Notes: generated by a model from the letters alone, not told the origin. A DNA stretch of 64,000 nt from Raillietiella orientalis (GCA_036172245.1 JAYWIR010000023.1:310001-374000), one strand, 5' to 3'. Shown: positions 1 to 64,000, counted from the first letter of the stretch. A program made the numbers and translations.

Positions 1-3000
1 GGAGGTGCGGTTCTTTGTGTGTGTTTCTTCCAGGTGGTGAAATCTGGGAGCGTAACTTTTTTTTATACTAGCTTTTTTGTGAGCATTTCCGTATCAGGTT
101 TCCAACTTTTTGGTCTTATCGAATTAAGTGACAGTTGTGGTTAAGTAGGAACGGTTTTCTCAAGGTGCAGCTTTGGTTTGGCAAACTCCTGCTTTCCTGC
201 CTTTTAATTGAAATGCTTTTTAATTACTTTGAATGTTTTTCAATATTTAAATATTGTTTTGTGTAGCTCCCAACAGTGTGAGATGCTTGGCAATTACTAT
301 GCTGCTGATTCAAATGCATTAGGTTTTTATTTCGAAAACAGCCAAATGCTGAGCCAAGGCCTACCCTTTTTTCTTTGTAATATGCATTTTGATTCGAGGA
401 TGTTTTTAAAAGCACCGTATTTGAGATTTCTCGAATTTCTTGAGGATTCAGTAACAGGCATGGACCACAAAGCCAGTTGACTTCTTGTAGGCCAAGACTT
501 AAACAAATCCTGATGAAATTGTTCATATACAGTTCATTGGTGTGAATATGCGGGGTATGAATATCAGTTGCATAGTAAGTGAAAGTACTCAGTAAAAGTT
601 TCAGAAGACATGTACAAATCCCTCAAATTGAGCAGTAATGTTCTTATTACCATGATTCAAACTTAACATCTTGTATGGAATGTGTGCCCTGTTTTGCACA
701 TCCAAATTATTATAATGAACTTAATAAAAGTTCCATTATCTTTATCACAAAGAAGGAATTCCTAAGCATAATCTAGAATGTCAGGTGGAATGTGTACTTG
801 CAATGTTTGTAGCACAGAACAAAAGTGTAGAAGATAAGAAAAACTGTGGTTATTAGGCAAAGTCAACAACTTTAAATAATCTCGATAGTCTTGCAATATA
901 TTCTACTAGGAATTCCATATTACTGTATTCAAAATTTGTTTTTGATGGGTAAAGAAGCAAGTAATCAGAGTTCTTCCTTGTGAGTCAAAATGTTCTCAGT
1001 TGTTAAAAGTAAGAACTTTAGCACAGTGGTTCTCAAATGTAACAAGAATCTTCAGCAGAGGATCTGAATTTGCATAATGTCAAAATTATAACAAGGTTAT
1101 TGATTGCAAAATATCACCCTGATTTTTCTTTTTGGATATAGCTTTTGATTAATTAGTGTGGAAAGCAACTGGTTTCTCTTAGGCATGTATGGAATCCCAA
1201 ACTAAAGTGCATAGGATGGAAATCATTGTATTACAATGAAGAGTTATTAAAATTTCCATTTCCTGATTTGTGTTTTGAGAAATTTAAATGTCCAAAGTGT
1301 TGGCTTGTAGTCATTGTTGTGCATACTGAAGTCTATCTGCATTGTGAATGTTTATGAAATAAATATTGAATTATAGCATATACTATCTAAAACGTGGCAT
1401 GTGTTTTGCGGGAAATAAACAACTGGCTATATTTGTAAGTTGTTTGTTTTATTTTATCAAATCCATATAGTAATGCAAAACTTCAGTTTCTCAGTGTGGT
1501 GCATTGAATCCCCTGAATTGGTCTGAAAATTGGGACACAGTTGTTAACATTTTAATTTATACGAGAAAAGTCTCTAACAGATTTTAATCTAGGAATATTT
1601 TGGAAACTGAACAGCATAAGACATAAAAAAAAAAAAGAGAGTAATTGCTGTTTTTTTTTTAATCTCTGTGGTTCAGTGTTTACTTCTGTCAAAATTGTCA
1701 CTTGATGAGTTTAGTTTTGATAATTTACTAAGCAAGGTACATAATTAAAATAAATATTTCTTTAAAGAAATGCATAAAAGTTTTCCAAGATTGTTGAGGG
1801 GAATGGAGAGGAAATTCTATCAAAAAAAAAAGAAAGAAACTTAATATGAAGTATTGGTTGTTTTGAATTAATTTAATCATCTAAGTATTGATTTCAATAA
1901 TAACTTTCCCAGTAAGTTCGATGCAGTTACATCTATTAGCAGCAATACAAAAATAGGAGGCAAAGGAGTAAGCAGAAGCAGTAAAAACTAAATATAATAA
2001 AAATCAAAACTTTGGTCGAAAAGCTACGCATAAGTGGAAGTATTTATTATGCAAAACATATCAATTAGTTGAAAATTACAGGATGGAAAGCTCTGTGGCA
2101 TGAAATAAGGGGAAGTAAGAAATCTGCTCAAACCTTGCCTATAGAATATTGTTTGGGAGATCTAGATTGTCTCAAACCATGAGAAATGAAAATTGTTGTG
2201 GTCCCTTCAATATGTGATTTTTTTCGGGCACAAATTAGTGCCAGGGCATGGTACCTATAATTAGGTTTTTAAAATGCTTACAAAATTATGGATTATGGAG
2301 AATTGGTAGCTCATTTAGTGGCGGCCTAAACTCATTTAGACAACAATTGTGGGCAGAGAAGGGCCGTTTCGGAGGTCGTTGCTTTCTGTAAGTCCCATTT
2401 TACATCGTACCAAATAGATTTTGAAGAACTTTCTTGTGATATCGATCCGCATAACAGAAACCTGTTGGCGATTCTGGCGCATCCGACGTGTGACATCACG
2501 ATTCCCTTTTTTTTGAGGCGGGGGGGGAGGGGGGATCGATCTTACAGACGAAGGCATTTTCGGCACACGCGTTTAGCGCGCCGTGTTTTTCTGGTGAAAA
2601 TGCCGCGATCGAAATTCAACCACGAATTTGGTCACGAAGTTAACAAGGGGACGAGTGGTCGGCGTGTTTTCGCGTGGTAGTGGATGCCACGCCTCTCGGT
2701 TTTGATTGTGGCACCTCTGCACGATTTCGGACGGTTGGTTGCGGAAGCGTTCCCATAACGAAGGAATGCCCGCAGGACTCTTCCGTTCTCCAGGGAGTTC
2801 TTCGGTGGTGTATCCGATACCATTTCGGTGGTCTTTGTAGCTTTGAACAGCATCCTCAATAAGTGAGCTTTCGGATCTCTCTCGCAAAGGAAATCGATCG
2901 TGATGGAGAAGATTGCACTGCAAACGTGCAGGCCTCTCATTAGCGCCACTTTTTAAGGGTCTTTGCCCTGCCTATCAGGGAAGGAAATTCGAAACCTTTA

Positions 3001-3839
3001 TCAAGTTGCTTACCCTTTGATACGTTTGAATTTTTCTTAAATATGAGGCAAATTAGACGACATTCCATAGTGGAGACAATGCGCCTGCCCTGGATTTTCC
3101 CAAGGGGGAAAGGCATTTTTCCAGACTACAATTGAATTTGGAGCTAATCGTCCGGGAGAGAGATTAAAGGATGCCGATCATTAAGATGCAGCCACGAACG
3201 AGGGGAGTGAGTCGTAGCCGAGAAGAGAAACCCCTGGAACAGGAACGAAGGATGGACAAGTGCAAGGTGTAAAAAGATGTGGATTTATTAACCAGCTCGC
3301 TCTTCCTGTTTGCAAATCATCGACGCCTTCTCTGCTTGCAAGTGAAGCGGCAGCCGATGCTTAAGCGATTTTTTACGGCTGCATTCATCCTTTTTAAGAG
3401 TGAACGTCTGCGTGGAAGGTGAAATCGTGATGGAGCAGGGTCCTTGAACCGAGAACGGTCGGCCGTCATTTGTGTGCTTCTTGGAAACCAAAGAGTATGA
3501 AAAATCCACTTGAACTGCTGGAACCTTGTCGGGCCTGCACGGCATCTCACGATTTTCACAGCAGGAGCGCTGCTTGAGGTTGTCTTCCGCCGTGCCGGAT
3601 TGAGGTGTGGTTTGTCAAACATCCAGCATTCCAATTTGAGGTTTGTGTCCTGTGAGCCCCTTTACTTGAGACCATTTTCAATGGAACGGTTGATAAGCAT
3701 CTCTGCTTATTGGGTACGTGCTTCTCTTAATTTTCCATGTAATTGCCTTATCATGTCACCCTCGAGAAAAAGGAAAGAAATTCAAAGAGGGAGTTTTGAG
3801 GACTGCTTGTTCTGACGAATCTATTTTTCTTCTTTCAAG

Positions 3840-4594
3840 GATATGCGAGGATCATTTTGGCCATTGCAAGTTTTTCTGTATGGAGAACAAATTACGCGAT
3901 CGCTGGCATACTCTATGTCATCAGCAGCCTGTTGGATGCTTTCGACGGGTTTGCTGCACGATATCTGAATCAAGGTATCCTTTTCCCGATCACACTACGA
4001 TCTTTACCCCCTGATTTTCCCAGCAAGTCGATTTGGAGCCATGCTTGACATGCTCACCGATCGCTGCACTCTCATGTGCTTGCTGGTGGTACTCAGCTGT
4101 CTTTATCCTTTTTACATATTCTTTTTCCAAATGAGCATGATGATCGATATTTCCTGCCATTGGCTGTATCAGTACACGTAAGATAGTCCACTTCGCTCCC
4201 CCCTCCCCCCTGCAGTTGTATTTTCAGGTGCGTACTCTTCGGACAGGAATCTCACAAGAGCGAGACCGATTGGAACCATCCCGTTTTGCAGATTTACTAC
4301 GGGAGCCGATGGGTGCTCTTTTCGATGTGTGCAGCGAACGAGTTGTTCTACTCCTTTCTCTATTGGAACTATTTCAGCGAAGGATACAAAAGCAAGTGCA
4401 TTCCGTTCCTGGCGTTGACGTCGACCTTGATTCCTTTTTCAGTTGGCGGCGTCGGCCTGTACCGCATCCTCATTTGCTTGCTGATGCCGGTCGCTATCCT
4501 TAAATGCGTGATCTCTTTGATACATGGATACGTAGCTTCTGTGAGATTGGCTACATTCGACGCGAAGGCAAGGAACGACAGTCACCGGCCCTAG
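3840..4594 (+). CDS. CDIPT: CDP-diacylglycerol-inositol 3-phosphatidyltransferase (phosphatidylinositol synthase); 4 exons seen, first exon not located
   Basis: Exons 3840-3974, 4024-4177, 4228-4391 and 4443-4594 join in frame: GYARIILAIASF...LLDAFDGFAARYLNQASRFGAMLDMLTDR (CDP-alcohol phosphotransferase motif)...ESHK...MCAANELFY...LKCVISLIHGYVAS. Two GT-AG introns and one GC-AG intron of 49-51 nt. Confidence 0.93.
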
Positions 4595-4679
4595 GCTTGC
4601 AGCGTCCCCATGTGTTTTTTTTTTATTTTTTATTTTTGCACCTCGTAAAGCATTCCATTTTCGCGCCCGCAGTCACCGT

Positions 4680-7600
4680 TTACTCCTTCCTCAGAGGGAC
4701 CAGCTTGATCAGAATTGGTTCCGACGGCACGGACACCATTCTCATTTTGATGTGCACGTCGGTCTCGTTGAGAAGCTCCAGACGGAACGACTTGGTCAGC
4801 TATGGAGAGAGGAGGCAAACTGTCGCCAAATCAGCAGACCTTTGCGCGCGCGATCCCCTCGAGATTCACAGTGCCTCTTCCTGCCTTCCCAGCGAGCTCA
4901 GATGTCCCCTCGAATTACCTGCATGAGCAGCTGGCTCATGCTGATTTCCGATATCCTTTTCCCTATGCACGACCTCACACCTTTCCCAAAGGGAAGCGTG
5001 GCGTAGGAATCGATGCCTTTGCCTCCAGGTGTCCTCTCTATCCATCGTTCTGGCCGGAAATCTTTGGGATCTGGGAACGTTTGAGGGTCGCGTCCCATAG
5101 TGTAGAGCGATATTAGGACCAGCTTCTAAACGAACATCATTTAGTTCACCAAAGACTCGCGGGATGGAAACACCTTACTCCTTTCGGTATCTCGTATCCA
5201 TTGAGAACGATGTCTCTGTCCATGAGTCGCGTGACGAACGGTGCCACCGGGTACAGTCGCAGCGCCTCTTTGATGACTGCCCTCACGAACGACATGCCAT
5301 CATCGAAGGACTCGCAGCATATTAGCTTCTCTTGGATTCGGGGGTGTTTCGCCAGCGAATAGAGGACCCACTGCATGGCGTGGGACGTCTGGAAGACCGG
5401 GATCAAGCTCACCAGGAGAAAATGTTGAGAAACCTGGTGGAACTCATCGACCGTTCAGTACTGAGGGGCTTTTGGTTATTTAGACCTGCTGTCCCCCTCT
5501 GTGAAAGATCGCGTGGCCTCGTCGTTTTCAAGCGGTTTTTCCTTCTCTGCGGTTCTAGGTGCGGAACTCAGGAAGTGAGAGGGAAATGATCTTCGCTTTG
5601 CAGGAACCGCGGCCCGTCGGAGGGTTTCGCACAGCTCCCCCCTGTGGGCAAGCCTTGACAGTTCGCTCTCGCTCTCTACGTGGTTTCATCGAGAATTCCA
5701 CGGCAGCACAAGGGGGCCGTCGGAGGTGGAGCATTCCGTCGAGGGGTTTGCGGCTTCCATGCAACCACGCAGAATGGGGGCTACTTTCCCATTCTGCGTG
5801 GTCATTCTCGATTCCCCTGCCTCTCCTGAACGCAAGGTGGATCTGAAAAACGGAGGCAAACACTCCACGGAGGGCTTTTAGGATGCCATCCACAGCGATC
5901 CTCTATGTGTGTCCTTAGCTGGTCCGCCGCCCTGCGAGACGGATCCCTTCGGCGCCAGCGGTAGCCTCCTGGCGCCTTGCACTTTGTCTCTCCGTTTCGG
6001 AACCTTCAGCCCCGTTCCCCTCGGGTCAATTGTCGGAGTCCCGAGCTACCGAACGGCTGCATATCACACGTAGATGCCTGCAGGACCGGGACTGGCACCA
6101 CTCCCTTCCCCTCAACCTGTTTAGGCAAAAAAGCCACGTCTGACCAGCATTCGGAGTCACTGGGACGGCTACGTCGAATGGCATCACCCAGACAGTCAAG
6201 GTGTCCCTCGTCCCCAGTCGGACGTCAAAAAGGGGAAAGGACAATCGCGAGGGGCGCGGAAGGTGTCGGACAAAGGGGGAAGGAGAAGCGGCGGGTGAGG
6301 CGGAGCGTAGGGGAGCTGCAAGCGGAGGGAGCGCGACGCCCCGTTTCTCTGAGTATCCTGGCAACTCTTCTGCAGACTTGGCCTCCGTGGTTGGGACCGC
6401 GACTCTACACAACGTTCCGATAGATGACCCTGTAACCCCTCCGACGGCTCTCGCCGCCCGCGAGAATCCGCCCTCTTCAACCGGCTTGTCGTGGAGTGGG
6501 GGTTAGCGGCTTCCATCGGATCCGAAGCTTTTTGATCTTGCGGTCCCTTGGAAAGCATGGGAGTGGTTCTTCCTCGCTTTCCACGCGAAGTTCATGAGGT
6601 CGGTTCCATCATCCGCCTGGGGGGAGACGGCTCGGGAAGCTACACGCACTAGGACTCGCTTTCCTTTCCCCTCCGGACCGCCCTCCCTGTGACCTCGGAC
6701 TCCCGGCGTCCGCCCATTCTTTCCTCCCTTCGTTCCCTCGTACCGTATCAGCCGCAGCCATCAGCATGTCCACGGCCATCCTGCGCACGTATTCGTCGGG
6801 CAGCCGTTCCTTCATAAGCAGGTGGTAGATGATGCTGGGAGGGGACTCTTCGCCGCCGCTGTCTTTCGCTGTCGCGACCTCAGCGCAACGCTTGACGTAT
6901 CTATCCGCTACGCCCTCGGAATAGAGGTCATTTCAGATCAAGGAGGAAGTGGAGGGGGGGGAAGGCAGGAAGGGATACGGAAGAAAGGGGGAGCAGCGAC
7001 TCACCGAGGAGCAGGGAGGTGTCCAGCGCCCTGACGAGCTTTCTCCACGGGGGCAGGCGGAGAGTGGCGGCCAGTCCCGGGGGCACAACGGAAAGGGTTG
7101 CCGTTTCCGCGAAGACACGCCTCACTTGATCTACGAATTCATCGAAGGCGGAAGGCTCCTGTGTCACAATAGAGTCGAACTTCTTCCCGCAGACGACAGT
7201 CCCTAGGCCTGCAAGAGTGCTCAGGTGTGGCACGGCTGCTAGCCGTAGGGCGCGGAGGGCGAAGCAGTCCCTTCCGCCCACCGCCGCCGCTCACCGCGGA
7301 TGGACCACTTGTAAAGCTCCTCCTCGAGGTGGGTCAGGATGCGGCCTCCTGAGGTTTCTGCCCAGCGGCGCACCGTGCGGTATGCCATCTCCTCAACCTT
7401 GGGTACCTGGTCTTCCAGCCACGAGGGGTTCAGCAGCAGTCTGTTGAGAATCTTCCTGGCGCTGGCCCACTCCTCGCCTTCCCTGGAAAGAGAAGAAGGA
7501 GGGAGTGGATAGAAACTCGGGAAAAATCAAGAACTTTTGTCACGTGAAGGAAGGAGGGGGAAAGGTAACGCCAGAAGCCCTTGGGTAAGCTTTTTCCCGT

Positions 7601-8320
7601 CCCGTCTGCAGCGCACAATGCTCCTCCGACCATAGGAAATGCAGCCGAGCGGGTAGGGCCCGTACGTCTGCTGGGCGGCGGAGGCCCTCTGGCGACCAGC
7701 GACGGCTGTCCGCCAGAGGTCAGGGACTAGGCGGAAAACTTCGACTCCAGAGGAGGGGGGGGGAGGTGAGAGACGAATTTATTCTCGTTCCCTCCCCTCT
7801 TCCCCCCAAGGTGTGTCTCCGGAGAAGGGCGAACGAAAACCATGGGTACGATGAGTTGGAAGGGGGTAAGAGAGGAAGGAAGGATCACTCACATGAAGAA
7901 GAGTCCTCTGCGGCACCCGAACTTCTCGTTGTAGGCGAGCCAGCAGGCCGGGATCATGTGGGCGGGATGGCGCCCCTCCTGCTGGAAGATGCGCCTCGCT
8001 AGGTCTGCGCTGGCCACGAATACCGCATCCACGTGGCCGACGCGCTCCCGGAAGATGGGTCCCAGCTGCCCGTGCCGCATGTCGCAGTATTCATGGATCC
8101 TGCCGATGGACCCGAACCGCGCTAGGTCCCACGCCGTACCCACAAGCGGCAGACCCTTGGCCCAAGGTAGCTCGCAAAAGGGTCGCCCTCCTGGAGACGT
8201 CGAGGCGGCTGTGGGAACGAAAGGAAGGTCTCCGCGGGGGGCGGTGACCTCCGACAGGCAGCGCCCGGGGAGGCGCACCGGCCCCAGAAAGCACCGCCAC
8301 CAGCACAGCCGCCTCCTCAT
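4680..8320 (-). CDS. CYP315A1: Mitochondrial-clan cytochrome P450, most similar to CYP315A1 (shadow, ecdysteroid 2-hydroxylase); 7 exons, start codon uncertain
   Basis: Exons ~8320-7893, 7482-7295, 7208-7005, 6907-6744, 5388-5179, 5125-4919 and 4799-4680, all GT-AG and in phase. Motifs: GLPLVGT, LGPIFRE, RGLFFMEGEEWASARKILN, AAADTTSH (I-helix), KEALRLYPVAPF (ExxR), FRPERW, PFGKGVRSCIG (heme). Arg-rich N-terminus resembles a mitochondrial targeting peptide. P450 is certain; subfamily is from remembered motifs. Confidence 0.85.
5680..6560 (-). pseudogene. Decayed, GC-enriched cox2-like NUMT relic(s) in the 1.36 kb CYP intron
   Basis: Minus-strand frames give QDQKASDPME (~LQDSASPLME), LQGHLSE (~LHGQLIE), PSLQ (~PSLR), VWVMPFDV (~ILVTAADV) and GQTWLFCLNR (~NQTNFFINR) in cox2 order. 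The MEAANP segment recurs at ~5745-5760. Confidence 0.5.
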
Positions 8321-10169
8321 TGACTGCCGACAGGCGACGTCCGTTCTCCGAGCCGCGGCGTTCGCAGCCAGCATTCCTCGCGCTCGCACTCTTGAAGCGT
8401 CGACTGGAAGCCGAAGCAGCAGATCAGACCGCCTCCGGCTGCGAGCTCGCATTTGCTGCGCGAACAAGAGCCCTCCGGGGGGCGTGCCCGCGGGGCTTCT
8501 CTCTGACCTCTCACCTGCCACAGCGACGCGAACGCGTCCGCCGCGGTGCACTTGTTCTTCGCCGTCCCCTCCACCAGTGCCTGCCTCCATGGCCGAGCGC
8601 TTGCTGGGGCGGGGACGTCCCCCATCCCCCGTGCTTCAGGAGCTGCTCCCACGCCCACGCACCCTCCTTCCCGCTGCTACCCTGGAGCCCCTGGTTCTCC
8701 CTGTCGAGGGGGGCTTCTGGAGACGGCCTACGCAGGCGCGGATGCCCGCCATCTTTCTGGCAGTCCTCCGAGGCGCCTTCCCCCTTCTCCCCAAGCTCCA
8801 TCGGACGCGTCCTCCGTCCGAAGGGGAGAGGCTCCGCCGTTCTCCGCGGGAGAGGAAGCCGCGCCGCGCCTGCTCGAGACGCGAGGGCGGGGTCGTGAGC
8901 CTGCCACCCTCACCCCTTCCTGAGGGCTCTCCGTGCTGACAAGCGGCGGCGATGCAGCTCTTCGACCGGCCTCGCCCATCCCTGCGTCCACTGGAAAGGA
9001 AACCCTCCGGGCAAAGAGGCTGCAAGTCGATGCGGTGCCCGTGCGGAGATTTTTTTTTTTTCTTTTCCTTGTAAGCCTCACCCGAGGGGTGCCCCTTTCC
9101 AGGATTGATGAGCGGTGCTGACGCGCGCGGGGAGTGGGGAGCTTCCGTCTGGGAAGCTGCGCGCCGCTGCGGCGGCAACGGTCGCGGCCGAGGTGAAGTC
9201 TGGCCGGGGACGGCGGCGGGCGGGTCTCTGATGGAACTGCGGAGGCATCTCGCCGCCGGCAGAGGAACCTCGCGGGAGCGAACTTGCTCTCCGGAGCGGC
9301 GACACGGAAGGGCGGCTCCGATCTCTGGACGGCAGCGAACGGAACTCCAAGGTCGGCCCTGGAGACAAGGGCGCGGACAGGGCGAGGAATCGGCCCCTCG
9401 GGCTACCGCAGGGGCAGGTCCTAGGTCTGCTATCGATTTCTTTTTCATTTCGAGCTACATGGTTCTTCTCGCTCGCGACTCGTGAAGGCACGCGAGCGAG
9501 CGCTTCCGGGAGGATATTTCCCCCTCATGGTTCGAACGAGTTCGTGGCTCCGAGAGAGACGAAACCTGTTCAGAAGGGGTAGACTGAACTTTGGACCTGC
9601 GGGAGAGGAGGAGAGGTGTTCCTTATTGCTGTGACTGAGCTCCTCCCGTGGCGGAGCACCTTGCGCGACCGAATCACGCGTGAGGGTCGTCGAGAACGTG
9701 CGAGCGAACGGCACGGAGCTGCCCCAGCTCCCAGGTCTCCCGGAGGAGTCGGGGATCCTTCTAAGCAGGAGACTCGGGGAGGTGCAACGTCGTCTCAACG
9801 CCTAGCGGGAATCGCTCCTGGAGTTCTGGCATACGCACATGCGACTGTGGGACAACCGAACCGCTGAAAGGGATGTTCCCGAAAGCGCACATCCAGAGGG
9901 ATGCTCTTCCTCTTCCTTGATGGACATCCTCGAAGATGGGGTGCGTCAGGAATCGTTCCTGGGAGTCCAAGAGACGCTCAGGAAGCTCTGGGACGCAGAG
10001 GGAGCCTCTGGGAATCCTTTGGGCAGAGTTAGGGAGGGCGTGATCCTCCCCGCAAGGACAGGCCGAGGCGTTTCTTTGGCTGGAGTGCCAGGGATAAGGC
10101 TGGGCACGAAAGTGGCTCCCAAAGGCGTCGGGAAGTCGGTCCACAAGGAAGGAAACATGCAGAGCTCGT

Positions 10170-10952
10170 GGCGTTTCTTCCACGCCAATGCGGAGGCGAG
10201 CACAAGGCCGACGGGCCGAGGATTCCAACTGCGACTTGCCTTTTCCCTTCCTTTTGGGGGAAGGGGGTGGTGGGGTGAGTATCGAGAGACTCGCCCCTGG
10301 TCGATTTTCCTGACCCTTTGGAGAACACACGGCATTTGCCTGAGGATCGCGGATGTTGCTCCCTGATGCAGAGGCCGGGAACGCATCTTCAAGATGGATC
10401 TGGGAGGGAGATCGAGGGCTCGAGGATGGGGGACTGCCGCTCCTTCCGTTGGCCTCCCGCGCTTTCGCATTGGCTGCGGAGGCCGCAGGTGTTGGTCTGC
10501 GCGCTTCTCTGGTTGCGCCGCTGGGCGTCTTCGTCTGCGTGTCCCGCTTCCTCCCGCCATCCGCGACCTCTGTGCTTTGCCCCCCTAATCCCCACCTTCG
10601 CTTTGCCTTCCTCTTCCGCAGACCCGAGCCCTCGATCCCGTGGTAGAGGCAGGCTGAGACGACTGGCATCTCCTCCCTGCTCCAAGTCCTCAGGGAGATG
10701 GCCCCCATCGGGACTGAACAGGTCCCAGGCAGGGAGAGGGGGTCAACTGCCCCACCTCTCCTGGACTTTCGCCTCCCTGAACTTCGGCTCGCCGGGTGCC
10801 TCAGGCCCTAATATCTACGAGGCATGCGACTCACAACGCATGATAGGACGAGCAGGCAGATGAGAGCTCCATGACGTGGTCGTGCAGGAGAATGAGGCAT
10901 TCTATAATAGGGGAGCATGAACTTTGGAATAGTAGTAGGGATGTTACTACAT
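10170..10952 (-). pseudogene. cox2: cox2 NUMT relic
   Basis: FQSSCSPI(M)ECLILLHDHVM matches FQDSASPIMEQLIFFHDHAM, directly downstream of cox1. A weaker C-terminal match GKGKSQ...LRIGVEE (~GLFYGQ...MPIVVES) has correct spacing. Confidence 0.75.
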
Positions 10953-10999
10953 GTCGTCGTATGCACATTTTAAGCGTTCCTCGGTTCCCTGGCTGGGAT

Positions 11000-12400
11000 G
11001 GTAACAGGAGCTGCAGAAGTTACACTGCTGAGGAAGGAAGGGTTGTATTTCCAGTTCACCCCAACTGACCGCTGATGCTTGATCGATGATGAATGGCTCA
11101 TTCGTCAGTTTGTCCAAGTCGATGGCTGGAAAATTGGAATAGGGAAAGGAGGCATCCCGGGAGGGCGCCATGTTTCGAAAACTGACCAGCGTCGGGGTAT
11201 GCTCGTAAATCCCAGGAAATGCTGCAGGAGGAAGGTCGTGTTGACCCCCGACGTGCGGAGGGCTAGTCACTCAAGAAAGAGTGGTTGAAGGAGAGTGCTG
11301 TTGTTAGGGATGGTCGCGTAGATGGCGGGGAAGACGTCATCTGTAGGTTGAGGAGAGCTTGGCAAGACGCCGAAGAGATTTGCCTGTGGATGCGTTTGGA
11401 GTGACTTCAGTGAGTCCTTTGGCAGATAGGATAATAACTGTACTTCAGAAGGATTACACGCTATGCGAGAGTGCAGAACCAAGCGTTGCACCAACCCTAG
11501 GATGATTTCATTTTTGACATTTCATTTTTCCTAGGATGATTATTGGTGTCTAAGATCAAATAGGTTCGTGTGTCACGTCTAGACCTAAATAGAACACCTA
11601 GCGAGAGGAGACAATTAGCCGTAGTATTCCAGCGGCGATCATGGCATGGGAAGAATATTCTTCCTCTGTTGAAAGAATGGTTTATTCCTTAGGTCCAAGA
11701 TGTGGAACACAACACCAAAACCAACTCAGTTTGGATTTCTCGAAGAATCAAAACAAGTGTTGGAGACCAAGATGACCCTTCATTGTGAGGTCTAAGAGCT
11801 TCTCTTGTGGGGTCTAAGAACGATCGAAGAGGAATAGGGTGATCGCTCCTGATAGTACAGGCAGCACTAAGGTTAGTAAAATGGCGGTGTGACGGAGGGA
11901 TCATAGGGTAAGAGGGATGTCCGGGAGCGAGAATATCTGTGGATCGTATCTTGATGGCGGTGATGAAGAAGCTTGACTGCTCTTAAGACTAATGAGATTC
12001 CGGTATTTACTGATTAACTAAAGGGATGTTTGTGATGGAGGGAAGGGAGGGAAAGGTAAGGAGTCACATCCTGCTCTTGGTTCCTTGGAATAGAACATGG
12101 AGGAGTGACCAAAATCGGAAGTTGTTCAATCGTGAGCATGCCAGGCCTAGTGCTCAGTCGACTGCCAAACCAACCTATTGCGGCTAGTACAGCTAGGAAG
12201 AAAATCATGGTTAAAGAATGGGCGCTAATAGCAATGTTGTGGGGTTCATCGATTGTCAATGGGAGGTTAAGAAAGTTCTAGACGAATCTTAGGAGAGTTC
12301 TTAAGGTGTAAGCTCAAATTCTGTAGATACAGTAGTGTCTTCTTGGTTTGTATGTATGGGTCACCCTTGTAGAAAGCTCGTAAGACCTTGGATTCCCGAC
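11000..12400 (-). pseudogene. cox1: cox1 NUMT relic with stops and frameshifts
   Basis: ISAHSLTMIFFLAVLAAIGWFG (~[22 protein letters not shown]); IPLTLWSLRHTAILLTLVLPVLSGAITLFLFDR (~11830-11920); QHLFWFF with TGA=W (11742-11762); GVNTTFLLQHFLGFTSMPRR (~11190-11250). Confidence 0.93.
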
Positions 12401-12589
12401 CTTGAAGGTTAGCAATCTATTTTTAACATAATCTTGAACAAGATGTTCGGAGAGCAATTTGAATTTGAAAAATTTGAATCTGAAAGATACGACAGAGGAA
12501 CTTGGAAGCCAAATGGCTGAGGAAGGAGAAAATTCACAAATTCATCAATGGTTTCATTTTTCAAATTTTTTTTTTTTTTTTTTGATGAT

Positions 12590-13100
12590 TCGGAGATATT
12601 GCAAATGTTGGATTGAACTAATGGAACTGCTACTCCTAACTGAACTTTGAAGGAATTCTAAATCTGAGGTGAGAATGAGACGAGAGGGTGAAAGAGACGA
12701 AGGGGTTAAATTAAATTTGAGTTTTTAAATGAATGGGAGATAATCGCATCGGTTTTAAAACTATCTTATCCTTGGTGGTCATTGTGGTGAATTGTGTTGA
12801 ATATCCTTTTGACCTCAGTGCCCTTATCGAATGAAACCTCCAGCGTATTCTTGGAGATGGTGAGGATCCTTAGAATTGGTGGGTTGGATGATTTTTGGAA
12901 AAAAAACACCATCGTAATAAATGTTTCTGTCAACTTACTCAGCTGGTAACGAAAATTTTCATTTTAGAGAGCCACGATGGAATTGAATTTCAGAATGATA
13001 AATCTCAAAGATAACAAGCAATGATAAGGATTATTTTCACCATTTTTTTGGACTGCCTATGTTGTGCATAGAAAATAAAAACATTCAATTTAACTAAATT
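12590..13100 (-). pseudogene. nad2: Relic of nad2 3' half plus trnW/trnC region
   Basis: SMHNMG (~SINHLG) and PPILSILT (~PPFLGFLP). CCTTCAAAGTT (trnW anticodon arm) on - at ~12643-12653 and ATTGCAAAT (trnC) on + at ~12598-12606, in the expected position before cox1. Confidence 0.45.
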
Positions 13101-13109
13101 AAATATTCC

Positions 13110-14110
13110 AATTAAGGCATAAAGATATGTTCCATCAGTTAATCTTTGTTTCATTAAATATGTATGCCATTTTTATTAGAACATATAAGATCCCTTTAAG
13201 GGAGAACTAAAATGCGTTTTCATATATGAATACCTCATGTGTTTAGGGAGGTAATAAACATATGTTATGCTTCGATACCGTAAGGGGTCAATGCAATTCC
13301 GATAAAAACAAAAATGCCATTGACAAAAATCGGAAATTAAATGGAGAGGGTGAGAGTGGTTCGAGCTATAGCTTTTAATACTTACATTCACATGTATGGC
13401 GTAAAATCGGAATTACATAAGGCAAATAGGGATCATGACGTTGGAAATTGGCTAAAATTTACCGCCCTTTCAAATATCCATTTGACAGTCGGAATCTGTT
13501 CCCCGTCCGAAAGTCAAGGATCGGTTTGGTTGGTGCAAAAGAGAAGGATATCTCTGGACTGATGTGTCGACTAAAACGGCAGAAACGCAGACATTCGATT
13601 TAGAATTCGAATATGGTAAGGCTAGAGAACAGTTTCTACATTCCATCCACCGTATGGAATTTAGCAAGTTGTATTGGGAAGCATTTGGTTCTGAATACAA
13701 GAGACATTGGAGTTGGGGACTTTTGAGGATTTTCGCCCATTCGCAGCACCGGTTGCCCTGGGAGACAGGAGGTGAGTTCATGTTTTATGTGTCGAATGTT
13801 AGGAGGAAATGAGTTGGCGGCGGTACAGTTCGGTTGAGAGTTCGATTGAGAACCGGCGATCCGAGAAGAACCCTCTCCTGCATTTGCACGTGCTGCTTCG
13901 GTTATTTACAAGTAAATGATTTCCTTGATAAAGGGAAGCGATGGAGATGCTAATTTGAAACTGGATCTGATTCCTGAATCCATCTGAGAGTAGCAGGTAG
14001 AGAACAAGTGCAAAGCAGCGGAAGATAGTAGCAGTCTGTTCGGCTGACTGGCATTTATTTCTGCATGAGCTGAGATTACCTCGGCTTCGGACAGATTGGT
14101 TTCATCATCA
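13110..14110 (+). pseudogene. rrnL: Decayed mitochondrial rRNA (rrnS remnant then rrnL 3' domain)
   Basis: rrnL motifs in order: CGAGAAGAACCCT (~GACGAGAAGACCCT) ~13862, GTCTGTTCG 14034, CATGAGCTGAG...TTGGTTTC 14064-14103 (~CATGATCTGAG...TTGGTTTCTATC). Weaker rrnS-like TACCGCCC...AGTCGGAA at ~13460-13495. Confidence 0.65.
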
Positions 14111-14149
14111 GCTTTGTGAGCATGAAGAAGTTTTGGTTCGAAACCCGTT

Positions 14150-14960
14150 TAAAACTGTCGGCGGTGATGCAGGGGCTGCTTCAAGCGACGACGCGCTTCT
14201 GAGGGTATGCTGCGTGCCGTCGGTCGACCGGAAGATTTTGGGAATTGCATCCGAGGGGGCCGAAGGAAATAATATCGAGTTGAATCTGCTTGAAATCGCC
14301 AGGGAAAAGAGGAATCCGGAGTGGGTATACAGGGAAGAAAGTTGGTTGTGGCTTGGGCTCTGCAATGTGGAGGACAGGTGGGAGGGATGCAGGGACGGAG
14401 TAGACGAGAGGTGGACTGTTGTTGATGTTATCTCCTTGTTACTTGGAGGAGGGATCCATAGAATGCTGAGGAGGGGGTGAGGGATAAGTGGGAAACCTAG
14501 GTATGCTGGCGAGGCGTTTTTTCGGCATCCCAGGCGATTCCCGGTTGTTCGAATGAAAGCAGCGATCCATGCTGGGATTAGGTATGGAATTGAAGAATCG
14601 TTCGAGGTTTTTCGGGGTGGGGATGCCGGTGTCGCGAACCGTGGTGTATCTGACAAGAGCAAAATGCCTCGGGGTTCTTAGGAGGGGAGGCACTGCGTGG
14701 GTTTCGGTTCATAATATGGACAGAAGTTCGGCGTGGCATGTTTGATTTCTTGTTGCTATGGGAGTGCGGGTTTATCGTTCGTCGGTGATAAATTGGCTGT
14801 TTGATGAAGGTGAGTTGCGACAGCGTGAAACATTCGTTATTGTGTGTCTGTTTTCGTGATGACAGGAAGTGCATCGGTCCCATTGTGATAAGATGATGCA
14901 CACACGTTGCGACAGCTTTCCCCTTTTGGATCATGGGGGGTTACAAGGGTGTTTATGGTT
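14150..14960 (+). pseudogene. nad1: nad1 NUMT relic
   Basis: VDRKILG (~LERKVLG), GW from GGG TGA at ~14475, RSHCDKMMHTRCDSFP (~RFRYDKLMYLAWKSFLP). Follows rrnL and converges on cob, as in the arthropod ground pattern. Confidence 0.72.
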
Positions 14961-15249
14961 GAGCAGGTTGACCGGGAGTCGAAAATTGGTTTATACTTGG
15001 TGATGAAGGATTGTTTGTTTCTTGACCATGGTTTGTTGTATAAAAAAATAAAAATGAAAAAACAAACAAACAGCGGGCGTATGAGCTGCTGAATGGTTTT
15101 ATTTATTTTCTAATTTGCAAGGTCGACGTTTGAAAGGCCAGAGTGTAGGATAGGGGTTTCCAGTTTAGCAATACTGAAAAGGATCGTAAGGCTGCCATTT
15201 GTTTCGTGGGTAGGAAGGCGGAGCTGATGTGGTCGTCTTTGGGCACCTA

Positions 15250-16190
15250 AGCATGCGAGAAGGGAAAGAGGCAAGATGGATAGAAAGTTTCATCTGAGTG
15301 AATTGTATCGTGAGGATGGGAGAGAAGGCAGTTTAAATAGGGGCACAGCAGATAAGATCAGGATTCCCCTGGAGATGTATCATAGGGGGATGGTATAGGC
15401 GAGTCGGAGAGATATTCGGTGTTGGATGCGAGAGAGATAGATGAGTGGAGTCGAGGAGAGAAAGTTTTCTTCTGATATAAATGTGTGGGAGGAAGAAGAT
15501 GGATGTAAGGAAAAGAAGCAGAGGAAGTGGCGATAGGCTCTGTAGGTCTCTGATGGCAAAGGGTTGACGGAGTGGAAGTATGCTGGCTTTCTTTTGTTGC
15601 CTAGGGGCTCACGGTTCGTATATGTGAAGGAAATGGGAGAAGTAATGTGCTGCTGATGGCCATAAACATTGGTAGAATGAAGTGGAGAAAGAACAGATGG
15701 AGTTAGAAACCACGGGATTTCCTTATAGGAATGAGAAGACGTGCTGGTGGATGAAACGGAAAATGAGTTGGCGACGACTGCTGCGGCTCAGAATGACTCT
15801 CTTTCGGTCACAAATATACCGAAATGATACGATTAGGAGAATACGAGGGCAGTAATTATGATATTCAAGTTGAGATGTTTTTGTTTTAGAAGTAAAATAA
15901 TGAGGGTAGGTGGGTTGCTAGGAGAGATAGGGAGAAGCTCTTAGCATGCGTTCGAGTGGATAGAGAGTAGGAGTCAGCCCCTGGTGTTGTATATCAATCT
16001 GACGATGGAAAGAAAGGTTTCTTTGATGTGATGTACGGGGATAATAATTCCCATTCCTGTGATGTCTGAGAGGATTCCTGTTTAGCATCTCAAATACGAA
16101 AAGCGGGGAATGTTTGAAGGTACTACTATGCTGATCCCATGGATATATATTTTTAATAGTGAATGGAAAGAGCGGAAGAATGTTTCAGTT
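15250..16190 (-). pseudogene. cob: cytochrome b NUMT relic
   Basis: FRSFHSLLKI...VPSNI (~RKTHPLLKI...APSNI), GWLLLSIHSN, SFWAAAVVAN (~SFWGATVITN), FFLHFILP, EENFLSSTPL...IQ...AYTI (~DNFIPANPL..HIQPEWYFLFAYAI). Confidence 0.88.
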
Positions 16191-16199
16191 GGAGGATTA

Positions 16200-16612
16200 G
16201 GTGTGGCACAGTAATGAGGTTACAGTGAAGTGTAACATGAGAAATCAGGTAGCCTGGATGTTGATCGATATTGCTAGAATTTTTTTCTGTAGTCTTATTT
16301 GTTTATTAAAATATAGAATAGATGTAGTTATAGAATGCTGATGGCGGATTAGTGGGGATTACGGATGAGGGACTAAAGAATGATCAGCGGGACTGTGGTT
16401 GGCGGTTTTGGATCAAAGCTGGGCAGTTCGAGCGAGGCATGAGAAGACGATGATAATTCCTCCAAGTTGGATGAAGTAGAGGATAAGAACGATCGTGTGT
16501 CAGGTAAACGGAACTGAGGAGTGTGGCTATGGAGACGGAAGTGAGTGTGAGTAGGATGATGATGTTGGTTTCGAAGAAGAATCGGAGAGATGGTGCCATA
16601 GTTAATACCATA
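16200..16612 (-). pseudogene. nad6: nad6 NUMT relic
   Basis: Hydrophobic frame with FIQLGGIIIVFSCL (~LIFLGGMLVLFIY), immediately upstream of cob. Confidence 0.6.
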
Positions 16613-16623
16613 CAAAATAGGTT

Positions 16624-18102
16624 TGACACTCGGTTGAGCCGAGGCATTTATTTACATAAAAAATAAATCTACAGAGTAGTGGCAGGACGCTTGGTCTTGC
16701 CATGTTATAAATATACTAAAAGGAACCTGCCGAGTACCGGCACGCAGGCCGGCGAGGTTCACCGCGGCAGCAGAGGAGGAGGGGAAACAACAAAAAAAAA
16801 AGAAAATAAAACGAAAAAAATACATACAAAAAACTGGGGGATGGTTCGGGAAGGGACCAGCGGGTACTGAAGGGGACGCTCTGCATCCTTTGCAGGATGC
16901 CGGCAAGTTTCTGTTTTAAGGTTCCCAGATGGGGCCATCTTGACGCCATCCTCATAAAGGCGACAGAAAAATAAATGGCATTCCTATCGTTCTGGCCTCC
17001 TCTGGCGTTGCTCCATTCAGCCACCATCCCGCGTAGTCAGCAGAGTGCTGCTAGGGATGCGGCCGGCCTGAGGATGTCGCGCAGGAAGAGGCGCTTCAAA
17101 GCGTCTCTGGTTTGCCCTCGAGGCCCCGCAGGGACGCGGCAAAGCGTTCCCACAGGGGGCGGAGGGCAACACAATCCACGAGCAGGTGCGGGAGGGACTC
17201 TCTTTCGCCACATCTGCTGCAGTGGGGGCTCGCATTCCCTCGGGTCCAATGGCGACGGCGGGCTTTGCACGGGAGGCTCCAATGCAACAAAAGGATCGCC
17301 GACTCCTGCCGCTTTAGGAAGAGGTTGCACTGTTGCAGCAGGCCGGAGGCCACTGTACGTCCTCCGGAGGAATTGGCAGTAATCCTCCCCAGAGTAGCAG
17401 TCCTTTTGGAGGGACACTCGGGGTGGCAGCGTCCTCCAGCTCTCGAGTTGTCCATGCACCTAGAAGCGTTTTTCGATTTTCGATAGTGCACGTCACCTCC
17501 CGCCTTATCGGAAGGCCGCTCGCTGTCTCTTGCTTCCCGTAGAGAGGTCAGCACTGGTGCAAGGGGGGTGAACGACGCCCAAAGCAGATTCCTGGTGTTG
17601 AACAAAATCTCCCTCAACGACTGACGAGTACATCTGCTGTTTCGTAGGCACATGCATCCTCGTGCCGTTGAGGATAACGTGGCTGCGGAAACGGACTCCC
17701 GTAGCCAAGTAGAACAGTTCGCAGGGAGGACGGAGATCCAGGGATTTCGTTGCACCAAGGCAACCAGTTGGCGGAGTCGAGAGCCAGGATGGCTCAAACT
17801 CCTCTCGGTGGCCACGACGACCAAAGTCTATCCCTCGAAGCCGGTTGCTCGCTTGACGAGGATTCTTGCCGTAGCGCGCCAAGGCGTAGTCCAAAGCTTG
17901 GAAGGCCAGTCCGGGTTTTCGGAAGTGGAGCTGACGCTGTATCCTTTCCAGCGTAAGGAAACCCAGTCCACCATCCCTACGTGCAGCGCAAAGGTCGGGG
18001 CTTTCCTGAGGAGGTCCTCGGTCCTCTTTTGCATGGCCGCAGGGGTGGGACAAAGAAAAAGCAGGGAGTGGAAGAGGGGAGCTGCAAACACGTTCCACAC
18101 CG
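16624..18102 (-). mobile_element. 5'-truncated non-LTR retrotransposon (Tx1/L1-like), copy 1, inserted in the NUMT
   Basis: RRDGGLGFL motif, zf-RVT CSRC...HLLVDC, T-rich 3' UTR, AATAAA plus terminal hairpin. Perfect 11-bp TSD CAAAATAGGTT at 16613-16623 and 18103-18113. Confidence 0.88.
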
Positions 18103-18429
18103 CAAAATAGGTTGGAAGTGTCTGGATTCGTCAGGATACTTCAAGTACCTGAACCATATCCAGGTTATTCAGGAGTAGCAATTAAAGTGCTTATGATAAA
18201 CGTCCTTCTTGAGCATTTTGAAGGTTTTGCATTAATAAGGGTCATATCGATTGAAGGTTATAAAAGGATCAAGATTAATCATGATAAAAGAATGGAATTT
18301 TCTAATTTTTTTTCTTGATAGTAGCAAGAGATGAACACGAGATGTCAGTTTGGATAGTCAAATATTTGTGCCGTAGACGGGCTTCTTTGACTGTCATGGT
18401 TACGGTGATGATGATCGTTGACATTGGAC

Positions 18430-19780
18430 GTTTTGTTGTTCTGGACTGGTGCCTTGAAGGAAGGAAGTGCTCATGTGAACAAGAGCGGAAAGATGAGTAG
18501 CGGATTTTTGGGGACAGAGGCTATGGTCGATAGACGATTAGGCTGTGGCTGAGATTTGGATCAGATTGGGTCGAAGTGGTTTTGGTTTATTTGAAAGGCT
18601 TACGCTGTCAACTGCTGGGAAAGATGAGTGGCGCTACTGAGTGTATCTACTGGTTCAGTGGTAACTAAGATAGTGAGAGCAATATAATTAATATACTACT
18701 GGCATTCACAGGGATGAAGGCAATAACAAGAGGTTCAGTGTGGAGTAATTGCGTGATGCGACTGAAAGGATGTATGGCACAAAGGAGTGGTTAATAGGAT
18801 AAGTCAAGGGTATTCGTAGTATCGGAAAACAAGTCTTGAATGGTTTCTTGGGTGGTCCGTTATCTGAGCTTGAAGATTGCGGTTTCATCGGATGATTCCC
18901 AGGAATCGCGAGCAACAGAGTTCAGTGCCTCTAGGAAACTGGGCGTGGAAGGGCAGGAAATTCTTGATTTGTTTTGTGCTCATGGCAGTGTCACTATCCA
19001 AGGAGGTACTATGCATAAGATGCCAAGCGAGGAAAATTGTCGATCAAGTTCGAGGAGGACTTGGGGGTCAGTGAGTATATTTACACAGTGTCGATTCGAC
19101 GGAAAAGGAATGGACCATTTCCGTCCGTATTAACTGATGATGCGTTGGGGAGAACAGACTTTGCGCCTTCTCCTGCGATTCGCTTTCTTTAAGGTTTACC
19201 GTGAATGCTGTGTGTGTAGATTTGTAGAGCATGAAATTTTACATTTAGATCAGCTGACATGGAGACACAACACTCAAGGAAAGATTCGGATCGAAACTAA
19301 CTCTGTGATCATCTAATACCTTCGAATGGTTTCCGTGGAACATTCGTGGAATCCATCCGATGAATGATTCAGTTTCCATCCCGGGATTTGTTACAGGATC
19401 AGGGGTAAGGATGAGACGGGCGGTGAGCGCGAAAGAGCTGACAAGGATAAGATGGCCCTCACTGCGATATCGGTAGGTCGGAAATTCGATGGTATCTTGT
19501 TAGATGATATCACCTAACAAGATATCATCACCACTCTGAAAACATGGCGGCGACTTCATAGGAACTAGATGGAGGGTGAGAAGAGTGCTTTGGATTTCGG
19601 ACGGAATGCAACAGAAGTGATGAAGCGTTGCAGCCGAATAATAGATAGAAACTTGATGATTATAATGGAGAAGAACATCGGAGAAATGATCGGGGTGAAA
19701 GATGGAAAGAGGGGAGAAACTTTATTCCTTGGAAGAAGATGGAGATGGGATGCTGACGGTCTCCGTTCAAGGATCGGCAT
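18430..19780 (-). pseudogene. atp6-cox3-nad3 NUMT relic
   Basis: atp6 SNFRPTDIAVR (~SNIIRPGTLAVR) ~19455-19490; cox3 LVSIRIFPW, YGRKW and IVTLPWAQ (~VTVTWAH); nad3 PF...FDP ~18565-18600. Order is canonical. Confidence 0.65.
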
Positions 19781-19899
19781 TCCTTGATAAGAATTGATTG
19801 TGATGATCGTCCTTTGATCACGTCCCGCTCCCAGCTTGCACTGGTCTCACTCTGGGGTCATGGAACCTTCAGATGTTCCTTCTCTTCCCGCTCTCCCAT

Positions 19900-21850
19900 C
19901 CAGCGCTTAGTCTGCGTTCCGCGCCCGTGCACAAGATGAGCCGGAGCGCCCGGGACCCTGTGAGCAGGAGTCTCCAAGAGCGTCCGATCGTCTCGCAGAG
20001 ACAAGATGCATGTTTGAAGTTGCCGAAGGGGTCCAGGAAGGGCGGTGCGCGCGTTCTTACAGGAAGGTTTTGTCCCGTCGCCGTTCACGAAATTCCGGAT
20101 CTCCTCGTTTGGAGAAAGGGACCGCGTCTCCCGCCTCGGGGACGATCCTCTTTGGCGTTGCTCTGCAGCGGCCACCAACGGACCTTCCGAGAAGGGCTGG
20201 TGAGGTCAGGATGGGAACCTCTCGTTCCTCCCCTCCCTCATCTCCAATTTTCCATGGAAACCACGTAATCCTTCGGTAGGCTTGCCACGGTCTGCTCTCC
20301 GAGCGAGTGCCTGGACTCGCGCTTACGTCAGGGAGGGGCTTTGGTTTGAACCGCTACCTGTGCCGCACCCGAATGAATGGAGGCCAACCAGGGTCATCTT
20401 GCGGGAGGAACTCGAACCCACGACGCACTGCGTCGATTCAGTTCGGAGTATCCGAACCCGCGACGCTTGGTGGTGCCACGCACGGAGACCGCATCAGTCA
20501 CAGGGTTTCCGAAGCGGGCTCGTTCCGTGCCTTTCCGAATGCTCTGGACAATCCCCTTGCGCCACCGCGACTTCGCTATCGGCTGCCAGCTAGACACGGC
20601 AGCAGCGGCAGCAGCAAGCCGGTCCCTCATGATGACCGGCGGCGACATGGATTCAGATATATTATCGATCTCGGCTGGTCGTCTTCCCTGAGGATTTCGG
20701 TCCGTTGCTCAGGTAGGGGGCCAACTGCGGCCACCTTGCCTTCGAGTTAAAGAACGGCTCGCTTCCTCCATCCCGCCCGAGGCGCCAGCAGAGCAAGGGA
20801 TCCACTCAACTCTCTCGTCCGGGTAGAACTCGGGAGGGATCTCGAGCCGATATACGGGTCCTTCCGGGAAACACAATCAAAGGGTGGGTCATTCCCCTCC
20901 GATTGTTCAGAAAGGAGGACTGCCCTCTTCGGGGGGGACCCTCCGCCTCGTATCATGGAGCTCGTGTGGTACCTCTCCAGAGAGTGCAGAGAAGCGTGCC
21001 ACTCCCTTCAGGGAGCACCCTTCTGAGAAATTGCGGAAGTGTCCCTTCGGGATTCTCTAAAGAGGAGGAGGAAATAGGGAGCGGTTCCCTTGCGGAGGAT
21101 TCCTCCGGAGGAGAAATTCCTAGAGGAAGAGAAACTCTCCCACTTCCTTTGCTGACTTCCGCACAGGAGGCTTCCGTTCCCCACGTGCGGGCGGGGAGCT
21201 GCTTCACCGACACGACGCTCTCGATGTCATCCCGACAGCATGGCAGCAGAAGGTCCCCGGTCTCACACGGGCACGGATGGAGATCCAGTGACTCACCATG
21301 CCCCCACGGTTTCTCGATTCTTCCTGTAAAAACTTTGCCATTCTTGGAAAGGGCAATGGAGTGACTCTTCAAGTTAGGGGGGTAACCCTGGGAGGGGACT
21401 ACCCTATGAATTCGGGAAGGGCTCCAGAGGAAGGAGTCCGTTCCTCTCTCGCTTGGAAGGAAACCTCGGAGGAAACCCTCGCTCTGGTTGTCTCATGGAA
21501 CAGCTCCTTTTGCTCGATCAGAGAGTAGCTTCGAAGAGTTCCTTGATGTCCTTGAAGGACCCCGGAGGGTCACCTTCCAATCCCGTCCAGTCAACGGGAG
21601 CGCCCGGCTTCCACCGATGCCACACCCGAAGCCAACCGAGGGGCTAACCAACGCCATCCTACGGGGGTGACTCGACACCCACTCGACACCCACGCCCTTC
21701 ATTCCTTGGCGTTGACCCTTCCCCACATGGAGGAATCGAACTTGCGACACCCGGTGCTGCCACGCTGGAGACCGCAGCAGTCACGCAGCCGCCGACGCGG
21801 GATCGTCTCGGAAAAGGGAAGCCATCATTGCAACGGAGATGTCCTGCGGG
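19900..21850 (-). pseudogene. Second, GC-enriched nad2-cox1-cox2 relic upstream of atp6
   Basis: nad2 GRDW and SGALPEFMG (~SLGGLPPFLG); cox1 GSGRVSLPLGISPPEESSAR (exact spacing to [20 protein letters not shown]) and EGSGT (~SGAGT); cox2 PNEEIRNFV...ALPGPLRQ (~PMNTQIRILV...AVPGRLNQ). Segment 20360-20520 duplicates 21620-21800. Confidence 0.62.
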
Positions 21851-22034
21851 CATGGATGCCCCCTGGACCCCACTGTTTTCCTCCCCCACGTTAGCGCGAC
21901 GGCGCTCCTTTTCATGCTGAGTCTGCTGGCCTCACTAGTAGTCGTCGTCACGGGAGCGTGCGCCGTCGTTTGGTAGACCTCATCCGGGAAGCGAGACAGG
22001 GGAGGAAACGGGAGCTGAGGATCCCAAACCAACA

Positions 22035-23005
22035 CTAGGAGGGGAGCTGGGACTCCTCGTGGCCTCCTCCTGGCCTTGGCACTCCAGAATGTACGGAGCT
22101 GGATACACCAGCGGTCCAGAGTTACTCTGAAAGCAACCGAGATATGGAGACGGCAGCAATACTTACATCATTCCAGAGTGCTGCGTTACATCCAAATAAT
22201 CTCTGGAAGCTTCATCCATAGGACCCGCGAAGTGTGGAAAAGCCACAACGACTTCCCTTGGTCCAGGGTAGCTAAGAGCAACCTAAGCCGACTAATAGTT
22301 GAAGAGTACGACACCAGTACCCTCCAAGAAGCCGCCGACCGCCACACCAGCAGTGGATTTAATCCATTAGCTATTGGAACGGTGCTCTGGAGGAGTGACC
22401 TGCCACCGGACACTCAGATAACCTCCTAATGTTTTACCATGGAGGCATCCTGAGTGGATCCAGAATGAAGCTATTCACGGGAACAAGAGAAGAAATCTGC
22501 AGAGCATGTGGTGGCATCGATACAAAACTTCACGTTTTGATCTGTCCCACAATGCAAGCAGAGTGGCATACCCTGAAAAGGGTCATTGGGCTGCCGAGCA
22601 CCTCAACCATGGCGATCTTGGCAGGGATGTTCCAAGGAAATGGAATTGTTTCCTGTTGTAATCCAATGGTAAGAGTGATCATCGCCCTCTTCATCACCGC
22701 CATCCTTGTGCGGTGGTGGAAGATGAAGACCACCAGGAATGCCGTATCTCCAATGGAAATCCTGAAAGGGCTGACCCAGAAGGAGATTAGCATCAGAAAC
22801 TGCGGAAGAGTCCAGGCCTGGAATACTGTCACATCCTGAGAAGGACTGAAGGCAGCATCTAGGCTCAAACGACTTCCAGGTAATTAAGTGCAGTGAACTT
22901 TTCAGAGACCAAAGAAGTAGAATTCAAGTAAACACTAGTGAAGTGCAGTGTAGTTTCTGTGCAATTTGTATGAATGAGATTGTAGTATGAATGGAAAAAA
23001 GAAAA
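22035..23005 (+). mobile_element. 3' fragment of a second non-LTR retrotransposon family (L1/Tx1-like)
   Basis: GGELGL motif at start, an in-frame stop at 22427-22429, then CRACGGIDTKLHVLIC (zf-RVT CCHC), short 3' UTR and an A-rich end at ~22996-23005. No TSD seen. Confidence 0.7.
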
Positions 23006-23119
23006 TTCACCCCACCCCTTGTGGGACTTGGGGAAAACAGAACGCGGCAGTAGAGTCATTGTGGTTGACGTCGTCCGCTGCTTGATGTCCATGCGAGAGC
23101 AGTGGAACAGCGTCCGAAG

Positions 23120-23797
23120 GAGCACGAAGAGAAAGGGGGGCCAGACGTAGGAAGGTGCTAGCTCCAGGGAGGGCGCTGGGTTCCTGGGAACCTGGGACCC
23201 GAGTGACGACGGGACTCTCGCGGGAACACGGGGTTCCCTGCGCACAGGGCATGCGTGAAGAATTCAGGGCACGCCGGGACATCCACCAGGGACGCTTCCG
23301 GGATGAACAGCCGGAGCTGCTGCAGGCGCCGCCCCGAGAGCAACCCCAGAGACATTTTAAAGCGCCTCTTCCTGCGCGACACCCTCACGACACCCTAGCA
23401 GCACTTTGCTGCCTATGCAGGATTGTGGCTGCATGGACAAACGCCAGAGGAGGTCAGAATGACTGGGACGCCACCTATTGTGCTGTCCTCTTCATAAGGA
23501 TGGCGTCAAGGAAGGTGGCTCCATCTGAGAACCATAAAACAGGAACTTGTCGGCATCCTTTCTAGGATGCAGACGACAACCTCCAGCACACACTGATCCC
23601 TTCTCGAACCGCCCCTTTTTTTTTTGTATTCTTTTCCTTTTTGTTTGTCTTCCCTTCCTCTGTGCTGCCGAGGCAAACCTCGCCGGCCTGCGCTCCGGTT
23701 CTCGGCACATTCCTTGGACCAAGTGGCAGGACCAAGCGTCCTACCACTTCCCTGTATGCTCACTTTTTGAATAAACGACCCGGCGTGACCGGGTGTC
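23120..23797 (+). mobile_element. Tx1/L1-like LINE, copy 2 (short 3' fragment)
   Basis: Clear nucleotide similarity to the reverse complement of 16624-17250 (NARGGQND, FIRMASR). 14-bp TSD AAC(A/C)GCGTCCGAAG at 23106-23119 and 23798-23811, one mismatch. Confidence 0.88.
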
Positions 23798-24739
23798 AAC
23801 CGCGTCCGAAGATTGGAGTTCCAGCCCGATCGGGAGCGACCGCGAACACGAGTTCAGGGACTCCCGCCTCATTTGCCACACCAATCCTGCGGGATCCCCT
23901 TCGAAATGTGGGCGAACTCGGCTTGAACGACGGCCTACTGTTGCATGGCTTCGGGTCCTCCTGAGAGGTGCACCCGGAACCGCTGGTGCGCACACGCCGG
24001 ATTGCGGGATGCGAAAACCCCGGCGCTTCATGTGGGTGCCTTTCGGTGAGGAAGCCCCCGTACGCGGATCAAAGAGCGAGGTGATCTGTAGGGGAGCACG
24101 AGATCCGACACTCTCCACTTTGGCCCCCTTGCAGTTGCGAGCGCTCAGCTTCGAAAAATCTGTTTGTGCGCCTGCGCTGTGTTGTGTGTGTGTGTGTGGG
24201 GGGGGGGAGTGCGTTCGCCAAAGCGCAGTGCAAATGCAAAGTAGCAAGCCATAGAAGGCAGAGAAGCGGAAGTTCTAATTGAACACTCTATTCTGCAGGT
24301 ACGCGCGCGCGCTCCAGGAGGTGGACATCTGGCGTCGCGAGAACGAGAAATGCACGGACGCGTTGATTTTCATTGCCGATTCGTAGCGAGAGAAAGACCG
24401 TGGTCGGAGGGGGCACCGAAAACACGAGCGCACGCTCTCCCTTCAAAGAGCGTGCCATCCAACGTCCAGGAACGTCAGGAACGGTTCGGTGCGAATCCGA
24501 GAACTTTCGCACGCTCGGGATGATGCAGCAACTGCTCCGTTCCCGTCACCCGTTCCGCGCAAACACCAATCAGGACTCGGTCCGAGGTGGGGAGGAAAGT
24601 TATTATAGCAATAATAATGATACGAAAAATAGGAAAAATCACACTAATCAAAATACATGCAAGTGTCGTGGAAACCAAGCACACATACAAACTGAAGGAA
24701 TACGAAATGATTGGCTGGCTCTATATCCCCCCCCCCCCC

Positions 24740-26340
24740 AATAGTCCTCTCTTCATTGGATCTGGGACTGCTCCTCATGCTTGGAGTCACTTCGTGGAGT
24801 TCTGGATGTAATGATGGGGTCAAGCGGGAAATTCGGGATATCTGTCTCCTTTTTCGGAACGTCCATCAGAGGTCCATTCAGAAGCTCCCTCAGAATTCTA
24901 TGGCTGCCGCTGATAAGGAAAGCGACAGTTGCCACAGCTACCGACCTGTACAAGGAAACATTCTCCCTCTCCCTCCAACAGTAAACTCAGTGTTTTCTTT
25001 CTTGTCCTGGAGATTGACGGACTCCCTGGATTCAGGTTCTCCACTGTAGCGTGCAGAATTCATCTGGAGGGCTCCCGACCAGTAGTTGACTCTGGTGCCG
25101 TTCAGGAAACTTCCATGATGGAGAATCCGATGCTTTACCGGACTTTCACAGAGGACTTCAACCCAACTGCAAAGGGTTGTCAGCTCCGTGCAATCCACAG
25201 TTCATCCCATCAGACATCTCTAGAGTTTTCCCTACCCCATATCGCAGTGTTCGGGTCGTTGGAGGTGTCGTCCGTTGAAGCAACACAAGTCGAAACGCTC
25301 CAGACCCCTCCCTCTTCCCCACTCTCGCGTTCCATGCGTTGCGGTCCAGGATTTTGCATTTGCACAACCCGTGTTCTTTTGGTACTTAGTGCGAACCGTT
25401 CGCAATTCTGGGCTGCCAAGCCATTCCTTTCCATCCACGCCACGCGGACCACGTCATGGAATGAGGTGCGGGACCATCATGGTTCCAAGTTTCTTGCTTC
25501 GGGGGACCATTATGAGGTTGTTGCTAAGCAGCCAGGTGAGGTTTTCTGGTCTTTTGATTCCACTGCTCACTTTCCATTCAGTTCAGGCATCAGCTTATCC
25601 GCTCGCTGCTCCATTTGGAATGTGACCGAGGGGTCATTTGTGAGGTCATTTTCTCCAGTTTGCAGGCAATCCGCAGGAATCGTGCGCATCCAGGAGCCCT
25701 GTCTTATGCCTTTCCGCAGCCATCTCCCTCTCTTCGGGGGTGCCTCGTATCTCCTCTTTCTTACATCTGCAACGGAATTTCTGCTACGGCTCTTCTGAGT
25801 CATGTTGCTTCTCAGCATGGGGTAGAAGGCGTCTCCACTCAGGACCTCAGCAGGCGCAGCCGCTTCCCACAAGGCTGTCGGCTCTCCTCTCGATCGAAGT
25901 CTGAGCAGTTGCAATGGGTCCCTTCTTTCTTAGTTCGAACTTTTTGTTCGAGTTTTTTTTTTTTTCTCGCCTCATGATCCCACCATACCTTTTGGGATCG
26001 CCCGGTACGAAGGGGTTCTGTTGCCTGGGGATTCCTGTGGCCAGGAGCATGGATCTCAAGAGATGCTCGGCCAGTTAGATACTGGCGCCTACGCGAAAGC
26101 AATGGCATCTTACTCCGGCGGGAAGAGGCTGGAAGCTCGCCTTCTTCCTGGTCCATCTCGGCAGTTGTCTCCCCGAACCGTTCCAGGCGATGGGCGATGG
26201 GATCGTTCCTACACCTGCTGGACTGCGGTGACCTGGAGGGCATGTGGCGGAGACTCCCTTCGGCGCTCCGCGATTCCCAGGACCCCTTCCCTCCCCCCCC
26301 GCTTTGGACTTGCTGCGGAGCCTCTTCACGCAAGGCAGGC
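24740..26340 (-). mobile_element. Decayed Gypsy/retroviral-like pol fragment (RNase H to integrase)
   Basis: IHAPGH (RNase H-like), TLCSWVEV (~DYFSKWVEA), SARYSGEPESRESVN (~FARYGVPE.I.SDN) and LRELLNGPL (~VERFNGTL), in pol order across frameshifts. Confidence 0.55.
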
Positions 26341-26359
26341 TGAAGACGGGAGCCGTGAT

Positions 26360-28230
26360 TTCACATCCGGGTGAGCCGGGCGTTTATTCTAATATAGGAA
26401 TCGATGGTGCCGATGGCGCACTGATTCCAATTATTACACTAGAAAGAAGGAAGGGGTCGGAGAGATCCATCACGTCCATGAAGGGGGAGGGATGAGAAAC
26501 AAAAACAGAAAATGAAAATAAACCATAACAAGCAACAAAAAAAAAACAAAAATTAGTTGGAGAGAAGGGAAAGGATCACATTTCGTGGTGAATGAGGCCT
26601 TTGCATCCGTTGGAGGATGCCGGCGAGCTCCTCCCTCTCCCTTTCCAGGTGGGGCCACCTCAAAGCCATCTGCAGGAAGTGGATGGCGTTCAGGACAGCC
26701 CCCCCTCGCTCTGGCATCCCTCGGCATTGCACTTCGCCGCGACGACACCGCGCACGCAGCACAGCGTTGCGATTGAGGCTGCAGGCGTTATGGCGTTCCG
26801 CACGAAGAGGAGCCTCAAAGAGTCTCTGGGATCGTCCACGGGGTGAGCAGGGGATGCAGAGAAACGTTCCCACAGTTCACGGAGGACGACACACTGCACT
26901 ATGAGGTGGGGGAAGGTATCCTTCTCTCCACACCTGGCACAGTTCGGCGATGCGCTTCCCCTCGTCCAGTGGTGCCGGTGCGCATTGCACGGAGACCCCA
27001 GTGCAGTACCAGCAGCGCCGCGTGCTGTTAATTGAGGGGAAGCAGATTACTGTCTATGAACACGGGGGGCACTTCCAACTCTTCGGGCTGAATGAAGAAG
27101 AGTTCGCCCCAACGTTCCAGTCCTTTGGAGACGGTGCTTGCTGTTGCCGCGTCAGCCAGCTGACGCGGAGTCCAGCCACCAACAGGCTTCCTGCGGGCCG
27201 AGATCTCGCAGGAAACCTTCCATTTCGCCGATAGGCAGGTGCCATGTACCTCGATAGCGAAGGACACCTCTGCGGCGAAGGGGGTGGCTGCTGGGTAGAC
27301 CAACATGGTCAGCTCACTACCCGCCGCCTCCAGTATTCTTCCGCTGTTCCTCTGAAACTCTCGGCAGCGGGTAACTTCCGACGGGGTCCGGGTGAGCTGG
27401 GCCCACGTCCTCACTTTCTCTTGCCGCCAGGCCGGGATGTTCGCAGGGCGGCAGCGAATCCACGTGTTCGCTCTCACCAGAGCCGCGACACACCGGAGAG
27501 GGAAGCCGCAGGATGGTAGCCGGCGGTGGTGACACGCAAACAGGGTTGCGAGTCCTTCCCACCGACCGCCATCCGGGAGAGCAAACGCGCAGGGGTGCAC
27601 CAAAGGCCAGTCTTCGAAAGTTCAACTGAACTTCCATGCTCTCCAACGTCAGGAGTCCATGTCCTCCGTCGCGGCAAGGAGCACACAAGACGGTCAGAGC
27701 CCTGATTGTTGGCTCTCTTGGGGCCTGCGATCGCTCAAAAGGAGCGATGCGGGACCCGGAGATCCCGCGGCTATGCTTGGATAAAAGGAAACGCCTGATG
27801 GTTGCTCCAGACATCCAAAACAGTAGCGACATACGCTGATCCCGGAGGTTCGAGCACACTCCCGATAAAGGAATGTCCAGAACATCGCAGGTAAACAAGA
27901 ATTAATGGCATCTGCGGCTGATATGGAAGAACGATTCCTGGGAAGGGTACAGCGATTCCTTGGGAAGTATAAACATCAATTCAGATATACAGGAAAATCA
28001 GGTCCTTAGAAGATCCTGGCCTTCCCTCTTGTTCAATCCCTCCGATCTCTCAAAGATACCTTCCTTCCTTACTGATGATAGGAATGCAGCTATGGATACC
28101 CCAGGATTTTTGTTGAGTTTCTGAATTCTCTTTCTAGGGACAGTGAAAACAGGAAGTTGTGAGTTCATCTTCAGATAGGTATTCGGTTCCCTTAAGAGGG
28201 TTCCAAGAGGTCCAGGCGCAACTCACCCTT
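26360..28230 (-). mobile_element. Tx1/L1-like LINE, copy 3 (diverged, longest)
   Basis: CRDGGHGLLTLE, LWERFSAS and MALRWPHL match copy 1. Same AATAAA-hairpin-TGT end at 26360-26388. 5' boundary approximate. Confidence 0.8.
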
Positions 28231-31200
28231 CTTCTGGAGCTGCCATGTTGACATTATTTCATGTCACATTGGATGCTCGCGATTGGTTGATACACATACT
28301 CGGTGACGGTGCGATCAAGAGAGGATGAACAAGGTTCTCCTGCTCGCTTTCGCCGTCCGCGGATGACATGGCAGGGTTGGATGCTGCCGACGATGCGTCC
28401 TTCCGCTTTCTGTCAAAAAAAGCGGCGCTTTGGGTAGACATCAGGTTTTCCAGCCTGTTTCTCTGTTGATTGGCATGGCGCTGCCGCCCTCGAACACTTC
28501 CGGGTTTATTGCCTTGCTAAGCTGCAAACTGTTAAAACTACTGTCCCTAGGAAGCGGTTCGGTTGCAAATCAGTTGCAAAACTCAAAGAACGATTTCAAA
28601 GACTTCATGAGCCATTTTGAGTCTCTTCATGCAATGATCGGTTGCCGAAACATCTCTCCATTCGGACACATGCTCTTCTCCCAGAAAAAACTCTGTCCCA
28701 GGACGATATGCATGCACTGTAAATTCTTTCCCCGCTCGATTCATCCCTTTCTTAGAACTCGGACGGATGTATGGGAATGTCTCTCGATAAACTCTGCCCG
28801 ACGTCTCCCTCCTAGCCACGAATCGCCTCGACGAGATCGAATTGATCGCAGCAACGGTTGCACAAGTCCTCCGCAAGTCCCATTTTTCCTGGAGGAAAGA
28901 GAAAACCAAATCAAAAGCCTGCACCGCTCAACGATCCAATTCCTCCGAGGTCTGCGGTCTTCAACTTCTGAGTAACCTCGTTCTGGTTTCCCAATTTTCG
29001 CTCACGTATGACAAGCTTCAGTGGACCTTATTTGTCCGGATGCCAGCCATGGAGCGAGTGGATGAAGCTGCGCAGTGGGATGCAGCTTCGCAATTGCTAC
29101 TGTCGTCTAACCGGAGAGCGTGCTCTTGCACACTCGAGAGCATCCCGAATTGGATTGGATAGGAAGCCAATCGCATCTCCAACAAAATGTCGCCTTCCGC
29201 TCCTCGGAGGAAAGCTGCCCTCACTTTGCCTGTTGGAAGGATGATCTCAGCTCCTTCCGAGGCGCAGTGCTATGGTATTGAGATCTTGTAAAGGTTTCGT
29301 AAAGGGGCTATTGGAGGTCTCCCACAGTTTTGCCTCTCTCCACCCTCGGGCGCCTTCCCCGCTACGCACGGCCATCGGCTGTCATCTTGAGCAACGCTTT
29401 CCCATACGATGCCTTCTGACGCTTCCTCAACGCTTTCCTGGGCCATCGAAGCGCGTGGAGTACGAAGATGAGGTCCACCCACGATTTGCGGGGGAGAAAA
29501 GAGCAAAAGAAAAACGCCCGTACGATGGCCCAAGTAACGACATGCCATCTGTTGCCTCTATTCCGAACACCTCACTGCCCGATACAACCCCATACTTTGC
29601 CATTAACACGCGCACACACACGGGGACGAGCGTTTCATTTTTTACCACTCACCCACGCTCCATCTACGTGGTGCACATGCACGTGAGGTTCGAGCAGTGT
29701 TGCGTCTTGATGGAAGGGAAAAGGCACGATGGCACCCTTTAACGTGAAACGTTTCCAAGGAGCCGCCTGCACGTCAGCATTTCGCCATAGCATCCAGGTT
29801 CGAATGGAACGAACGCCCTAGCCGCAACTGCCAGAACACAGGCCCTACTGTCAGACGTCGATCGAAGGGCACACTTTCCTGACCCTCCCAGACCTCAGGT
29901 CGGTGTTTGCTCCGGTCGTTCCATTTTCTGAAACGGAAAGCCAGTGGCTGCTCCTTTGCGGATTCGGAAACGGAGCTATCGAATCCACTTCCGTAAAAGT
30001 CTGCATGCTCTCCAAGAGACTGGCAACGAACGAGCGAACGCTACTGCTTCTGCTGCAGGAGCCGCAAGTCCGCGAGGAGAGCACGCCCTTTGGCACTCGG
30101 GCGTTTCCCGAAGTCTCCGAATTCCACGTGCGTCCTCGAGCTAGCAGCAAAGACGGAAGCTTCGTTCCCGAGTCAGAGCAGCGAGCGCGACCAGGCCGTT
30201 CTTTTTCTTCGGCGATCGTTTCTGCGCTTCTGCAGATGTCTTGCGATGCGCCAGAGGCATCTTCCATGCACGTCCTCCACCCAGTTCGCAAGCCAGAACC
30301 CACGAGTGCTGCGATCTCAAACAACAACGAACATCGGCACGAAGGTCCCTGCGATGCGAAGAAGATCGTGGAGCCAAACAGCTTCATCTTCATTGACGGA
30401 AGCAGCGCAAAGACTTGGACGACGTTGACTACTGCGAAGCGAGCAGACGCCGAATTCCAGCTCACCACATACGGGAGCACCATGCACGCCGGCATCCCTT
30501 CCTTTTTGTTCCCCGTGTGCCCGCGTTCGTCCTCGTTGCTTGCTGGAGATGCATCCGCTCCCATCTGCTTTGGCAAACACTCTTTTGCACATTTCGGAGA
30601 AATCGCAAGGGCGACGAGCGGCGCACACGATGCGGTTCGTTCCGGAAGCCTCCGATTTCTCTGCCCCATCTCCTATCCCGTGGCGACCAAACAAAGAGGA
30701 ACAGTTTGCAAGACGAACCCTTTACTGCGGAAGCGGATGCGCCGCCCCAGAAAGTTGCCGCTCCCTGCAGCGATCACGGCTTATCCGGGCAGAGGTCGCG
30801 ACACTTTCCGTACCGAACACGAGCAGCACTTCCTTATTCCACGATCAGCGCTGGCAGTCGAGACAAAAGGGCAAGAAAAAAGGCTGCTGGATGTAATGCT
30901 CCCCTTTCACGGGGGAGCACCGTTTGCTCGGTTGGAAGAGACATCTCGCGAGACGTTCTTATGCGGGAAACTCGGCTGGAAAATGCTGGAAGGCACATCG
31001 ACCTGCACTTGCCACTCGAGAGAAAGACAGGTACCCAGCGGGCGTACGAGGCCCAGCCACGTGGCCGCACGAAGGCAAAGCCTCCCGGCAGCGCCGCCGT
31101 CTTTAGAGACGGGACTCGCACGTGGAGGCAACACGTCAGACTGAGCGTCCAGCGTCTGGTCATTCTCCGCCCTTCCTTATGCAGAGATGCGCGAGTTCGT

Positions 31201-31908
31201 TCCGAGCATCCGGAAAAGCACCGACTCAAATGAAGAAGCTCAGAAATTTTGCACTTCCCAGAAACACTGTAAAAAGATTCCCTTTGCATCTTTGCGCATG
31301 ACGCCGCGTACGCATCCGGAAAACCTGCACCAGCGCGGTGGCATTCCGTGATTTTGTGACAACAACCCCCCCCCCCATGTTATGGCCATCATCGGAAGAC
31401 ACTGCCAACAGCGAAGCTCTTTCCACTGTAACGTACGAAAGCTTGCTTGGATGCTGGATGCTGTGAATGTCGGGACCGTTTATTTTTTTGGTTTTTTTTG
31501 TTCATCTTTTCTATTTTTTATTTGTTCTACTTGTGTATATTTCGAAAAAAGGTCACACAGGCACTAACTGAGGAGGTCCTTATTTCAGAATTAAGGCAGA
31601 AAACAATTTTCTGGCGTGTTCCTTGAATTTCTTACTTCTCATTTAGGGGATGCAAAAGTTCACTCTTACCGACGGGTTTGTTCTCCAAATTTTTTTCTTT
31701 CTTTTTGTGAATGGGGATGCAAGTGCAATTGAATTTCCCAGCATCCTCGGATTAACGTTTTAATTGGCTTGTAAGTTGAGTGTCTGAGTGCCACAATGAT
31801 AAGTATCGACGGATTATGAATTTGAAACCTTCCTCTGATGGATCAAAAGATACACACATTGTACATATGCTGAATTAATGAACGGAATAATGGTGTAGAG
31901 GTACTTCT

Positions 31909-34900
31909 TTATATGTAATGATGAACTTTAAACAAAGCGATAGGATAGAAGGGATTGGGCAGAGAACACAGACTGAGTCCCTTTTTGAAGTCGTTGATGC
32001 CTTCGATAAGACCCGTCTGGAAATTCGTGCTCTCGTGAATTTCAAACATCAAGCAATCAGCATAACTTACGGTTTCACCATCTTGAGCTCTTACGAAAGT
32101 TCTGTTGAGTGCGGAAGGTATCACATGAACGGATAACTTACTTCTTAGCTTGGAATCTTTCTTCAAATATTTCTAAGCGAAAAAGACAGGGAACGCAATC
32201 ACTTGAAGCGAACACAAAATGCACATTACTTCGTAAAACTGCAGCATGTCTTCGCGAGTCAACGCGCCCAGGTCAGCACTTTCCAGGATGTCGCGATTAA
32301 ACTTATACTCGCGGTTGGCAATTTCCGTCCACAGCTTGTTAGATCTGTCGCCAAGTTTTTTGGGTTTTTTCAGCTTTTGCCTACGGACTGCTTCCTTGTG
32401 ATTCTCAAACTCCTCTTCAGACATTTTACTAAGATGCACCTTGGGAAAAGAATTTGCGCTTAGGCACAGCGAACCGTTGATGAACCTACTTGGAACCATT
32501 GCCAGAAGTGTTCTATCCGTTGATCGAGGAAAGTAGCGTCCTTGTCCGATTGAATAGCAACTTGGAGTCCTTGTACGCAGTTCATTCTGCGGACGTTCGA
32601 GAACACAATGTAGCCCAGCTGCTCCTGTGAGACCACATCAGTGGAATAGAAAGCAAGGGCAGCACCTAACCTTGGTGCGCAAGACGGTGTACGCGGGCTC
32701 CCGCACGATCTGAGCAAAAAGCTGCATCAAAGCGTGGTTGGGGCTGCCTTCGGGACTGTACTGATAGTACACTTCGATAGCATGGATTTTGTGAGCATCG
32801 TACGGCAGCGTGTACAGGTGGGAAGACCCTGGTTGCATCTAGGTTACCGCTGTTCCTTCAAAGCTTAGCTACTCACTTTCAGGCAAGATGTACTCCCTGT
32901 AGAGCATGAGCTGTTCCTTTGACATCGGCTTGCTATCACGAAAATTTTCTTGGATTAATTGCAGGACTTTATATGCTCTCTTGTTCGTTAATCAACCAGA
33001 ACATCAGTCTCTGAATCCATAGCCATAAACTCACCTTTTCGTTCACGTTGCCATGAATAAGGCATTCAAGGAAAACATTTTCGAACAACTGTGTCTGGAA
33101 TTGGCGAAGTTTTTCAATGGTGATGCCTGCAATGTACTTTTTGGAGAAATACGTACAGAGCTGGAAAAATTTCTTGCCTTTCAAGGAGCTCAGCATTTCC
33201 AGTTTCGTCCATACTCTTTCCGATAACAGGACGTTCATGTAATAATTGCTTTGGAGGTAAGGCTGTTCCAACAAGAAGTTTGCCAGATTCCTTTCAAGCT
33301 ACGGAGAAATTCCTCAACTCCTACTTCATTTCAACAGTACCTGTTTCTTGAAGACTTCCATGCGTTTAGAGTCAACATGCAAAGACACCATCTTCTCTAT
33401 GATTTTTGATAACAGCACATCTTGTTTGTCACTGTACCCATTAACCGTTATCTGTAAGAACATTATTGAAGTTGTCTCTTTAGTCCCAACCAGCTTTATG
33501 CTGAACTTTCTACTGACCGTCATTCCATACTTGGTTACTTCAACATCGTATGCTAGCCCTGCTAATCCAGCATCATACGTGTACTCGTTAAGAGAATCCT
33601 GCAACAGCGTCGTAAACAGAATGAGCATGCAGGCGTGACTAGGGTCCTTGAAAGAGATGGGACTCTTGATCTCCAGAAACAGGACAGATTTCGGAGAGAG
33701 AAACTCGTTATCTTGCTTGTACCAAAGGTTCAAAAGTGGGGATTCATGAAGCAAATACGGATACAGAGGCAGCTTCTCCTTCTCTGGAGTCAACCAAGGG
33801 AGCGGTGGTGTCGTTAGAGGATACAACTCCAGGTTGTGGGGGATGAACTCGTTTGGACTTGGAAGGAAGAAATTCTTGTGAAGAGGAACGCCGCTGAGAG
33901 CCTGAAAAGTATCTTTGGATGAGCTACTCCTCCACGTGTGCATGCCCATTTCCGAAACGGGGGCGTGACTGCACAGGAATTCTCCATTCGAGCATCAGAA
34001 CGTTTCGGCTTCACGCTGCTGCTGCTACCGCACTTTCTCAAATCGCCCAAAACAGCGGGGTGGGGCGCAGCGAACGGGATGCCTGCCTCTGTTCAGCCGT
34101 GAGATATCCAGAAAGGCTCGAAAACCTGTCGTGCATCTTCCGCGCAGAGAGGTGCCGCGGATGACGGTCAATCGTTGCGCGCACTTGTGCACGCGGACGA
34201 GGGAGCACCACCCATAACGGAACACGAGGAAACCGTCCGCTGCAGAGGTCGTTTGCGCCAAACATTCGATATAAGACCGGAAGTGCCGATTTTTCCCATG
34301 GCGCACTCCGCATCGCAGATTCCGTCGCTCGCGCGGATGTTCGGAGCCGTCAGGTCACACGCGCGTTAACATTTCCACCGAGAAAGGGCGGAAGAACGCA
34401 GCAAAGAAATCGTGCGGATTGTGCGCCGTCATTTCGGCGTGAACACTTCATGGTGAACCTGCATATGCAGTTGTGCGTGCGTGAACACTCTCATGGTGAA
34501 CACCGAACGGCGCTCGTTGCGCAACCGTAGAGAAACTTTTAACTGTGATCTCATTTCCTTGCTGCAAAGGAGCCATCGGAAATTCTGCGCGGGGTGGTAC
34601 TTTCTCTTTCGTTTGACATCGCTCGAATGGACGGGAGCCATTCTCATCCCTATTTATTTTTCCTTTTCTCCCTCTTCCATTTCGCTCAGCTTATTCACTA
34701 CGGTCCTCTTAAGAATGTATCATATGTGCCGGAAGGAAACCATGATCCCGTTTTTCCACAGTACAGCACAAATCTCATCACGCTCGTTTACGCCCCCGTT
34801 CCGTTCCTCTATAACTGAATTTGCTACTTCGGTATCTGAAATAGGAAGCAGAGTTCGATCCAAGCAGAAATACAAAAAACGAGCAGTCGCACGCTCAGCT

Positions 34901-37018
34901 CAGTTCACGATGCTGGAATCTGGTGCGCGTTATGAAAAAAAATCATCTTCGAGGACTCTTGTACGCGGTGGAGGTCCCACATAACCGCGAAGCCCATTAC
35001 TTGCTGCGCGGTAGCTCAAGAAAAAAAACTCTTTCAAGAGGACAAGTTTTTGCATACCTCGATGAAACTGGCATTAAGCTTTTGTTCAGCGTACTGCGTC
35101 TCAAACCATGGCTCCATGAGCCAGACGTGTCCAGAGGTGTTCTGGAACCTCTTGCTAATGACATTGATCCTTCGAAAGATTATTTCCCCGCATGAGATCA
35201 TACGCGAAAACCCATCACGGCTTACCACATGTTACTCGGATTGAGGTAGCTGAGAGCCTTGTCTATCAGATCGATATCGGGCTCATACAGCAGGTAAGTA
35301 CCTGATAACACGTCTCGTAACGGATAAATCTGAAGAGTGATTGTAACTATCGAAAACGGTGCACGGCCTATACCGTCAAGTACTTCGCAGACTCGCGCAC
35401 ATAGGAGATGGGTTCCTCTTTGTCTTTATATTCGAAGTTGAGTCTACGTATTTCTTGAATTTCATCAAAGATCCTCCTTTGGAATCCCTTATCCTTCAGC
35501 ATTGCTATGTACTAAGGCAACAGTTACCATACCGTGACTTGGAATTTGTACCTGGAACACTTTGATTAAGATGTCGTCGATGTGCGCAACACCATCCTCA
35601 GTAAGATCAATAGAAATCGTAAAGGTACCAAATCCTCTCGCTCCCACATCATCCTGTGCCGAGAGCGAAGTAGCCCAACTGGAGACCAATTTCAGTTCCG
35701 ACAAAAGACTTCCTCTTCCTTCATGACCGATTTGATGATTAATGTATGCGAAAGGCTAGAATAAGAATGTCGTTAGCAGTTGGTGTACCAGTGTGGTCAT
35801 CCACATGGACAGCCAAGAAAAAAAAATGCAAAACCGGAAAACCCATCCCCTTACATCAAGGGAGCACCGAGGTTGCACAGCAGAATTTCATGCTCGGGGA
35901 AGCGAGACAGATATTTCTTACGCGAACTTTGTAATGTTCTTGCAGGTCAGGAATGGGGAAATGAATGCGCAGGACGTGTATATCCCTAACTGGAATCATC
36001 GTCAACGCTTTCTTCACTTGTTCTTCACCGTACGGATGATCCAACCATTGCGGAAGAGTTACGTTCTTGTTAGGCACGTGAGAAAAGATTGGAACCACCA
36101 TCTCCTCCAACTCATTTAATGATTCTAAAAGATACCACGGGTGAGAACGGGCTGACCATCCTCGATCAGCACGCATACCTGCACCCAGAACCACGAGGTA
36201 CATGATGTTGGACGAATACCACCTGGCGTGGAAATCCAACACGAGCTTCCTAGGGTCGATGCCCTTTTCTTTGGGAGTGTCCAGCAAGGTTTTCTTGTTA
36301 CCTGCGTGGGAAGAAATGTACTCGCTGGCTTACAGATAACAAGGCTATTAACCTGTCCCAAACTTCCGAAAAGGGTGGTCACGTTTCGAGAAGCTGCTTT
36401 CCAGCTGATATTGCTTCCAGCTGTCGTTTGGAATGTTCTTCTCGTGCTCCAGGTTCACTGCGTTCACCTCCCTTTCGGTCGCATCCTCGTTAAAAAGCGG
36501 ACAAATGAAGAACTGAGAGAATCTAAAGCGGCTTGCTGGAGGCACGTCCTCCAACCGCGACCTCGGCAACGCGGTACCTGTGTATGGTTTCTTTCAGATT
36601 TTGCGGCTGCACGTTGAAATAGAAGTTGGTCAAGTCGGTCGCGGTGTACGCGTTGGAGACGCCTCCGTGCTCCGACAGAAATTTGGAGTAGCCGTTATCT
36701 TCGGGGAATTCTTTCGTCCCCAGGAAAAGCATGTGCTCGCAAAAGTGCGCTAATCCCGGCACGTCGTCGGGATCGTTCATGTAGCCTGCAAGAGCCATGG
36801 GGGTGCAGGTAGGCTCCACCCGTCTTATCCGTCCGCGGTTCTCACCTACTCCCACAGCCATGGCTGCTGCGGCTTGCTCCGTGGTCGGATCGCTTATCAG
36901 CAGCACCGTCATGCCATTCTTCAGCTCCAGACCCCTGTACAGTCGGTTGTCCAATTTGTTGGTGACTATGTCCCGGACTCTCTTCGCCACGCCGTCACCG
37001 CCTCCGGAAAAGGCATTG
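31909..37018 (-). CDS. IDE: Insulin-degrading enzyme (insulysin, M16A metallopeptidase), multi-exon; first exon lies upstream
   Basis: DNRLYRGLELKNGMTVLLISDP, PGLAHFCEHMLFLGT (inverted HXXEH), EREVNAVNLEHEKN, HPFRKFGTGN, GHEG, LWYKQD, DSLNEYTYDAGLAGL, LRTKEQLGYIVFS. Phase-consistent short introns, one 1.15 kb intron (~33904-35056) and one GC-AG intron. Confidence 0.96.
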
Positions 37019-37299
37019 CTGTTGCTGGAAAAGAGCACAAAGTAGAAAGGCAGCCACGCTTCTTTTCGTAAAGACCGCTCGGCGAGTCCATGGCCTGCAG
37101 GCGAGACGCGAGTTGCCATTCCGAGCGAGGGAGCGATCCCCTGCCGTTCCCACGGGCTCGCCATCTCGCGGAAGAACACGGCACGTGTCGCAGGCATCCG
37201 CTCAGCATTCTTCCCGGATATCCAGATGTCTTTTGCGGTTTACGTTTCCGCCCGAGGGGGCACACCTGTTCCTGAAGGGAGGGAGAGCTGGCCCAGGAT

Positions 37300-39600
37300 T
37301 CTGTGATGCGGATGATGCGAAAATCAGGAGCTCAGGAACGCAAATAGGGAAGTGGGACGGGCCAAATGCGCACCAGGAGAGCACGTCCGGACAAAACGGC
37401 ACGAATCGCTCTTCCGAATGGCGCGGCCCAAGCAGACCCCGTCGGGTCTCCTTCCAGCAATCCGCAACCCATGCCGTGTGCGAGCGAGCGCCGTCGGCCG
37501 CGAGGTGGCGGGACGACGAACGTCCCCCCTGTGCGGGCGAGAAAGGGGAGGGATTTTCCACTTGTGCGAGAACAGGAACGGGCGGACGAGGCTGCTAACG
37601 AACGCCGAAAGCGCCGGCTTGAATTTCCTGAATGCGAGCGACAGCCACAGGTACCAGTGCGAACCAGGATGTCTTGGACGACCCCCCACGACGGTTCACG
37701 CGTGACGGCTCCCTGTGTCACGTGAACGGAGGCAGCAGCCATAGCACCAGCCCTTTTCGCGAGCCCGGAACAGGCGATGGGAACGTCCGCAGTCTTGCAC
37801 TGAAAGCAGGGCAGCTCGTTTTTCCAGGATCTCTCGGAAGGCGTCCGAAAATCTTTCTCTGCGTACCACTTGCGTGTTCTTTGCCTGGAAGGGCGGATGC
37901 GGGTCTTCAGAGTGTCTTGGGCAGACGACCTTTTCTGGCAGATGGAGCCACCCGCGAGTTGGCAACGCGCACTCAATTACTGATCTGAGACGGACGGATC
38001 GGGTGCCCCTGGAAGCGGACGCATTTGCCCCCACAATCATCTGGGGAGCGCTGCCACGCAATCGAGAGAACCGAACCCTGCGGCACTCCTCTCCGCCTTG
38101 AGTTGCTCCCGGAGGCACAGACGACACGCGGAGCGCCCCGGACCACGCGGCCACTCCGAAGTCGGTGCCCTCGCAACGTTTCTTCGAGTTGGAGGATGCT
38201 CCCCTGCAGAGCTGCTTTGCGTCGGAATGCCTTCACGTGCGCTCCAGCGAGCCCGGTGCCAAAGAAGGCGGGCAGAACGGAGGATGGTGCCAGCGCCCTG
38301 TGCACGCAGCTTTCCCTCCTTGCCCCCGCTACATACTCGATTCCCTGTCCTCGACGACTGCATGGCGTTGCAAAAGCCCGCTCCTGCGCCGACGTCCACA
38401 TGCCGCTCATGGCATCTTCTAAAATAGTGAGAGGCGGGAGCCACGGCAGCGACAACGGAAAAGCGCTTCCCTCTCCGTCGGCTCTCCCCTCCTACTGAGA
38501 GGGTTCCACCGTTGGAGCAACGGAAGACACCAGCTGGGGCCACGCTTTCGCTTGTGGCTCCCCATCTGCGAGTCGAGCGACGCTGGCGTCCGGTTATCGT
38601 GCCAACGTTTCGACGGATCCCGCGAAACGCTCGCTGAACGGAAACGCGTGGGATTGGCGCCGCTCTTCGGCGGAAGCGCCCGCACGCTGCGAGCACGGCG
38701 GCGGAATAAGGTACGATCCAGTCTAGGCTGGCTGGACGGCCCGTGGCTCCGCAAGTGGGGTCGGGCGGAACGCCAGCAGCCACGACACTTGCACGCTTTC
38801 CTGAAAATGGAACGTGCCAACGACGGGACGCGCATTCTGACATCCGCCTCCGGCATCCGGGCGGTGGTTCCGCAGCGAAGTTGGCTGGTGGCAGAGTCCG
38901 ATGAAGCAGCGGTCTCCTAGAGAATCGTCCACCCACTGGGCGGTCACGCTCGCGCTGAAGCCAAAAGACAGTCCGGTCAGCTTCCCGGAGTGCGTTTTGC
39001 GTTCTCATCTTGGCAATCCGAGCCTGCTCCGGAGAGCAGCCACGATGGAGTACACGCTGGACCGGGTGGCCGGCATCCTCGGCGTTCGGAAGCAGTAACG
39101 AGTCAGCAGCTCGAATACCCCCTAGCGAAACCTCGCTGGCCCCACGGCAGAAGCTCTTTCGCCCCGCCGAGTCGAAGGTCAACAAACTGCTACGCGCGAC
39201 GACGAGCATCGCGAAAGACGGCTGTTCCTCGCAGAGGACGGCGACCCTTGAAATTTTCTGAATGCGAGCGACGGCCGCAGGGACGCTGCGAACCAGGATT
39301 TCTTGAATGCAGCCTTTGACGGTTCACGCGTGACGAACTTGCCACTGAAGATACCCGCCGATCGCAGCTTCCCACCGTCGACATTCGCTGCAACAAGCAG
39401 CTGCTAAGACCTGAGAATGTTTTCCCACTGGGAACGTGCTGTGCCGTCCAGTCTTGCCGTGAAGTGACCTTTTGCCTTTTGCCATCGGGAGGTGCAACCG
39501 GAAAAGACGGCGCGCACGCGCCCATCGTCGAGGACTCGCGGGGGTTTCTTTTCGCGGAAATCGCACCAGCCTTTACGGATCGTATCTTCTCTTAGATGGG
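37300..39600 (-). repeat. Two related diverged segments (37615-37710 and 39245-39340), possibly nad1 NUMT relics
   Basis: Both share CTGAATGCGAGCGAC...GCGAACCAGGAT...GACGGTTCACGCGTGACG. Minus translations QRKIFG and SENFKGRRPLRGTA weakly resemble nad1 ERKVLG and SSNSKYALLGGLRAVA. The repeat is certain; the nad1 origin is tentative. Confidence 0.5.
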
Positions 39601-40699
39601 GAATAGGGAACTCTGTGGCTGCCAGAGATGAGCCCTAAAAACTTTCCAAGTCTTTGCCCAGGCTCGTTTTCGTTCCGCGGCATGCATCCTTGACAATCGA
39701 GCAGCAGCTTAGGTTTTGTTCGCGTGCGACGGTGGAGGAAGGTACGGAGTAAGGGCGCCACGAGTTCCCCGAGAGTCGGCAGGCGTCGCCCGCTCTCCTG
39801 CAACGGGGACCGCGCTGGCGTTCCTCCCTGAGCGCCAAGTGGCACCGCTGGACCGGAAACTTCCCAAGGCGGTGCGACGAGCTTGTTTCCAACAGCTCGC
39901 TCGCCGCCCATTCTCCAGGGGAAGAACTCTCTGGAGCGCACCCGTTTCCGTCACGGAGGCAGTTCGAGCAAAAGTTTCCTCCCCTGGCGTCGGACTGCCT
40001 TCCGTCCGAGGGATGAGTAGGCGAATTTTCCTATTCCGAGGCGATGCAGGCATCCATCTGCATCCCGACTGGTTTTCGCTGAGCCAGCTTCTCCCACTTT
40101 TTCCGGGTTACGCCGACGAGACGATCACTGTTCGACGGACGCTCTGTGTCAGGGATCGCACAGAATTGGGAAAGCGCGTTAGGGCCTCGAAACCACGCGA
40201 CTCTGCTTCTCGGATTCGCTGAGACCGCCCTCTTGGCTGCTGCTCACTGCAGCCGAGATCGTGGAATGCCAGACGTGGACGACGCATCGCAGCGGTCATC
40301 AGAGAGATAGTGAGCACGGCGCATCTGTCCTCTGCTTGGAGGTCGCGTCTTGTTCTGCAACTTTCCCCGCCTCACCTTTTCGGTGCGCCGAAAGAGGTAA
40401 ACGGCATTGTGCATTTGCTCGCGCGGTGAAAAAGGGTCTTCCAGGAATCTTCAAAGTGTCTTTCTCCTCGGGTCTCTGTGCGGGTATGAACTCGCACAGA
40501 GATCATCTCTTTTCCGTTTGGTAACTCTGGTAACAGTTTCCTCCAGGGTACTAGAGCTTTACTCTCCAATATATGCTTATTCCAACCACCAACCCTTTCT
40601 TCATCCTCAACAAAACCCCAATGGAAACCCTCTCTCTGGTTTCGTCCCAGCGCGTCATTTTCTGCTGATGTCAATGACTCTCTTTTCATTCCATTGGCG

Positions 40700-42080
40700 C
40701 CCTCCAGCATCTTTCGAAAGGAACTTTCCGAAGCAATGGGTCAGCTTTTTCAGGCCGCTGATGTTCATGCTTTACAGCTAACCGTGCTTTCCCCAGGGTC
40801 TTCGATGCTCACGCGGTTCATCTTGTTCTCTCTCTGGACCGTGCTTTAATGAGACCTACCCTCACACCGACCTTCGCCCGACTGCTGGGAGATCGCCATG
40901 GAAATTGCGAGCTTAGCTGTGAATGATCTTTTTTTTCAGCTCCTCATCCGAAAGACTCTCGGCCAGGAAAGCGCTAGCTGTCCCCGAAAGCAGGACCATT
41001 CGCTTTCTTCGCCACACCAGATCGTAATTAGATCGTTTCGGGGAGTGGAGGAAGGAACTCATTTTCTCCTTTGAAGACTATACGCCCGCATCGTTCCTGG
41101 GTCGTGTCAATTGACGTCCGGATCCCATCGGAAGCGTGGCAACGGGCACAGGGCTCAGGAGACTCCAGAAGCAGGAAGAGAACCACTCGGCTCAAAGAGA
41201 AAGCATGCGCGCGTTTTCGGAAATCAAATGACGATGAGAGTAAAGAAAAAAAAAAAAAGGGGGTCAGGGGCTCAGAACGATCTCACTTAGAGTGCCCACA
41301 GATGTGTCTCACGAAGAGGAACCCTTCCTCATTCTGGAAGAGCAAAGAAATGACCGGATATCCGGCGGTTTCATCGACACTCTGCTTCCTTAGGAGGAAA
41401 CCCGCAGAGCTAACACCGCGCACGCCACCGAAGCTGCGAGTAACTGAGTCTTCAGGTTGAAGAGGAGATCATCACGGGAGTGTCCACCCCATGAATCCGG
41501 GAAGGGCTCCCAAGGAAGAAGTCCGTTCCCCTCACGCTTGAAAGGGGAACCCCGAACAAAAACACCTCTTCCTCATTCTCTCCGGAGGGACCAGTCCCGT
41601 TTCTTCTCCGAAGAGAACCCGGAAAGGAACTGCTCCTGGAATGTCTTCTCCGCAGGGATTTCTATGCTCCCTGTTTCCTCCACCTCTGAAGAGGACCCCG
41701 AAGGGACGCTTCCCGATCGTTCCTCGAAGGGTCGTGGAGATGCATCAAGCCGTCAGCTCCTTGGCACGAGATGGAGACCCCTCTTCCTCATTCTCACAAC
41801 TGGAGGAAGACACCCGAGATCTCGATTCCTTAAAGGACCCCGGAGGGTCCGCTTCCAATCCAGGCCAGTTAGCGGGGGCATCTGGATGCTCCCGGCTTCC
41901 AAGAGCGCGCCTCACCCGAAGCCTCCAGGCCGACCAGAGTTATCCTGAGTGGAGGAAGGACTCGAAACCCACAAAAAATCTCCATTCTCGGCGTCGATCT
42001 TTCCCCTGGTGGGATTCGAACCCGCGACGCTTGGTGCCGCGCGCGGAGACCGCAGCAGCCACGCAGCCTCCAACGGGGTC
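40700..42080 (-). pseudogene. Third nad2-cox1 NUMT relic
   Basis: 41440-42090 is homologous to 21360-21820. nad2 GLDW, GGGNRE (~GGLNQT) and SLGALPGFMG; cox1 AHAF at ~41200-41212 and FLPP...SGVAKKANG (~LLPP...SMVENGAGTG). Confidence 0.62.
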
Positions 42081-43781
42081 TTCCGGAAAAGAAGAACAAA
42101 GGGTCCCTCGTTTGCTTTTCTTGCGGGCACTCTTTACCTATAACAAGTCTCGCACTCGAGCCCAAGGTGCCTTTGTCCTAACTATATTTCTGGCACGGTT
42201 CGACGATGGTTTTCCGTTCTGCCACTCTTCGAACCAGACGTGTGGAAAAAGAGATTCACCACTTCATCCCCACGTTTTCAGAATCCCCAGCTGCAGAGGA
42301 AAACCGCAACTGTCGCTCGCGCCATCTGCACCGTTCCTTCGTTGCATCTCACGGCTGCATGGGGTGCCGCCGGTCGCCGCCAAATGAATAAGGGAGGGCG
42401 CACGCAGACCCACGATACGCGAAGGTCATACGGGACACACGGGGCGTTTGTGGTCTACGCCGTCGCTGGCCAGCCGGCCATTCGTGTCCTCTCTTCGTCA
42501 TCCTGATAAAGTTGGGCGCATCATAAACGCACTATCGCGCTCTTCCCACGAGATGCATGGAACGCACGCGAAGTCAGCTAATCCCAAAGAATGGACACCC
42601 ATAAAATCGAAACGAAGAGCATTAAGGCACAGAGAGTTCTGCGAGTTTGCTTCGTCTTTCCTTCTATTCGAGTGAACCATTCAAGTCAAGCCCCGTTGCC
42701 TGCTTCCACCGTGATGTATACGTTGGTACACCAAAGCGGAACGGCCTGTGCTGCAAGCTGTACTGGTACATTAATTCGTCTTGGTCTTCCGTAACGCGAG
42801 CCGTACAAAGATCTCGAAAAGTTTACGAGTCTTTTACTTCTGAAAGCTTCTTTTCTAACGGAGCACCCAAAACACTTGAATGTAAAGTGGCACGTCGGTA
42901 CTCGTAAAGAAGAAAAAAAAAAGGGAAAAAGGCAAAGAAAAAATCATTTCGCGAGAAGCACGCAAGCGCTATGGGGCACAGAAGTTAATCAAAATTTAAA
43001 AGAAACAAAGCTTACCTGTAGCATTCGTGAGGTTTGTTGCTTGGTATTGCACGTACGGTGAAGACGTGACTTAAAAGCAAAATGAATACTGCATGGAAAT
43101 GCAGAGTAAATTTTGAAGCCGTTGCTGTCCTCAGGCCGAGCAGTCGTGATAAATTGTGTACAAGCATGGTGCAAGAGTTGCACTCTACGCTGCTGCTGTT
43201 CCTTCTACACGGTTCTAACGTATTTTAATACGCTGAAGAGATCGCTGAATGTTAAAGTCAGGTACACCAGCAGCAACCAATCTGAATTCTTTCCTTATAC
43301 CTCAGGTTTCAGCTTTGCAAAACCTCTCTGGTATACCTGCGATAGCGAACGTGTGAATTGGAATTTTGAACAAATGCAGGTACTCACTAAAAAAAAAAAA
43401 ACAAAAAAAAAAGAAGGGAAGGAAGGAAGGGAGAAAAATGATGGTGAACATCTAATTACAAGCTGAGCACACCAGCTCCTACAATAATTAATTAAAAGAT
43501 ATCGTCACATTGGCAAATTTGTTCCAACTTGCAACCCGGTAAATAACCCCCACCAGGTTAAGGTTGTGGGAAGTGATACCTACTTTCAAAGAAATCTTTC
43601 TTCTTCTCCTTTTTTTTTTTTTTCTTATCAGTTTCGTGTGCACTGTAAACGGGCAGTTAATTTACGAATAAACTGGGCGAATAGTATTTATTCCGAAACG
43701 ACGGCAGCAATGCATCTCATCATCCTACACTTTGATCTTAGCCAAAAGGCCGAGAAGCTCATCATCCTTTCGCGTCTCATC

Positions 43782-43808
43782 TCATCATCATCATCATCAT
43801 CATCATCC
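43782..43808 (+). repeat. (CAT)n microsatellite
   Basis: About 8 direct CAT units. Confidence 0.9.
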
Positions 43809-45249
43809 TCAGCCAGACCATGGGCAAGCCCGAATGCACTCGGATTGCCAAAACCGGTGCCACGATAAATGACAAACTGTACTCCGCTGAAGTACGGCAG
43901 AGAAAACGGGAACCCCCCATTCAAATTGGCAAGCGTGCGGCAACGTGAAGTGGTGATCTCCCAGCTTCAATCGCAACTCGGACAAAAAGACTAGGGGAAT
44001 CCTACCGGGACACACGGCGCGAAACTCCCTTACGCAGACGAACGCGTGGAGATAATTCGGTGCTACCCCCGCACTATTCGGCAGCAGATCTCAGCGATGG
44101 AACCGATGTAGGGTGCAAGATTCCCGCGTTCCTCCTGGATGAATCCTCTGCTTTTCGAATCCTGACAAGCAAGCGCAACGCAGGATGGCGTTTTTCGAAT
44201 CGGTCACGGAAGAACAGGCGGAGCTTCCAAACGCTAAGGTGACGGATCTGCGCCCTGCGCAAGCACAGCCGCCTCCGTTGCTTTGACGACATGGCAATAC
44301 CTGATACAGTACTTGCTGAAAGTACGTGTCTCCCGTGCTCGGGGCAATGAACTATAGGTGTCCAGGTACTTCGCACACACAGCTGACGTCGTCTTTCTCG
44401 TCTCCCTCGCTCGGAGAGCGGTTTGCACGTGTCACCCCTTTGGAGCGGATGCGCCAGCGATGATCCCTCCAAGAGACAACTACTAAGTGAATCCACACTG
44501 GTCTCTGATGCTGCCTTATAAATAGCACGCGACTTCCAAGTGCCAACACGCCCCGTTGTGCACTGGCGAATGCTCACACGAAAGTACACGCGTCGAAACG
44601 ACGTCTCAGCCACCCATGAATGAAGTCATCAATCTTTAGAGGCTTTACAACGATGGATCAGACGAAGATACTCTGCTTCCCTCAGCCCCAAGCGTTCAGA
44701 GCGCCGGAGATCAGCTAGGCATCGCGGCGCGAGGAGGATGTATTTCTCAGCGTAGTTGTTTACGGTTCTCCTAGAATCGCTCTCGACCACGGAAGAGGGC
44801 GAAGAAAAGATAGCACGTTTGCCATCTCTACGGGTAACCATGAACCCAGGGTCTTAACGGTTCCCCGGCTGCCGGGGAAGGGTTCCCAAACAACGGGGAG
44901 CGCCCTTTACAGCTAACCGCTTCGAGGAGCGTGTAACGCGTCCATGATTCCCGTTGGCCTTGCCGTTTTCCCGGTCCATCAAAGGATATCGGGAACGAAA
45001 CAATCCCAAAGGTCAGGCACCCAAAGCTCCTTTCTGCTCCTGCAGGGCGATGCGCAAGTTTCGGAGGAGCGAGCAAAGCGGAAGACAGTCAAAGCTCATT
45101 CGAGGAGCTGGCATCCCAGGTGTTCTGCCATGACAACAAGGGTGTCCGCACGCAGTGGGACCGCTCGCTATGAAAAAGTGGAAAACGAGCGCGTGACCCA
45201 GCGAGAATCCTTCTAAGAGAGCTCGCCGCCGTCTGGATCTAACATTCAT

Positions 45250-48200
45250 GCCTTATCTCTTCTTCCGTCCCAGCTTTCTCGTGGATGAAGACTCGAGCAG
45301 GTATAGGAATTCGACCTCGCTCCAGGGAGTGTTTTCCTGCCCTCATAGCGTCCTTTCCCGCCGTCCCTCCAGAAGAAAGCAGCAGTGGGAGATGCTGAGC
45401 TCCCGCTCGGGAGTTTTCCGGCAGACGAATCTCTCTTTGAGGAGTCAGGGGTTGCGGCGCTGCACAATGGTCGCGAACCAGGGACGTCAGGAAGCTCCCC
45501 GGAACCGCCTGCTTGTCTTCCTTGCACACCTGCACGGGTGTAGGGGCGACATCGTGTGCTCCTGTCTCCACCACCCCCACACCAGCCAGGCATCCCAGCC
45601 AGGAAGCCCTTCTTCCCCGAAATGCCGCCGCCGCCAACATCGCGTTCCCTCGCGTCGCGAGACGTCGCCCTTCGCAGCGGCACTGGCACCTCCACCGCGC
45701 CGCAGTCGGACGCGGGGAGGCGTGCAAGGTTACTCTTCCCCTTCCCGGCCAGCGGATCTTCCATCCAGCGGGTCCGTCTCCCCGCACGCAGCAGCGCCAC
45801 TCGCGGCGTTTCGAACCGATATCTTCCGCTCTGGGTGCGCGCGTGCCGAGGTCATCGGAAGCACCGGAGGGCGGCACAGCGCTCGGCATCTGGCGGATAA
45901 AGGCGGAGCGGACGAGTCCGCATCTGCGGCGTTGAGAGCTCACCGTGGAAGATGAGAACAGGAGCGGATGCACCGTGCGAACCAGACACGTGTCGTTACC
46001 GGCTTGCAGGCGCTGGCGCTACCTGCACGCGCCATCGCCCTCTGAAACGTCCCCGCGACCGAGTGCGGCGGCGAGAGCGAAACTGCGTCTCTCGAGAGGG
46101 CTGCTGTTGACATGTCATCTCGTCGGCAGCGTCCGATCCGCGCATTCCGCGGCCCCGTCGTACACGCGGATGATAAATCTCACGGGAGAAACGAGTCGGC
46201 GAGCGGTCCAGCGAGCGAGGAGCACTGGAGGCGCCTGTTACCCGCTGCTTGGTAGAAGAATTGGTTTCCTTCTGTCCGCAGCAGGAAGAGCGGACATTTC
46301 TCCGTCAGCTCGTGACAGACGATCGTCTTGAGATTTGCGAATCGCTCCGATGTGTAGCAGCTTCTTGCTTTCTCTCGACGCGTGGTGAAACGCGTCTCGT
46401 GAGATTGGAAGACTCAGTTTCCGGCGGAGTGTTTTTTACTGCAGCGAGATGTAAATTCTGAAAAGCATAAATGACAAGCACTACAGGATTTCTCATGGCA
46501 CCACTCGGAAACAGGTCAAGGGTGTACTTTCTTGGAGCCACTTTACCAGTCCAGTAAAAGTCGACTCTTCTCCTACCGGACGGAACGTGCTTCCCCCCTC
46601 CTATCCGTCCGTTGCCATGGTTTCAGAACGGAACTCCGTCTTGGATGCAATACCCACTACGGTGTTGTTGTCTTGGCGCCGCGTGCATCCGGCGCAACGG
46701 CGTTTTCAGGAGCGACCCCAGCGTGCTTGTGCGCGCCCCTCCCGTCTCGTTTGCGGCGGCCCGGAAGAAGCCGTTTCGCAGCAAAGAGCGCTTGCGCTTC
46801 GAGGTCGGAGCGAAGAACGCAGGGTTCGCTCGCGAGCTGTTGCGGCCTGCAGGAGCATCAGCTGGCCAGGAGAGATGCTGCGCACGCACACACCAGGAGG
46901 AGGAGAAGGAGGATGACCTGGGCTGCACGTGGGAAAGCGAGAGAACGGACGCGTCAGGAACGGCGAAATCGCCCGTCTTTGTCGGAGGACCCGTCCGTCG
47001 GAGCGCGCCACCGGAAGGGCGCGGCAGAGTCCAAGCCGCCGCGAACAGGAGGCGAAGAGGACGAAGGCGCCGATCGCGAGGATTCGGGAAAGACGGCCGA
47101 AGTGCGCTGTTCTCGCGGACTGTCCGTTGGTCGTCGCCAGCGGAGCGCCCCTTCCGTTGTCGTCCCTGCACGCTCCGTCCGCGAGACCAAATCACCACCA
47201 CCCGTCGTCGCTCGGCGACCCTCTTCCTCAAGAAGCAAGCAAAGACAAGGCAGACGGCAGCGGACAGGAAGGCGAGTCACGTGCTCGCTTTTACCGCGAC
47301 CACCCTTCGGGTCGCGCCGGATCTCCTTCCTCAAGTGCGTTGCTTTCCGGGCGCCGCCGCCACTTTCGCTCGGCGGAAGCGCCTCTTGCGGACCGCAGAG
47401 GGCACACATCTCGAGCGGGAGGAAAGCGCCTTTTGCGTTGGAGATGTGCCATCGAAAAGATCCGCTCTCGCAGTCTCCCCTCTCTCGGCGACTTCGGTCT
47501 CGTCTCCTGGATTTTTTCCATCGTCTGGAAGCCTGTCTAGTGTTTTTATTTTTCTCGCAGGAGAGCGACGCTTCTGCTCCTTGGTTTTGCCGATTTCGGA
47601 AGTTCCTTCTTCCCTCGGAGCACCTTTTGCGATTCCCCACGCGCAAAGGCAGCGTTGCCTTTGTAATGTCCGCCGAACTGGGATATCGTCTTGCGTCCTG
47701 TCGGCAACGGGTGCAAGCCGTGCCTTGAATTCTGCTTCTCTTTTACCAAAGGCGTGAAGAAGAAGAAAATCGATGCAACGAAGCGTGCGGGATTCGCGGA
47801 TGCGCTGCCCAGTTCGGATGCGCTGCCGACGCGATCGCTCCTACCCCCGAGGCGCCAAGTCGCACATCCTCGATGTGCATCTTCGCAAAAATAGGAATGG
47901 ATGAGGGTGAAGAGGGAAAACGGAGCAAGGGTAGAAGGCTGCGCTCCAGGTCGACTGGTGTCGAGGGACACCCGGATCGCCGCGGACACAACGAGGGCGC
48001 GAGCGTCCGCGTGCCTCCGTGGCCATCGCTCAGCGCGATGCCGAAGAGGTCGAAACCAACCGGAGATCTCGTCTCACAAGTTTGTTCCTTGAGACCGTCC
48101 AGGCAACTGCGACCGGAACGAGTGCCCTGGTTCTGTGGCAGTCGCAATTTTCTTGCGTTGGTCCTGATTCAGCGCGGTGTCCCTCGTCCTTTCTCGGAAC

Positions 48201-48900
48201 TTGGGCGCAACCAACTGGTCTTGCGCACTGCTGCTCCCTCTGTGGGAGGGAGTTCGAAAGAAGAGTGGGTGCTCGTGTGCCCAGAGTCCACAGACATCTC
48301 GTGCATATTCGGGATCGGAAATTTTCTTCATTTTCAGTCCCGCCACATGGGAAAAGCATGCGCTTTCGTGATCAGCAGAAGCGCTCACCATCAACCATTC
48401 AACCCCTTCGCTTCCCCGTCCCCTCCCCGCTGGTTCGTACAAACAGCACCTACGTATTCTCTGCCTGTGCAGCAGCCACGCATACGTTGCCGGCATTTGT
48501 CTTTGTGGACGCTGCTTATCTGGAAATTCTTTTTCCACCACTCCGTCCGCCCGTTCCACTCCCTTCCATGTGGACCACCCATCGGAACAGGACCTGCATC
48601 GGATTCCGATCCCACACACTTCCCCATCGTTTTACTCGGGGAAGATACACATCTCGCCTTCCTCGGAGAATGCCTCGCGCCACCATTCGCACCGCGCATT
48701 CCGGTCCTGAACGCGTCGACTTTCAGAGGGAGCGAAGGCTCACATTTCACCTTTTAATTCTTCCTCCTTCCCACCTGCTCAACGGGCATTCGCCAAGAGT
48801 CCTTTAGCGCGGCGTTCGCTTTTCGCGCCACTGCTCCCGTAAAAATCACCTTCCTCCTCGTCTCCGCCCATCGCAAGGAAATGCTACACACGCCGGCTAG
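45250..48900 (+). pseudogene. GC-enriched cox1-cox2-atp6-cox3 NUMT relic on the opposite strand
   Basis: cox3 HQPF, WKFFFHHSVRP (~WAFFHSSLSP), PPIG and IPVLNAS (~IPLLNT); atp6 LIQRGVP and LVLRTAA (~LAVRLTA); cox2 SRLLDFFHR (~FRLLDVDNR); cox1 only weak (VFLAHLHG, NTHYGV). Order is canonical. Confidence 0.55.
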
Positions 48901-51900
48901 TGGAAGGGACAAAGGGACAAAGCACAAAGCAAGCGCGATGCGGGAACACAGAAGCAAGAAGAATCGTACCCACTGACCTTGCTGAAGGAAACCCATCTTA
49001 AACCTCGTTCGGATGCGACATGCATCGAGTTTCCTTCACGTACGTGTGTACTCGTGCGTACACGCACAAATAGCTCGCACCCCTTTACAGAGGAAGGAGC
49101 GACCGCTGCTATTAATTCACCCACTGCTCGAAAGCGACACATTTTGCAATGTCAGGCCTATAATTGCATCTAAAGTCTGTTTCATACAGCAATTTATCGG
49201 ATGCATTATCTTGTGAACGTGTAGGATGCTCCAATTAGTCTAGTATAAGCGCTAGATTAGATAAAATAACAACGCAGTTTAACAAAGCAGGCGTCTGTTT
49301 CCGTGGAAGTTTCAGAGCTTCTCGGTGAGGAATGATGATGTGCATCTCGAGAACGATCCTCCGCGGCATAATTTCGAAGAGATCTTCTTCACAGCGGTGT
49401 GCACCTGCAGTTAGCAGTCATCCAGCCCGGCAAGAAATGTTTTTTCAGTTCCACGCAGTTGTGCCATTCGAAGGGAAAGAATCGATCGTGGCGGAATTTC
49501 CGTTGATGACAAGAAACAGCTTCCTTCTCGATGCTGCTGATGACTTTTGGTGATTGGAGTTGCCAAAGCTTTTCCAGAAGCATTCAGAGGAAAAACGCGC
49601 ACTCTCTCGAGATGTCAGCAACAACACATGCTGCAAATTTTTTCTTCTTCTTCTTTCTTTTCGTTTGCCAAAGGAACCGAGAAAGGCAGCTGCTGACCCT
49701 TCCACAGGCTAAGGCAGAATCGTCGGGACCTTCGTTAGAACCCTCAACGTGAATCGTTTCCTCGTCCTTCGGCGAGTGGTCCTCGGCGCGTAACTCGTAA
49801 AGCAATCGAGTGCTTTCAACTGTCATCCGTGTTTGTGGATTCGAAACCTGATCCGTAGTTCAATTAATGAACTCCGAAGGAGAGCCGAGAAATGCATGCC
49901 GCGTGCGTGCATTTCTACATCCCAAGGCGGCGTTTGAAATTCTGATGAGGAGCACCAGTCCGACCTCGATGTGGGACGATTTGTCGAAAAAATCTGAACA
50001 GACGACTCGTTGCGCACCCTCCGGAATACAGATTCGGACCTTTTGTGTTGTTCCGAACGACTCTCCGAGGCCCCCGCGCCGGGAGACGAAAACATTCTGT
50101 GAATTTTAGGTTGTCTACCCGTTTTTGTGGTTGGCAGTCGTAACCGTTCGGTCCGTTTCCAAGAGAGGAAAAGAAATTCCCGCGAATACACTGCGTACTT
50201 CTGGTTGGTTTGCATCCGCTGTTTCCAGGCCAGCGCAGTGTATCGCGGCGGATGTGTGCACCTCACCGATGATTCGCCACACCCCGTACTGTGCAGCCGC
50301 ATAGGGAGCCAATCGCCACTCCTCGGCAACGAACGCTTTAGGATGAAGACACAGGCACTTCGGCTTCCTGCTCGTGTGAACACGAAAGCATCCCCTGCCA
50401 CCGAGGGAGGGGATGCATGCTCACCCGGGCACTCCCCAGGAAAGCCACCTTGCGCCTCGAAAGACTCGTTCGTCCTCAAGCCACGAAGTGCCAGCGAGGC
50501 GCACCGACACTGCCGGAAAAAAGAACGCTGACGTTCCGCTCAGTTGCCGGACAGAACTGCCCACGAGAAAAGAGTCAGCGTGCAGAGAGCCGCAGATTTT
50601 GGCGCAAGCCACTGACCTGCCCTTTCCGTAGACAAACCACGCAAGAGAAAAAGAAGGCACTGAAAAAGTTACAGCCACCCTGAGCGAGAATCGAAGTGGA
50701 CAAACCAGAAAGAGATTCTCCTCGAGAGTGGAGCAGTCGAGTTCCAATCCGTCATCCAATCCTAAATGCATGAAGATCAACCAATCGCTACTGCTCGTGC
50801 GATTTGCAATGGATCACATATAGATTGGTGGAAGAAAGGAAGCAGCGCGACTCCACAGAATGCTAATCACAGCACGGAGAAAGCCCGATGTCAGTTGCTT
50901 ACTAGTTCCTCCCGGCACAGAGGATGCTGCTTAACAAGGCCCATTTCTTGCTTGCGAAACTGTGATTTCCTCAGGCACCGTGCTAGCACATCCGATAACA
51001 TCCGATGCCCAGCAACGATAAAGCTTGAAACCTCAGGTCATCTTTCTGCCAGCATGCCACGCATGCGGTACGGAAACAACCGCGAAAAGTACACGTCGCT
51101 TCGCAGTCTTTGCTGCAAGCTGACTTGCTTCATTGAGGTCACCACCAAGATTTTGGCTACACAGCAGCGCTCTCCGTGCGCTGAAGACGCGCCGACCAAC
51201 CAATGCAAAGTGGTCAGCTTCACGTCAGCTTCTTCGAAGTTGAGTTCTTCGATTCGCTAATGCCGCCGTTACTCGCGTGCTTCTCGAAAAGTTTCAAGAA
51301 GCTGCTTCGCATGCATCGGTGTGTTGCAGCAACGGTTGCGTTCCAAAGAGCAGCGCTTTCTCGAACGCTTTCCTTCTTCCGTCCCCTTCAATTCTGGACT
51401 CAGATGTGGCGACATGCCAAACACGCTTAATGTTCTGCTCCCAGCGTACTGCAGGAGGAAAATCTTGACACGGAGCTGTGCTTTACTGATGGTTACAGAA
51501 AAGGCCGATCCGTCGAGTCATCAGGATCGAGAACGGCAGGTATCCTGAATCCCAGGGCTTGAACCGTGCACACGATGAAGATCTCGATCTGTTAGTGTTC
51601 GATGGCAACTGCGAAGAGAAGGCAATACCGACGCCCGTGTTAACCTGCGAACTTTGCTAGAAGACTCGAGTTCTCACTGCCGACGAAGGAGCCGCTCCAG
51701 AACTTTGTCACCCGCTAAGGAGCGGCTCCAGGAGATCAGATTGCGAGTGCTCGTCCAGTTTGCTTGCTTCGGTAGTCTTTCCGAGGCACCGCCAGCCGCA
51801 GCAAATCGTTTCCTCTTCTACACCGTGAGACCAGCGCTGTCGCTCAGTCTGGTTGCATGGCGTTAGTGCCGCGCGCGCAAGGAAGCCCTTCCGGAACAAC

Positions 51901-52619
51901 TCTTCGCGGGGTCGTCGGGGAGATTGCAAGGAGGAACAGTTGTGAAGAAAGAGAGCAAAGCACACGAGGAGACAGGGACAGGAAACGAGAAATGGGGCCA
52001 AGCAGTCGTGTGGGCCGGATTTCATGTACCGGTCACTCCCGTGGTTCTCACGCACGCAATTCACAGGGAAATCAGCCGTACATGGTACTCACGGGATCTA
52101 TCTGTTTTGATGGTACATCGGCCTGCACGCGCAGATCTCTCTCATTCCAAAGCCTCTGCTAGGAGAGAAGCCTAGAGCTGGAAAATCCCACAGAAGCGGG
52201 GGAAGCTCACAGAATCACTTGAAACCAATAGCAAGATGCCGTCGGCGTGAAGACGGCAATCTTGCTTATTGCTGCTTGTCAAAAGATCCGCACCGCGATG
52301 GACCTTTGTTAGACGGGAAGACCAGCGCTTCACGCTAGAAGAGCACCATTTTCCCTGGGTAACTTAGGTAGAAATTGAAAGCACCGCGCGTGCAGATCAC
52401 GATCTCGTCCCAGTTTCCGTGATTCGTGAGTAATCACCGAGCCTTTGACTTCCGCAACCCGAGAGGAGAAGTGAACAGTTCTAAGCATCCCTTTCTCTGA
52501 AAGATGCGTCCGTCCATCGATCCCCTCTCCTCAGCCAGTGTTGGGTGTCCATACGACCTATGTAAGATTTCCCGCATCTCGGCACTTGGATCCTCCCTCG
52601 CGTCCACCCTCGATTGGCA

Positions 52620-53400
52620 CCGTGCCGTGCAAGCCAGAAGTTCCCCGGCTGGATCGAAACTGAGCACTCTGCGCTCGGCATCTGCACGCAGCCAGTGGCC
52701 TGGCCAGTGATCTCGATAAAGGACACGCCTGGCAAAGCTCCTCTTGAATTCCTCAGTTATCCTTTCGTGAAGGGGTTCATCCTTCTGTTTCGTCCCTTCT
52801 TCCCTTCCGCTTTCCGAGAGCGTTTTCTCCTTGAGCTGCGGGAGGGAGAGGGGGGGAGACGAAAAATTTTTGTGCTCTTCACACAGTGGAGCGACTCTGC
52901 ATCCTCCCTCCCGAGAACCGACAAGCGTGTCCCGTGCTTTTCGAGCAGGATGAGGGGATTAGCAGGAAGGAGAGATGCGCACCAGTTCCACAGGTGCTTT
53001 GAACCCGTTCGAATGCTACAGGTGCAGTCCATCCCTCGGGAGATAATGCTTTGACTCGTTACCTGCCCTCCTTGGGCAAAAGGCCTGAAAAGCTCACTTG
53101 TCGATCGTCCGAAGCGGTGCCTGTGCACAGTAGGCCAGAAGGGCCGACAGACGGGCGTCCAGCATCCCATGCTCCAAGCGCACGGGCAGAACTCGAGCGG
53201 CCTCCGTTCCGTCGACCTGAGCAAGTCGCCGCACGCAAGCCCTCCGCCCCTTTCTTTGCCCTCGGTTGCCAGTGCATGCGTGAGTGTTCACCTGTTGGTG
53301 TAGGCGTTCAGGGAGCCATTTTTCTCAACCCTTTGGTAGGCTACGAAACGGCAGGCAAGTTGCGCCGGTCTTCTGGAAAAGCGCGCGCTGCCCCAGCGTT
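52620..53400 (+). pseudogene. nad1 NUMT relic
   Basis: ISIKDTPGKAPLEFLSYPFVKGFILL aligns ungapped to [26 protein letters not shown]. 3' extent is a guess. Confidence 0.45.
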
Positions 53401-55611
53401 CCCCTCTCCTTCCCTGGTCTTCTCTCGCCGGAACCGTCCTGGGGAAGGGCCAGCTGCCTCCCAGCTGCTTTTGCTGGGAAACCACGCTGCCCCTCAGGAG
53501 CACTCCACACCCTTCGCTGCGTGCGCGCCGAGCCAACGGATCATCCGTTCGATACCGATCCACCTGCACGTCCCAGTGTCTTCGTGCTGCATCTCTACTG
53601 GGCACCGCCTCCTTCCTCCTCGCAACGACTCGGCGACTTCCAGTGGCCTGCGACTCCCCGAGACGCTCCGCGTGCGGCAGGCACGCAGATGCAGGTGATC
53701 CTACCCACCAGCCTTCTCTCCCGCGCTGAGGAGTCTCTTCCAGGATGTAGCTTCCTGAAGGCAAGGGAATTTGTGAGAATGTTCTTCTCGTGGAAACGGC
53801 TCCCCACATCCTCTCGATGCTCTTGCTCGTAGCTTAAGAAGGCAGTGATGTGTGCTTGAGCCATCTGAATTCCGGGAAGTCGCTAGTGGTGATCCCTTCC
53901 GTCGTAAGGAAACTTTCGAAGGCACGCATCTCACAGCCGTTGTCCCGTCCTGCTGGACCCGTCGCCCGCTTACCGGAGGGGGGGGGCAAGGTTAACGTGC
54001 AGGCGTGTATACAAAGGGGCCTGGAAACGACAGGGTGGAAAGGTGGGTTGTGCGCTGCCACTTGGGTGCGTGTCGGCCGTCGCGGAAAGGGATCAACTCT
54101 CCCAGCCGGTCACACACTCCGGGGCTAGCCAGGAAAAAAAATGCAAAAGCACCTGAGCGCAGACGAGTTCCTGTACGGAGTCGAATGGAGTCTCATGATG
54201 CGCTCGCAGAGAGGATACGCTCTCTCTCGGAGCCTACTTTCCATGCAGAAAGAGAAAGCAAACCCATTGCAACCTTCCGCTGTCGGCGAACCGAGTGGAC
54301 GCCTCGCCGGCGCTGTCCAAGCTGTCTCTTTTCCACTTCTTGGCTTTAGCCTCCAGCCCTTGCACACTTTCCAGGAGCAGCCATCAGTCTGTCGCTGTCT
54401 CACGCGACAAAATTGCCTAAGGCAAAAAGTGTTGCATCCGCACCCTCCTCCCTGCTTCTGGCTTCTGGAGGCGCTCACCGGAGGCCGAAAACAAGCGCCA
54501 GAAGAAGAATGGTTGCCACCGACATTTGCCTCGTCCAGATGCATGCAAGAAAGGACGCGGTGAGCATGACTACAGCAGGCTGTTGAGACAGGGCTGGAAG
54601 TGAGAGTCAGGTATGTGGGGCCACGCGTCCATCGGGTGTCCTCAGAAGACAGGAAGCGCGTTTTCTCACCAGCTAACACTTTCACTGCGATCTGGAAAAG
54701 GCTGTTTCGGACTGCATGCGCCACTCGCGCATCCAACAAATATATGGTTTGGGAAGGTCGCGTCAGCAGTCTGATGACCGAAAAAGAACTGCTAACCGCA
54801 AGCGTCGATCACCACGACACGCGACTCGTTTGCCCCAAAGTTTGCAGCAAGTGCGAGCTCAGACAGTTTTGCTTCCTGGGAGTAAAGGCGGGCCTCCGAA
54901 GGTTGTCTGTTGTGGGTCATGAGTCTGTCCAAGGACGAAGTGCAGAACGGCACGCAGCCAGGTACAATTTTTCGTCGTTCTGCTTACTTTCTGCTGGCGG
55001 CCTCCTGTGCGAGAGACTCAGAGAAATCGGCATCTTAGACCGCCAATGAAAAATGAACACTTGATTCCTTAGCAGGGCGTAATCCGAACAGACCAACGGC
55101 CTCCTTGAGACCGCGCCTCCTCTTCCGTGCACATTGGGCAAAAAACAGAACTCACGAGGCAAGGGTTCCGGCAGGAACGCATGGAAAACACAGCCTTGTC
55201 CCTCCGCAGGGGCTGCCTTCCTTTCCGGTCTGCCTTTCTTTCGCGTCTTCGTGTTGGTGTTCACATTCGCATGGGAAGATACATCTGCAGCTGGACACCA
55301 GGGTCTCTGATCTGGCATACGGCAAGTGGTAAGCTTTGCTGCTCCCCTGTGACAGAGCAGGCACTTTCTTCCGCGCGCTCCCAAAAGTGGGGGGAGAGGG
55401 GTGACGAAGTGTGAGGGTCGCCGGAGTCTTGGGAAGCACCAGCGAACGAAGTTAATAAACAACATCGGCGTACTCGCCTTGCTGGAATGAGATCAGGGTT
55501 GCAGTCTGCTTCCTCACTTCCTTGCATCCTGATTCCTCGAATATTCCTTGATTCCCGTACATCCCGCCATCTAGCTTTGTGATTCTCTGAGCTAGGATTT
55601 CCCGTACTCAC

Positions 55612-55619
55612 CTGGTCAT
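55612..55619 (-). CDS. IDE: Candidate coding part of IDE exon 1 (ATG ACC AG|GTGAGT)
   Basis: Consensus donor AG|GTGAGT. Phase 2 matches the acceptor at 37019, giving MTS-NAFSGG. In-frame stop upstream of the ATG; head-to-head with the next gene. Confidence 0.55.
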
Positions 55620-55849
55620 TAAATTCACAAATGCTGATGTGTACAAGTAAGGACTTTTTTTTCAGGATAATAGGCTGGTCTGTCCGTTCTGCCGAAACGG
55701 ACGCCTATGTGTATGCGTACGCGGGGGCATTCCCAGCTGACCTTCGCGACCCACAGCAGCAGAGATGCAATGATGGCGATTGGTGATGCGTTGAGGTGGC
55801 TGTGTGTTTGTGGTGTGGTCGCGTAGCTGTTTTGTTTGCAGCATCAAAT
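55620..55849. promoter_or_regulatory. Candidate bidirectional promoter (IDE / syntrophin)
   Basis: 230 bp between divergent ATGs; locally CpG-containing. Depends on the IDE exon 1 call. Confidence 0.4.
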
Positions 55850-58325
55850 ATGATTACGGATGAGCTTCGACAGGAGGTATTACAATTGGGGGGATAAAAC
55901 TTTTCATTTCAATTAATGTTTGTTTGTGATTCCAAAGGTTATTCCCGGAGAGCTAAGCCTGAATGATGGGAAGTGCAACTTTTATCCAGTAAAGCTTGTG
56001 TTGTTCCCAGATCGTTTGGAAATCTCCAAAAGTACTGTGCACAGCGATTCGTGTTTAGCCAAAGATATCAGGAATGAGGTAAGTTTTGGACACCCGAATC
56101 TGCGCCGAGGAACAAAGCAAACTGAAAGCGAGAATTTTGTTTTCAAGGAGCGGATTGTTACATTAATTAAAAAAAAAGGCAGCATGTGGGGTCTGATGTT
56201 GAAAGGAGGAGCAGAGTATCAATCACCAATTTTGATTGCAAAGATTTGCAAGGATTTTGCTGCAGATGTTATTGGAACACTTTTAATTGGTGATGCTATT
56301 CTGGAAGGTTCGAGAAAATTTTCTCTTTGTAAAGTGCATGTGGGCATAATAATAAAGAAATAATCATAAAGATTGCTTATGTTTTACGAAGTGCTTCGCA
56401 ATTTTAGCACGTGATGATTCTTAAATTGTTCTTTTTCCCAGTTAATGGAAAAAGTTTACTTGGTCTGACTCATCATGAAGCCATAAGCATTCTGAATAAT
56501 GAAGGGGAAAAACTCACCTTGGCAGTAAAGCCTTACTGTACTGTTTCTCCATTCTTTGTCAACAATTGTAAGCAAGCTGGAAAGAGTATAGTGATTGTGA
56601 AAATTAAAAAACTGAAATAGTACAAGAGCATAAACAATATGTAACTGAAGCATCCACTGTATTGAAAAAATTAGAGACTTGCGAGGGTTGGAAAAGTTGT
56701 GAGATGACGGATACCAATTATTGTGATCCAGTTCTGTTAGAGGATTCATTAAAAAATACAGGTAAATGACAAACAGAATTTCATTTCAATCCTGTGCCTA
56801 GTATCAGTGCCTCTGTTCCTGGCATATGTTAGTCCTCACATTAAGGGTACAGATAGGTTGAGGCCTAATGCCTTTGAAGTACATAATGTTACTGAAAACA
56901 TATCTGTAGTAATCCATTGTGACACACCTGTCACATTATCTACTGCCATTAGAAAAATAACGTTGAACATTGAGAAACTTGGAAATTTACATAGGGAAAT
57001 GCTTAATGAGAAGTTCTTCAATGAGCATGTGTCATACATGGGCTGGGTATGCCAAGCCATACCTGATGATTGCACATCCCAGATAATGTGGGAAATGAAA
57101 TTTCTGTCATTGAAAGGACATAATGTTTACATATTTAATCAGGCTCCTGTAAATATTTGTTTGTATCATGGGAAAACAAAATTTGGCACAGACATCTTTA
57201 GAAAGTTGGTCCCAGTGCCCATGTGTGCATCATGTGTGCTGTACCATGTTTCAGGCAGTGAAAGCATCAGAGTATATAGATGAAAGACAGCACTGCTTCA
57301 TTTTAAAGACATCAGCTTCAAATAGCAATTATTTTTCTGTAGAAAGCAGTGAAGAACTGCTAAAATTTCAAGCTTTATGGAGTAAGATTTTGTTTGAAGC
57401 AGTGGTTCAATTCAAGGTATAAATTTTTTTTTCTTGCAGTTGCTGCTCAAATATGTAATATTTCAGAGCAGGACATTTTTCGTTATGCATGAAGGTTACA
57501 ATGCTAACCTTACTTTAGATTGGAATTCAGGGTTTATTCTACATGATTTGGATAAGGGTGAATGCAAGTGGAAGTATCGTTTTGCAGAACTCAAGAAGTC
57601 ATCAGATGATAAGAAAAGTATTCTCAAACTGGTGTTTCAGACACAAGAATCAGAAAATTACATTTTAAAGGTTAGGATTTTTTTTCTTGCCATTTATGAA
57701 GAAATACACTGTTAGGCTAATATCAAGGGTTTAATTATTGTACAAGTCACTATTGTATGACAAATTCAACTTTACAGTCCAGGGATCCTTGTAAGTTATA
57801 GCAGTTTCTGCGTAAAGGAATAATTCATCAATTTAGCACCTATTTCACTTTCCTTTCACGACTTTTCTTTTTCACTTTCCTTCAGTTTCAGTTAAATTTT
57901 TATTCATAGCTTTGGTTTCTGTGTATGATTTTCTTTTCTAAATCAAAATAATTGGAAAAACAGTAAAACAAATGTTTTCTTCAGTTTGATCACTGTAACA
58001 TTCTGCACTTGAGAATTTTCAGGCATTTTCTCTTGGGTGTTTGTAATGGGAAAACTGTTTTTCGATGCTTTAAATAAGTGATTTTTCCACTCCCGCAGTA
58101 CAAATTAATAGTTCATCAACATCTCTTTTCATGTGCTTGATTTCTTGGAATTGTGAGATATGTATCATGAGTAATGCTTTGATGTGCTTTCTTTTTTTTT
58201 ATTTTCTGTAGGAGCTGTATTGTGCAGAACTGCAAAATTTGTTGTTTTTTATAAATGCATTTCTTACTGCAAAAGTGACTTCTATTGAGTGCCAGCTTTT
58301 GCGAGATGGAATTCCTTCCCACTAG
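55850..58325 (+). CDS. Gamma-type syntrophin (PDZ, split PH, SU domains)
   Basis: Exons 55850-55876, 55938-56078, 56148-56307, 56442 onward, last 58212-58325. PDZ GLMLKGGAE...IGDAILEVNG..LTHHEAI; GTDRLRPNAFEV; YMGWV; DERQHCF; WKYRFAELKKSSDD; NAFLTAKV. Confidence 0.9.
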
Positions 58326-61300
58326 TTTTTACAATGGATTCTACATTCTTGTTATTACAAGGCAGTAATAGAGAGACAATTGTTATGTATTCAAAAGTTT
58401 AGTCCCTGTAAAGACTGCAAGGACTAAACAGACAGTTATGATTGAAAAAAGAAATTTGCATTTTTTTGGTAAACTGTCTAGTTTATTTTCCCTACCAGAA
58501 AATTCTGGAATAGGAGAATGGAATGTTACAACTGTGTAGAAATGTATATATTTCTGAGTAAGAAACATGAGTATTTGACAACTTTCTTAGCAGCAATAAA
58601 AGTGAAATCTTAATTCTATCATGAATTTCAGCATTCATTCCTCATTCTTTTAAATAATCCTGTCTGCTAGCATGATAAAACAAGTGAGAAGCATCTGTTT
58701 GCTTTAGTCTCTTTCGATCGATGTACATGGAGGCACTTCTACATCTCTCAGTGGTTGTTATATCACATGCACTGCATGTTTTTGCATATGGTATTATAAG
58801 AATCTTTTATTTTGTGTGGGAAAGTGTTGTCTTTATGGTCACAAGTTGAGAAATGTTGGGTTGATCTTTGAAGAGAAATACAATTGTAATCAAAGATGCA
58901 ATGGCATCAGCTAGTAAATTTGTTTGCATGCCTTCTGAAATGCTCAAATGATTCTTACAAATCCAGAAAAGATGTAGGCACCCAGCAGGTGCAGGCTTCT
59001 ATTACTGGATCTCATTAAAGTAAAGGGTGATTGGTCACTGTAAAAATTGGATGGGAACACGTAGATAACCAGTATAATTTTTCTCATGATATACTGGAAA
59101 AAAAAGAGTTGAGTAAAATGGTTGATTACCCATATGTTTGGTAAAAGTCTTGCCAGCTCAGTTGAAAGGACACCAGTCAAACACTTTCAGAATCAAAATG
59201 GTAAACGTGCTGGTATGCAATTCTGAATCTGGCTGATAAGGGAAATCAGACCTACAACATGCGCACATTTGTGAGAAGCAGTCTCCACAATTTATGAGGA
59301 TATGGGATGGATTGAGGGTTATTGTGACATTGTGTATTGCAAACGACAACATTGTAGAATGGACTCTGAAATAATTAAAATTGCATGATCTGTATGAGAT
59401 CTCGGTTGAATCAATGGAAGGAAAATCCAAAATGTAAAGTGACTTTTTGGATTCTTCTTATGTAGTGAAGCCTTCTGCCCAAATCCGCATGGCATGATGG
59501 GTGTGGTGGACGAAAAATGGTTGTAAAACGAGCATATTTGGAAATGCGACTGAAATTCCTTGTTGCTCATTTGGTTTGTGGATTCGAAGAGTGATGAAAT
59601 GCATAACTACTAATTTGAATCAACATTCACCGCGAAGTTTTTCTTAGTTGCATTTGCTCCTTCGAATTTTGTCTCGATTCATTTTACACGCAATAGTCAA
59701 TAAGTAGTTTGGGGGCATTTTCTCACACAAGTGGTTCTCTTGTTTATTATTTTCATCTTGTTTTCCTCATCCTGCAATAGATAGAAAGCTGATTTGTCTC
59801 ATAACATGGTGATTTGTTATTCTGATATGGCTTGCTGGAGAAGAAAACCTTGAGCACTTCCGGTGAGCTATGAATGAACTCTAAATAAACGAAGTCATTG
59901 AGGAAGTGATTCTTGCAAAATGAAGTCTAGATAAATACGTCTAGCATTGCATCTGTTTGCATTCCGTTCTGTTTTATCTTTGCCCCTTAGTGCCCGAAGT
60001 CAGATTCCTAAAGTGCAGTTTATGGATTTGTGATCTGCCATTTCTGTTTTGTTATGATTATCTTCTCAATGGCCTGCCAGGCCATACGTGCACCCGGCAC
60101 TGAAATTTAGTGGTGCTGTACGTCTTCTGTAGACAAGAACCAATTCGTCCACGCAAGCAAGAAGTCCAAGTTGAGATTACTGCAAAGATTTGCGTGAAGT
60201 GCTCATAAAAATCATGCGAAAGGTTATAGGAGTTTTTGATTTTTTTACCAATCACGCCTAATTGCAAAAAGATGTAATCAATCCTATATAGACTTCTGAA
60301 GCAATCCATTTCATATCTGAATACGAAGAAATATCAGTTCTTCTCTGCGTGTTTTCGCAACCAGATCATTTTATCGCTATATCTGAAAATGCATGACTGC
60401 TAGGAACAATGGGAATTTTCATGAATAAAATTGCTTGTTTAATTCAGATCACATCCGTACCACAATACCACCACCCATATTTCATCAAGCTATTGTGGAG
60501 TGGTTTTCTTGGTTGAACTTTGTAACCCTGACTTATTCAAAAGGTGAATGCTACCAACATCTGAAGACAATTGACAATTTCGTTTTTTCTGTTTAATTTT
60601 GTTTTTCCAGCATTCGCTTGTTATATGAAAATGTTTTTAGCATAACATCGGCCACAACAAATTGTTGTTGTGAGAACTTTGAAAAAGTTGTCCTCTTGGA
60701 AAAAAATCATTTGTTTTCGTCCGTTCCAATACTTGAGCTACTTACATTCTAATGAAAATACCCATTTATTATAAATACTACTGTTTTTCTCATAAAGCAT
60801 TTATATTAAGTTAATTTAATATTCTCAAGAACTTCCTGTATAGGAGGTAAATTGGTGCGCATTAGTGTGCGTATAGAAGCTGATTCAGTCCTTATGGAAG
60901 CTTTTTTGCGCGCATTATGATGAACGTAATCGAACTATTCAAACGATAAATTTTGTTCACATGGTTGCAAAATTGTCTCACATTCCCTAGCATGTTGTCT
61001 TGCAGTGTGTAGATATTGCTTGTTGATTCCTTGAATCTCATTTTTCGAGTCTTTTTGTGTTGCATGTTACCGCAACTGTGTGTTCCATAGCATTTTTTTT
61101 CCGGTGTCCTCTGCACATATATCGCTACTGATGACTAATGAGGCAAGAAGAGTGAATTCGATTGGAGTTGGAATTCTGTCAGGAATTGTTATCTGTCCAA
61201 AAGCCCCGACGATCTCACATGCTTGCTGCTTTCCTGAATTCTCATGTTTGTTGCTAACATCCGTTTAGGGGTACATTTTTCTTGCCAACTGCGTAATGTG

Positions 61301-63477
61301 GAACACTGTTATCATCTGCAATGCAAAGACAGCCAGAAAAAAATTGGAAATCTCTTATTCGTTTTCACTTTTTATGATTTTTTTCATCTTTATGAATTTG
61401 CAACAAGAAAATGATCATGTCTCTAAATGATCTTAGCATAATATTTGTATTATGACTGTACGCTTTTCCGTTTCCACCATATTATTATTGTTTGATTTTT
61501 TTGATGATGAATTTTGAATCTTAATAAGGAAATCTTGACACTGGAATCGAAATTCAGTAGAAAAATTTTCTAGCACTTGAATGAGAGGATGCTCCTGAAT
61601 AGCAATGAGGAAAAAATACAGATGTAGATGTAAACAAGAGATTCTCGAGTAAATTCGGAACATCATCATTTCATTAAGGGCTATTAAAGATGTGTACTTG
61701 CAAATTCTCAGTCAGTTTTCGTGCATAATGAATGGCAGGAATATGAGACGAAGAAAGGAAGAGTGTAAACACTCAGTCGAGCGGATGTCCTGCCAAGCGG
61801 CCATATTGAGTAAAGAGCATCTTGCCACATGCATCCATGTTTACTACGAAGAAGAAATGAAACAAAAGGTTCGACATTGGGCGTTTGAACTTACTCCACA
61901 GTCAAATTTAGTCGGTAAACTGGAGCACAGGATACAACTCTAAAAAGGTTTCCGAATGGGAAATCATTCCAGCGATCCTTGTAGAAATCAAGAAAAGAGT
62001 CATGTCATTCTTTTTGTAAGGCAGGGGAGATTAAATGTGTTTGATGCCTTGAAAACCAAATGGAATTGTCGAGAGAGAGCAGAACGAAAGAAATGAACTG
62101 GTCTATGGAGTTTGCAGACTCCTTGAGGAATATAGAGGTCACAATGGAAGCGAAAATGACAACAGCAAGCTACATTCTTCAAGGATTCGCAAAGTAGTAT
62201 TTCGATCGGTCGTACAGAAACTAAATGCACGGTATAGCTGCGAGACGAAACCGAGAATATCAGCTGGTTTTCTGTGAACATGTCCGTTTACCTAGTTTCG
62301 ATTATTCCCTATTATTCGCATAATTTAGTTATACATAGAATTGCTGGAAAATTTAGTTTAATCTCCTACAGTTATTGTCTTTTAGAATTCCATCAATAAT
62401 TTACACAGTAATAATTTCCCATGCTTAGACAGTCACAGTTGCTCTAAATTCCATAAGTATAGCTGCAGACGTAACTGCAAGCAGTAAACCAGCTGCTTTT
62501 ATTTCCAGTTTCAAACATATGTAATCCGTAAAATTATTTTACCTAGGGAAACTGAAATAATATATCATTTGTCATGTTAGTTTATGAGGTAATTAAGTAT
62601 TTGTTTTGAATTTTTAAAAAATGTAAAGCATCAATTTAAATTCAATTTCGAAACAGCAATTCTGATTTGGCGCGGTCTACCGATTTGAATGGTAGCCAAA
62701 TGCATTTCATGTTGGCGCATTGTTAAAATTTAGTCGAAATGGACTTGAAACAGTCTGAAGATTCATGTTTTTGAAAGCAATCAGATTCCTTATAAGCATT
62801 GATGGTATTAATATTATATCATAACTAGTGTTAATACGTAAACAAAGGGATGGTTTTACTAGCACCTAGGATAAATAAGCCTACAGTAATTTTAGTCTCA
62901 TTCTTGTACTTTCACCAGAGTAAAAATTGTCATCTGTTGTGCATTTTTAATGGAGTAAGCTCTGGTGGGGCATGTCTGTTGGATGTAATCCTTCAGTGAA
63001 TCTTGCAATGTTCAAGGTCGAAAAATTCTCATTAGTCCAATTAGTTTTTATATGGGCGTGTAAACTTTTAGCATGGAATCTCAAAACAATTTCGTGTTCA
63101 GCTGTTCCAAATATCTTGAGAAATTATATAGTAATTTGGCGTCAGATAAACAGGAAAATTTTGCAAATAAGGCAAATAATATATTGCAAATTGTTCTCCA
63201 GTTACTTATAGATAAGAATAGAACCAATGATAAGTAAGTTTTGTTGATCTCATACATAGTTCTGGTCAAATGACCATCATGTTATTACTAGATCGTAAAT
63301 TTCGTTTTGTAATTGTGTTTTCTTATGCTATGTCCCTATCTATGTCTTGTTGATTGCTATGTAAGTCAGAATGAAATTTTGAAACTAGTCTTTACCTTCC
63401 TACCTTTTTCACTGTTTTATTTCACTTTCTAAAAGTGTAAGAGAATTGAGTTCATTTGGTATATGTTCTATTCAAGG

Positions 63478-63865
63478 TTTGCTATGTGGAAACCCCAGCT
63501 GCAAGAAATGCTTTCTGAATATTCAGCAGTAGTTGATACTCCAAACACACAGACTGGATTAAGTAACTTTGCTGAAGGGGCCCTGAAGCTAGCTGCTAAG
63601 CTGAAAAATGGTTTGTATTAAAGTTAGTTAAGTAGTTTTTGTGTACTATAATTAATTTTTTTTTCATGGAAACACTGTAATCATATGATTCCTGCATTAC
63701 ATTGGAACTTGATCATTAATATTGTAGAAACTGGGAATTGGACGTCATCACTTTCATTAAGTGAAGATTATGTCATTAAATTGGTCCAAGAATGTGAGAA
63801 AAGAGAACCCTATGTTGATTATACAGTATTAGATGAAGTAATGCAGACACATTTTAGTAAAGAAG
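63478..63865 (+). CDS. Two phase-compatible exons of an unidentified gene running off the window
   Basis: Open frame MWKPQLQEMLSEYSAVV...KLKN with donor at 63611, acceptor at 63727, then ETGNW...HFSKE with donor at 63866. No family recognised. Confidence 0.4.
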
Positions 63866-64000
63866 GTGACTATTCAAAAATAAGTAATTTCTTTTTGAAA
63901 TAGAACTTATCAAAAATTTTGCAGCTCAGTCATTTGCTGTGGAAACAATTGAGAACACTTCAACACATTGTGGTTATACTGTAAGAGCTCATGGCAAATT

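Follow-up and report, generated by a model that had tools for sequence, protein, structure and literature searches.

A very old nuclear copy of mitochondrial DNA in Raillietiella orientalis, and the earlier mitochondrial gene order that it may retain

Mitochondrial relics on a nuclear contig

Here we describe a heavily decayed nuclear copy of mitochondrial DNA (NUMT) in Raillietiella orientalis (GCA_036172245.1). The window, the whole stretch of 64,000 nucleotides that was analysed (JAYWIR010000023.1:310001-374000), corresponds to C23:310001-374000 in the 210-Mb assembly; C23 is a 3.1-Mb nuclear contig, and the NUMT has non-mitochondrial flanks on both sides. The reference was the host mitogenome, made up of two contigs that were found by Pfam searches and together measure 15,055 bp. 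The first (C282, 9,200 bp) runs from cox1 to the start of cob, and the second (C320, 5,855 bp) carries the remainder of cob, nad1, the rRNAs, the control region, and nad2. Since a 95%-identical nuclear copy on C50 spans both contig joints, the two close a 15,055-bp circle. The top database matches of host cox1 are pentastomids (72–73%), followed by insects at up to 71%.

Protein genes were tested by frameshift-aware alignment of the host mitochondrial proteins against local shuffles, and DNA relics were mapped using nhmmer profiles of host mtDNA and its nuclear copies. The features are given below in window coordinates.

10810..19800, minus strand: entire NUMT, of which ~7.5 kb is mitochondrial in origin and 1.5 kb an inserted LINE
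19350..19788, minus strand: nad3 relic (z=4.3, 0 shuffles reaching the score; nhmmer E 8e-11 jointly with trnR)
19273..19327, minus strand: trnR relic (E 9e-4 in a 1.45-kb target)
18591..18862, plus strand: probable nad5 3' end (weak; 3/80 shuffles reach the score, E 0.006; spacing)
18213..18474, plus strand: nad4L relic (z=7.1, 0 shuffles; nhmmer E 2e-4), overlooked in the preliminary description
16624..18102, minus strand: 5'-truncated non-LTR retroelement separating nad4L from nad6 and flanked by an 11-bp TSD (16,613 and 18,103)
16185..16614, minus strand: nad6 relic (z=16, 0 shuffles)
15153..16135, minus strand: cob relic (z=37 and 12, 0 shuffles; nhmmer E 3e-52)
14977..15149, unstranded: trnT-trnP relics directly past cob (local E 0.007 and 0.003)
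14196..14970, plus strand: nad1 relic (z=8.6, 0 shuffles)
14025..14109, plus strand: rrnL 3' stub (E 3e-8; spacing)
13568..13937, plus strand: rrnS relics (E 3e-6 and 0.01; locally 1.5e-7 and 5e-4)
12950..13560, unstranded: AT-rich stretch at the presumed control-region position (spacing 793 vs 786 bp; GC down to 0.25)
12680..12938, minus strand: trnS2-trnI-trnM and a nad2 5' stub tens of bases long (whole-window E 5e-5; none of 300 shuffles scored as high)
12381..12610, unstranded: tRNA cluster trnC-trnY-trnQ-like-trnW (whole-window E 2e-5 for W and 0.05 for Y)
11000..12375, minus strand: cox1 relic, amino acids 2–503 of 511 (z=62, 0 shuffles)
10813..10944, minus strand: cox2 5' end, amino acids 4–47, 55 bp past cox1 and forming the NUMT terminus (z=13, 0 shuffles)

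The profiles gave a monotonic minus-strand map from nad3-trnR through the cox2 5' end. All 17 anchors stand in strict circle order with the same strand sense, in one pass that visits each circle position once. Set against the host mitogenome, the order is nad3-trnR-(nad5 3' end)-nad4L-nad6-cob-trnT-trnP-nad1-rrnL stub-rrnS-control region-trnS2/I/M-trnC/Y/(Q)/W-cox1-cox2 5' end. By these anchors the NUMT spans about 12.6 of the 15.06 kb of the host circle (~84%), and bulk mtDNA is represented, with tRNA and rRNA relics and spacers besides protein genes; the 3' part of cox2, atp8, atp6, and cox3 are entirely gone. The nad5 3' end, trnC, the control region, and the trnQ call are the weak parts of this map.

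The near-full-length cox1 relic is interrupted by 19 frameshifts and 4 stops; it carries TGA at 7 of the 13 host Trp positions. A preliminary description, made from the sequence by eye, had recognized this code (TGA=Trp), and its gene polarities, which are of arthropod type, also agree with the mapped relics. Its gene list stands for nad3, nad6, cob, nad1, rrnL, rrnS, one cox1, and the cox2 5' end, the nhmmer search that it proposed for the two rRNAs having found pieces of both; a nad2 gene, atp6, cox3, and a second cox1 and cox2 drop out. Between rrnS and cox1, nad2 as a gene gave z=-1.0 in frameshift-aware alignment, and alignments of nad2, the control region, and rrnL to 12,450–13,620 yielded nothing significant, nor did the control-region stretch 12950..13560 align significantly. 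A nad2 relic picked out by eye at 18.6–18.8 kb was discarded (7/80 shuffles as good), as were trnN/E/F relics after trnR, where the ~300 bp at 18,975–19,273 gave no match.

Identity of the relics to host mtDNA is 55–60% at the nucleotide level, and at this degree of decay the NUMT is missed by ordinary search; it is absent among 54 own-genome COX1 matches. Pfam searches of 33 read-through frames of the window returned COX1 alone at 10.8–12.6 kb (E 7e-4, 0.05), plus one unrelated weak match. Rfam found no rRNA or tRNA over the window, ARAGORN reported 0 tRNAs with the bacterial code, and its mitochondrial mode at a lowered threshold produced mostly noise. Host blastn and tblastn queries matched the window only within about 10.87–19.79 kb. 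The locus thus combines significant homology to host mtDNA, a nuclear site, mitochondrial code and order, and the decay of a pseudogene, as a NUMT would.

The retroelement between nad4L and nad6 is 1.48 kb long and has 5,281 first-look candidates, the best other copy being 93% identical. Its zf-RVT match is weak (E 0.016) and falls short of the Pfam cut-off. This motif, together with the TSD and the 5' truncation, suggests a LINE, clade aside, and with many relatives, the closest at 93%, the element is much younger than the NUMT. Three internal gaps interrupt the mitochondrial map: ~2.2 kb covering most of nad5 and nad4, ~1.2 kb at rrnL/trnV, and ~0.94 kb at nad2. Together they remove ~4.3 kb, while the retained parts have lost just ~70–170 bp per interval.

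Less than one circle

Steps in GC and skew coincide with the NUMT limits at ~10,810 and ~19,800, with GC rising to ~0.6 and skew falling at both. The preliminary description had placed a fossil mitochondrial genome at 9650..21850; the very old NUMT is real, but its limits, by composition and by matches, are the narrower ones. Outside them lie:

20335..21813, unstranded: right flank, fragments of a dispersed nuclear repeat family (first-look candidates, 4,707; best fragments at 80–92% identity)
9400..10810, unstranded: left flank, single-copy GC-rich nuclear DNA (the search returned itself alone)

The right-flank repeat is GC-rich and high-copy and recurs at 41.4–42.1 kb of the window, and the left flank lies upstream of a P450 gene. 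Neither flank contains a Pfam family.

The wider limits went with the proposal that a concatemer, or a later tandem duplication, exceeds one circle. The relic order does cross the conventional start, and tandem NUMT arrays occur elsewhere in this genome on C33 (three copies ~18 kb apart) and C110, as they do in cats, for which a 7.9-kb tandem numt is cited (PMC2820518). Any linear fragment of a circle can cross the conventional start, however, so a wrap past nad2/cox1 is expected, and the 95%-identical C50 copy likewise wraps past these genes. The supposed first lap at 19,800–21,900 (nad2, cox1, cox2, atp6, and cox3) gave z of -0.7 to 0.5, and the 3' part of cox2, atp6, and cox3 at 9,600–10,870 gave z of 0.0 to 1.7, all at shuffle level. 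The proposal had been staked on these flanking copies, and they scored no better than shuffled sequence in any of the eight protein tests, which have power since the fast genes nad6, nad4L, and nad3 are detected nearby at equal decay. Thirty-eight DNA profiles covering the circle had nothing at E<=1 in 19,810–21,900, where the right flank instead consists of high-copy repeat, and one match (E=0.83) in 9,400–10,810. Searched over the window and 10 kb to each side, the DNA profiles gave two matches at E<=0.5 outside the NUMT, one short and control-region-like, 7 kb to the left of the window, the other weak, at 59.1 kb.

A sensitive self-comparison of the NUMT found a 42-bp palindrome inside the nad3 relic (19,488–19,529) and no other repeat. 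No mitochondrial gene occurs twice, and the 17 colinear anchors make a single pass; moreover, 2 kb is too small for 5 kb of genes barring large deletions. The NUMT is less than one full circle, and the concatemer idea fails, retaining next to no probability. Where mtDNA is repeated in the cat nucleus, at least as that tandem numt is presented in PMC2820518, the window copy repeats nothing.

Origin, decay, and mode of insertion

The relic derives from the host's own lineage. Its cox1 aligned with a score of 442 to the host protein, 355–362 to three pentastomids, and at most 344 to 42 insect proteins, in a comparison that covered 45 of 120 database hits. In a cox1 tree of the host, six NUMTs, three pentastomids, and ten insects, the relic falls within the host and NUMT clade, whose stem has a bootstrap of 100; its position inside that clade has bootstraps of 44–76. 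A foreign source, for example an insect or vertebrate host of the parasite, could be suspected from the low identity to host mtDNA, and the genome does contain foreign DNA, namely a decayed Wolbachia coxB-coxA on C34. Against this, none of the lineages compared is closer to the relic than the host, and at 21 diagnostic sites the relic has the host/pentastomid state at 10 and the insect state at 1. Relic and host also have in common the lineage-specific placements of trnW beside cox1 and of trnT-P behind cob, and foreign mitochondrial DNA is accordingly most improbable.

Decay was measured as change at the second positions of invariant codons. For the window cox1 it is 0.34 substitutions/site (95% interval 0.24–0.47), a figure affected by alignment noise. 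The other copies have values of 0.28 (C2), 0.24 (C46), 0.15 (C32), 0.12 (C18), and 0.09 (C220), and the younger ones 0.07 (C33), 0.06 (C63), and 0.01 (C50); C34, one of ten rows, was left out because it is Wolbachia-derived. The window copy has the highest value among the nine own-lineage cox1 copies measured, but as C2 and C46 have intervals that overlap with its own, it may be, and need not be, the oldest. Change of this extent at second positions of invariant codons indicates that selection is off. Arthropod rates from outside this lineage would put the age of the NUMT at tens of millions of years.

Very probably, a single linear piece of own-lineage mtDNA entered the nucleus long ago, decayed neutrally, and kept the mitogenome of its day. 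The piece would have begun at nad3, passed through the control region, and stopped early in cox2, and it was probably captured in a nuclear chromosome when a double-strand break was repaired by end-joining, the route of NHEJ capture described for NUMTs by Hazkani-Covo et al. 2010 (PMC2820518). Since then it has accumulated ~0.34 substitutions/site and numerous frameshifts and has received the LINE with its TSD, and it has probably lost three segments of 0.9–2.2 kb.

The three gaps likely arose by deletion after insertion. It is also conceivable, with a minor share of the probability, that the nad5/nad4, rrnL, and nad2 segments were already missing at insertion, either because fragments were joined in one repair or because deleted mtDNA was captured. 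The gaps are clean compared with the small losses in retained intervals, and younger NUMTs jump too, with C33 passing from cox3 to the cob 3' end. Yet random joining of fragments would seldom be expected to keep order and strand in 17/17 anchors, and the age of the NUMT allows ample time for deletions. The relic appears to be without function. Co-option as a regulatory element or non-coding RNA for the mitochondrial-clan P450 gene that starts ~2 kb downstream could be suspected from the proximity of that gene and the long survival of a 7.5-kb piece, but it is very improbable given the decay of invariant codon positions, the large deletions, the LINE insertion, and the lack of any surviving open frame.

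Gene orders in old and young copies

The window NUMT differs from the present host mitogenome in two duplications. Between cox1 and cox2 it has 55 bp, and C220, C15, C18 (weak), C46, C32, and C2 have 38–67 bp, compared with 567–618 bp in the host, C50, and C33 (C63 and C34 are uninformative here); the ~0.5-kb decayed cox2 duplicate of the host is absent from the window NUMT. The distance from cob to trnT is 4 bp in the window and 7–8 bp in C8, C133, and C33, compared with 115 bp in the host and up to 117 bp in C50 (C9 is uninformative), and the extra trnT-like copy of the host is again absent from the window NUMT.

A third difference may lie in the tRNA order. The host and six younger copies (five loci) have Q-C-Y-W. 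In the window, 72 bp separate trnY and trnW (12,436–12,507), where younger copies have a short spacer. In C32 this gap holds a clear trnQ (E 2e-7). A trnQ match to the gap as good as the observed one was obtained from 0 of 2000 shuffles for C32, 1 for C46, 5 for the window, and 49 for C2. A C-Y-Q-W profile built from C46 and C32 gives a single unbroken alignment to the window (36.7 bits), whereas Q-C-Y-W profiles split in two. In an unbiased whole-circle search trnQ was not the top match to the window gap and was equalled by 42/150 shuffles, and direct gap-to-gap comparisons were weak (267/2000 and 49/2000 shuffles). Any trnQ upstream of trnC could have gone with the nad2 deletion.

On balance we consider C-Y-Q-W the probable order of the window copy, and Y-Q-W is also seen in C32, C46, and, weakly, C2, so that as many as three further old NUMTs have it. 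The order differs from that of present-day mtDNA and is repeated in old copies of independent origin, with the window's own trnQ call of moderate strength. The state frozen in the NUMT has trnW at cox1 and trnT-P behind cob, precedes the cox2 and trnT duplicates, and probably has C-Y-Q-W. With both duplications absent and this order probable, the suggestion in the preliminary description that the copy records an ancient mitogenome holds.

The published pentastomid and branchiuran orders consulted differ from this state. Armillifer moniliformis is given as nad2-W-C-Q-Y-cox1 with T-P before nad6 (PMC12856591), Linguatula serrata is said to have a similar order (PMC7800056), and Argulus japonicus is given as nad2-Y-C-Q (PMC10999652). 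As its order is set out there, Armillifer shares with the host trnS2-I-M before nad2 and trnD alone between cox2 and atp8, and differs from both NUMT and host in the positions of trnW and trnT-P (PMC12856591). The reported W-C-Q-Y of Armillifer and Y-C-Q of Argulus, the Q-C-Y-W of the host, and the putative C-Y-Q-W of the old NUMTs differ from one another.

Mitochondrial gene rearrangement can be modelled as tandem duplication-random loss (TDRL). The decaying cox2 and trnT duplicates of the host fit this model, as does the change from C-Y-Q-W to host Q-C-Y-W, which could be made in a single duplication-loss step. We think it fairly likely that a graded series of NUMTs in one genome records stepwise rearrangement of the mitogenome, with the window among the oldest entries. 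Under this graded reading, an extinct nad2-C-Y-Q-W-cox1 stage (window, C2, C46, and C32; decay 0.34–0.15) would precede Q-C-Y-W (C18, C220, and C63; decay 0.12–0.06), followed by the trnL2-cox2 duplication (C33, 0.07) and then the trnT duplication (C50 and host). Compared with TDRL studies, the earlier states come from nuclear copies in one genome and not from other species.

The genome is NUMT-rich, with copies of all ages (83 and 66 DNA matches to the two mitogenome contigs, self-matches counted). NUMTs are ordinary and many are present here, so the insertion itself is unsurprising; capture is a known phenomenon, and the record of an ancient mitogenome is of modest interest. Large NUMTs have been called "molecular fossils", and compared with those treated under that name in PMC2820518 the window copy is decayed to ~55–60% and has a tRNA order probably unlike today's mitogenome. 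A literature search, with most subscription journals beyond reach, found no paper on pentastomid NUMTs or on this tRNA order, either of which may nonetheless have been published.

A copy this decayed is still readable, and together with the other old copies it orders mitochondrial rearrangements in time without recourse to other species. If the graded reading is true, the fossils themselves would give the sequence of duplication-loss events in a pentastomid-like lineage of which few members have been sampled. The ordering of rearrangements by old copies lets the TDRL model be tested one step at a time in this lineage, and provides a neutral scale for nuclear substitution, for deletion, and for the ages of LINEs.

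Arrays and a near-complete circle among nuclear mtDNA copies

Several contigs of the host assembly (G000) carry mtDNA in repeated form. On C33, at 95-155 kb (extracted stretches L018-L023), three nad2-cox3/rrnL copies are 80% identical and spaced about 18 kb apart, and rrnS-nad1 is present in many copies on C110 and C159. C33 and C110/C159/C226 are genuine repeated NUMT arrays. On C50, at 53.7-69 kb (L015-L016), the mtDNA copy is almost exactly one full circle, with 95% identity, and the breakpoint that opens the circle falls within cox1.

Duplicates within the host mitogenome

Two duplicates were located on the contigs that make up the host mitogenome, C282 and C320.

L011 (C282), 1,800-2,300: decayed trnL2-cox2 duplicate
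L033 (C320), near 4,830-5,000: trnT-like duplicate

The spacer 3' of trnR differs between NUMTs, and the pattern of this variation suggests a decayed duplicate of the nad5 end. The nad5 on C282 is shorter than that on C50, and the C282 gene may be misassembled.

Sequences around the window NUMT

A second weak Y/W-like match, at window 12,640-12,736, overlaps the trnM/nad2 stub (E about 0.001-0.006, without bias correction); it could be a chance match or what remains of a tRNA cluster that was once duplicated. A short AT-rich match that resembles the control region (L046, 2,920-2,995; E 2.5e-4) lies outside the window, about 7 kb to its left. The window also holds further repeats and nuclear genes.

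7,889-8,635 (-): mitochondrial-clan cytochrome P450, exon 1 (Pfam E 1e-7)
22,095-23,040; 23,326-23,800; 26,455-27,290: one other repeat family and two more LINE copies
32,100-37,240 (-): insulin-degrading-enzyme-like metalloprotease exons (ORF list, by eye)
43,679-43,761 (-): U2 snRNA 5' fragment (E 0.006)

Both extra LINE copies belong to the family of the LINE inserted in the NUMT. The best PDB matches of the P450 exon are CYP24 and CYP11, and it may resemble the ecdysteroid gene shadow/CYP315A1. The metalloprotease assignment goes by a motif known from such enzymes. The U2 fragment is likely a pseudogene.

A Wolbachia-type coxB-coxA relic

One further relic lies on C34, internal to a contig of 2.35 Mb.

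L128 (G000:C34:2036500-2042000), about 2,970-4,910, minus strand: decayed coxB-coxA, Wolbachia type

It shares 82-89% amino acid identity with its five best matches, those named being Wolbachia; its Trp codons are mostly TGG, and it carries frameshifts and one stop. From these sequence features, it is probably an old transfer from Wolbachia to the nucleus.
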